Origin: Chrysomallon squamiferum
Taxonomy: Eukaryota > Animalia > Mollusca
DNA: 64,000 nt
Reading direction: 5' to 3'
Assembly: GCA_012295275.1 (NCBI GenBank)
Contig: CM022670.1
Location: forward strand, 24,862,001-24,926,000
A model generated the notes under the pieces. It was not told where the DNA came from. It worked only from the letters and a program-made list of their open reading frames with translations, and searched no databases. Positions 1 through 64,000 of this stretch are shown here, one piece after another (the stretch's first letter is position 1; every line of letters starts with the position of its first letter). The translations under genes were made by a program, and so were the position numbers.

Positions 1-1468
1 TTTCATGACTTTGACGTATTATTCATTTTGGTGTAAATTTGACAGGTTAAAAAGAAATTAATTGATTATAAACTGTACTGAAATTTAATGGGTCACACAG
101 TGTTCAATATCTATCAATAAAAATTTGAAAAAATAAAAAACATTTGATATATTTTCAGTTTTGTCAAATTTATATTTTTTGGTTATCTAACTTTCAGTAA
201 TTACTTGGTTTGATCATGGATAACTATGATACATACAATAAAAACACATTTTTGCAACACCCCAATCATATTGTTTGCTTTGCTTTCTACATTCAGTGGA
301 ACAAAATTTACTGAAAAAGCACTCCTGTTTGAATTCATATATCATTTGCCATTTTGATCTTTGCTGACATACCTCAAACCAATGGAAAGCTCTACCATTG
401 CACTGCATGATGGTATAGCAAATGTTTTGAAATATTGGCAGTTTCCATGAATTATTGGCTAGAAAAGGGGGCCAAGCTGTCTGAAAACTATGTCAGCTGA
501 GACAGTGTTGAATAAATGCTAATGATTGCTAAAATACGTCACATGATTGTAAACCTGTGATTCTTTGTTTATTTCTCACCATTGTTTATGAAATTTTATC
601 TGCTGTTTCATGGCTATTTCACACAAACTGATACAATTATATTAGATTGTAAGTGAAAATGTGAAGTTATTTTCAGGAAAGGTCTGAGACATAGAAAAGA
701 TCAGCTTCAGTGTGCTTGGGAGGCTCTGAGAAAAATAAAATTGGACAGTAATATTGTATAACTTCAGTTTTCTCAACTGAATGCTTTTTGCATAGATCTC
801 AGCAAATGTCCAACAAAATCTTTTGAAATTTTCATTACTGATAAAAAAGGGAGCAGAAAAAATGTTTATGATACAAAATTGTTTGTTTGTCATTTATGAC
901 TTTTTAAGAATGACATTTAAAAACTATTACACACAATCAAAAAAACCCAAAACAACAAAAGTTCTGTTAAACATGCACATATATCTCAAAACTGTTTACT
1001 TGCAAAATCTGAGTTATGGAGATCTAGATTTTGACCTGAAACCAGTGAAATCAAACCTATGGCCCCTTGCAAGTTTTTGACCAAAACAAAAATTAAAAAT
1101 TAAAGAGTTTTTTTTTATTTTTTATCTCTTTTCTAATATATAACTGACATTGTATCAAAAGTTCATGCAAAATCTGATAATAAGTATAAAAAATAAAAAA
1201 ATAAATAAAAAATTAAATAAAATGATTTCACCACCAAGTGTCCTTTTAAATTAAAAAATGAAAGGTGTATGCAAATACCTTTAGTTATAACTTTTGTTGA
1301 CAAATTTTATAATTTAAGCTAATGACTCATGTCTTGTGTCAACTAACACATATTTTACAGTCATAAAAGTTTATATTCAGAGTTCAGTATAACAAATACT
1401 TAACCACTTTCTAGCATTATATTATCTTTTTTTGAAAATTCTTTAAAGAATTGTATTCATTCTTTCAG

Positions 1469-1501
1469 ATGTGTTTTGAAAATGGATCATCACTGTCCAT
1501 G
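1469..1501 (+). CDS. ZDHHC exon with the catalytic DHHC motif (33 nt)
   Basis: ttcag|ATGTGTTTTGAAAATGGATCATCACTGTCCATG|gtatg encodes [11 protein letters not shown]. Confidence 0.92.
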
Positions 1502-2182
1502 GTATGTTTTTATTAATTATTATTATATTTTTATTCACAATTTTTTTCTACTTTCTTTTTTTCTTTTTTATTTATTTTTCTTTTTTTCAAGTATTTTAAC
1601 TTTTATGCCAGTATATATTATTTAGCTTTTTAACATTATTATCATAATAATAATAATAATAATAATTAAAACAAATTATGTACTTTATTACATGATTTAA
1701 ATATCTAACATAATTCAGGTGTTTTGGTGGGGGTTTTTTTTTCCCATACTATTATTAATAAAAGATTTGATTGAACTAAGCTAAAATATTCAGATTATGT
1801 TTTCAAGACAGAGCATGCCTTTTGACTGATTCTGATTTGATGACATCTGTTTTGTTTCAGGGTCAACAACTGTGTGGGATTTACCAACTACAAGTTCTTT
1901 ATTCTTTTCTTGGGTTATGGTCTCTTCTATTGTCTATTTGTAGCAGCTTCCAGTTTAAAATACTTTATAGAATTTTGGAAGGTAGGTTTTGTCTTTATTA
2001 TTATTATTATTATTTATCTTAATTAATTATTACATTTCTACTTTTTTATCACCATCAGTGAACTTTTTTTGTATTTTGTATTTTTTTATTTATTGATTTT
2101 CAGATTGTTTTTTTTTTTTTTTTTTATATTATATATATATATATATTTTTATTATATACTAATACTTTTCTGTATGGGTTAC

Positions 2183-2220
<38 letters not shown>

Positions 2221-5200
2221 AGCATATAAGAAACAACAAAATGAACATACTTTCATTTTTAATTTTAAAAAATTAAATTTTAAGCTTTTGTTATTTGTTT
2301 TAATTCAAAGTTATATTTTTATTTCAGGGTGGAATAGGCACTGCTGGTGCTAATCGCTTTCATATTTTGTTTCTGTTTTTTGTTTCTATAATGTTTGGTA
2401 TCAGTTTAATATCTTTATTTGGATACCATTTATACTTGACTTGCAACAACAGATCTACTTTAGGTGAGTAACATATACATCATAGCTCTTCAGTTGCTTT
2501 AAACCATCAACTAAAATTAAATTGTAGTGTATTGTAACTGGGTCAAATTATTAATGATTCATTTCATTCAATAAAAATGACAGTTTTATTTTAGGTCATT
2601 AAATGATGGTTTAATCAACCTTTTCATAGAATTGTTATCTTTAATCTGCAATATTAAAGAAATGATGTCTTAGTTTAAATATATTGCATATTATACCAAG
2701 TGGTAGTTACTAAAAATGTCTTTCTCTTACATTTAATTTAATATATTTTTTATATATTTGTTAATTTATTCATTCATGCATCATCCATTCATTCATTCAT
2801 TCATTCATTCATTCATTCATTTATTCATTTATTTATTTATATTTCGTATCCAGAGGCATTCCGAGCACCTATATTTCAAAGTGGTCCAGATAAAGATGGT
2901 TTTAGTCTGGGCCGAAGAGGTAATTTCCAGGAAGTATTTGGAGATAGAATGACACATTGGTTTCTACCAGTATTTTCTAGGTAATAATGCTAGCATTAAC
3001 TTTTTTCTTTCATTTCTTGATATCTTTGGATCTAATCTTTTATTACTGGTTGATGAATAAAATAAAATAATTAAAAGAATTTAATGGTGGTTAATGTAAA
3101 CAATTTTGGACAAGGATTGCTAATCAGATTATATGTTACAAATTTTATATCCATATTCATTTTCTAAGTGAAGTTTATTTATTAAAATTATGATTCACAT
3201 TAATGGTCATGAATATTAAATAACATTTTTATTTTAATTGAAAAATCATTGTTATATTTGAACTTTGCATTGAAAAATAGAAATGAAATGCATCATAACA
3301 TAATAGAAATTAAATAGTTGTAGGGTGAGAATAAACTGATTGACTATAGTGTTTATTGTCTAGGAAACTGGATTTAAGAAGAATATATTGTTATTAAAGT
3401 AATGTCTTTTTCTCTCTCTTTATTTCATTTGTTTGTGTTTTTTCTTTGGTCTAAAACGGTTCTTTCAAAGTTAATTTTGGGGTGTTAAAAAATACATTTT
3501 TGATCAATTTTGAAGAGGGGATGGCCTAAGAAAGATCATTATTTAAATTATAATAAAAAGAAAGAAAACTGCACACTGATTTGAAAAATTTAGTATAACT
3601 CTTAATGAATACTGGAGATTAAATAGTGGTTTTATGTCTGTTTTTACCGTTTTATTTTAAATGACTACAAGTTAAATTATTAATATATTCAAAAATATTG
3701 ATATACTTTCATTCATTGTTAAAAAGTATAAGTTTATAACATTTCTTTTATTTGAGAGTTAAGGATTTTTAATGATTAACATCATAGTTTCACAGGTGAA
3801 GTTTGTGTATAAGTGATACTACATGTTTGTAACTCATGTTTGCTGTTATAGCCTAGGTGATGGGGTGTCCTTCCCGTCTCGTCTTCCGACCACTATGAGT
3901 TATCAGACTATGGGCAACACCCCCAGGTTAGCGTTTTTCATATGCTGTAAAACCCTTTGTTTGCATCTTTTTTCTTTTCTTTCTCATTTCTTTTTTTTTT
4001 TTAAATTAGAAAAGAAAAAAGTAAAAAGAAAGTACTTTTTTTTTCATTTTTTTTTCTGCTGAAATAACATGGGCACAGTGTAAGTTGTTAACAGAGTGGT
4101 GTTTGTGTGATTAATAGTGTATAACTTAATACATGTGACTAAAGATCTCAGCAAGCCCTTTATACCAAGATAAACAAATGTAAATAATAACATACCTGTT
4201 AATTCATTTACACTTTTACTTTATATATACTAAAAAAAATAGCTTAAAAATGGTAAACGAAAAGTGAAACCGATTATAAAAATGTTACAGACTTTAAAAA
4301 CCCTATTCTTATGAAATTAATTAAATGTAATTGTCATCATTTATTATTATTTTCATTCACCATCACAACCAGTTTGGCATCTAACAATCACAGCTTAATT
4401 TTGTTGATAAAACACTTGGTGTTTCCACATTTTATATACTTCCTTACAGCTGCCTGTTAAATAATGAAAGACATTAATATTTTGTTTACGTTTCTGTTTT
4501 ATATTAAGAACAGAAACAATTTCTTTTGGCTTAGACACATTATACATTTTGAAGTTTAGTTTTTATAGAAGCTTTGTATCAGTTAACTTTATTTTTGTAA
4601 CAGCATTTTTAAAGAGGAGTGTGGGTTTTAATTTTTTTGTGCTATAATTACTAAATATATCTTCTGAGATATTGAATGTAATCTGCAGCTAAAGTAATAT
4701 GCATCCTGTTTAAATCTAATTCATGCAGGTAAAACAAACAAAAGCTTAGCAGAAGGCAGCAGGGCTGTTCTATGCGTGCAGTATGTGTGTGTGACTTCAT
4801 CTTTTGAAATAATTTAAAAATTTAAGATACTTTAAAATAGTTTTGTTTTCTTATAAAATTAGTCTAATCCATTTTAAAATGTACATTTTGACAGTGAATT
4901 AACCAAGATATAAATAAATACCTAGAAAATGGGCTATTTTGACTGAATCTTTTAGATTGTTTTAAAAAAGAGAGAGCATCAGAGTGAGAAATTAATTACC
5001 AGATTAAATTAAAAAATAATAATAACAAAGAACATTTTACATGTACACACACACACACACTATTTAAGTACAGCTAGCTCAGTTGGTCTTGTCCAGTATT
5101 TTGCAAGTTATGGTTTTGGGATAACTAATAACATTATTTGTTGACAGTAATTATTTATTAGTACTTCGAATACATTAGTACATGACAGCAATATATTGCA

Positions 5201-5385
5201 TTATTGCCAAGTTATAAGTTCTCCTTGCCAGTATGTATATGGACAATATGATTTTTTTTTTTTTTTCTTACATTTTTAATTACTGGGGTTATTATATAGA
5301 ACACATATTTTGCATATCCAGGTTCTTTTGTCATTGGAATTTTATTAAATTTTTAACCATAATTTATTTATTTATTTATTTATTT

Positions 5386-5439
<54 letters not shown>

Positions 5440-8400
5440 CAACAACAACAATAATATTTAAAAATAAATAAATAAAATTAGTATAAATTTTATTGGTTAA
5501 CCTGTTTCAAATGTAGCTAATTTTCATTCAAATGATATTTATTGATACTGAATAATTGATTATAAAGTCTATTGAAAATAAATTTCTCATTGTATTCTGG
5601 CAGGCAGTCAAACAAAACACGTCTAGAACAGATCAGAGTTAAATAAAATTACTGTATAATAATAGAGAAAGGTAATTGAGTATTTTAACTGTTTGTTTGT
5701 ACATATTATATTTTTGTAAATTATTTTTAAAATTATGATTATTAATCCATTTTTACCATTTTATTATTATTAAATAATGTTTTTTTTTTTTATTATTTTA
5801 TTTGTTTATTATTAAATATTATTTTAATGTTTATTACATATTCATTTTTTGGGGTTCGTTGTTTTACATGACTAATTAGTTTTGATTGTAGCTATTAGTT
5901 TACCTACATGATGATTCATTGGGTAAATTTTGTACAGGAAAATAAAATGAAATATATATATCTTTATTTATTTTTTTTTTTTTTTTTTTTTATTAATTTG
6001 TAAAAACAAAAAAAAAAAAAAAAAAAAAAAGAAAAGAAAAAGAAAAGAAAATGAACTAAGTGTAGAATTTTCTGAAAAACAGAGTAGTTTTTTTGTTTAA
6101 AGTTTTGATCCCCCACCAAAAAAAAAAAAAAAAATTGAGCAAATGATTCAAAATGTTGATATTTAAATTCATTTGTTTTTGAAATGTTTCTTATTTTATT
6201 TTCATTTGTTTTTGTTTCGGCATTGAATTATAACATCAGCATGTTCATTTATGTCTTTATTAAAAATATTTAACATACTAAGAATGATTTATATTGCTTT
6301 TTTCATCTGTTATTTTGTTGAGAATTAATATTCTTATACTTGTGCTTGATATATAAAATAAGTATATTAATTAATTATATAATTACAGAAAATATATTTA
6401 TATAACACAGATCTGTTAATGAGAGAAAGAAAAAGAACAAAAATGCAGAAGGATTATAAAGCCTTGAATTGTGTTAAGCATTTTGTATAAACTACTCCTA
6501 CCATTGACTATATACTGAAAGATTATTGTGCCTTTTTTTTTTTTTTTTTTTAACTGGAAGGACACCTCATTACAAGTTTTATTTTGTTTAATGTTGTTAA
6601 TAATATGGTTCATAGAATACTGAAGGTTTTATGTATTTTTGAAAGTATTGAATGTAATATTATTTGTATTTCTTTTTATTTATTTAGTTCTTTTTTATTT
6701 TTATTTTTTTTTTTTTTTTTGGTTTGCATAGTAAAATAGACATGCAGAAGCAGTGAAACGACAACAAATTGAAATGTTTTTTTATGTACTTGTTAATAAT
6801 TCTTGAGCTATTATTTAAATGTTTTTGGTTAACAGTTTAGGTGATGGTTTGAACTTCCCAACTAGAACAGTGGATCTGGACTCTGATGATCTTCTGGGGC
6901 AGAGACAGAGGTGGATGGAAGAAGGGGACGATGACATGACAGGTAAGATTCTTACTGTTTATATCACCTGCTCAGCCGTTTGTCACATTCCCTGAGACAA
7001 TAAATGTATCTGTATGTTTTAAGACTAAGATAACCTTTCATGTGGTTTTGTTTTACCAGCCGTTTTTCATCTTGCATGTAATTGTGAGATCTGTGTGGTA
7101 ACTGATGTCAGTTTAAATATTGCATTAAATCTGATCCAGTTAAATAATTACATTAATTTAAATCGGTTTAAATATGTTAAGTCTTAGATTATAATGCTAA
7201 TTTAAACAGTTTTACATAATGGGTTTAAATGTGTTAATTTAACTCTTTAGTGCTAATTTAAATCAGTTTTGCCAGAAAATATATTTTGTGTTTTTAACAC
7301 AGAGATTAGTAAGAAAGACTAGTATTTCAGAAATACTAGTTAAAGCATACTCTACTGGTATGAAAAAATAGTCTAAATATGTTCTGAAAACTGACACATT
7401 GTTTTATTTGTCCTTTGCTATCCAACCTTGATTAATAATGCAGTGTGACTACAGATGAGAACAGTTCAAAAATACCTGAGCAACGTCATGTTTCTCTAGT
7501 CATGACATCATGAAATGACCTGTTTGCTCAGGTTTCTTATAGTTTTGTCAGAAAGAAGTAACCTGTTAGACCTCCACTTACACAATGATACCATGGCTCT
7601 AGTGGATAAAATGGCAGCATTCATTTTTGTTTCATTTTTTTTTCAGTACTGTTATTTTACTATCATGCTTTCTTATTATATTAGTGATGATAGGCTATCC
7701 TAAACAATAAACTAATAACACAAGAAGTAAAAATAATTTTATTAGGCCATTTATTTGTGCCACTAATATTACACTTTTAATTCTGTCTAGAGAAATAAAC
7801 TGTTTAGTTTGATTGTACCTCTATTCTGTGGATTGAAGTAATGAAGTAAATAATAAGTATTCATAAGATAACCAACCTATGATGTTGTAAATTTCTATCA
7901 TTGGTTACATATTGTATGATATTGCTTGTGTTGAGCAATAAAAAATAATAATTATGTCACTGTCAACAATTTAATATATTTTAATAATTAGCCAGGACTT
8001 AATATGTGTAAATTTCTGAATATTTGTATAATATGTCTAGTGTTTTATGTTAATATATTATTTACTTGGTCTGTGATTATGAATGTTGTCCCTGTATTTA
8101 TGAAATGGTCTATGCTTGTTTCAGGCAATATTGTGGGCTCACAGAATCGGCTTATTAAAAACTGACGTTGCTCGTATGTTCTCATTCATATATATATATA
8201 TATTGTTGTTGTTGTTGTGTTGCTCCCAGCATGCTGTTTTGTTTGCCTGGCTTTCATTTGAAATTCTTACATTAGAAAAGTTTATTTAAAAATAAATAAA
8301 TAAATAATAATGATAATGATGATAATAGTAATAATAATAATATTAATCAGATGTTTGCTCTCTTTTCAACTTCATATTTTATTTCATAAAAAATTACTAT

Positions 8401-9845
8401 AAAAAAAAAAATAATTTTTTTATTTTTATTTATAACATAGTTTCCAAAATATATATCTTCAGTTTTTATTAATATATAAACTGGAATGTGGAAAATGTAA
8501 TTTCATTTTCTTAAATTAATACATTATTTTCTTAAAAGTATTTCTATGCAGCTGCTTTTTCCACAAAGTATCCTCCATTTTTCTCCATATTAATAACATA
8601 TGATACATAATCATTTTATTAATTACTCTTCATCAATTATAAATACTATTGTTAGGTAAAGCTGATAGGTGTGCTTGTTAAAATACATTTTCACTAAGAG
8701 TACCCAATATAAAATAAATTTGCATTGCATTATTTAGCAGACATCGATTACCTGCCTGGTTAATTTTAATGAGGGAATAAAACTTCATGAATTCAGTGCT
8801 TATCCAGTGATATTTCGGCCAATAAAAAATATGCATATGAATTAGATTTAAGGATGCTCAGGTGTGAATGTTTATAATTTCAAATTTTAACAAGGTTTCA
8901 CTTACAAGACTGAACTAAAATGTTTTAACTTCAGAACACTAACTGCTTTTATCTTTTTTCTTTTTTTGTTTCTTCTTATGAACATTTTCTTCCTTTTATT
9001 TTGAAGATGAAATTTAAAATAATTTCTTTAGAAGAAATTGCATTAACTTCTTTCTTTTACATAAATATATAATTATTATATTATGGGCATATATATTTCC
9101 CAAGCCAACTTATTTGCTTTTATAAAACAGTTACAATTATTTTAAAAGCTCTTAGTAAATATTAGTTTACAGATGTTACAAAATCAAAGAAAATGCTTCA
9201 GTAGAGTTAATGTTGTGCTTTACAGTGGTCTGGATTTGTTTTGTAAAGTAAAACTAAGATGATGAAAATATAAAATAGTTCTAACTGAATTTTCTTAGTT
9301 AATTAGAAAGTAAATGAATGAATTAGTTAAATTATATATTGGTTCTTTTTTCTTTCCTTCATTTTGTTTTTTAACTTTTAATTTTTTGTTATTATTTTTT
9401 TATTTTTAAAATATATTGTATTATTATTGTTGTGGATTTTAGATTTATAGGAAAAATAAAATAATGCATGATAAAGTAATATATATTTACAGTTGTAAAA
9501 ACCAGATGTACAATGAGTATGCAATGATCACAGATGTTACCATTTTAAATTATATCATTATATAATCATTAGCCAATAAAAATTAAAACAAAAGAAAAAC
9601 AAATAGTATAATTTGTTTCATATTGTTTGTTGTCACTGGGATTAATAAAATGAACTGTAAATTATAAAATAAGAAATAGTAATGGGAAAATGTAGATAAT
9701 TAAAATAACTCTTTTACAGGTAATAATTCTGTATTTATTATAAAATGAAAGTAAAAATTAGATTCCCTTTGACAAACCTCTTCTATCATTTATTTGTTTA
9801 ATTTCAGGTGCTGGTCATGAGAACAAGGGTTTGAGGTATGCTTAG
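1469..9845 (+). CDS. ZDHHC2/15/20: DHHC palmitoyltransferase, ZDHHC2/15/20 subfamily, 5'-truncated (upstream exons lie outside the window). Exons 1469-1501, 1861-1981, 2328-2463, 2854-2980, 3852-3926, 6836-6942, then candidate terminal exon 9808-9845
   Basis: Spliced translation [11 protein letters not shown]|[24 protein letters not shown]...|[33 protein letters not shown]|[25 protein letters not shown]...WFLPVFS|SLGDG..FP. Contains the DHHC motif, STLE (TTxE-like) and a PaCCT-like motif. All junctions are GT-AG and frame-compatible. The 3' terminal exon is less certain. Confidence 0.9.
3852..3926 (+). CDS. ZDHHC symmetric (phase 2-2) 75-nt exon [25 protein letters not shown]
   Basis: atag|CCTAGGTGATGGG...CCCCAG|gttag; GC-richer than its flanks; motif matches the ZDHHC2/20 C-terminal GDGxxFP. 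Confidence 0.7.
6836..6942 (+). CDS. ZDHHC exon [36 protein letters not shown]
   Basis: aacag|TTTAGGTGATGGTTTG...ACAG|gtaag; open frame with the GDGxxFPTR motif. Confidence 0.8.
8125..8173 (+). CDS. Candidate ZDHHC alternative stop-containing exon ([13 protein letters not shown]; stop 8163-8165)
   Basis: ttgtttcag acceptor, phase-1 compatible; gtatgt donor 8 nt after the stop. Confidence 0.4.
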
Positions 9846-12800
9846 AGGCATGTTACTTAAAATATGATTATTTGAATGAAGCAGACCCAAAGACACTATG
9901 GTCAGCTGTTAGGTGATGCTGTATTGCTGGAATTTACCAAGCTACTGTGAAAAACAAATTCTCATCTTCACACCAATCTACTGCTCTTTACATTTTTATT
10001 TTCCAGCTGTAAACTGTACAATTTTACTTAAATTAAACATCCATTATTTGTTTCCTTTAAACTTGTTAATGTACAACATGGAAAAGAAAAGTTTTAAATA
10101 AGCCACATTTAGCCAATGGACGTTAAATTCTCTGATGTATGAATTGGAGCATCAGTGAATCATACAAACTTCTAATGAGTAAAATTATGATTAGTATATT
10201 TTAAATTAATAAGCACATTCATTATTTTGTTTTCATTGAAACTGTGTTTTTCTGAATGGAAGACAAATTATGCTGAATTTAGCCACTGGATGTCACATTG
10301 GTTAAACTCGGAACTACAGCACTTGCTGAATCTGGAAAATAATGTTTATAAATATTAAATCTTTGTACTGTGTCAGCAATTAGAACATTGCAGACTTTTA
10401 TCAGATTCTAGTTTTAATTGTGAATGGACCTAATAATCTGTCAGATCTAGAAGACAGTGCCCAGCAGAATGATGTGTTTGATATAAACAGTTCAGTATCC
10501 ATATATATATATATAAGATTTTTCATTGATTTATCATTATTAAGAATGGTAAAAACCATAAAGAAATGCTTAAAATGATAACGTTTTGTTTACAAATTAA
10601 TTATATTCATTCTGATTGATGTTTTGCATTCTGTTTTGTATTTAAAATATTTAAGCTTCATACTAGTTCCTATATATACATTTTTACAGCTTAATGTACT
10701 GAGTATCATTTTATTAAAAAGAAGATAAAGGATAGCCACTGTTCTATTTAGCAAACTTTATTTTGTTCCATTTGTGTCAAATTAGTTTCATGAATTCTTC
10801 TTTTCATGCATTTAAAAATAAAAAAAATTCTTGCCTTAGATTTTCAGGTATAAAATTGTAAAACAAGATTTTTATAATTTTTGTTGTTCATTTTTTGTTG
10901 CTTTTTTTACCTGGTTACGAATGATCATTATTAGAATTTTAAAGTTTATTTATGATGTGTAGATACCATTTTTATTATGTAAAATTATAGAGTTATCAGG
11001 TTCATCTATGGAGGCAAAAATGGTGAAAGTTCCTCTTTTAACAGTTGTTCTGAAGAGCATTTGTAAAATAAAAATTAAAATGTAAATAAATTAGCAAATT
11101 AACAAACAAAAACAAAACATTTAAATTGGAACCACAGACTATAATAATTTACATACATACAAAACAGAATTAAAGTTGATATAACAATTAATAACAAACC
11201 AAAAGAAATATAGATATGTAAAGAAGGTAGGCTTTAGCAATTTATAAATTATATATTATTAAATAACAATAAAAAAAAAAATAAAACAAAAGCAATATGT
11301 ATATATAGATTAAAAGTTTAGCATATTACATTAATCATAATGATCAGATTAATTCAAGTTGTCTCTGTTTTTTTATATTTATATATTTATTTATCACTGA
11401 TGTAAATGAAAAGACCATTTGAATGATTTAGGGAGCATTTATTGCAAAACAGTGAAATTGTCAAAAATTTATTTTTTAATCAAACATAATTTCAGTTTGT
11501 ATATCATCAAAAATCAACAGATAAGCAATGTTTAATGTTTTAATTGCAGTAATCATTGTTAAAAGAAGTGATCTCTTGTATATTTTGTTCAGTTAAAACA
11601 GGTACAAATGTATACTTATAATAAAACATTGACTGCTTTATAAATATTGAGAGGAAAAAATCTTAATATTTCCATTTTTACATTACCTGTTTTCCATTTC
11701 TTTAATTTACTCATTTCAGAAATATTAAACTGAATTTTACAAGTTAAAGAATATTTCTTACAATGGAGATCAGTTTGCAAGTCTTGGGAAAGTTAATACA
11801 TTTGAAGTGTATCTGTTCTAGTACGAATGAATTTTCCAGGTTTTTATTTTATTGCTTTGGGAAAACTATTATTATTAATAACAAAGTATGATTTAAAAAA
11901 AAAAAAAAAAAAAAAAAAGTACAGTTACTTAATAATTTAAACACTGCTATTTGATCTCATTGCATCATTTGGCTGAGGAAAATCCCTATATTTTTTCTGC
12001 CTGTGGCAGAAACTTTCAGCAAAAATCAGTCCAGCCTGTATGCACTGACATCAAGACTACTGTAAAATTCCATCTGTCTGTTTAGTTATTTTACAATATT
12101 ATTAGTTAAGCTTGATGGAAAAATTGAAATAAAATATGGAGAACATATTTAGATGATTTCTTTGAACCACTGAAAGTACACATCTGTGTCCTGTTAATTT
12201 TTTGTGCCTTTAACTCTGAATAGCAGATAGTTACAGATGCTGAATTATTTAATAAATAAAATATGGATTTAGAAACAAATAAGTTTAGGTTACATTTATG
12301 TTCATAAAGCAGAGTAAACACACTGACATTTGTATGTATATATTTATGTGTGTGTTTTATATATACATGTAAACACAATATTTTTAAAGTAATGTATTTA
12401 TAAAACAATGAATCGTGCTGGATGTGTTAAAAACATATCATGTGTAGTGTTTTTGTAATATTTATTGATGTGAATTACTGTGTATTTCTGTGATATTTAT
12501 TTTATTTTTTTTTTTTTTTTTTTTTTTCAATTTATCACATCATCAATGCTGAAATGTTACCAGAATATTGGTAAATTAATTTATCTACCAGTGAATATGG
12601 AAAGGTTCATCATAATGTCAGTACAGAATCTCAGTGTTTTATGTAACATCAAGTCTTGTAAACATTCAGAATCAGTATCATGATAATGTCAGCTCAGTAT
12701 CAGTAAGATCAGTACTTATACTTTGTTAAGAAAATGTGATAAATTATGAGATTGCATTTTGTCTCATCAGTTAGACAGCCTCTCCATCTTCAAATAAATG

Positions 12801-13218
12801 TGCACAGAATCTGCAGTTTTTAAAGAAATGAAATTGTTTAATTAAAATTCACACACACCCACACAAACACAGTGAAAATAAATATCAATCATATTTCATT
12901 TTTCTTCACTGTCTTAGCTTGTCTTGTTACCTCACTGAATTGTTAATATTATTTATCTTTATTGTGTTACATCATGAAGTATTTTCAGATTTTTTGTTAT
13001 GTTTGTGTATTTAATTAATAAAAGCACACAGGTGAAGACCATTTAGTACTGTTTTATGTATTACAGTATCCATGTCAGTTTAATATATAACTCAGTAACA
13101 AAATGACAATCTTATGAGCTTTATAATATCTCGCAGTTGTGTCAAAAACAATTCTGAACAGTTCAGAGCAATATTTAAAAAAAATTAAATTAAAAATTAA
13201 AAATTATATTTTATTAAA

Positions 13219-13263
<45 letters not shown>

Positions 13264-15330
13264 GGTATTATATTATCAAAGTTTTCTTTTGAAAGTATAT
13301 TATGCTTTCAAACATAAAGAATTCCAAATTTGTTCATTAAAATTAATCTATAAATATTGAATTTTCTCTTTTAAATTTGATTTTAGTATAAAGTACATTA
13401 TGCATGTGTTCAGACTATCAGATGGAACACAAGAATAAAATGAAATTTTTGCCAAAATGGACATTATTTTTGACACTTGCGTGCACTGTGCTATCTGTTT
13501 GTATACATCTCAAATCATGAATAATTTATAAAATATTCCTCCTTGATGTATTGGTTTAATTATTTCAAATATTGTTTTATGATTTTAATTTATTTTAATG
13601 TTGTGTTCAAATATAATATTACTTGGTAATCAGCATAATAAACTTTATCTTCTTTTTTTTTTTTTTCATTTATTTACTTATTTCTTTTTCTTTTTTTCTT
13701 AATTTTATTCTATTTTATTTTATAATTATTATTATTATTATTTTTTTTTTTTTTTTTTTTTTTGGTTAATTCAAAAGAGCATCAGAGACATATATAAAAA
13801 CAACCATAAAACAGACTTAATCTAGAACTTAATTACTGAAAACGTCTTCAGCAAAGTCATTTTTTGTGTAAATAAATAACAATATTGTAAATAAATAATT
13901 CATTGTAGTTTGTGTTGTTTTTATTATTTTACAGATTATTTATTTAAATTTCAAATGCATTACATGTGAAGTGAATATTATCAAAATGCAAAAGAAGTCT
14001 ACTGTTTTTGTTGTATTGTTTTGAATTTATGTTTTGAATATGAATATAAAAAAAGTTGTATTTGTAAATGTATGTCAAAAATAAATAATGAAATAAAAAT
14101 ACTTTGTAATATTAATTAATATGTACTTAATTTGAATTTTTATATATTTTTTTTATAACATCCATTACAGTATTATGCGATTTCTTAAATTTTGTTGTGT
14201 TTATTTTATTTATTTATTTGTTTTCTTCAGTTTCCAAAACAAATATAATGCAGAAATAGTTCAGGCTTTTTCACCATTACATTGTATATCTCTCCCTCTC
14301 TGACTCTCAGTAAATTTAACTTATCACTACTAGGAAAGATGCTTTTAAAAAATTACAACAACAACACAGCAACAATAATAAATAAAAATATGAAAGGCAA
14401 TACAATGCAGTAATAACCAGATATTTATTATTTTATATTTTTATAATGAATTAAAAATGGTAATACACCGTTTTAAAATATTACAGCTAATTACTTACAG
14501 CTGTTTAGTTCTTCGAGTAATTCTTCTGAGCAGTGGCTTACGACAAAATAATTTAAAAAATATATATAAATCAGTACAATCTTCTGCATATTAAATTTTC
14601 AAGAAAACATTTTTAAAAAATAAAAATAATTGAATGAACACGACAATAATAGAATGACGTCACTGCAGTGGATTTTAACGAAATAAATAGCTGAATTAAT
14701 TTACAACTTACTATTAACTGTAAAACTAAATCATTTAAATACTTCTGTTGTGTTTCCAAATTATTGTTTTATCCCGTTTTGGCTAATAATCGGTTTGTTA
14801 CACAATAACAGAGCACCATTATTTCCTCCTTTTCCAAATTTATCCATTACGTCATCTGAAATCTTGTACACAAACCGCCTGCTAAGTTTCTTAAACAGTA
14901 GCTACGAATAGTTGCCATAGTAAATAAAATAAAATAAAATAAATAATAAATTAGTTTAAACAAACAACAAAAACAACACACACAAAAAAAAAAAAAAAAA
15001 AAAAAAAATAAAAAATGCAACGAAACAATCAAAACAAAATAAACAAAATATTTGCAAGCTTATGTTTTATTTTTCGTTTCGTATTATTCAGTATTATAAA
15101 AAGTCAAAAGAAAGAAAACGTCATTCATTTTTTTTTTTTCACCAACAGCTACCTTCCCGCGGATGATGACCTCGCGGGTCAAAGTTTTGTGTCTAATTTA
15201 TTCGTAACGTTATCGTCTTCCTACACACATTGTTGGCATTTGTTGCTGACCGTTAGTTAGCCTTATTAATCTGTGATTAGAATTTCATCAAAAGCAAATC
15301 TACTGTATGTGTGCATAAGGACTAATGATT

Positions 15331-15408
15331 AAAATTCAATTAAAACGTGTACCTTTATGGGAAAAAGAAAACTTTGAAGCAGCACTGAACCTTAACGTTA
15401 CGTTTTTA

Positions 15409-15492
<84 letters not shown>

Positions 15493-15655
15493 TAAAATGG
15501 TTATTCGCTTCAATAAACTGTTAAAAATAACAACAATCCACCAGAATTTGAACAAATGAATGAGGATACATAATTATATAAAATTCAATTAATACCTGTA
15601 CCTTTATCGGAAAAAGAAAACTGAAGCTGTACTGAACTTTAACGTTACTTTTTTA

Positions 15656-15686
<31 letters not shown>

Positions 15687-15779
15687 ATAAAATAGTTATT
15701 CGCTTCAATACATTATGTTAAAAGTAACAACAGTCCACCAGAATTTGAACAAATGAATGAGGATACATAATTATATAAA
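15331..15779. repeat. Diverged two-copy tandem duplication (about 250 + 200 bp), each copy with an internal (GT)n; copy 1 also has (GA)n
   Basis: aaaattcaattaa..gtacctttat.ggaaaaagaaa...ttattcgcttcaata...tccaccagaatttgaacaaatgaatgaggatacataattatata occurs at about 15331-15580 and 15580-15779. Confidence 0.9.
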
Positions 15780-16466
15780 CAGATGTGCACTAATAAGCAG
15801 TAGTTTTTATACTAACACACATTAAAAGCCAAGCACATTCAGATAATGATATATTATTGCGTGTTACATGTAAATGCAATAAGCAGGGAACTCTGTGCAC
15901 GCCCACTCCTATTTCTGGCCTTCTGTAAACAATTCAGCAGTGGCTGGAATGGGAAATTGGCAACTAACATTTACAAGCAATCTATTCGAAGTATCAGATG
16001 TCGCAATCATTTACATCAGTGACCATTGTCTTTCTCATTGTCTTCGCACGGACAACAAAGGTCACGCCTAGGTTATATTACGGTCCGAATTCTGATACCA
16101 AGATAAACTTCTGCTGAGTAAAGGTGAAGAACAAATTTCCCAAAGAAATGAAATAGTATACACACTTTATATTGTTTCCCGAAAGATCGTTCCATTTTCC
16201 ACGAGAAGGGAACATGTTATTAATTTCACTTAAGATATACCATTAATTCCAGCTTTCAACATTTTAATTTAAATCCAAAAACGTTCAAGCGTATGCTCTG
16301 CTTTTGTTCCGACTTAACAAACTTTATGTAACAATAAAATTCCTTGCGTCGACTGATTTGCACAGAGTGGAATAGTTCAGATTATCAGCTGGGATAACCC
16401 CCTCCCCCTCGGTTCTTTAGATTCCAGCCGGCATCAGTTACTGACCGATAACACGATTCGACTTGC

Positions 16467-16505
16467 TATAAAGATGACGGGAAACCCAAGACTAAGCACC
16501 ACAGT
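16467..16505 (+). promoter_or_regulatory. Hc1 core promoter: TATA box plus initiator-like ACCACAGT
   Basis: TATAAAG 16467-16473, ACCACAGT 16498-16505, ATG at 16529; the same arrangement occurs upstream of Hc2. Confidence 0.7.
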
Positions 16506-16528
16506 TTTGGACCGTTTGTCGCTGGACC

Positions 16529-16687
16529 ATGTGGTCGTTCTTGGGTCTTGTTACGTTGGTGCTCATTGTACTGAAGGTATGGGCTTATTAATATACGTTT
16601 CATATATATTTTTATTTATTATTATTATTATTATTTTTACCAGCGTCATCATCATTATTACTGTTATAATTGTTGCAGTTGTTCTTG

Positions 16688-16734
<47 letters not shown>

Positions 16735-17025
16735 GTTGTTGTCCTTTTTGAAATTACTATTCTCCGCATGCTTTGTAGAAACTGTTATTATAGTAGTAGT
16801 AGTAGCAATAGTAGTAGTAATAGTAGTAGTAATAGTAATAGTAATAGTTGTAGTAATATGAATAGTAGTAGTAGTGGTGTGGTTGTTGTGGTAGTCGTAT
16901 TAATAGTAGTAGTTGTAGTAAAAGTTGAAGTGGAAATGCAAATATTATTATATCCAGAATTTATATTATAAATATGATAAAATAATAATAATAATAACTG
17001 AAATGAAAAGAAAAGGAAACAATAA

Positions 17026-17108
<83 letters not shown>

Positions 17109-17274
17109 TTTACGTAACTTGTTTCCAGATATATATAATGTCCACGTTTTCTATGTAATTCTTAAATTAATGAAAAGAAAGAAAACTGAGAAAGTTTTCT
17201 TATTCAGTGCTGCCCATTCTAATGTTATATCTCTTTTCTTTTTCTCATTTTACAGGACACAGTTAATGGAACAG
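16529..17274 (+). CDS. Hc1 signal peptide: exon 16529-16576 (MWSFLGLVTLVLIVLK) plus 19-nt micro-exon 17256-17274 (DTVNGT)
   Basis: Hydrophobic N-terminus after TATA; AAG|gtatgg phase 0; tttacag|GACACAGTTAATGGAACAG|gtaaat phase 1 joins FU-a in frame. Confidence 0.8.
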
Positions 17275-18530
17275 GTAAATAACAACTTAATTATTTACTG
17301 TGCGTGTTTCATGAAGATTAAAAATATCTTTTTTCTTTTGCGTTACTTTTATATCATGTCCGAAAAGATCATAATATTATATTGCTTGGAAAAAGAAAAT
17401 AAATATATATATTATTTTAGTCAGAGATTTTACATTTTATTTATTTATTTATTATTATTATTATTATTATTTTTTTTTTTTTTTTGACGTAGCTTTGATA
17501 CTGCATTGTTATAAGCAACCTTTATTGTAATATTTATTACCAAAAGTTATGCAGCTTCTGAAATAAATGAATTAGACAATATCTCTTACCTGAAAGCCCA
17601 GATATAGAAAATATTTCTTTTAAAAAAGAAGGCTTCAAATTTTCAAACTTCGTCAATTATGAATTGTTGATTTGGTGATTTGGAATAATAAATACCGACT
17701 GAACAATAAATGTCTTGGGTCTAAATTCAAATAATTATAAACATATACATTATTTTGAATTCCAGGTACTCTTGTACGAAAAAATGTTGACGAATTAACG
17801 GATTCTGAAATACTCGAACTACAAATTGCTTTGGACAAGTTGGAAGCGGATGATGGTGACAATGGCTATCAGAAGATCGCTGGCTACCACGGCGCACCCA
17901 ACATGTGCACTGGGAAAAAGGGACAACCGGAATCGTGTTGCATTCATGGAATGCCCACATTTCCACAGTGGCATCGACTTTTCGTGGTGCAGATGGAACG
18001 AGCACTGGAAATGAAAGGATCATCAATCGGCATTCCGTTCTGGGACTGGACGAAGCCGATGAAGAATTTACCCAGCCTCGCAGATAATCCTATTTTCATG
18101 GATTCCCAGGGGGGTAAGGCCAAGACAAACGCTTGGCATCATGCCGAGGTCAAGCACGCAAATACGTACACGGCACGCGCAGTGGACAAACGTCTCTTTG
18201 AGCAGGTATCAGCAGGTGGACACACTCATCTGTACAATACCGTCCTGGACGCTTTGGAAGAAGATGATTACTGCAAATTTGAAGTCCAGTTTGAGGTTGC
18301 CCACAATACTATCCACTACCTCACAGGGGGGCGATATAAGTAAGTAGTTTGCGGTATATTCCTTCGCAAGAATATTTTATACTTATATCTCTGTGGTCAT
18401 GAATGTATATCTCTGTATTTATCTCTGTGATGGGATTATGTTTGTAAATGTATGTATTTCTGTATGTGACAGTATGTATATATTAGTGCGTGCACGTGTG
18501 TGTGTGCTTTTATATATTATTTGAGTGATG

Positions 18531-18570
<40 letters not shown>

Positions 18571-20846
18571 AATCTGCTATTTAGTTATTATTAAATATAA
18601 TATTACTAACTGAGATCTGATGACAAAACTGATAGGAATTCCGGATATCTCTTCAAAATTAATACCATTAAGTCCTTACTTAATAGTATTCTGTTTGTCT
18701 TCATAATCCTGCATTTCACGAACCATTTCATTATTACTATGAGTAACTTGACAGTGACAGTGTGATGGTAGTGTGTGCACCTGACCTTGAACTTTGTTGT
18801 TTTACACTTTGTGACTGTTGGTAGGTATGACTTTAGGGAGATTACCATTGACATATACGTACGTGCCTATATGTATTTCAGAATCCGTATATGTCTGTAT
18901 GTATCTTCTCTTTTCATTTATTTGTCTTTTATGGGTTATTTCTCAGTATTCATAAAGTCAATTTTCTTTATTTAATTTAATTAGTGGGGTTTTAATAAAA
19001 GAATAGTTTATTTATTTTAATTATATATATCAGATTGTAAAGATTTACAAATGTTTGTCCTAAACATCACTGGTATTATTTCGTCTACAGATACTCTATG
19101 TCAATCCTTGAATATACTTCATACGATCCAATCTTCTTCCTGCATCACTCGAATGTGGACCGATTGCTGGTGATCTGGCAGGAATTGCAGAAACTACGAA
19201 ACAAACCTTCAGACCATTCCAACTGTGCAGTAAATCTTTTCAAACACCCAATGGAACCATTCGGCAGGAGCAGCAATCCTCTGGCCATGACCATGAAAAA
19301 TGCTGCTGCCAAGGATGCTTTCGATCACAATAAATTCGGTTACACGTAAGAATAACAGACTGAAACATTTTATAGTCGATACATGATTTTATTGCAGGTT
19401 ATATCCTCTGTATTGTTAAGCAATCTCTGTTTTCTCCGATCTTTCTCTTCTTTGTTCTCTATCTCTCTCTCAGACAAAATAAAATAATGACGGGCAATAA
19501 GCATATAAAACCAAACCAAAACTTCGCTTAGCAAAAAGAATAGCAATAACAACAAAACGAAGAAGAAAAAAGAAAAAAACCCAACCAAAACAACAGCAAG
19601 TTTAAATCAATATTTCTTGTTCCCAAAATGGAAAATAATTTAAGAACTTTACCCGATGATAAATAATTATATTGTTGAACGAATTTCTAAAAGTGTGAAG
19701 CTAATGTCATTAGTATTAGTTAACCTACGCAATTCAAATAAAAACATAATTTCTTTTTTTTCTTTTTTTTAATTTATTCTTTATCTATTTTCGTTTGTTT
19801 CAGACCTTATTTTATTATTATTATATTTATTATTATTATTCTTTTTATTATTCTTATTATTTATTTATATATTTATTTATTTATTTATTTATTATTTCCC
19901 CCTTCTGATCCTAGAAATACATGACAGTTCTACAGACAATAATATTACTTGTCGTTTTGATTTCAGTTACTCCGACCTTCATCTGAATGGTTTGACCATT
20001 CCTGAACTGAAAGCACTTTTGGATGAACGACGATCGTCTGAACGCTTCTACGCAAGTTTCCGCCTGCACGGCCTGGGCACCTCAGCCAATATCGGCGTCT
20101 ACGTCTGCAAGCCAGCAGATGATGGCAAATCCAGTGATCACTGTAAATTTGCTGGCGATTTCTTTGCACTTGGAGGTCCAACAGAAATGCCCTGGATCTA
20201 CCGTCTGCCATACAACTTTGACGTCACAAAGATCGTGAACAGTTTCGGCGCCTCACACGAAGCACACTTTTATGTAAAGTCTGTTCTTGCATCTGTTAAC
20301 GGCACCACTCTGTCTTCATCTCTGTTGCCAAAGCCAACCTTTACTCACAGACCAGCCAGCGGTCAACATGATCGTAAGCATAAACTATTTATGTATATTA
20401 ATATGTTGTTGTTTTTATATTTAAGTTGTAGGAAAATATTTATGAAGAACCGAGAAAATATTTTCCCCAAATATATATATATATATTTTTTTCACCAGTT
20501 TTAAAATGTAAACCGAAATAAATTAATATAATTAGTAGAAAATACCACATTTTTTATTTCATATGAAGTCTGAGACATTGTGTATGAATTACGTTAACTT
20601 CCTACAATTAATATTGACTAAGGTATAGCGTGTCGACATTCAACATTATTATAACACTTTCAGAAAGCAAAACAACATTACCCGTAAGAGGTACGAGGGA
20701 GAACTGTAGGGGGTAAATGTATCTTTCAAATAGGGCGCTCAGTAATTAACAAATAAACTAATTTTAACTGGCTTCTAATATGTTCAACTTAAATATTTTG
20801 TTAATTTTGCAGTAATCAAATCATTAAATCAGAATCAAGGAAACAG

Positions 20847-20914
<68 letters not shown>

Positions 20915-23900
20915 CTTTTTGCAGCAACTCCACAAAAGGCTGATGCCACCAAAGTTGTTGTGAGGAAGAACATTAACCGTCTGACGGCAAAGGAAACGTA
21001 TGAACTACGACATGCACTAGAACGTCTTCAGGAGGACAAGTCTGTAGATGGTTACCAGGCAATTGCTGAGTATCATGGACTCCCAGCCCGCTGTCCTTTC
21101 CCAGACGCACGAGACAGAGTCGCCTGTTGTGTCCACGGAATGCCCACCTTCCCACACTGGCACAGACTCTTCATGACACAAGTAAACTATTGCAGTAACA
21201 CACCTTTCTGTTTATGTTTTAATTCCGTATGTCACCTGAAATCAAAGTAACAAATACAATTAACAAAGTAATTCATTAATTAATTTTTTCTACAAACAAC
21301 AACATTCGAACCAACCTAACAAATAAAAATGTATTTAAATATAAGTAAACAACTAAATTAAACTAAACTAAATTAACTAACTAAATGAATGAATGAATAA
21401 ATAAATAAATAAATAAATCAAAACTACGCATTTTGTGATGATATTATGATATGTAATTATTTTTTGAAACTGCAGATTGAAGATGCTTTGATTCGACGCG
21501 GATCGCCCATTGGAATACCATACTGGGACTGGGCGAGACCACTGAAAGAAATTCCAGCTTTCGCTGCTGATTCCACCTACACTGATCCAACAGATGGTTC
21601 TACGAAACACAATCCATTCTACAGTGCTGCTGTTGCCTTTGAAAGTGCTACCACGGCAAGAAAAGCAGACCAAAGACTCTTCCAAGCTCCAAAGTTCGGT
21701 GACCACACTTACTTATTTGATGGCATGCTTCTAGCCTTTGAGCAAGACAACTTCTGTGATTTTGAAGTCCAGTTCGAGGTCGTGCACAACGCTATTCATG
21801 ACTGGGTCGGTGGTAGCGAAAAATACGCCATGTCTTCTCTCCATTACACGGCTTTTGATCCTATTTTCTATCTCCACCATTCTAATGTTGATCGACTCTG
21901 GGCTATCTGGCAAGCGCTGCAGATCAAAAGAGGCAAACCATACAAGGCTCACTGTGCCAAATCTTACACGTCAGAACCTATGAAACCGTTTTCTTTCAAC
22001 TCACCTCTGAACAATAACGAAAAGACAAAGAAGAACGCTGTTCCTACTAACGTTTACGATTATGAAAATGTTCTCGGTTATGCATACGACACTCTCGAAT
22101 TCGGTGGAATGTCAGTCGATGAACTGGACCATTACATAGAGGCTCTAAAACGAAAAGACAGGGTGTACGCTGGTTTCATGCTCGCAGGCATTAAGACATC
22201 AGCAAATGTTGAAGTTTCTGTTAAGAAAACAGGAGGAGAGGCATACAATGTGGGAACGTTTTCAATTCTAGGAGGTACCAAAGAAATGCCATGGTCTTTT
22301 GACAGACAATACTGGTAAGTTATAGAAACACTTTATGTTATTTTTAAAATGTCTGAAGAGAATGAGAGAAAGAAACGAGAGCAAGGAAGAAGACGAGAGC
22401 GAGGCTGAAAAGGATTTATATAAACAGTTAACAAAAAATGAAGACCTAAAATAATACTAAATTAATAACTGTAATTGATTAACATTTTGTTTTTCTTTTC
22501 TTTTCAGGATGGATATCACGGACGCACTGAAAGAATTAGGTTTGGATTACAACGGTGATTTTCATATCGAGCATTCCATAACAGATGTCAGTGGAGCAAA
22601 ACTCGACGACAGTCTCATTCCTAACTCCAGTGTATTGCACAAACCGGCTTTGGGTGAGAATACAATATAATATTAATTTTGTATATCTCGTAAACGAGAA
22701 AAATGCGACAAATAACGGTGAAACAGAATACATAAAATTATTTTTATTTATCTATTACAGCTGATCCCCTTGAAAAGCATGAGCATATAAAAGTGAGAAG
22801 AAACGTAAACAGTCTTACGCGGGAAGAAATGCTTTCGTTAAGGAAAGCTTTAGCAGCTCTACAAGCTGATAAATCTCCTGGAGGATTCGAACAGATTGGC
22901 GCATTCCACGGAGAACCTGAATGGTGTCCAAAACCAGAGGCAGAACACAAGTTTTCCTGCTGTGTTCATGGCATGGCAACCTTCCCTCATTGGCACAGAC
23001 TTCTCACAGTTCAGTTTGAGAACGGTCTTAGAAAACATGGCTACTCAGGAGCTTTGCCTTACTGGGAATGGACAATACCGCAGACTGCACTGCCCAAGCT
23101 CGCTGCTGACAAGACGTATGTTGATCCAACCAATGGAGAAACACACGATAACCCTTGGGAACATGCCCACATTGGCCGTGCTAATACAGACACAACACGA
23201 GATGTAAAAAAAGAACTTTATGAGCAACCTAAGTTTGGTCATTATACCCTGGTTGCAGAACAGGTACTCCTGGCACTGGAACAGGAAGAGTTTTGTTCCT
23301 TTGAGGTACATTTCGAAATTGCTCACAATCTTGTACACGTTTTAGTCGGTGGTACTGGAGAGTATTCCATGGCTTCTCTTCGATACACGGCATTTGATCC
23401 TATCTTTTTTCTGCATCATTCCATGGTTGACAGGATATGGGCCATCTGGCAGGCACTGCAGAAATATCGAGGCAAGGCATACAATTCAGCTAACTGCGCC
23501 TTAACTGAAATGAGGAAACCTCTTCAACCGTTTGGATTAGACAGTTCGATCAATCCAGACGCTAAGACACGGGACCATGCCATTCCTCTGAACTCATTCA
23601 ACTACAAGAGTGCATTTGGTTATGAATACGACAATCTTGAATTCAACGGCTTGTCCATTCCGCAGCTGGCAAGAGAACTGGATAGAAGGAAGGGTAGTGA
23701 CAGAATCTTTGCCGGCTTTTTGCTTCACGGAATTAAAAAATCTACACTAGTTAAATTCCATATTTGCAAGGACGACGACTGCAGCCACTATGCAGGCGAA
23801 TTCTACATTTTGGGAAGCGAAGAGGAGATGCCGTGGAATTACGACAGACTGTTCAAGTATGACATCACTGAGAAACTGAAAGATCTTGGTCTCCGATATA

Positions 23901-26019
23901 CTGATAAGTTCTCTATACATTACGACGTAGTCGATCTGTCTGGACAAAATCTTGGTTCTGATGTCTTTGGAGCAGCAACAATTTTGAGAGATCTTGGAAG
24001 TGGTGAGAAAAATGACAGTTTTTATAACACTACGTTCTTTAAATATATCTGATCTCTTTATCTTTATAACGATCTTATAAATTTGGTAAACGTGTAATTT
24101 GGAAACTTTGATAGATTCCTTATACTCTTTTTCTTTATCCTTTTTTTTTTTTTGAAAAACAGACATCACTAACAGGATAAGATAGCCTGCCTTTATATTT
24201 ATAGTAATATAATGGAACAGAATAATCCAAATGTTGTTACTACAACAGCTGTAAAGACAGGGTAACAATAAACAATATGATAAACACAAACCTATTTATC
24301 ATTTCAGCAAATAAAAATATTTTCCAGTACTGATACCATAATTATAACTTTATACCACAGGTCAAGTTCGATAATCGATACTATATTATATTTTATTCAT
24401 TTTAATTTTCGTTTCCTTAGATAACAATTATAAACTTTTCCAATCAATAATCCGTTTCATTTGCAGGCGTCGACGATACCGATGTTTACGTTGAAGCTGT
24501 CACAGCTGCCAGTCATGTTAGAAAGAACCTTCATGATCTCAATGACGGTGAGATTGAAAGTCTGAGGGCTGCCTTCAACCATCTCGCTGATGAGGGTAAA
24601 TATGAAGAAATTGCCAAATTCCACGGAGCTCCAGGCCTTTGTGAACTCAACGGAAAGAAGATAGCTTGCTGCCATCACGGCATGGCTACCTTCCCACACT
24701 GGCACAGACTTTACCTCGTGCAAGTCGAGAACGCCTTACTAGAAAAAGGTTCAGCTGTTGCTGTACCGTACTGGGACTGGACCACCCCAATAAAAGAACT
24801 TCCAAGTCTGATTGCAGATGCTACATACTATAATTCACGCCAACAAAGATTCGACCCCAATCCTTTCTTCAGAGGGAGCGTCAGCTTTGAGAACGCAGTA
24901 ACTTCAAGAGATATTAAATCTCAACTATTCGACAACAACTACTTTTATGAAAACGCCCTGCTAGCTTTGGAGCAAGACAACTTTTGCGACTTCGAAATCC
25001 AGTTTGAAATCCTTCACAATGCACTTCATTTGTGGGTCGGTGGTAGAAGCAAATATTCTATGTCTTCACTTGAGTACACAGCCTTTGATCCACTGTTTTT
25101 CCTGCATCATTCGAACACTGATAGACTCTGGGCTATCTGGCAAGAGTTACAGCGCTACAGACATAAGACATACAACTCTGCCAACTGTGCCATTAACAAG
25201 ATGGGCATACCTCTGGAACCTTTTGATAACAAAGACCTGAACAAGGATAAAGTAACTCAACATAATAGCCGACCAGCCGACACCTTCGACTACCAGAATA
25301 AGTAACTTATTTTCTATCTTTGACGGTTTCGCTTCAACAGTAATGTATATATCGACACACACACACAAACACACACACACACACACACATCATGCATGTG
25401 TATATATATATATATATATGTATGTATGTAGTAGTAGGTATGTATGTATGTGTGTGTATGTATGTATGTATGTATGTACAATTAAATACACATCCATGTT
25501 TTACAAAAAAATAATAATAATAATTATAACAATGAAACTATATAATTTCAGATTCCATTACAAATACGACAATCTGGAATTCAATCACATGAACATCCCT
25601 CAACTGGATCAACTTCTCCAAGAGAGGAAAACACACGACAGAACCTTCGTTGGCTTTCTTTTGCACAATGTTGGAGCTTCAGCTAATGTAGACATATTCG
25701 TCTGCGTCCCTACTGGCCACGGTGAAAAGAACTGCAACAACCTTGCTGGAACTTTCTCCCTTTTGGGTGGTCCTCTGGAAATGCCTTTTACGTACGACAG
25801 ACTGTACAAATACGACATCACAAATACACTTCTGAAACTCGGAATAAGTCTCGACTGCGAAACGTACGACATCAAAATTAAGATCCACACCGTGGATGGC
25901 AAGACCATAGACAGTCATGCTTTCCACACACCTACAATTCTGTTTGAACCTGGAACAGGTAACCATTATTTTGCAAATATAGTTTATATGCTGAGGATTA
26001 TGTATCATTCTGACTTATT

Positions 26020-26062
<43 letters not shown>

Positions 26063-28438
26063 CTTCATCATATGTATCATTTTACATCCCACATAGGTAG
26101 CTTAAAAGCTACTGTGTTATTGTTATATTAATATTTAGAAATGTATATATTTAATATTTAATAGATTATCTAACTTGTATTTTATTTATGTTGTGTGTGT
26201 CTGTTTCAGAATCACATCAACATGCTGACGGCAAGACAGAACCATACAAAGTGAGGAAGAACATTGAGACTTTAAGCCCATTCGAAATATTGTCTTTGGC
26301 TAAGGCCTTAAAAGCGATGCAGGCCGATTCTTCAGCTGACGGTTATCAAGCCATTGCTTCATTCCACGCTCTACCTCCACTGTGTCCTAGCCCTACCAGT
26401 GCAGAAAGATACGCCTGCTGCGTCCACGGAATGGCAACATTCCCTCAGTGGCACAGACTGTATACCGTTCAGTTTGAGGATGCACTTCGTAGACATGGCT
26501 CCCTGGTCGGAGTACCATACTGGGACTGGTTACGTCCTGTGAAATCACTGCCGGCGCTGTTAACCATGCCTACGATCCATGATCCAATTACAAATATCGA
26601 TTTCGAAAATCCTTTCTTGAAAGCCAAGATAGAATTTGAGAACTCGGTAACCGAGAGAGAACTTGACACTGAGAAGCTGTTTGGTCAAGAGAGCTACAAG
26701 AACTGGTTCGTGCAACAAGCACTTCTAGCTCTTGAGCAAGATAATTACTGTGACTTCGAAATTCAGTTCGAAATTCTGCACAACGGAGTTCACATATGGA
26801 TGGGAGGCAGCAAAGTCCACTCAATGGCACACCTTCACTATGCGTCGTACGACCCAGCCTTTTATATTCATCACGCAGAAACTGACAGGCTATGGGCAAT
26901 TTGGCAAGAGCTGCAGGAATTTAGAGGTCTGGATGGAAGTGAAAGCAACTGCGCCATAGATCTGATGAAAGTTCCTTTGAAACCGTTCAGCTTTGGCAGT
27001 CCATATAACTTAAATGGAAAGACAAAAGAATTCTCCAAACCTTCGGACACATTCGCTTACAAAGAACGATACAGCTATGTGTATGATTCCTTAGACTTCA
27101 TGGGACTCAACACCGCCAGACTTGAATCGTTCATTAGGGAAAAAAAAGAAAGCAACCGAGTATTTGCCGGCTTCCTTTTGAAAGGATTTGGAGCTTCTGC
27201 TACGGTTACATTCGAGGTAATAATAAAACAAACAAACAAACAAACAAACAAACAAACACACAAACACACAAATAAAGAAACAAAGAAACAAATAAATAAA
27301 GAAACAAAGAAACAAATAAATAAATAAATTAGAAAATAAAACAAAAAATAATAAATTTAATATTCTTATTAATCAAATTACTGAACTATAGAAATTGCAA
27401 AAATAAATCAATAATAACAGCAGTAAACACAAATACAACATTAATAGAGAAATAAACCTAACAAAGAATAAAAACGCACAGCTTTGTGCACTAGCAGCAT
27501 CGTTTTCATTGTCATTCAACCAGACTCGGACTGAGTGTTTTCGTAGTTACATAACATTAACTAGAATCTGTTTTAAAGGACTGCAAAGAGACTTATTAAT
27601 TTCTATACGGTTTTAATTAAACTACAGTTGCAGCATAAAAATAAAAATAAAAATACGTTATAAATTTCTCTTTCAGATCTGCAAACCTGATGGAAGTTGT
27701 AAAGAAGGAGGTTACTACACCATTCTCGGAGGTTCATCTGAAATGCCTTGGGCCTTTGATCGTCTCTACAAATACGACATCACCAGCGCCCTTCATAGCT
27801 GCGATCTTCATTACGACGACGTATACTCCGTCAAAGTCCACATCAAAGCTCTGAATGGAACAGTACTTAACGACTTGATTCCTTCACCAAGCATTATTTT
27901 CGTTCCAGGCACAAGTATGAATAACATTTAAATATTATAAATACTTAAGAAAGAAATTATTCGCGTTTTCTATTCAGTATTTGTTCCACTGTTTTGTAAC
28001 TTTATTCATACAACATTATTACCAATCAAATTATCATAACATTACATTTTAGTAGATTGCTTTTAGTTAGACGGTATGGATACACATAGCCGTAGATATT
28101 ACATTTAAGTTGCAATATTTTGTATGAAAATTATTATTAATTTTATTTAAAAAAAGACAATAATATGATATTGAATGATTATGTAAAAGCGATTCTAAAC
28201 AGCAAAAGCAAAAAAATTTGTTGTTCATATTTTATTGTCAGTCAACAAAATATAAAACAAAATATAAATGATAATCGTTAATTTGATTCAAGATTCGAGG
28301 CTGATTCTACAAAGAATAACAGTTTCCTTAGAAAAGGTATAAATGTCATTCTTTACAGATTTAAGCAGTCGATATCCATTTACTCAGATATAATGAATTA
28401 GCTTCAGAACATAGCGGCAGACGCTTTTATAATAATTA

Positions 28439-28484
<46 letters not shown>

Positions 28485-29938
28485 ACAGGGGACGACTTCA
28501 GATGGAAGCATTCTCCAAACACCGTACGAAAAGACTTAGATTCTCTAACTGAGAGAGACATTCAGAGTCTGACAGCTGCTCTACGTGATCTAGAGAACGA
28601 CAAGGGACCTGATGGTTTTGCTACCATCGCTTCTTTCCACGGCATGCCTCTGTTGTGTCCAGATCCCCAGAATCCGACAATGGCTTGCTGCCACCATGGA
28701 ATGGCAACATTCCCACACTGGCACAGACTTTACGTTCTGCACTTTGAGGAAGCTTTGAGAAGACACGGTAGCAGTGTAGCGGTTCCATACTGGGACTGGA
28801 CGAAACCCGTCACAGTTCTGCCGAAATTATTCACCGAACCACGTTACTACGATGTCTGGAGAAATGAGGTTGTTCTAAATCCCTTTGCCAGAGGTTACAT
28901 CCCTTCTGAATCAACGCACACAGTGAGAGATGTTCAAGACATGCTCTTCGAACTTTCCATAGACAAAAAGCACTCTGTTCTCTATGACTATGCTCTGTAT
29001 GCCTTGGAACAGGAAGATTTCTGCGATTTTGAAGTACAGTTTGAGGTCGTGCACAACTGGATTCATTATCTTGTTGGTGGAAGACAGACATATGCCCTTT
29101 CGTCTCTTCACTGGACGTCCTACGATCCTTTGTTCTTTTCTCATCACGCCTTCGTCGACAAAATCTGGGCTATTTGGCAAGAACTGCAGAAGAAGCGAAA
29201 CAAACCGCATGACAGAGCCGAATGCGCACTCAATCTCATGAGTACACCTATGAAACCTTTCAACTTTGATTTGAATACCAACAGCCATACAAAATCACAT
29301 GCAGTACCAAACACTGTTTTCGACTATACAGATCTGGGCTACTCCTACGATAATCTGGACCTTGCTGGAAATACCATTGACGAAATAAAAGCTACAATCG
29401 ATAGCAACAAACGCAGAAACAGAGTGTTCGCCGGATTCCTTCTACATGGTATCGGAACCTCTGCCGATGTGAAATTCCAAATCTGCAAAACGTCTGTTGA
29501 CTGCTACAAAGGTGGAGTGATATTTATCTTGGGCGGTTCCAAGGAGATGCCGTGGGCTTTTGACAGGTTATTCGAACTGGAAATCACACAAGCTCTCAAG
29601 GATGCTGGAATAGAACCTGAAGATGTCTTTGACGCACATGAGCCATTTTTCTTGAAGGTTGAAGTAACACACGTCGACGGAACGATGCTTCCGCCATCAG
29701 TGCTGCCTAAACCCACCATTATCTACAAACCTGCTGTTGGTAAGAATAATAGTCAAACTCCGATAAAACGTCGCAATAAATGTAAATCGGATATTTGTAG
29801 TGAAGACTGGATGCTGATTCCTCCGCCGTCGCCAAGACCGCCTCCGCCTTTCCCTCTGTCTTTTGATAGCGAGGATGATTAATGAACACGTAACAGTAGT
29901 TCAGCTGAGATCTTTTAATTAGGATTATTGTTACTTTA

Positions 29939-29999
<61 letters not shown>

Positions 30000-31720
30000 G
30001 TGTATAGTCGAGAGGAAGTATGTGACTTTATGTTTAATTTATAGGCATCTGCAAGCGCGCGAGGAGATCATCGTTTATTAACTGAATACTCATTAATCTT
30101 GCCGGTGGAAGAACAGTATATACTAAATACTTCTGTTCGTTCTGATCATATGCAATTATTCCTTCAGGGCATTGTAAAAATAATGTAAATAAACTTCTAA
30201 AACAAATGAAAACACGCACTGTGTTTCCAGCGTTTTCCTCGTTAATTATTATTATTGTTATTATTTCTATTATTATTATAACAAGTTTATTTTTTATATT
30301 CAACGAAATATTAACATTTTCACCATGAAGGTCATTCAGCAAGCTCATTAGAGTTATCTCCCATTAACGATTTAATAAAATCACATGATGAAACTGTAAT
30401 GATTCATACATTTAACACATTAACTGGCGAAAGAAGTATTAAAAATAAAAAAAGAACTATAATACTAAGGAACAAACACACTGGCTAATTTGTAAAATAA
30501 AATAAAATATAATATAATAAAAACACATATAGATAGAGATAAACAGACAGATATAATAAAATAACAATAAATTAAAATGAAAATAATTTAAAAGAAAAAG
30601 TATATTAGGTGTTCTGGTTTTGTTTCTAGGATCTGATGGCAGCGAAGTATCACATCATCATAGTGGTTTTGGTGTTAGAAAGAACGTCAACGATCTCACA
30701 CCATCTGAAACGGAAAGTCTTCGCAAAGCAATGGCCGCGGTAAAAGCGGATTCTGGACCAAACGGATTCCAAGCAATCGCCGCTTATCACGGAAGTCCAC
30801 CAATGTGTGAGCTCGAAGATGGAAAGAAATATTCCTGCTGTTTCCATGGTAAATAACATTATTTTGATTCTAAGATTTTGTAATATTTTCCTCCTGCTTT
30901 TCTTCTAAAATTAGTTTAACACATTTGTAAGAAAAGATAACGGACCTTAGTAAGTTAAATTCTCCGCAGTTCGTAAATTTATATATTCATAATTATGTTT
31001 TGAACCAAAACTTTTAAAACATATAATACAACATGAAAATTTATATTTTAAATAGGCAATTCATTTTATTTTTATATTCCATATAGTAAAATAAATGTTT
31101 AATAATTATGCCTTAATATTTACGACACACTTATTTTTAGTATATACTGGTATTAGTTACCTACTGAAAAATTACTGACCAAATTACTCTACTGACATAA
31201 TATATCTTTTTATATATTACTTGCTTCATTATCCTTTGTCAAGGTATGGCTACTTTCCCTCACTGGCACAGACTGTACGTTAAACAGATGGAAGATGCCC
31301 TGGTAGCAAATGGTGCCACTGTCGGTATTCCGTACTGGGACTGGACAGATGCTTTCACCAGCATGCCATCATTCGCTACACAGTCGGAAGATAATTCATG
31401 GCATGACGTAAGTTATTGTGCCCTTTTTCTTTCTTTCTTTCTATTTTTTAGTTATTTTATTTTTTCTGTAGTAAAGGGAGTTAACTCTGTTTTCTTTCCT
31501 TGTTTTATTTCCTTTGTATTTTCGACCCTTGACATTTACGGATGGTTATTGTCTTTGGAATTTGTATAGTTCGTTGATTTGATTGTTAAGAATACTTCAT
31601 TTTATTTTTTTTTTATTTCATCTTTTTCCTTTCTAGTTAATTTTTATTAATATTTAATTTTATTTTATTTTATTTTATTTTATTTAGTTATTTATAAATT
31701 TATTTATCCATGGCATGTAA

Positions 31721-31785
<65 letters not shown>

Positions 31786-34700
31786 TATTCATATTCACAG
31801 ACACACACATATACATACACATACACCAACTGTACTTACGTTATTATTTATTTTACCTATTTATTTACTTATTAATTAATTAATTAATTGATGTAGTTTT
31901 GTTTATTTATTTATTTTATTTTTAATTTCAGGCCAAAATTATAATTCATATAACCTTATTTTGTGGATTGAAATGATACGTAAGACAGCAGTTTCTGAAA
32001 TATAAAAAATAATGACATTTGAAATTTTAGGATTAAAAATGTTTTTATGTCATTGCGAAAATATAGTTAGAAAATCTTTTTATTTATTATTTCAAAATTT
32101 ATAATTATTATTATTTTTATTTATTATTATTTGTTTTGTTTTTTCCACATCAGGCAAAAATTGAATATCTGAATAAAGTGACTACACGTGATCCCAGACC
32201 ACAGCTTTTCAACGACCCAGAGAAAGGAGAAGAATCATTCTTCTATCGTCAAATTCTTCTTGCTCTTGAGCAGACTGACTTCTGCACATTCGAAGTCCAG
32301 TTTGAAATAGCGCACAACGCTATTCATTCCTGGACAGGAGGACACACCCAGTATGGTATGTCCACACTCGACTTCACGTCATACGATCCTCTGTTCTATC
32401 TCCACCATTCCAATGTGGACAGAATCTGGGCCATCTGGCAAGCGCTGCAGCAGTACCGAGGTCTGCCTTATGACAAAGCTTTCTGCGATATTCAGGAAAT
32501 GAAAGAACCAATGAAGCCCTTCAGTGATGCCATCAATCCAAATCCACTCACAAGATCCAACTCTCGTCCCATTGACGTTTTCAACTACGGCAGACTCAAT
32601 TACCAGTACGATAATCTCAAATTCCATGACTTGTCTATCCCTCAGTTAGAGAAACTTCTGCATGAGCACGCCGAGGAAGACCGAATGTTTGCAAGTTTCC
32701 TGCTGTCTGGAATAAAGCTTAGCGTTGATGTAGAGTTTGATATATGCATCAATCACGGAAAGACATGCAAATTTGCCGGAACCTTTGCAATTCTTGGCGG
32801 ACCTTACGAAATGCCATGGGCCTATGATCGACTATTCCGATACGATGTGACAAAAGTGATGAAAGTGATGGGTCTTAGATACGACTCAGATCTTGACTTC
32901 AAAGTACGAGTTATTGGTATTGATGGTAAACAGCTGGATTCTCATCTGATCCATACACCAACTTTGGATTTCATTCCAGGAACAGGCATGTGTAATTTTG
33001 AAATAACACAAATTTTAACTTGGTAGAATAAACAAACAACTCCAAATGTTGTCTTTTCTTATAGTGATTATTTGTGATAAAATATGTATATTATTAGCAA
33101 CGAAACTTGAATGATCTACATTTCTTTGTTTTAAATATATTAAAAGCTTTTAAGAGAATTAAACAGACAAAACAATTTACTATATAATGTTCTTAACATA
33201 GAAACAAATTCCTTTATAACTGAATTAAAACCCAAGTTTTAAAATATTTGTTAATGTTCTGCTTAACTTTATTTTCTGGCAGTGAATGCTTTATGTAAAT
33301 TTACCGCATTGCTAATATTATTAACTTATTTCAGGGCATGGACATAAGACTGCAGTCAAAGGAACACCAGCGTATCCTTCAGACAAACTGATAAGAAAAG
33401 AAATCAGCACTCTCTCTCTTGATGAGGCCAATGAAATAAAAAATGCTTTGTTCAAACTTCAAAGTGATGATGGAAAGAACGGATTCGAAGCTATCGCCGG
33501 CTTCCATGGCGTTCCATACACCTGCCCTGAACATGGAGATGACAAATTTGCATGTTGTACTCATGGGATGGCCGTTTTCCCACACTGGCACAGACTACAC
33601 ACAATTCAATTTGAAAGAGCTCTTGTAGAGAAAGGTTCATCACTAGGTGTCCCATACTGGGATTGGACGAAACCAATCAAGGGCATTCCAGCTTTCTTTG
33701 CCGACAGCAGCCACAACAATCCATTCTACAAATACCACATTAAATCTGTTAACCATGACACTGAACGAGAAATTAGTGAAACATTCTTCAAACAACCACA
33801 AATTGGACACCATGACTATCTCTATTATCTGGCTTTGAGTGCACTCGAAGAAGACAATTTCTGCGATTTCGAAGTGCAGTATGAGATTGTGCATAATGCC
33901 GTTCATGCATGGCTTGGAGGAACGAAAGAGCATTCCATGTCAACTCTTGAATATGCTGCTTTTGATCCAGTATTTATGATTCACCATTCCAGCATTGATC
34001 GTATTTGGATCATTTGGCAAGAATTGCAAAAGCTAAGGAAGAAACCATTCAGTTCTGCAAAATGTGTGGGACGCATGTTAGAAGAGCCTCTCCAGCCATT
34101 CAGCTACGAGACTGTCAACGGCGATGAATACACAAGGAAACTGTCTGACCCTAAGCATCTTTTTGACCAAGCTAGATTCGACTATTGGTACGACACCGTT
34201 GAACTGAATGGCCAGTCACTCGAAGAAGTCCATCATACTTTAGAAGACCTGCGACACAAGGACAGAATATTCGCTGCATTCGTTCTTTCAGGAATCGCTG
34301 CAACAGCTTCTGTGAAAATAATGCTGATAGGTGCTGACGGCCATGAAGAGGTTGCCGGGTCATTCATCATACTAGGCGGAGAGCGAGAAATGCCATGGGC
34401 TTACGAGAGACTGTACAAATACGACATAACTGACATCGCATCAAAACTGGGATTGAATGCTCATTCAACATTCAATTTCCATGTGGAGATAACCAAATAC
34501 GACGGAACCCCAATGGATGTCAAATACCCAACTCCACTGATCCTTCACCGCCCAGCCAATGTTCAGAAAGACACCCTCATCATTCCAGTCGGTTCCAATG
34601 TCCATTTGCCTGCCAAGGTGGTTGTCAAACAAGGCACCGACATCTTCTTCCATGTTGTGGACAACGCTGTCAGTAAATCGATGATTAATTTGAACAGTTA

Positions 34701-34860
34701 CACCACTTACGTCGACTGCGTTGTTCCACATTTCTCCTTCAACAGCTTTGAGCTGGAGACTGCATACTCTCTGAAGAGTGGCCAGTACTTCTTCTCAGCG
34801 CACACAAAGGAACTCTGCGAACAGAATGTCAGAATCCAGATCACCGTGGATAATGAATAA
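16529..34860 (+). CDS. Molluscan hemocyanin isoform 1 (Hc1), canonical 8 functional units a-h, about 3421 aa, 18 coding exons
   Basis: Eight repeats of the type-3 copper FU pattern HG..C...CCxHGMxxFPxWHR...PYWDW...C.FExQFExxHNxxH...DPxFxxHHxxxDxxW...EMPW. FUs are separated by phase-1 linker introns and FU-h has a C-terminal extension of about 100 aa. Summed exon length is 10266 nt, divisible by 3. Confidence 0.97.
17033..17101. repeat. (GA)n microsatellite in Hc1 intron 1
   Basis: Direct inspection. Confidence 0.95.
17766..20373 (+). CDS. Hc1 FU-a (exons 17766-18339, 19091-19345, 19967-20373)
   Basis: LVRKNVDEL...[22 protein letters not shown]...HNTIH...LHHSNVDR; GT-AG junctions in frame. 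Confidence 0.95.
20851..20912. repeat. (AT)n microsatellite just upstream of the Hc1 FU-b acceptor
   Basis: Direct inspection. Confidence 0.95.
20925..22653 (+). CDS. Hc1 FU-b (exons 20925-21181, 21476-22314, 22508-22653)
   Basis: DKSVDGYQAIAEYHGLPARCP..CCVHG...[19 protein letters not shown]...HNAIH; second FU in order. Confidence 0.95.
22761..24002 (+). CDS. Hc1 FU-c (single exon)
   Basis: FHGEPEWCPKPEAEHKFSCCVHG...[21 protein letters not shown]...SLRYTAFDP..HHSMVDR. Confidence 0.95.
24467..25958 (+). CDS. Hc1 FU-d (exons 24467-25301, 25552-25958)
   Basis: [18 protein letters not shown]...CCHHG...YYNSRQQRFDPNPFF...HNALH. Confidence 0.95.
26210..27914 (+). CDS. Hc1 FU-e (exons 26210-27216, 27677-27914)
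   Basis: [28 protein letters not shown]...HNGVH...PFSFGSPYNLN. Confidence 0.95.
28489..29739 (+). CDS. Hc1 FU-f (single exon)
   Basis: VRKDLDSLTERDIQSL...FHGMPLLCPDP..CCHHG...NPFARGYIP...HNWIH..GGRQTYALSSLH. Confidence 0.95.
30630..32985 (+). CDS. Hc1 FU-g (exons 30630-30848, 31244-31407, 32154-32985)
   Basis: [22 protein letters not shown]|[18 protein letters not shown]...[22 protein letters not shown]...[10 protein letters not shown]. Confidence 0.95.
31722..31780. repeat. (CA)n microsatellite in an Hc1 FU-g intron
   Basis: Direct inspection. Confidence 0.95.
33335..34860 (+). CDS. Hc1 FU-h with C-terminal cupredoxin-like extension (single coding exon, stop 34858-34860)
   Basis: [31 protein letters not shown]...HNAVH...plus tail LPAKVVVKQGT...LCEQNVRIQITVDNE*. 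Confidence 0.95.
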
Positions 34861-34960
34861 CAAGGTAACTATCTAACAGAAAACTATATAAAACTTTTTG
34901 TTTAATAACGATACCATAATATCGACAAATTAAAAGTCACAACTGTTTTATTTATTTATT

Positions 34961-34967
<7 letters not shown>

Positions 34968-35044
<77 letters not shown>
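34968..35044. repeat. (TAT)n microsatellite in the Hc1 3'-UTR intron, representative of many (AAT/TAT)n tracts in the window
   Basis: Direct inspection. Confidence 0.95.
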
Positions 35045-35588
35045 TGTGATTTTAAAGATAATATTTGAGAAGAAATCTCGCAACCATCTTAAGAACTTCT
35101 CTGTCCGTAAGACAATGAAAATAATAATAGTACACTTACATTAATAACATTAATACAAAGGCCTGCATCTTTCACCACGTATATAAGTTAAAATTAATAT
35201 TTTCCATATCGGTTCCCGACTTAATAAAGTGCATATGTATAACCCCTTTTCTTTTGAAATAAATATTAATGAATGTTCTTTTTTTTCTTTCCAGTTGAAA
35301 TTGTTCGCTCGAGAAGTATTTGAATCGAAGTGATGTTCTGAAAACACCTGAACATATTTAATCATTGTATTTACACTGAAGCATGACATGATTCAAATAC
35401 ATATACCAGACAAATTATTATTATTATTTTTTGTCTACCTCAGTGCCACCTTTTTTTGTTTCGTTTTTGTTTTAGAACTTTGTGTACAGTTTATTATATG
35501 TTTTTAATAAATGTATTATATCTACTGTTTTTAAATAAATATACTCTATATATGGTTTTGTTATTGTGTTTGGTTTGATGTTTTACAG

Positions 35589-35845
35589 AATTCGTCCTTC
35601 ACAAACACAAGCATACATCTTAAATGTTCTTCACCGAATTATTTATTTATTTATTTATTTGTTTGTTTGTTTTTTTATTTATTTCTTTCTTCTTTCTAAA
35701 GCTTTGCTATAATGTGTTCACTCTGATCTCTTAGCAAATGTCTGTTCAAAACTTATTACTGCCATTAGAATATTACTGAGTTTTTGACTAAACGTTCAGC
35801 GACACCCAGACGTTATTAATAAACTCGTCTTTCAAAAAATCATCA
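35589..35845 (+). other. Probable Hc1 3'-UTR exon after the 3'-UTR intron (donor at 34865), with AATAAA at 35818-35823
   Basis: TAAcaag|gtaact donor; gttttacag acceptor at 35587-35588; the acceptor choice is inferred. Confidence 0.45.
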
Positions 35846-35964
35846 CACGAAAAAAAAAAAAAAGGCCAAACGTTTTATGATACAACTGACTGGTATCTTT
35901 CTATACCGAATAAAAATCTTCCCATAGATAGGGAAACATATAATAATTACTGAGAAACCAGTCA

Positions 35965-36074
35965 AAGGGCACTGGCTCGAACGGGAAACTGACACGTGAC
36001 ACGGAAAGAAAGATTGATCAATGGTTTTCTTGCGACTTAGGCCAGCGCTCTAATCGCTACACTATAACCATTCC
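35965..36074 (-). mobile_element. Possible degenerate tRNA-derived SINE head
   Basis: Minus strand GGTTATAGTGTAGCGATTAGAGCGCTGGC (A-box/D-arm-like) followed about 55 nt later by CCCGTTCGAGCC (B-box-like); spacing too long and pairing too poor for a real tRNA. Confidence 0.3.
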
Positions 36075-36473
36075 AGTTTTACTGCTACTCCTAAATAAAT
36101 AAATTAATTAATTAATAAATAAAATAAAATAAATTACTGCTGTAATGTTTGATCTTTTCGCATTTCGTTTATTTTTTCTTCCGTTGTTTTCATCAGATGA
36201 CTTAAACTGTATTAGATTCGAATTTCATCAAAACCCATACATAGTTAAAGCAAAAAAAAACCAACAACATTAAAAACAACATTAAAAAACATTAAAAATA
36301 TTCAATTAAAATGATAAAGAACGTAAAGAATGATAAAGAAGAAATAAAGTAATAATAAATAAATAAATAAAGCAAAGAAAAAGCTCATTTATAATAATAA
36401 TAATGGCAAAACACTATGGCAGACCTAACAGAGAAAAAAAGTTGATGCCCTAACCAACAAAATAATTAAGATA

Positions 36474-36521
<48 letters not shown>

Positions 36522-36746
36522 CATAATAATATTTATATTAATAATCTGTTAGTATCAGAATTTTAAGAAAACAGTTTTTGCAGTTAATTAGAAAGTTCCA
36601 GGATCAAATCCATTTTGTTTCAGTTACTTTCTACATTGTTTGTTTACGGAATCTTTTATCGAAACCAGCACGATAAACTCATTTATTTTTCTATCAAATT
36701 CTACCTGAATCACAAGTGGACTGTTTTTAAACAAACAAACACACAC

Positions 36747-36790
<44 letters not shown>

Positions 36791-36874
36791 TACACAAATT
36801 CACAGGACACACAAATCCATGCTATTTTGATTGAAAATGAAAAATAAAGCCTAAATAAAATTTTTAAATTAATT

Positions 36875-36931
<57 letters not shown>

Positions 36932-37434
36932 TCACTTACATCTATATATGACACTAGGGGCCTATAAGCAAAAATATATTATACAAAATCGTAAGCAATA
37001 ATTAAATCATATTCTATTAAAACTTTCCTGTACTAAATAGTATGTGGGAATTCACAGAGAATGTTGAACTTCACTATCGGTAAAAGATATTCAAATCATG
37101 TATAAATATACAAAATTTAATTATCTGTATTCTACATGCAAATGTATTGCTAATCTTAGATTTTAAAACAATTCAATCAATTTTATAGCTAGAAATAATT
37201 CATTGTAATATGTAATTTTATACACTCTTTTAAAAATAAATCTGCAGCGTAACATTATTTTTCTTTTTAAAATGTACGCACAATCGTACCTACAGACAAG
37301 CCCCTGAATTTTGAAAGTAAAATAATTATAAAACAACACAACGCACCACATACACGTATATTAAAGCTAAAATTAGAAATAACAATAAAATACATAAGAA
37401 AAAGAAGTGCATGATTTATTATTATTATCATTAC

Positions 37435-37474
<40 letters not shown>

Positions 37475-38161
37475 GTTATTATAATGAATAATGTTAATTG
37501 TTTTAATGCGTGTGTTTGTTTCATATATTTTGCTAACACTTTTATTTTTTCCTTTTTGAATATCGTACGACATTATTAGCACGTAACGTTAAACGTGAGG
37601 ATTTAACGCGATGCAAGTAAACAAATATTAAGTTACATCAGGCAGTTTCCATGAAACAATTACCCCTGAACATGTATACAAACGTCACGGAGGAAAACTG
37701 ACCTAGATCTGGGAACGGTCAAGATCGGATACAGTTACGCTGCACGTCTGTTTCGCATTCCACAAAATGTCCGTTCATCATCGATGCTTCTGGAAAGTTA
37801 ACGCCCACGAGCTAACAATGTTTTCTGTTGGTCTGAAAAATAAACACGTGACTCTTGAAACCAACCCTATTTCTAGACGAAGAGCATCTTGCGCGCTGAG
37901 ATAAGAAATGGGAGGAGTTTCACTTAACAAAGGGGAGGGGCTTAGAAGGTCATTGAAGAATTCTCGTTGTAATGATATATCAAAACCTAATTTTTCTCAG
38001 TACATCTGTACGCCTTTTCTGCAAGTAAAGTTTTCAACGCTGATTGAAATTCTCAGTCAGCCAGAATTAAATGTTTCTCTTAGGAATTAAAGTGAAATAA
38101 TAGTGTTTTTCCAAAGTAATTTCCTGCTATGTAGTAAAGAATATAGAAAGCGACAGAAAGA

Positions 38162-38219
<58 letters not shown>

Positions 38220-38755
38220 GATGATAATGATGATGATAATAAATAAATAAACAAATAAATGGACTGTATTAAATTCTTCCACTAAGTACAATACTGAATA
38301 CTATATAAAGTTGTTTTTTGTTGTTGTTATTATTTAAATAATTCTACTGACATATAATTCGAAGCATTATTTTAAGGTATTTTCGATATGATATGTCGTA
38401 TTAACCTTATTAAAATTAAAATTAATGGGTGTATGACAGTAAACATGCAGATTAATTAATAATTAGGAACAACAACAAAAACAACATAAAACGCTCCTCC
38501 AATCCAACCCCATGAAAAAGAAACCCAACAACAACAACAAACCTCCGTAAAAATAAAATCCAAAACACGCACTCAAATAAATACATAAATACTAGAAAAT
38601 AAACAAACACACAGAAAAAACCCACGAAACAAAACAAAACAGTCTGCAGACAGCCAAATAAATAATAATAATAATAAAATAAACATAAATAAATAAATAA
38701 ATAAATAATAATAATTATGATAATAATAATAATTATAATAATAATAATAATAATT

Positions 38756-38789
<34 letters not shown>

Positions 38790-39938
38790 CATCATTATTA
38801 TGATTTTATTATTATTATTTTTATTATTATTATTAATATAAATCAATGAATAAATAAAACCAATCAAAACAGCAGTCAGTTATTTAATCAATGAATAAAT
38901 GAATCAATTAATCAGTAAATATTTAGAAAAAATAAACTCTGTATTTTCATTGGACAGGTAGTAGGTTCGCTACTTTATTCCCGATTCCACGAAAAGATAA
39001 TGTGGTAGTGATTGGGTACCATACTCACTGATCCTTGTAATTATTACATTGTGGTGACAATATGCAATTGTCTGATTATTCATGTTCTTACGTCATGCAA
39101 ATGACATGAAAGACTGGGGCTATGGTGAGTTTTAATTTCAGCATTAAACAATGTTGGTACTGCACATTATACATGTCTTTTCGAAATACTGATTCCGTAC
39201 AACATTTCACTTTAAAGATGGATTTGTGAAAATATTACTTGAGTATCACCGTGCATGACATATTTTCACAAGTATGTAGTCTCTGTACACTAAATTAACA
39301 AAGTGTTTGGATCAGGGTTTATTTTATATTTTCTCAACTGAGTACAGCTATTAAAAAAAAATAAGAACAAAAATTAAATTAATTAATTAAAAATCAACCT
39401 AAACTAAACTAAACTAAAATAAGAAAAAATAAAGAAAAAAAAAAAAAGAAAAGAAAAGAAAGGAATAAACTATTTTAATTTTGTAGCTAATCACTGAAGT
39501 GATGCCTGCTTTTGTTTATTTATGTATTTATGTATGTTTGTTTATTTGTTTGTTTGATTATTTATTTATTTATACTATTTCTTCTACTAGTGTTGTTGTT
39601 GTTGTTGTGTTGCTGTTGTAATCAAACTATAAGTTAAATTTCAATCATCTGTAAAATAGTAACTTCCTCCAAAAAATAAAAAGAACAGCAGCAGTAAGAA
39701 AAAAAAAGGCGTCAGCAAATAGAAAACAAAACATCAAGTTAGCAAACATGAATACAGTTATAGTGAAGAAATTCCAGTGTTCTAATAGACACCGAAATAA
39801 TTTAAGATTACTTTCAAATATTAGTTTAAATAAGTATATTCCAGCTAATATCACTTGGTATTATAGCGACATATCTCAAAACATTAAGTTACTAATTTAG
39901 AAATGAAAATGATAATGATCATGATGATGATGATGATG

Positions 39939-39982
<44 letters not shown>

Positions 39983-40061
39983 TAATAATAATAATAACAA
40001 AATAGTGATAATAATAAAACTGAAACAAATAATTAAAAATATTAAATTATTATTATTATTG

Positions 40062-40123
<62 letters not shown>

Positions 40124-41324
40124 GAATTTAAAGTTAAATAAAAAAAAGTACCATTAATTATTAAAAAAAAGGTTTGTAAAAGACACAAACATACATTTAA
40201 ATACATATTTCTTATGACCTCAGAAACTGACTAGAAACTGTAAAATCTAAATTAATAATTAAAAGTTAAAGTAAAAGTAAACGAGAACAAATGAAATTAA
40301 AAAAGCGGTAAAAAGTAATATAAAAAAGAATTGTGACAAAAATAAATAAATAAAATAAGAAATAAATAAGAACAGAATTCAGAAAAATGAAACGAACAAT
40401 GCTCTCGTTTTATTAATTAATACAAAACTACAACAACAATAACAACAAAAATAATAAATAAATAAATGAGGTCTAGTTTTCTAACGTAGATGTTCAAACA
40501 GATAATACATTTCTCGCAAAACAGCAGCGAGCTCATTCATAAACAAACATTTTCTGCAAGACAAATTTCTTAATACAATATTTATTATAAAACACAAACA
40601 AACAGTCATATATATAAATTCTGCTATCATAAACACTTAATAATTTTTATTTCAGTATTCGTTCGTAAGTGGACAATGTAAAAATAATACAGCTATTAGC
40701 ATGATATCAGTGTCTTTATAATCTTTGCTGACGAAGAATTAAAGAATGAACGAAAGTGCACGAACAAGGTTCATTCATCACATCACAACATGCAAACTTA
40801 GCAAGGGCAAAACAAAGTTCGTAACATAATTCTTTTCTAATAAACAGACGACCTTGCTAAATGCATAATCAACACTTGTCCAGCGTTGGGTTACCCAACA
40901 GCCACGTTCCTGGCCTCAATGAAACTCAGGGTTATCTTTGCCATTGTTAAAATGTGCACCGGGGTCTCGTAACACAAAGCTGAATTAATCTGATCCATCA
41001 CTTTACGTCATTTGCAGACATGTGCCAAGTCAAATTTGCTGACACAAAGCAGTCACATTCATTTCTGTTTTATTTCTTTGGTTTCATAATGGAACAAGTC
41101 GATTCTATTTCGTCAAAAGGCGTACTTGTTTTGAATAACAGTGAAAATTTGTCGAATTTCTCACAAACGATGGGTTGAAAAAGCAGTTAATTATCTTCAA
41201 GAGTTGCGAGGGTCGTTCTTAAATTAAATAAATCACATAGTTACTGAAACAGAACAACCCTAAACATTTACATCGGTGCCATTGTTACCCTGCCATAATA
41301 ATGGACTTGACCTGACTAAAAAAG

Positions 41325-41362
41325 TATAAATGTCGGAACGGACATTGGATCGTTACCACAGT
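41325..41362 (+). promoter_or_regulatory. Hc2 core promoter: TATA box plus initiator-like ACCACAGT
   Basis: TATAAAT 41325-41331, ACCACAGT 41355-41362, ATG at 41397. Confidence 0.7.
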
Positions 41363-41396
41363 GATTCCAGTGACAGCGGACATCGCCACCGGAAGC

Positions 41397-42485
41397 ATGT
41401 GGTCTTTAGCAGTCTTGCTTTTCTTGGGCAGTGCCTGCCACGTGAGTAAATTATTTATTTATTTATTTATTTATTTGTTTATTTATTTATTTGATTATTT
41501 ATTTATTTGATTATTTATTTATTAAGAAATGACAATAATCAATTAACGTAAGATAATATTCAATTGTTATGCTGAGACAATACTTAGTTCTAATTGTTTG
41601 GAATTAATGATATAAGAATTTAACTTTTTTTTTTTATTCATCTTACATTTGCAGTACTCTTAATCTATTTCATAATCAGGATATATTATAAGTTATTTAT
41701 AAAAAATAATAATATTAATAATAATTAAAAATATATAAACAGAATAAAACACATACTGTAACAAAAATTAAATAAGTAAGTAAATTAACAAACAGTCCAA
41801 GAAACAAACGAATAAATAATGATAAGAAAAAAGAAAAAGACCTAAACTTAAAAACAACCAGATAAAAAACATTCAAAATAAAAAATAATACATATTAACT
41901 TATACAATACAATATTAACTTATTAAAAACAACCAGATAAAAAACATTCAAAATCAAAAACAATACATATTAACTTATACAATACTGCATAAAAATTAGA
42001 TATTATTAATAACTGTTTTGATATATTTTAAGTTTAAAAATCGATTTTGTGAATATAAATTATAAAAAAAGAAGAAGAAAAAATAAATAAAAACAATTTG
42101 TATTAAACCATATACTTCATCTAGAAATAATACTATCATACTATCCTAATCCGAAAATTATTCGAATGCGTTTTGCAGCTATTTTAACTGAGAAAAGAAA
42201 GTCACTGAAAGAGTATTTATAATAATAATTTCAACTAAATTAAACGGGATATAATTCTTTTTTTGTTTCTAAATAAATAAATAAAATTACAGTAAAATAT
42301 TCCTACAATTTTCACTTTTCCTAATGTATTAAAATATACATGGAAATAAAAGTTACACGATGTTACTATTTCAAGGTGTAGATTTGACAGAATGACAAAT
42401 TTTCTTAATATATTTTGTACATTTTCAAGTCACTATTTTATTTATTTTTCAACTTTATTTATTTATTTATTTATTTCTTCTTCTT

Positions 42486-42516
<31 letters not shown>

Positions 42517-42573
42517 TTATTATTATTATTGTTCTGTTTTTAACTTTTCAGCTGACTGTTGGAATCAGACATG
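41397..42573 (+). CDS. Hc2 signal peptide: exon 41397-41441 ([15 protein letters not shown]) plus 22-nt micro-exon 42552-42573 (LTVGIRH)
   Basis: CAC|gtgagt phase 0; ttttcag|CTGACTGTTGGAATCAGACATG|gtaagc phase 1; same layout and same 67-nt total as Hc1. Confidence 0.8.
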
Positions 42574-43182
42574 GTAAGCATATATTTTAAATTAATTTAT
42601 ATCATAATGTTATGTAAGATAAAACGGTAAAGGCAATTATAAATACATACATTTAATTAAAACCACTTGACCACAGAAATACCTAATTCACCATTAATTA
42701 AATGAAATAAACAAATAAAAAAACAAACAAATAAATAAATAAAAACCTTTTTCTTCACTTCTTTCTCCTCCCTTCTTTACGTAACGCCAGTAACTAAATT
42801 AATGTCGTCATTTCTCCATTTCTGTATGCAGAAAATTTAGTAAGAAAAAATGTGGAGAAGCTAAGTACGACGGAAATTCTGAACTTGCAAGTTGCTCTGG
42901 ATAAACTCGAACATGAAAGCGGTCCTTCTGGCTACCAGGTAATAGCAGGCTACCACGGTGCGCCACCTAGCTGCGAAGTCAAGGGCCAGAAGACAGCTTG
43001 CTGCATCCACGGCATGCCAACGTTCCCAGCTTGGCATCGACTGTACGTGGTGCAGATGGAGCGTGCTCTAGCTCGTCAAGGTAAGATATTTTGATAGAAA
43101 TGTTTTTGTCTTAAATCTCCGAACTTAAGCATATTTTGTTTTGGATACAAGAGGTTGTATTAAGCGTAATTGTAAATGAACT

Positions 43183-43218
<36 letters not shown>

Positions 43219-43543
43219 GAAATAAATAGAAAAAAAAGAGAAAGAAATTAGAAAATTAAATTGTCAGTTATTCCTGTTTCTAACTAAATCAAAATGAGTT
43301 AACAATGACAATGGCTGTCTAATCTTGTGTTTCAATTATTGACGTCATATCGTCGTTCGGAATACCTCGTTTATTTTCGACATTTTCAATGTTCAGGTGG
43401 TAGTGGTGATGGCCGTAATAGTGTTCTTTTGAACTAGTTATACAAAGTTTTAAGTTATTTTTAGTCATCTTATCTTTGAAGTTCTGGATATAGTCACACA
43501 CACACACACACGGACACAAACGTACATACATATGTATATATAT

Positions 43544-43626
<83 letters not shown>

Positions 43627-43862
43627 TATATATATACATACATATATACCATAAATAATAATTTAAATAATAATAATAATAATAATAATAATAATTTATG
43701 TCATTAAAAAAAGAAGAAAAAAAAAAAAAGAGAGATGAAAGTTAAAATCTGAGAGAAAAATATCAACAACCACCATGAAATTAATACCAAATATGCCATA
43801 CTAAATCAAAAACCACCCAAATACAATATACTGAATAAATAAATAAATAAAAAATAAACAAA

Positions 43863-43894
<32 letters not shown>

Positions 43895-44553
43895 GATTAA
43901 GAATTTAATTTTTTTTTTTAAATTATACATACATACATATATGCGAAATTTCAGCGAATTAATATTACTAACAAAAAAATAAGAAAATACCACTTTCGTT
44001 ACAGGGATGAACACTGGTATGCCATACTGGGACTATACAAGGCCGCTGTCACACCTTCCGAGCCTTGTACAGAATCCCGTCTTCATTGACCCCCAGGGTG
44101 GCAAGGCCAAGACAAATTCCTGGTACGAGGGAGCTATTGATCACGCCAACACGCACACAGCACGTGCAGTGGACGATCGCCTGTTTGAGACGGTGGGGTA
44201 TGGTCAGCACACAGAACTGTTTGACCATGTCCTTGATGCTCTTGAACAAGACGAGTATTGCCAGTTTGAGATACAGTTAGAAGTCAGTCACAACTCCATT
44301 CACCTTTTGACTGGTGGCCGATACTGGTAATTTTTGAATATTCTTAAAAAAATATTTGTGTTAAAGTCTGTTCATAATAATTATCGCTTCCAGTGTTAAT
44401 ATTGTATAATTTTATTAATTTATGTTTTTGATTATTCAGAAACAATTTAATAAAAGAATGCATATCAGTACAATACCATAACTATACTATTTGTATAATA
44501 ATATTAATTACCATAAGTCTATGAAGAAACACAATGAGCTAAAAAAGAAAGAA

Positions 44554-44610
<57 letters not shown>

Positions 44611-47600
44611 TACAAATAAAATAAATAAATAAATAAATAAATACATAAATAAAATAATAATATTAAAAAAACAGAAGTAGAAAAAATACATTTAAAGTCT
44701 GCATCGCGATTTGATTTCAGCACCTACCGCTGTAAAGGCTAGTTAGTATCTTTGCCTTTGCAGTATCTTTGTATTAATTTCAGCCAAATATAACTTTTTC
44801 TATAAACATTGTTACCACAGTAATAGTTATGAAGCAAATTTAACGCAAAAACTGAAACATATGCGATCTTTTTTTCTTGTTCCTTTTAGGTATTCTATGT
44901 CATCTCTGGAATATACGTCATACGACCCGTTGTTCTTCCTTTACCATTCGAATGTAGATCGTATCTTCGCTATCTGGCAGGAGCTGCAGAAAGCCAGAGG
45001 CAAGCCGTGGGACAGTACAAACTGTGGTATCCATATGTTCAAAAACCTGGAACCATTCAACAGGCCAGAGAACACTGATCCTCTAACGAAAGCGCACTCC
45101 ACAGGTGCAGCTACATTTGACTACCACCAGCTTGGCTACAGGTATACAGTACTCTTAACTCGTTAACTGAAAAATGAGGCATGTGTACATTATATTAATC
45201 TTTATTTTGGTTGGTATCATGTAACTTGCCAAAACTAAAAGACAATGGTGAACAGATAAAATTGTCCATATTAAATGCATATATATATATATATACAAGT
45301 GGGTGTATATATATATTTTTTTTTTAGTTTCGATGATCTGACGATAAACGATTTGAACAGCCAGCAATTGCTGAAAGTTCTGGAAGAACGAAAATCCGGT
45401 GATCGTCTCTTTGCCAGCTTCCAGCTACATGGAGTCGGTATATCGGCAAATGTTCACGTATATCTGTGTCTTCCATCTAAAGATGAGAACTCGCCTGATC
45501 ACTGCGAATTCTCTGGCGATTTCTTCATTCTAGGCGGTCCCACTGAGATGCCATGGACGTTTGCCTTCCCCTACTACTTTGACGTCACTAAAACGCTAAG
45601 CAAGTTCCCCGGAGCAGACGCTTCATTCGATTTCTACGCCAAAGCTGAAGTTACTGCTGTAAACGGCACCCTGCTTCCAGAGCACAGTCTGCCTGATCCA
45701 AAACTTGTTCGGAAACCAGGAACGAAAAGTCATGATGGTGAGTTTAAATGGTTAAATCGGAATAACTGTAATACATATACAGCGTTCACCAGAAGTAACA
45801 TCCAGCTTATGTTTCAGTTTCTTTTTCATCTCATTTTCAGAGATTTTATATCGAAAACAAACTTTAATACCTAAAAACATATATATGTATTTAAATTATA
45901 AATGTAAATAGATTAAACTGTAGATAGCTAATTCATGAAGTTGAGTATTGTCAAACTGAGTCTAATACCAGAAAGCTGAAACTGATTTTATTTAACACTG
46001 AAAAAACTTACTAGTGTACGAAAACTGTTTTTACATATACATTTTTTTTGTCGTTCATTTTATAACAATGAAACAGTTGTGTCCTCAGAAACCGATTCGC
46101 TTCTGCAAACGGCAATAAAGTGCAAAAAGAATTAATTTTTTTGGTAACTTTTTTTTTTTTTTGATAATGATTACTGGTGAATGTAACACTGTAATAATAC
46201 AAACTGCTCTTTCAGAATCCGTTCATGAAGGTAAGGATCACAAAATCCGCAAAAATATTGAAACGTTGACACTGCAGGAACAGTACGATTTGAGGAAAGC
46301 TTTAACAGCTGTACAAAAAGATAAAAGTTCAGGCGGATTCCAGACAATTGCATCTTATCACGGACAACCAATTTGGTGTCCTACTCCAGATGCTAAGAAG
46401 AAATATGCTTGTTGTGTTCATGGCATGGCTACATTTCCACACTGGCATCGTCTTATAACAGTACAGTTTGAGAACGCTCTTAGACGTCACGGTTACACGG
46501 GGGCTGTTCCATACTGGGATTGGACCAAACCTATTTCTGCTCTCCCAGCTCTCGCAAAGGATGCCAAGTTCAAGGATCCATTCTCTGGCGAAACTGTAGA
46601 TAACTCTTGGTATAAGGCCTATATTGATGAAGCCAAGACAGAGACCGCTCGTGCAGTCGGCGACAAACTTTTCGCTGCACCAAAGAGTGGTCATCGATTC
46701 ACGGATACCGCTGAGCAAGTACTTTTGGCATTAGAACAGGACAATTTCTGTGACTTTGAGGTACAATATGAAATAATCCATAATATGATCCATGCTGAGG
46801 TCGGCGGTCCAGAAAAGTATTCCATGGGATCCCTGCGGTACACAGCATACGATCCTATATTTTTCCTACATCATTCCATGACTGACAAACTCTGGGCAAT
46901 CTGGCAAGCTTTGCAGAAAGAGAGAGGAAAGCCGTACAATTCAGCTGATTGTGCCGCAAAAGAAATGCGCAAACCACTACAACCTTTTGGGCAGGTCAGT
47001 GTCAATCCTGATCACGTTACTAGGGATCATGCAGTTCCGATTAGCGCTTTCGATTATAAAGATAGTTTTGGTTACGAATACGACGATCTTCAGTTCAATG
47101 GAATGTCTATAAACCAGCTTGAAAAAGAAATCAACCAGATGCGTGCCAAAAAGAGGGTATTTGCAGGATTTTATCTACACGGCATCAAGCATACTGCCAT
47201 GGTCAGCCTGAAAGTTTGTCGCGGTTCTAGTGAATATGATTGTAAACACGCCAGCGAATTCTACATATTTGGAGATGAATACGAAATGCCATGGAAATAT
47301 GACAGAATTTACAAGCATGATATCACCGAAGCACTGGCTAAGTTGGAGCTGCAACACGATGACGACTTCCATATCAAATATTCAATCGTTACCTTAGATG
47401 GCAAAAAACTAGGAAATAATCTTTTTGGCAAGCCAGTAATTATTCGTGACAAAGGCACAGGTTTGTTTAGTACTGAGCGCATATTGAAAAACAATAATAA
47501 TAAATAAATTAACAGTCAGTTTATATATTAGACAATTTCATGGTCGTAACTAGACTGTTTTTGAAATGAGACAAAAATATTTAATCACCGAGCGGAGCGG

Positions 47601-50600
47601 GGCAAAACAATTTGGTTAAGGGATTTGGATATCAGTGGATATCGTTTCTATTTGAAGAGCGATTTATACTTTATATGCTTTAAATAAAATCTTTGTATAA
47701 ATATTTTTTTTAATAATAATAAAATAAAATAAAATAAAAATGTTCGTCAATTTCAATATGAGGCCTCATTTCTGTTAATGTAGTTACGGCCATGGACTTT
47801 TAATATGTGGTGTAAAAAATTAAGCGATTTTGAAATTCAAACGATGAATGTGTCTGATTATTTATTAATGCATCCTTTGTTATTATTACAAGAGAACAAC
47901 AACAAACAAAAATATATATATATATATGATTAAAACGATCCTGCTTTATCTCTGTACTTTCATAAGTATTTCCAATGTCAAACAATTTATGCTTCACAAC
48001 AACTGTGGTGATTATATGTAACTGATTCTTATATTTATTTTATTTTATTATTTTTTTTAATTTCTGTAGCTGAAGAAGAGGATGACGACCATCTTGTAGT
48101 CCGCAAAGATGTTAGCAAATTAACACCAAAAGAACAACATGACCTGAGACATGCTCTTCAAGCCTTCAAAGCAGACAAAACAACTGGTGGATTTCAGGCA
48201 ATTGCAGCTTATCACGGACAACCCCAATATTGTCCGACCCCAGAAGCCAAATCGAAATTCGCATGCTGCGTGCACGGGATGGCTACATTCCCTCACTGGC
48301 ACAGACTTATAACAGTGCAGTTTGAGAACGGACTTAGAAGGCACGGCTATTCAGGAGCTGTACCATACTGGGACTGGACCCAACCGCACACAAATGTTCC
48401 ATTTCTGACGAGGGACCGTTCATATACAAACCCCTATTCCGGAGAATTAACTGAGAATTCATGGTACAATGGTCACATCGATGAAGCCAACACTGTTACT
48501 ACTCGATCAGTCCATCATCATGAAGAAGGAGAAGAAAGTCACAACACATATCTTCTAGAACAGACATTATTGGCCTTGGAACAGGAAGATTTCTGTGACT
48601 TTGAAATACAGTTTGAAGTTCTTCACAACGCAATTCATTTATTGATTGGCGGGAAAGATATCCACTCCATGGCAAATCTGCGTTACACAGCCTACGATCC
48701 TATTTTCTACCTTCACCATTCCATGATTGACAAACTCTGGGCTATATGGCAGGCTGTGCAGAAGCATAGAGGAAAGCCATACAATTCAGCCAACTGTGCA
48801 CAAAGTGAAATGCAGACAGCACTACATCCATTTGATATGGCCGGTGTTAATCCAGATCCTGTCACACGGAAACACGCAATCCCAAACACTGTCTTCAACT
48901 ACAAAAATGAATTTCATTACAAATATGACAATCTTGAATTTAATGGTATGTCCATTCCAGAATTGTCAAAAGAATTGTATCGCAGACGCGCAAGAGGCAG
49001 AGAATTTGCAGGCTTTATGTTGCACGGAATAGGCAAGAGTGCTAAAGTGAAGTTTGACATTTGTCCTGGCGTTGGACACACTAACTGCAAACATGCCGGC
49101 GAATTCTACATTCTTGGAGACAAGTATGAAATGCCTTGGAGCTATGAAAGATATTACAAATACGAAATAACCGATGCGTTGGCTGACATGAATATTCACC
49201 ATTACGATGCATATCATTTGGTTTATACCGTTTACGATAGAGAAGGACATAAAATAGGAAACAGTCAGTTCGGCACACCCGTTGTTATTCATGTCAGCGG
49301 TGAAGGTTTGTATTTATATGTGTATGTGTGTGTACATACATACATACATACATACATATACACATATACACACATACTAACATACATATATACATACACA
49401 GACACATTATTCATGTCAGCGGTGAAGGTTTGTATTTATATGTGTATGTGTGTGTACATACATACATACATACATACATATACACATATACACACATACT
49501 AACATACATATATACATACACAGACACATATACATAAACACATAAACACCCGCACAAATTCATATTAGTCATCACCTTGCACGAATTCTCTCAGAATAAT
49601 AAAATTATAATAAAACTGATAAATTATCGGGCGACATAATGAATAGCACTGATGAACAATTTTGGTTTTAACGTCAACACAAAAAGGCAAATTATTGACT
49701 TTAGCTTACACAAACATTTATTCTAATACAATACACGATTTTATATGTACGGATATATAAAACACATGCATAAATTCTGGGACCAGAATTCGAAATTTTA
49801 ATAGCTTACTTCAACAATTTTCAGTGTTTTGACAAGTAATTTAAAATTATATATTATAAATGTTACATTATCATATACACAACATCTCTCAGTTGTATAT
49901 TATTTCTGGTATATAACCCCAATACCAGACACATTATATATAAAGTATCAAATTACTTTTTAAATTCTACAAATCTAAATGGGTTAATTAAAGGCTGGAC
50001 TATTAAGTTAGATCTTAGAAAATTATTTTAGTTTTACTGTAGTGATATACACAGTCATGTTCTAAATGCGTTATAGAAAGAGATATATGTATCACCTGAA
50101 TGAAAAACACAGTAATTTTATTTTTCAGATTTTACTTTTGAAGATCAGCTAATAGTAAGAAAAAGTGTTGATTCGTTATCACCAAAAGAAACAAATCAGT
50201 TGAGAAAAGCATTGGCTGCACTAAAAGAAGACAAGACTAACTTTGGATTCCAGACAATGGCTGCTTATCATGGACAGCCCATCTGGTGCCCCAAACCAAC
50301 CGCTGAAAAGAAGTATGCTTGCTGTGTTCACGGCATGCCTACCTTCCCTCACTGGCACAGGCTGATAACTGTACAGTTTGAGAATGGCCTCAAACGACAC
50401 GGCTATACAGGAGCTGTGCCGTACTGGGACTGGACCGTGCCTCATAATCAGCTTCCAGATCTTGCCAGAGACCCAAAGTATACTGATCCAGTTACTGGAG
50501 ACACATTAGAAAACTCTTGGTATAAAGGTCACATAGATGAAGCTAATGCCGAGACAGTTCGTTCGATAGATGACGCACTGTTTCAAAAACCTTCTGGCCG

Positions 50601-51528
50601 TTATACACGTTTAGCTCAGGAAGTGCTACTTGCTCTCGAGCAGGATGATTTCTGCGACTTCGAAGTCCACTTCGAGATTGTCCACAACATGGTGCATGCA
50701 CTTCTTGGCGGACCAGAAAAGTTCTCCATGAGTTCCCTAAGATACACAGCCTACGATCCTATTTTCTTTCTTCACCATTCTATGACTGACAAAATATGGG
50801 CAATTTGGCAAGCTCTGCAGAAACAGAGAGGAAAGGCCTATAATTCCGCAGATTGTGCCCTTTCTGAAATGCAAAAGAAACTTCAGCCATTTGGACTTTC
50901 CAGAGAGGTCAATCCGGATCCTCTGACCAGAGGCCATGCTGTTCCTTTGACCGTCTTTGACTATAAAAACAGTTTTGGTTATAAATACGACAATCTGGAA
51001 TTTAATGGTCTTTCTGTTGAACAGCTTTCTAAAGAAATTGATCGCATACGATCGAAAGAGAGGTTTTTTGCTGGATTTAAGCTGCATGGAATTAAATGCA
51101 CCGCGCAAGTACATTACCATATTTGTGCAGGAACTAGTGAAATTAACTGCAAACATGGCGGGGAATTCTACATTTTTGGAGACGAATATGAAATGCCATG
51201 GACATACAGTAGAGTGTACAAACAAGACATTACTGACGTAGTTCACGAAATGGGTTTTACCTCAGAAGACCCTTTCCACGTCGTCTACACTATTTACGCA
51301 CTGGATGGCACTGAATTAGGACATGATCAGTTTGGCGTCCCGGAAATTATTCACGACATGGGTACAGGTAGGCTGTAGACCAGATTAACTGTCTGACTGT
51401 AATAATTCAGATTTCTGAAAATCAAACAACAATTACAATTTCAGTTTCAGCAATTTCTGCTTCTTTTATTTTTATTTAATTTATAAAATATATGCTTGCG
51501 TATGGATGTGTGAATCTGTGTATTTATC

Positions 51529-51595
<67 letters not shown>

Positions 51596-54500
51596 CAATT
51601 ACACTAGCCATTTAAACGGGAGTAATGATATAGCGCATATAAGAATTTTACAATGTAAGCAGGAAAAACCGTTATTTATATACGAGTCGGAAATCATAAA
51701 CCAAAAAGAAATACATTTTTCCCGGTATCTTGAAGACTTGTATTAACAAGGACACATATTTACGCACTGATATATATTCTGATTCTACTCTTTTCCTTCA
51801 TTTTTCTGATTATTGATTCCTTTCTATTTTCTTTTTCTTTTTCCTTTATTCAAATTTTTTTTTGAGCTGTACACTACAAAAATACTATCACTGCTTTCAG
51901 CTATGTCACGATTTTATCACCGATCGGAACTAGTGACTCGTAAGGACATTGCACAGTTAACAGAAAATGAAGTCTACGAACTGCGGGAAGCCATGGACCG
52001 CTGGCAGCACGACCTGTCAGTTGTCGGGTATCAGGCGATCTCCGAGTACCACGGCGAGCCTGCACGATGTCCTCGACCTGACGCAGCTGTCCGCTGGGCA
52101 TGCTGTCACCACGGAATGCCCACCTTCCCTCACTGGCACAGAGTGTTCATGGCTCAGGTTAGAGTACCGTCCGATGTGATGATACTTGCTAGCAATATAT
52201 GAGATTTCGATCAGAGAGTAAACAAATAAATTAAAGTAAATCAATAAGTGAGTAAAGAAACAAAGACTGAATAAGGAAAGAGGCGCAGATATGTGCAAGA
52301 CCTAACCAATAAGCTTGAAAAAGGTAAGTCGTAATATAAATGAATGTATATTTGTTTTTTTTTACAGATGGAGGACGAACTGGTGGACCGAGATTCGCCT
52401 ATTGGTGTTCCATACTGGGACTGGTCTCTTCCAATGACTGAATTACCAAAGATCGTTACTGATGAGACCTACACAACAGCTAACGGAGAAGTAAAGAAAA
52501 ATCCATTTTACAAAGTTCACATAGAACATGTGGATAAAGACACTACAAGAAATGTAGTTACAGATCTTTTGTTTGAAAAGCCCAAGTTCGGTGATCATAC
52601 ATACCTCTTCGATGCTATGATTTTTGCATTCGAGCAAGAAGACTTCTGTGACTTTGAAGTTCAGTTTGAAGTAATCCACAATGCTGTGCATCTGTGGGTT
52701 GGTGGAGACGGATTATATTCTATGGCTCACCTGCACTACACATCGTATGATCCAATCTTCTACCTGCACCACTCGAATGTTGATCGTTTATGGGTCATCT
52801 GGCAAGAACTGCAGAAAATGCGTGGAAAGCCATATGTCGCAAACTGCGCCAAGAGCGAGATGTCTAAGAGAATGACACCATTTTCCTTTAAACCACCTCT
52901 AAACAACAATGTCAAAACTCGGGCACACTCTCTACCAAATACTCTGTATGATTACGAGCACCTTGGCTACCAATACGACGCTTTGCAATTTGGTGGCATG
53001 AACATTCATGATTTAGAAGCTTACATCCAGCTGCAGAAGAAGAAAGATCGTACATTCGCAGGATTCCAACTTGGCGGTATTAAAACGTCTGCTAATGTAG
53101 ATGTCTTCGTGAATGGAGTAAAAGCAGGCACATTCTCCATCTTGGGAGGTGAAAAGGAAATGCCATGGTCATTTGATAGGCCTTACATGTTTGAAATCAC
53201 TAACGCACTGGTCGAACTTGGTTTAAAACCTACTGATGACTATTCTGTAACAATAACGATCAAAGAATACAACGGAAATGATCTGGATTCAAATCTGATA
53301 CCTGAACCCCTTATCATCTTTAAACCCGGCATTGGTAAGTATAACGTTTACTACATCTTTTCATTTATCACCTTAATAAGCTTAAAGGTTTCGATTAATT
53401 TTGGCCATTTGAGAAAAACCATATTTCTAGGTGGTGAACAAAACTATCTAGATACTTGTAAAATGTGATTAATTTATTTTTTTAGTAAATTAGATAAATA
53501 TTTAAATGATAAATGAACTTGTAATATTTCCAAATAGAATATTCAGTTTTCGAGAACAACAACAGCTACAGCAGCAGCAGCAACAGCAACAACAGCAACA
53601 ATAATAATAATAGTAAACATCATACAATTGTCATAATAATTATATATATCTTTAAAAATTACTTTTTTTAATGTCATGTTATTGAAGATGTTGTGTCTAC
53701 TTTTAGTAGATAATACGTTAGTATCTATTTTTGTTTTCAGTTGATGTGCACGAAGAAGAAAACCACTCTGAAACAAGAAAAAATGTTGATATGCTATCCC
53801 CGCAAGAGGTATATCAACTCAGACGTGCTTTGGCAAGTCTGCAGGAAGACAAAACTCACGCTGGATTCCAAACAATTGCAGCTTATCACGGACAGCCTTA
53901 TTGGTGCCCTTCACCAGACGCCGAGAAAAAGTATGCTTGCTGTATTCACGGAATGGCAGTCTTCCCTCACTGGCACAGACTCTTAACGGTGCAGTTTGAA
54001 AATGGCCTCAGACGACATGGATACACAGGTGCAGTGCCTTACTGGGATTGGAGCAGACCTCTTACTGAATTGCCAGCCCTTGTCAAAGATCCGACCTACA
54101 AAGATCCAATTACCGGAGATGAAAAACCTAATTCTTGGTTTAAGGCTCATATTGACGAGGCCGGTGTTGATACAGAACGATCTATCGTCGACAGACTCTT
54201 TGAAAAGCCAGCAATGAACCACTATACCAACGTTGCACAGCAAATGCTTCTGGCTCTGGAACAAGACAATTTCTGCGATTTCGAAGTTCAATATGAGGTA
54301 GCCCATAATCTAATTCACGCTCTGGTTGGTGGAGATAAAGTTCATTCCATGGGATCCCTGCGATACACCGCTTATGATCCTATATTCTTCTTGCACCATT
54401 CGATGACAGATAAAGTCTGGGCTATCTGGCAAGCTCTGCAAAGGTACAGAGGAAAACCGTATAATATTGCAAATTGCGCTTTATCGTCAATGTGGAAACC

Positions 54501-57500
54501 GCTTCAACCGTTTGGTCTGTCGAGTTACATCAATCCTGACCAGGTTACAAGAGACCATTCATTACCAGCGATGTCTTTCGACTACAAACATCACTTGGGC
54601 TACGACTATGATAACCTAGATTTCAATGGGCTTTCCGTGCAGCAACTGGAAAGAGAATTCTACCGCAGACGATTGAAGGAGAGGGTATTTGCAGGCTTTT
54701 TATTGTACGGAATAAAGAATAGTGCCATGATAAAATTCAAAGTCTGCGCAGGAGCCAATTGCAAAGATGGTGGTGAATTTTATCTGCTGGGAGACGAATA
54801 TGAAATGCCATGGAAGTATGATAGAACGTTCAAATACGAAATCACCGATCTTCTTCACGAGATGAATCTCCGTCCTGGAGATGACTATCATATCACCTAC
54901 ACAATCTACGCGTTGGATGGTACAAATCTAGGTAGCGATAAATACGGCACGCCTACAATAATTTACGACAGAGGCGCAGGTATGTTAACAAACTTATTAA
55001 ACAAGTTGAATACAGTTTGTAATATAACTAATTTTATCAATAATATATATATACACAGAAGCTGCGCAAATTATGTTTTAAAGGCTATTAAAACGTTCAT
55101 TTCCGTGTATTATTATTATTAATTTAAATATTAGATCAACAATATTAATTCTAATTAAACAACATCATAATCTTTCGATTCTATTTTTTACAGCGCTTTT
55201 CGAAGATGAATACACTCACCCTATAAATATAGCCACCCACGTTAGAAAAGATATTTACAGCCTTAATGATGGCGAAATTGAGAGTCTTAGAGCGGCCTTC
55301 AATGTTCTTCATCGAGACGGCACCTATGAGAACATTGCCAAAACCCATGGACATCCAGGTCTCTGTGATGGCTTAGCTTGCTGTGTACATGGGATGCCAA
55401 CATTCCCACACTGGCACAGAGTTTATGTTGTACAGGTTGCAATCGCTCTCTTACAACAGGGTTCAGCTACTCCTGTACCCTACTGGGATTGGACCAGCCC
55501 CTTGACAGAAATTCCAAAACTTTTATCCGATGCGACATTCTATAATTCAAGAGAACAAAGATACGACCCGAATCCATTCTTTAGTGGAAAAATCAGTGAT
55601 ATAAATCAAGTCACATCTCGTGCACCCAAACCAGAACTCTTTCATTCAAACTATTTTTACGAGAATACCTTGTTAGCATTTGAGCAGGATAATTTCTGTG
55701 ATTTTGAAATTCAGTTCGAAGTGACCCATAACGCATTCCATCTTTGGCTTGGTGGTCGAGACACTTATTCAATGTCGACGTTGGACTTTTCCGCCTTTGA
55801 TCCAGCTTTCTTTGTATACCATGCCAACACCGACAGACTGTGGGCAATTTGGCAGGAATTGCAGCGATATCGAAAGAAACCATACAATAGTGCTGATTGT
55901 GCCATCAATCTGATGCACGTTCCTTTAAGACCATTTAATGGTCCGGACAATAAGAATCCAATCACCAGGAAAGCAAGCACGCCATTTGACGTGTTTGATT
56001 ATCAGAACAACCTTAAGTACACGTTCGATACTTTGATATTCAACAATCTGACCATCCCAGACCTGGAAGATATCCTAATTGATAGAAAGAAACACGACAG
56101 AGTATTTGTGGGAGTCATGTTGCATGGCGTGAAATCATCCGCACAAGTAACTATTTACGTGTGCGTCCCAGTCGGCACAGGAAAAAAGAATTGTAACAAC
56201 AAAGCTGGAGTCTTCTGTCTTCTTGGAGGTCCTTTAGAAATGCCTTTTACTTTTGATCGACTCTTCAAGTATGACATCACTGATACCCTTCTTCGTCTAG
56301 GAATGGACCTGCAAAGTCATGCTTTTGATATCAAGCTTCATGTTGAAACTCATGATGGAAGAGTACTACCTTCAGATACATTTGGCGAGCCAACCATAAT
56401 GTTTGTTCCTGGTACAGGTAAAGACTGCTGTTATATTTGTCAGTTTTATGATATGTGTGGGCTGTTTATATGTTTGTATGTTAATATTTATATAGTACCT
56501 TCCACTAATATTAATAAACTATCATTTTTTTGTCCTGAAACAGGTGAATAATTATTTTATTACTGACTATGTTCTACTTTCACATTTTAAAGAAAAATAT
56601 TCTGATCTTGAAGAATTCTTCGAAGCAGTATTAGTTTTATAATACCGTAATATTTGTACAATCACTAATGCAGTCTCATAAATTCTGAACATAATACAGT
56701 TTGTATATATGTTTGTTGTCGTATATTTATGTATATAAATAATAATGTTACCTAAATTCGAATAAGTTATTTCGTTATAACTGAAATTTACTTAATTGAC
56801 TAACCTTTAATTTTAGAAACTCGACAGACTGATGATGGACGCAGAACTAAATATGCAGTTCGAAAGAACATTAATCATCTCAGTCCTAAAGAAACTCTTA
56901 GTCTCGTTAAAGCCTTGAGGTCAATGCAGGCTGACAGTTCTGCCGATGGATTCCAAAATATTGCTTCATTCCACGCGCTACCTCCACTGTGTCCAAGTCC
57001 AACTGCAGCTAAACGATATGCCTGTTGTGTCCATGGTATGGCAACTTTCCCTCAGTGGCATCGATTACACATGGTACAGTTCGGAGAATCTCTGATGAAA
57101 CATGGCACTCCACTCTGCGTTCCTTACTGGGTGTGGTCAAGACCTCAATCAGCTCTGCCAGAATTACTTACAAAAGATTCTTTTACCGATCCTGAAACGG
57201 GCGAAGAAATATCAAACCCATGGAAGGTAGCACACATTGATTTCGAAAATGCCGACACAACCAGGGATCTTATAACTAGTAAACTGTTCCCACCTGCAAA
57301 GGGAGGTTACAAAACATGGTACTACGATCAAGTAATGTATGCTTTGGAACAAGAAAACTTCTGTGATTTTGAGGTTCAGTTTGAAGTCATGCATAATGGT
57401 ATCCATTTGTGGATGGGTGGAAATAAAGAATATTCAATGAGTCATCTAAACTACACATCATACGATCCAGCTTTCTACGTACATCATTCTGAATGCGACA

Positions 57501-58277
57501 GAATTTGGGCCATTTGGCAAGAACTGCAGAAATACAGAGGTCTTGATGGCAATGAAGCAAACTGTGCTCTGGAGATGATGAAAGTACCACTGAAACCGTT
57601 TAACTTCGGCCCACCATATAACCTGAACAAGAAGACATCAGGATATTCTAAACCCGCAGATGCTTTCAACTACAGAGAACACTATGGCTACGAATACGAT
57701 TCTCTTGAATTCATGGGTATGACTATTCCGATGCTTGATACTGAAATCAAGAAAATACAACACCATGATCGCGTTTTTGCTGGTTTCCTTCTCGCAGGAT
57801 TTAAAAAATCTGCCAACGTTGACTTCCAAGTATGCGATGCCAATAACAAATGTGAAGATGCTGGATACTTCTCAATTCTGGGCGGACTCTCCGAAATGCC
57901 TTGGCACTATGATCGTCTTTATAAATACGATATCACGGAAACTTTGAAGAAACTTGGTCTTCATCATGATGATCCATTTACAATAAAACCAGTAGTAACA
58001 CATATTCACGGAACTGTACTAGAGGGCTTAATAGGAACACCTAGCACGATCTTTGTTCCTGGGAAAGGTAAAATATTGAAATTACCTGTTTCATTAAATA
58101 ATTACTGACTACAGTAATTAAAGAATAATTTAAAATGTTCGCAAAATATTTCAATCTATACTAGAAAAAGAATGAAGTCAACACCAACAATAATGATGAT
58201 GATGATAAATAAATTAAGAAATACAAACTGTTAATTCTCCTTTCCTTTCCTTTTCTTTTTGTTCTTCTTTTTCTTCA

Positions 58278-58351
<74 letters not shown>

Positions 58352-59865
58352 CTTTAAAGATATAAGCCAGACGGTAATCCACACTTCAAGTTCGGTAAGA
58401 AGAGATATAAATTCCCTGGACGAAAGAGCTAAAGAAAACTTAATTTCGAGTTTGAATTCGCTGCAGTTAGATACTGGAAACGACGGTTTTGATGTCATTT
58501 CATCTTTCCATGGTTTACCAGCAAAATGTCCAGATCCAAATAATCCAGAATATGCTTGCTGCATCCATGGCATGCCTTCATTCCCGCAATGGCACAGGCT
58601 GTACGTGCGACAGTTTGAACTTGCTCTCAAGCGACATGGCAGTATCAATGCTGTTCCATACTGGGACTGGACTTTGCCAGTGAAAGAATTACCATCACTG
58701 GTGACACAACCTTCTTATTATGATGCTATGCAAGATAAAGTTATCGACAATCCATGGTCACGAGGAATTATCCCAACAGAGAATTCTCACACAGTGAGAG
58801 ATTTGCAACCTGATCTGTTTAGGACAACAGACGATGGAAAATATTCTCTTCTGTTTGAACAGGTTCTGTTAGCTTTGGAACAGACAGACTTCTGCGATTT
58901 TGAAGTACAGTTGGAAGTTATCCACAACTGGATTCACAACTTAGTAGGCGGTAGACAAGAATACTCAATGGCATCACTGCACTGGACGTCATATGATCCT
59001 TTCTTCTACATCCACCATTCCTTCGTTGACAAACTATTTGCAGTTTGGCAGGAACTTCAGAAACGAAGACATCTTCCGCATGACAGAGCAGATTGTGCAT
59101 TCAATCTAATGAATACACCAATGCAACCATTCAACCTGGACATTAATGCTAACCCATTTATAAAGGCACACTCAAAGGCTTCGGATTGTTTTGAGTATGT
59201 GCATCTGGGGTACAGTTATGACAATTTTAATGTGGGCGGTTATGATCTTGATCAGCTCGAGGACGCTATTGAAAGAAATAAACATAAAACTCGAGTCTTT
59301 GCTGGATTCCTTTTGTTTGGTATTGGAACTTCAGCAGAGGTACATTTCGACATCTGCAAATCTGGTGACCACTGCACCCCTGGAGGAATGCTGTTCATCC
59401 TGGGAGGATCTAAAGAAATGCCATGGGCATATGACAGGCTTTTCAAGTACGATATCACTGAAGAAATAGCAGCACTTGGAATTGATCCTATTGATCTATT
59501 TCATTTAGACGAAGCATTCCATCTTAAAGTGGTAGTAAAAGATATGTCTGGCAATGAAATTGCAGGAAAACTTCCAGAACCAACGATAATTTACCAACCT
59601 GCCGAAGGTATTTTAGTCTTTTAAATTACATTCCTCAGTTATTTATTATTTAATTAATTTATTTATTTATTTATTATTTATTTATTTACTTATTTAGTTA
59701 GTTAGTTAGCTATTGAGTGTGATTGTTTAAAAATCGAGATGATAGTAGGAACTTGTGGTCCTGAAAGATTTTCCGATATAAAATGAGATAGTAATAATAA
59801 TAACAACAACAACAAAAACAACAACAATAATAACGATGACGATGACGACGACGACGACGATGATG

Positions 59866-59912
<47 letters not shown>

Positions 59913-62900
59913 TTAAAAACAGGTGCTTCTGCTTTCGGACACGAGGCCACAGGATCTGAAGTGGGAGTAAGAAAAGACGTAGACGATCTGTCAGTCAATG
60001 AAATAAAAAATCTAAGAAAAGCTATGGCTGCTGTAATGGCAGACACAGGTCCCAATGGGTTCCAGGCAATTGCCAGTTACCACGGAAGTCCACCAATTTG
60101 CGACATGCCTGATGGAAAGAATTTATCTTGCTGTATTCACGGTAAGTACATTTATTACTTTTAATTAATAATCTTTTTTTCCAAGCGCGTAAATGGCTAA
60201 ATAGCTACCACCACTCCACTCCTGCAAAATATCAATTATTCCATTTGCATTTATCTTTTTTTTTCAAACAGTAATTACAGTTTTAAATTGCGATTTTTTC
60301 TTGCAATATTAAGATGAATACTTAAATAATTTCCAGTGCCAGCCTTCAATTCATTATATGGCTTCTGCATATAAAAACCTTTTTTTAAATACCTTCATTT
60401 AAAAAGAATTTTAAAAAAGGAGAAAAAGAAGGAAGATAAATACGGCTTCAGTTATTTCACTTATATCCAAAAAAGAAGAAAAGGAATCTGTTATACTTCA
60501 CAAAATTTTTAAACATGTAATTTCATATATTTATGTAGTCAGTTTATAAGGTGTTTTACTTATGTTTAATCAGGTATGGCCACATTCCCACACTGGCACA
60601 GACTTCATGTTAAACAGATGGAAGATGCTTTGGTTTCCCATGGAGCAGTTATTGGCATGCCTTACTGGGACTGGACCAAATCCTTCACAAAGATGCCCGC
60701 CTTTGTTACTGATGATGACGATAATCCATTCTTGAAGGTATCATTTAGTATCTAAGAATTTACATCGAAATCATATAAATATATAAATCATTCAAAAAAT
60801 TAATTAATTAATCTATCTACCTATTTATTTATAGTAAATAATTATTTATACTGATTGTCTGCACATACTGCACTATATTTCCATTTGTTTTAATATCTTC
60901 TGTATATTATTGTTTTTGTTCACAGGGTAAAATTGAATACCTTGGTAAAGAAACAACAAGAAATCCAAAACCACAACTGTTTAGTGACCCCGAGAAAGGA
61001 GAAGAATCATTCTTCTATCGTCAGATGTTGCTGGCTTTTGAACAAATAGATTACTGCGCCTTTGAAGTCCAGTTTGAGGTGACACACAATGCTATCCATT
61101 CCTGGACAGGAGGCCACGATCCCTATTCTATGTCTACTCTAGATTTTACATCTTACGACCCACTGTTTTATCTGGTCCACTCCAGTGTAGACAGAATCTG
61201 GGCTATTTGGCAAGCACTTCAACTGTACAGAGGACGTCCATACAACCAAGCTTACTGCGAAATCCAGGACCTTAAAGAGCCTTTGAGACCATTCAGTGAT
61301 AGCAGGAATCCTAATCCAGAAACTAGGAAACATTCCACCGCTTTTGATTCATTCAACTACAAGAGTCTCAATTACCAGTATGACAACCTGAAATTCCACG
61401 GTTTGTCAATTCCTGACTTGGAAGAGATTATTCATGAGCAACAGAGACACGATCGAATCTTCGTTGATTTCCTTCTAAGAGGATTCAAGAAGAGCGCTGA
61501 CGTTGAATTTGATATTTGCACAAAAGATCATTCAGTCTGCAAATTCGGAGGAACCTTTGCACTTCTTGGAGGTCCATACGAAATGGAATGGGCATTCGAT
61601 CGTCTTTTCCGTTACGATGTGACCAAAACAATGAATGAACTTGGTCTTCGACACGATTCTGACCTGGATATTGTGGTGAGAGTATTTTACATCGATGGAA
61701 CGCAGCTAGACTCTAGTCTGATTAATCCCCCAACACTGGAATTTGTGCCTGCTAAAAGTAAGATGTTATAAATGTTTATAAATTTCTAAACCAATGTTTA
61801 ACGAAATAATAGATTACATTATTGTTATAAATGAAAAGTAATAACAATAACAGACAAATACATACATACATACATACATACATACATACATAAAAAGAAA
61901 AAAAAAATGAAATAAAAAGAATAATCCATGAATCTTTAATTATTCTATTTAATTTACTTTACACTTGCGAAATGTTTATATTTCAGCTCCTGCTCCGCAC
62001 CTTGGCATTCCTGCTGATAAGATATTTAGAAAAGAGATTAACACCCTAACACTGGACGAAATCAGTCAGCTAAGAAACGCCTTGTTCAGAATGCAAAATG
62101 ATGGCGGCAAAGACGGATTTGAACATATCTCTGGTTTCCACGGTGCTCCCTACATGTGCCCTGAAAACGGTGATACGAAGTATGCCTGCTGCATGCACGG
62201 AATGGCTGTGTTTCCTCATTGGCACAGACTGTTCACAGTACAATACGAAAGAGCTCTTATTAAGCACGGATCATCAATTGGCGTTCCATATTGGGATTGG
62301 ACAAAACCGTTCACAAGCATACCTTCATTCTTTGGTGAGAGTACCAATTCCAATCCATTCTACAAATACCATATTGGCAGCTTAAATGAAGATATTCGAC
62401 GAGATCTGCAAGATGAAATGTATCAAACTGAAACTCTGTACAACGGTGTCTTAGAAGTTTTGGGTGAAGATAATTACTGTGATTTTGAAGTCCAGTATGA
62501 AATATTACACAACTTAGTCCACTTTTATATCGGCGGTTCAGCTGACTATTCAATGTCCACCTTAGAATTTTCTGCATTTGATCCGTTCTTCATGATCCAC
62601 CACTCTGCTATTGACAGAATCTGGATTATTTGGCAAGAATTACAACGATTGCGTAACAAGCCTTTCAACGTTGCTCCTTGTGCAGGAAGCATAATGCATA
62701 TGCCTCTGCATCCATTCAGCTACGCAAGTGTCAACGGAGACGACTTTACTCTTAAGCATTCCGACCCCGATACCGTCTTTGACCACGAGCAGTTTGATTA
62801 TTGGTACGACTCTATGTCACTGCATGATCAATCCTTGGAGGAACTGCATACATCTATCAAAAATCTCAGACACAGCCCGAGAACATATGCCGGTTTTGTA

Positions 62901-63479
62901 CTTTCTGGAGTGAAAGACACCGTCGTCGTAAATGTCTGGATGGCTAACGGTGGAAATGAAGAAAAGGTTGGTCATTTCATTATCTTTGGAGGAAAGAAAG
63001 AAATACCGTGGGCTTACGAAAGAATCTACAAAATGGACGTGACAGACATCGCCAGAAAACTTAATCTGAACCCGATGTCTGGCGATCCCTTCACTGTCAG
63101 AACAGAAGCCGTAGCAAGAGATGGCACACCGATCACACACAGGATTTTCCCCGATGCCCTTTTAGTTTATAGACCCAGTAACAGTGATCAGGACATAATC
63201 ATCGTTCCAATTGGCAAAGACAAAAGCTTACCACCGAAAATAACTGTTAAACGTGATACGTATATCATGTTCCAGAAAGCTGACGACTCGATAACATCAG
63301 TAATTGATTTGGGCAGTTATACTACATTCTACAACTGTATAGTTCCTCCGTTTGGATTAAACACCTATGATATGAACCGATCATACCGACTTGAACCAGG
63401 CGATCACTTCTTCACAGCAGCATCAGTGGAACAGTGTCAAAAGAACCAGAAAATTGAAGTCCACGTAGATGATTACTAA
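41397..63479 (+). CDS. Molluscan hemocyanin isoform 2 (Hc2), expanded to 11 functional units a-c*1-c*2-c*3-b-c-d-e-f-g-h, about 4637 aa (roughly 530 kDa), 19 coding exons
   Basis: Eleven complete FU repeats lie between one signal peptide and one FU-h/stop. All linker introns are phase-1 GT-AG. Summed exon length is 13914 nt, divisible by 3. No internal stop or second signal peptide seen. Confidence 0.93.
41848..41985. repeat. Two-copy tandem duplication of about 75 bp in Hc2 intron 1
   Basis: ttaaaaacaaccagataaaaaacattcaaaat.aaaaa.aatacatattaacttatacaatac occurs twice. Confidence 0.85.
42832..45737 (+). CDS. Hc2 FU-a (exons 42832-43080, 44005-44326, 44890-45141, 45328-45737)
   Basis: Shares a-specific strings with Hc1 FU-a ([36 protein letters not shown]) and two internal intron positions. 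Confidence 0.95.
43555..43618. repeat. (AT)n microsatellite in an Hc2 FU-a intron
   Basis: Direct inspection. Confidence 0.95.
46216..47460 (+). CDS. Hc2 extra unit c*1 (FU-c type, single exon)
   Basis: [23 protein letters not shown]...[21 protein letters not shown]...HNMIH...[16 protein letters not shown]; phase 1-1 exon of 1245 nt. Confidence 0.92.
48070..49305 (+). CDS. Hc2 extra unit c*2 (FU-c type, single exon)
   Basis: [23 protein letters not shown]...[21 protein letters not shown]...HNAIH...[16 protein letters not shown]; phase 1-1 exon of 1236 nt. Confidence 0.92.
49285..49528. repeat. 122-bp two-copy tandem duplication spanning the c*2 exon end and splice donor
   Basis: ttattcatgtcagcggtgaag|gtttgtatttatatgtgtatg...cagacaca at 49285-49406 and 49407-49528. 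Confidence 0.95.
50129..51367 (+). CDS. Hc2 extra unit c*3 (FU-c type, single exon)
   Basis: [23 protein letters not shown]...[21 protein letters not shown]...HNMVH...[16 protein letters not shown]; phase 1-1 exon of 1239 nt. Confidence 0.92.
51531..51590. repeat. (TG)n microsatellite in the c*3-b linker intron
   Basis: Direct inspection. Confidence 0.95.
51901..53334 (+). CDS. Hc2 FU-b (exons 51901-52157, 52368-53334), fifth in order
   Basis: [19 protein letters not shown]...[15 protein letters not shown]...[18 protein letters not shown] match Hc1 FU-b; same phase-0 intron after FMxQ and same 257-nt first exon. Confidence 0.94.
53741..54979 (+). CDS. Hc2 canonical-position FU-c (single exon)
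   Basis: [23 protein letters not shown]...[21 protein letters not shown]...HNLIH...SLRYTAYDP. Confidence 0.94.
55194..56417 (+). CDS. Hc2 FU-d (single exon)
   Basis: [17 protein letters not shown]...[15 protein letters not shown]...[25 protein letters not shown] matches Hc1 FU-d. Confidence 0.94.
56817..58067 (+). CDS. Hc2 FU-e (single exon)
   Basis: [23 protein letters not shown]...HNGIH...[11 protein letters not shown]. Confidence 0.94.
58360..59607 (+). CDS. Hc2 FU-f (single exon)
   Basis: [22 protein letters not shown]...[23 protein letters not shown]. Confidence 0.93.
59923..61757 (+). CDS. Hc2 FU-g (exons 59923-60141, 60574-60737, 60926-61757)
   Basis: Same three exon sizes (219/164/832 nt) and motifs ([23 protein letters not shown]) as Hc1 FU-g. 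Confidence 0.94.
61987..63479 (+). CDS. Hc2 FU-h with C-terminal extension (stop 63477-63479)
   Basis: [22 protein letters not shown]...HNLVH...tail [11 protein letters not shown]...[15 protein letters not shown]. Confidence 0.95.
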
Positions 63480-63919
63480 AAAGGTAAATCTCTACATTTT
63501 CGGTGTTTAATTGGTAGAAAAGGACGGATTAATGGTAATAGCATTAAAATGCATTTCAGATTTCATTCATTGAACACCGGAATAATAATCATAATGATGA
63601 TCATGATGATATTAATAATTTCAGTTTAAAAATTAAAAATATATATGTAAAAACTAATTTTGAACATTAATAAATAGGACTACGCTATGTTTGAATATAG
63701 CGTATATCAAATGAGAGTAGCCCGAAAAAAACAGTTCTGCCGATATAACCCTGTTTATTCCTGTTGATTATAAATGACAGTAATTCATTTAATGATATCT
63801 AATTTGACGAATTACGAAAGAAATATTAAGAAATATTCATTTTACTTCATATTCTTCTTCTTTTTCTTTTTTTTAAATTATTAATTTTTATTTATCTATT
63901 TTTTTTATTTTTTTTTCAG

Positions 63920-64000
63920 TGATAGAATGATTGAATCTGGAAAATATTCCTGCCGTGTCAACTGTATAGACAGCAAGCTAGAAGAAACAATATCTGGACT
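63920..64000 (+). other. Probable start of the Hc2 3'-UTR exon (intron 63484-63919)
   Basis: TAAaaag|gtaaat donor and a long pyrimidine tract ending tttttcag at 63919. Confidence 0.6.

Follow-up and report, generated by a model that had tools for sequence, protein, structure and literature searches.

Three copies of functional unit c between units a and b of a predicted 11-unit hemocyanin subunit in Chrysomallon squamiferum

The window, a 64,000-nucleotide stretch of Chrysomallon squamiferum contig CM022670.1 (positions 24,862,001 to 24,926,000), contains two adjoining hemocyanin genes, the normal 8-unit Hc1 and a second gene, Hc2, with an enlarged subunit. Nineteen GT-AG exons of Hc2 (41397-63479) join in frame and run stop-free to 63479, giving 4637 aa and a predicted precursor mass of 533 kDa. 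Its functional units (FUs) follow the order a-c*1-c*2-c*3-b-c-d-e-f-g-h, eleven units as opposed to the usual eight. Units in both genes are bounded by phase-1 linker introns, the introns that by rule separate molluscan hemocyanin functional units (PMC8599328). The features are as follows.

16529..34860, + strand: Hc1, canonical a-h, 18 exons, 3421 aa, 390 kDa
22761-24002, + strand: Hc1 FU-c, the in-genome outgroup
41397..41441, + strand: Hc2 signal-peptide exon 1, ATG at 41397, in-frame join
42552..42573, + strand: Hc2 signal-peptide exon 2, in-frame join
42832..45737, + strand: Hc2 FU-a, four exons (42832-43080, 44005-44326, 44890-45141, 45328-45737)
46216..47460, + strand: c*1, FU-c-derived, 414 aa, one phase 1-1 exon
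48070..49305, + strand: c*2, 411 aa, one phase 1-1 exon, the most divergent copy (omega 0.18)
49285..49529, no strand: exact 122-bp tandem duplication spanning the final ~20 nt of c*2 together with the donor
50129..51367, + strand: c*3, 412 aa, one phase 1-1 exon
51901..53334, + strand: Hc2 FU-b, two exons (51901-52157, 52368-53334)
53741..54979, + strand: Hc2 FU-c at its usual site, the closest paralogue of c*1-3
55194-56417, + strand: Hc2 FU-d
56817-58067, + strand: Hc2 FU-e
58360-59607, + strand: Hc2 FU-f
59923-60141, 60574-60737 and 60926-61757, + strand: Hc2 FU-g, three exons
61987-63479, + strand: Hc2 FU-h, with the stop

The nearest named orthologue of Hc2 is that of the vent snail Gigantopelta aegis. 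In a six-unit tree Hc1 and Hc2 formed a clade of their own (support 100), sister to Haliotis/KLH (98.7), so that their duplication is separate from that of the sampled KLH1-type/type-2 pair.

Each extra unit is a single uninterrupted phase 1-1 exon with AG/GT ends, lying, as the sequence-only reading had described, between FU-a (end 45737) and FU-b (start 51901). Tyrosinase (PF00264) and Haemocyan_bet_s (PF14830) domains are present in all three, and the six copper-binding histidines, the thioether cysteine and the first two disulfides are kept in c*1-3, as in all 19 units of the window. An AlphaFold2 model of c*2 (pLDDT 94) predicted a complete FU fold that aligned with the solved hemocyanin units 4bed, 6r83 and 3j32 at TM 0.94-0.95; a first fold prediction, from 5 sequences (pLDDT 57), was discarded. 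The three extra units are predicted to bind oxygen.

The same reading had argued that the copies are not an assembly duplication, and this point stood; nor are they decaying. On the c* tips dN/dS was 0.11-0.18 and omega=1 was rejected (2dlnL 249-279), with an omega of 0.125 for c* against 0.133 for c, and the copies share 58-66% protein identity and 36-42% identity at fourfold sites. They are ancient, each branch having a dS of about 1, and the distances from c* to c (0.65-0.97, against 0.40-0.52 between Hc2 orthologues) lead one to expect c* copies in Gigantopelta and its relatives as well. That the extra units are an assembly artefact or decaying pseudo-exons is scarcely credible: a contig join could lie at the c*2 donor, where 122 bp are duplicated exactly in tandem, but the identity between copies is low and their synonymous sites are saturated, stops and frameshifts are absent, omega is far under 1, and a published gene model has a matching layout. 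Because the end of c*2 is present in both sides of the duplication, c*2 stays linked to c*3 even with a join.

That published model, Csqv2.0_587_54.25 of Chrysomallon squamiferum (‘hemocyanin 2’ in the supplement of PMC11871041), contains 11 beta-sandwich and 11 tyrosinase domains. By a comparison of coordinates alone, its domain positions lie within +1/-3 residues of those of the window Hc2; 10 of its 11 beta-sandwich lengths equal ours, and at the c*2-c*3 junction it lacks 4 residues. The model may represent the window Hc2 itself or an orthologue, and is not necessarily a second lineage. Its expression was given as 4146 TPM in foot, and SEQUEST matches were recorded in shell and scale, both per-gene values that are blind to inclusion of the c* exons (PMC11871041). 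The hemocyanin passages of that paper make no mention of the 11-domain model or of a unit count.

The c* exons could instead be alternative cassettes of a mostly 8-unit subunit that at times yields 9- to 11-unit forms. Every c* exon has a length divisible by three and is phase 1-1, two use GTTTGT as donor, and the 122-bp duplication supplies a second identical c*2 donor 122 nt downstream, which would be out of frame if used. However, phase 1-1 is common to every linker-bounded hemocyanin unit, the scores of the c* splice sites lie within the span of those of the remaining 28 donors and 30 acceptors in Hc1 and Hc2, an omega equal to that of c calls for steady translation, and the published model contains all eleven units. 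We give the cassette explanation a small chance.

Among all unit types, c*1-3 fall in the FU-c clade (c plus c* 99.9 in a 228-unit tree). The proposal that their source is the FU-c of Hc2 itself, copied after Hc1 and Hc2 had split, was borne out by a clade of c* and Hc2 c supported at 99/97, and at 99.6 in the 228-unit tree. All three trees that place the c* trio outside or before that split were rejected (AU 0.002-0.015); a tree in which c*2 alone branches ahead of it was not (AU 0.099). The expected topology, (((c*1,c*2,c*3),Hc2-c),Hc1-c), was recovered in its grouping of c* with Hc2 c and not in c* monophyly, which appeared in no best tree. Monophyly was nevertheless not rejected, with AU 0.425 in a 20-tree test run under LG only and 0.08-0.43 in a window-only analysis, and the +3 loop insertion favours it. 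A sister pairing of c*1 and c*3 received 92/93 in one tree and 60 in the 228-unit tree and was absent from five window-only trees.

All motifs to which the sequence-only reading had pointed are present in the alignment as described, and their diagnostic value was judged against 27 outside FU-c sequences. Of those said to link c* to Hc2 c, D-K after HHSM is derived (R in 27/27 references), while HGQP (8/27, where HGEP has 4/27) is ancestral or common, as are WDW and the D in both IDEA and GD; these therefore record changes in Hc1 and no link between c* and Hc2 c. Two of the features considered private to c* are shared more widely: the S of NSW is derived (P in 27/27) and is carried by Hc2 c too, and RLITVQ also occurs in 4/27 references. 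The C-x7-C loop is private, a length of seven being found in none of 18 measurable reference FU-c loops (8/26 were unmeasurable); in Hc1 c and Hc2 c the loop is x4. Conserved c-type columns number 173, 166 and 168 in c*1, c*2 and c*3 against 180 in Hc2 c (of 216), and strict c-specific residues 9, 7 and 9 against 10 (of 14), which at the level of sequence amounts to a mild loss of c-type residues. Relative-rate tests were significant in 4 of 12 comparisons, none of them with Hc1 c as outgroup.

Fairly soon after the Hc1/Hc2 duplication, the intronless phase 1-1 FU-c exon may have been copied in between a and b, and the c* array would then have expanded in rapid succession. It had been suggested that one displaced copy was triplicated. 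Read strictly, as successive duplications of neighbours, this has in its favour that c*1-3 alone in the window share the loop insertion, L80I and R303K, and that neither of two neighbour orders was rejected by AU (0.165 and 0.058). Yet L80I and R303K also occur in 5/27 references, the best trees never give a monophyletic c*, and simulations under the two orders returned the observed best tree in 0/30 and 0/60 cases (0/90 together), against 10/90 for (c,(c*2,(c*1,c*3))) and 14/60 for ((c,c*2),(c*1,c*3)). Neighbour-by-neighbour triplication is the worst fit, block duplication plus loss a better one, and we consider strict triplication quite unlikely. The tendency of c*1 and c*3 to pair in trees, although they are not neighbours, makes it probable that one step or more duplicated a block of two or more exons, with loss afterwards. 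The order to which we tentatively incline starts from a single displaced copy and proceeds by duplication of a block and loss; repeated recruitment from c seems doubtful.

A scheme of two block-duplication rounds was also considered, in which a-b-c becomes a-p-b-q with loss of the first b, and p-b-q is then doubled with loss of its first b; c*1 and c*3 would be p copies and c*2 the sister of the present c. It accounts for the c*1+c*3 pairing without loss of a c copy, was not rejected (AU 0.117), gave the observed best tree in 14/60 simulations, and agrees with Y201H, common to c*2 and Hc2 c and seen in 0/27 references. Against this, the loop insertion must have been gained twice or exactly lost in c, the fitted c+c*2 branch is merely 0.008 long, and two clean losses of b are required, with no b remnant found in the introns. 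This scheme appears unlikely, if a little less so than strict triplication.

The 478-bp a-c*1 intron was confirmed to lack a b remnant. A tblastn search for FU-b with 73 queries reached a best E of 0.013, and FU-b profile scores in five introns lay within the shuffle range (76-95 of 200 shuffles scored as high); planted 120-nt b pieces were found in 48/50 trials at 80% identity and 31/50 at 65%. The intron between c*1 and c*2 gave a weak c-like match (E 0.036) that was taken as chance, the best profile score being matched in 10/200 shuffles and lying on the opposite strand. Intron turnover makes a segmental duplication indistinguishable from a direct exon shuffle. Informative sites gave no sign of gene conversion among the copies, being unclustered (p 0.20-0.22), with longest exact runs of 14-25 nt. 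Among 1.84 billion representative proteins, which are 50% clusters within which c* orthologues would be hidden, no c*-like protein was found, and C-x7-CKH occurred in 0/202 retained proteins. An incomplete search of long proteins for relatives of 3501-5000 aa gave MtH550 alone among 642 candidates, a metagenome scan gave one locus (L001) with a Haliotis-like FU-c carrying a frameshift, and an ESM Atlas search returned tyrosinases only.

Taken together, Hc2 is an intact gene that probably encodes an 11-unit, 533-kDa subunit, in which old, selected copies of its own FU-c are likely to loop from the a-b linker into the lumen and would give 110 as opposed to 80 sites per decamer. In this arrangement c*1-3 would leave the a-b linker for the lumen while the a-f cylinder wall is otherwise normal; FU-a, b and c would hold their wall slots, and c* would serve as additional oxygen carriers, comparable to squid d* and cerithioid f1-f6. 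The copies would contribute 30 oxygen sites per decamer, raising the load by nearly 40%. Hc2 FU-b retains 13/16 b-specific residues. Loss of type-conserved columns is also seen in squid d* (158 vs 175 of 227) and cerithioid f1-f6 (166-171 vs 193 of 211). In squid the inserted d* sits inside and the wall is unchanged, and the lumen of the mega-decamer accommodates 60 units (PMC6503924); the Hc2 model requires 50.

Alternatively, the wall might be rebuilt, with a c* unit occupying the FU-a position next to b while a-c*1-c*2 hangs from the rim, or with an added tier or outer knobs. The linkers flanking c* are not longer than normal (9-12 residues ahead of the first conserved motif), a, b and c face decamer-decamer interfaces (PMC10286996), and c*1 and c*3 carry 4/17 a-specific residues against 1/17 in Hc1 c; Hc2 c itself, however, has 3/17. 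Moreover, Hc2 FU-a has kept 14/17 a-specific residues and matches 160 of the 181 columns conserved in a (162 in Hc1 FU-a), and molluscan hemocyanin walls have been described as indistinguishable in all studied (PMC6503924). A rebuilt wall is accordingly improbable.

One feature sets two of the copies apart. The Leu over the active-site entrance is found in 209/209 reference units and in c*2, and is replaced by Phe in c*1 (Phe351, 47268-47270), c*3 (Phe349) and Hc2 h. Phe at this otherwise invariant active-site position of c*1 and c*3 is a new observation; it is a variant that does not exclude them as functional units. The effect of the substitution may be to adjust how oxygen enters or to keep phenol substrates out. 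A simulation study lists the gate Leu as a tunnel-bottleneck residue and considers it unlikely to take part directly in importing oxygen (PMC12169132).

Four subunit architectures have been listed for molluscan hemocyanin (PMC6503924). Like the keyhole-limpet type (type 1; KLH1/2, Haliotis), Hc2 contains the eight canonical units in the same order, with phase-1 linker introns and few internal introns. It departs from that type in its mass (533 kDa vs about 390 kDa) and in the three added c-type units that separate a from b; its eleven units place it outside type 1, which has exactly eight. The squid type (type 4, a-b-c-d-d*-e-f-g), described in 2019 as the sole type with an extra unit in the a-f segment (PMC6503924), likewise has a wall unit duplicated within a-f, and d* resembles c* in losing type-specific residues. 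However, Hc2 has three copies of c and the squid type one of d; c* lies two units upstream of its source c, whereas d* is adjacent to d; FU-h is retained in Hc2 and absent from the squid type; and the host of Hc2 is a gastropod, not a cephalopod. The 550-kDa cerithioid mega-hemocyanin subunit (type 2; MtH550, P0059), a-f plus f1-f6, is close in size to the 533 kDa predicted for the Hc2 precursor, also has one unit type serially amplified, and adjoins a normal 400-kDa isoform as Hc2 adjoins Hc1. Its extras are f-derived, whereas those of Hc2 are c-derived and near the N-terminus, and MtH550 lacks g and h, with six f-derived units in their place, whereas Hc2 keeps both. As cerithioids are an unrelated lineage, the mega-sized subunits would be convergent. 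Among molluscan hemocyanins Hc2 likely represents a fifth architecture, reaching the size of a mega-hemocyanin subunit by an independent route.

If true, an 11-unit Hc2 would provide a direct test of a-f wall invariance and of the lumen's capacity for extra units when g and h are retained. The c* units would be a clear case of out-of-register phase 1-1 exon shuffling, and c*1 and c*3 offer natural examples of Phe in place of a Leu that does not vary in 209 other units. The oxygen carriers of vent snails have been named as awaiting examination (PMC4470333). For the neomphalid vent snails a broader picture is conceivable, though we hold it with less confidence than the 11-unit subunit itself: an independent mega-hemocyanin of a fifth quaternary type, built from an abundant 11-unit subunit whose c-derived units fill the lumen from the N-terminal end with g and h kept, may carry 110 sites per decamer, with Phe retuning two of the added ones, and, at about 1:1 with the normal subunit, would provide oxygen to the host and its symbionts where the water is poor in it.

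The window contains two molluscan hemocyanin genes arranged head-to-tail, the canonical eight-unit Hc1 and the eleven-unit Hc2:

16529-34860: Hc1, 18 exons, one GC-AG intron, 3421 aa, 390 kDa, functional units (FU) a-h
41397-63479: Hc2, 19 exons, all introns GT-AG, 4637 aa, 533 kDa, no internal stops

The unit order of Hc2, a-c*1-c*2-c*3-b-c-d-e-f-g-h, includes three extra FU-c-derived units, each encoded by a single exon (1245, 1236 and 1239 nt for c*1, c*2 and c*3) in phase 1 at both ends. This expansion adds a new architectural variant to the four architectures described for molluscan hemocyanin (PMC6503924). The deviations reviewed in the accessible part of PMC8599328 are mega-hemocyanin and the muricid FU-g insert, and the c* arrangement is absent there. 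Among the matches listed from open full text, none pointed to an 11-unit or c-amplified hemocyanin by title or start of abstract, although supplements could still mention the count; 12 of the 13 supplementary files of PMC7142155 gave no match.

A published C. squamiferum gene model, Csqv2.0_587_54.25, is listed with eleven beta-sandwich and eleven tyrosinase domains (PMC11871041, Supplementary Data 11). Comparison of coordinates, not of sequence, placed its domain starts within +1 to −3 residues of our Hc2 model, with equal beta-sandwich lengths in 10 of 11 cases, a short, b-like fifth domain and a long, d-like seventh. Its mean foot TPM is 4146; two neighbouring models, which we read as pieces of the 8-unit gene, stand at 5238 and 4221 (PMC11871041), and by our own arithmetic the ratio of Csqv2.0_587_54.25 to the first neighbour is 0.67-0.79 across all five tissues. 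SEQUEST scores are listed for it in 2 of the 5 shell samples and 3 of the 6 scale samples (PMC11871041). The model may come from the same species as the window. As far as these tables go, the gene has been annotated independently and is strongly expressed, while per-gene values say nothing on the inclusion of each exon.

Several features of the locus accompany the two genes. The Hc1 g-h linker intron at 32986 (GC-AG) has the sole non-GT donor across both. Internal introns are common to Hc1 and Hc2 in a (two), b (one) and g (two) and otherwise unlike, Hc1 having extra ones in b, d and e and Hc2 one extra in a; identical intron positions are reported for lepetellid hemocyanin paralogues (PMC7931591). 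Because a donor-like AAGGTAA lies a few bases past both stops (34860-34870 and 63479-63490) and plausible acceptors occur downstream near 35294 and 63919, respectively, the sequence suggests that Hc1 and Hc2 may have a 3'-UTR intron in common. An exact 122-bp tandem duplication at 49285-49529 spans the c*2 donor and creates two identical donors, the second of which would shift the frame; it is either a recent duplication or a contig-join artefact. Upstream of Hc1, at about 1470-9840, are the 3' exons of a DHHC palmitoyltransferase gene, whose exon at 1862-1981 matches PF01529 (E 3e-8) and which possibly has alternative short exons near 3852 and 6840. This gene is a synteny marker for locating the hemocyanin locus in relatives.

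The three-unit expansion is real, old and under selection. The c* units are 58-66% identical among themselves and to Hc2 c, and 36-42% identical at fourfold-degenerate sites. A custom GY94-type codon model with a uniform rate across sites (396 codons) gave dS near 1 per c or c* tip and ω of 0.11, 0.18 and 0.11 for c*1, c*2 and c*3 (0.12-0.13 for c), far from 1; fixing ω = 1 on the c* tips costs 249-279 in 2ΔlnL, bearing out the proposal of the sequence-only reading that these units are functional and not decaying. All three keep the six copper histidines, the thioether cysteine and three disulfide pairs. The most divergent copy, c*2, modelled from a 41-sequence alignment, has a predicted fold with pLDDT 94 and TM 0.94-0.95 against solved hemocyanin units. 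Splice scores of the c* exons (donors 6.7-8.5 bits, acceptors 5.7-8.0) fall, by leave-one-out scoring, among those of the full set of 31 donors and 33 acceptors, and we infer from sequence that these exons are included in the mRNA. In c*2, the loop before the CuB helices (48500-48560) is replaced by a His/Glu-rich stretch, the only low-confidence part of its model; c*2 has 31 histidines in total vs 20-21 in c, c*1 and c*3. An FU-a-like TARAV motif occurs in c*1 (46620-46670), and the NSWY motif of c* in Hc2 FU-a; since synonymous sites differ, either convergence or very old conversion would account for them.

When the 19 units of the window were placed in one tree with 209 units of 26 reference proteins (228 in total), each unit type formed a clade (99.9-100) and c*1-3 fell within FU-c. 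With 27 references, c*1-3 and Hc2 c formed a clade (99/97) sister to Hc1 c (84/82), and among 20 fixed trees evaluated under LG the three in which c*1-3 together branch before the Hc1/Hc2 split or outside it were rejected (AU 0.006, 0.002, 0.015); the source is thus Hc2's own FU-c, as first proposed. The same test did not reject c*2 alone before that split (AU 0.099). The further proposal of a single founder copy, simply triplicated, is unproven. The best tree was (c*2,(c,(c*1,c*3))), with c*1+c*3 at 92/93; forcing c* monophyly was 0.46 lnL worse (AU 0.425, the other two c*-monophyletic trees giving 0.165 and 0.058), and ((c,c*2),(c*1,c*3)) gave 0.117. The predicted codon tree, with c*1-3 united, was not obtained: in all five analyses restricted to the window (two on codons, two on nucleotides, one on protein), the preferred tree was (c*2,(c*1,(c,c*3))), and no c*-monophyletic tree was rejected (0.08-0.43).

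Ten-taxon simulations with branch lengths fitted per hypothesis were scored by recovery of the observed best tree, which was recovered in 29/30 under itself, 14/60 under ((c,c*2),(c*1,c*3)), 4/30 and 6/60 under (c,(c*2,(c*1,c*3))), and 0/30 and 0/60 under two neighbour-by-neighbour orders. To our knowledge, outer copies of a tandem array become sisters only through block duplication and loss. On these grounds we hold monophyly of c*1-3 to be about an even call and simple neighbour triplication the weakest version of their history; the four c copies appear to have split in quick succession. No sign of gene conversion among them was detected. A search that recovers planted pieces found no FU-b remnant in the five introns between a and c; survival is unexpected at a dS near 1 per branch, so exon shuffling and b-c duplication both fit this absence.

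The motifs originally listed as diagnostic are all present, but polarisation against 27 outside FU-c sequences alters their weight: HGQP, the D of IDEA, WDW and GD are ancestral or common states. The c*1-3 units and Hc2 c have six derived states in common, among them P130S and R224K, absent from all references. Only L80I and R303K, each also in 5 of 27 references, unite c*1-3 alone; c*1, c*3 and c share two states, c*2, c*3 and c share one, and the six pairs share 2-5 each. The best character favouring c* monophyly is the Cys loop, x7 in c*1-3 and x4 in the FU-c of both Hc1 and Hc2; in reference FU-c it is x5 in 16 of 18 measurable sequences, with one x4 and one x6 (8 of 26 not measurable).

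The squid d* unit is described as the only known wall-segment insertion, sitting inside an unchanged wall, and the cerithioid f1-f6 units as filling the lumen with 60 units (PMC6503924). Type-specific residues are retained at 14/17 in FU-a and 13/16 in FU-b of Hc2 (16 and 14 in Hc1), and c-conserved columns at 180/216 in c vs 173, 166 and 168 in c*1-3, a loss in the same direction as in d* and f1-f6, but weaker. In FU-f, one motif makes the contact with FU-c (PMC4491423); c and c*1 retain the Asp of this motif, whereas c*2 and c*3 have another residue. It is likely that a, b and c retain their wall slots and that c*1-3 loop inward. A remodelled wall, with which the short linkers and the only mild loss of c residues in c* agree, seems unlikely. 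Inward packing would place 30 extra units with 10 g and 10 h in each decamer, under the 60 of the mega-decamer, and would give 110 oxygen sites vs 80.

At the active-site entrance, Leu is present in 209/209 reference units and is replaced by Phe at three positions of Hc2, and also in the h orthologue P0065, a single-exon protein:

47268-47270: Leu-to-Phe, c*1
51175-51177: Leu-to-Phe, c*3
Residue 333 of Hc2 FU-h: Leu-to-Phe

This position corresponds to Leu347 of Crepidula FU-a and lies 287 residues past the first copper His in octopus FU-g, where we take the equivalent to be the placeholder residue Leu2830. The molluscan placeholder is described as Leu (PMC3658974), and PMC12169132 counts this Leu among the oxy-state tunnel bottleneck residues. 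Because the latter doubts a direct gating role, we suggest only as a hypothesis that Phe may tune oxygen or substrate access.

In a tree built on units a, b, d, e, f and g, Hc1 pairs with Hc2 as its sister (SH-aLRT 100), and the pair is in turn sister to Haliotis/KLH (98.7). Hc2 has evolved faster (0.45 vs 0.27 changes per site), and its a, d, e, g and h are altered at otherwise near-invariant sites with all copper ligands kept. A frameshifted Haliotis-like FU-c exon fragment on a metagenome contig (L001:1-1056; 78% to H. discus type 2) is host DNA with no relation to c*. Single-exon proteins include orthologues of Hc2 f (P0061), b (P0069), g (P0074) and h (P0065), at 69-73% identity and with support of 98-100, and one of Hc1 a (P0078). 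P0061 shares a 90% cluster with a partial Gigantopelta aegis hemocyanin, XP_041347238.1, and these matches make a neomphalid snail the likely source of the window. Five separate G. aegis hemocyanin gene models appear in a supplement and do not give a unit count. Because c and c* are further apart (distances 0.65-0.97) than the Hc2 orthologue pairs are (0.40-0.52), the expansion likely predates the split of these orthologues and would be expected in both lineages. Measured back along the Hc2 side, the expansion is placed at about 70% of the distance to the Hc1/Hc2 split. In the six-unit tree, Hc1/Hc2 and KLH1/KLH2 have similar stem lengths, and the latter split is dated to about 340 Myr (PMC2881123). 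If the Hc1/Hc2 split is about as deep, the expansion is roughly 200-300 Myr old, a rough transfer of a single calibration, and a vent origin of the expansion is therefore not required.
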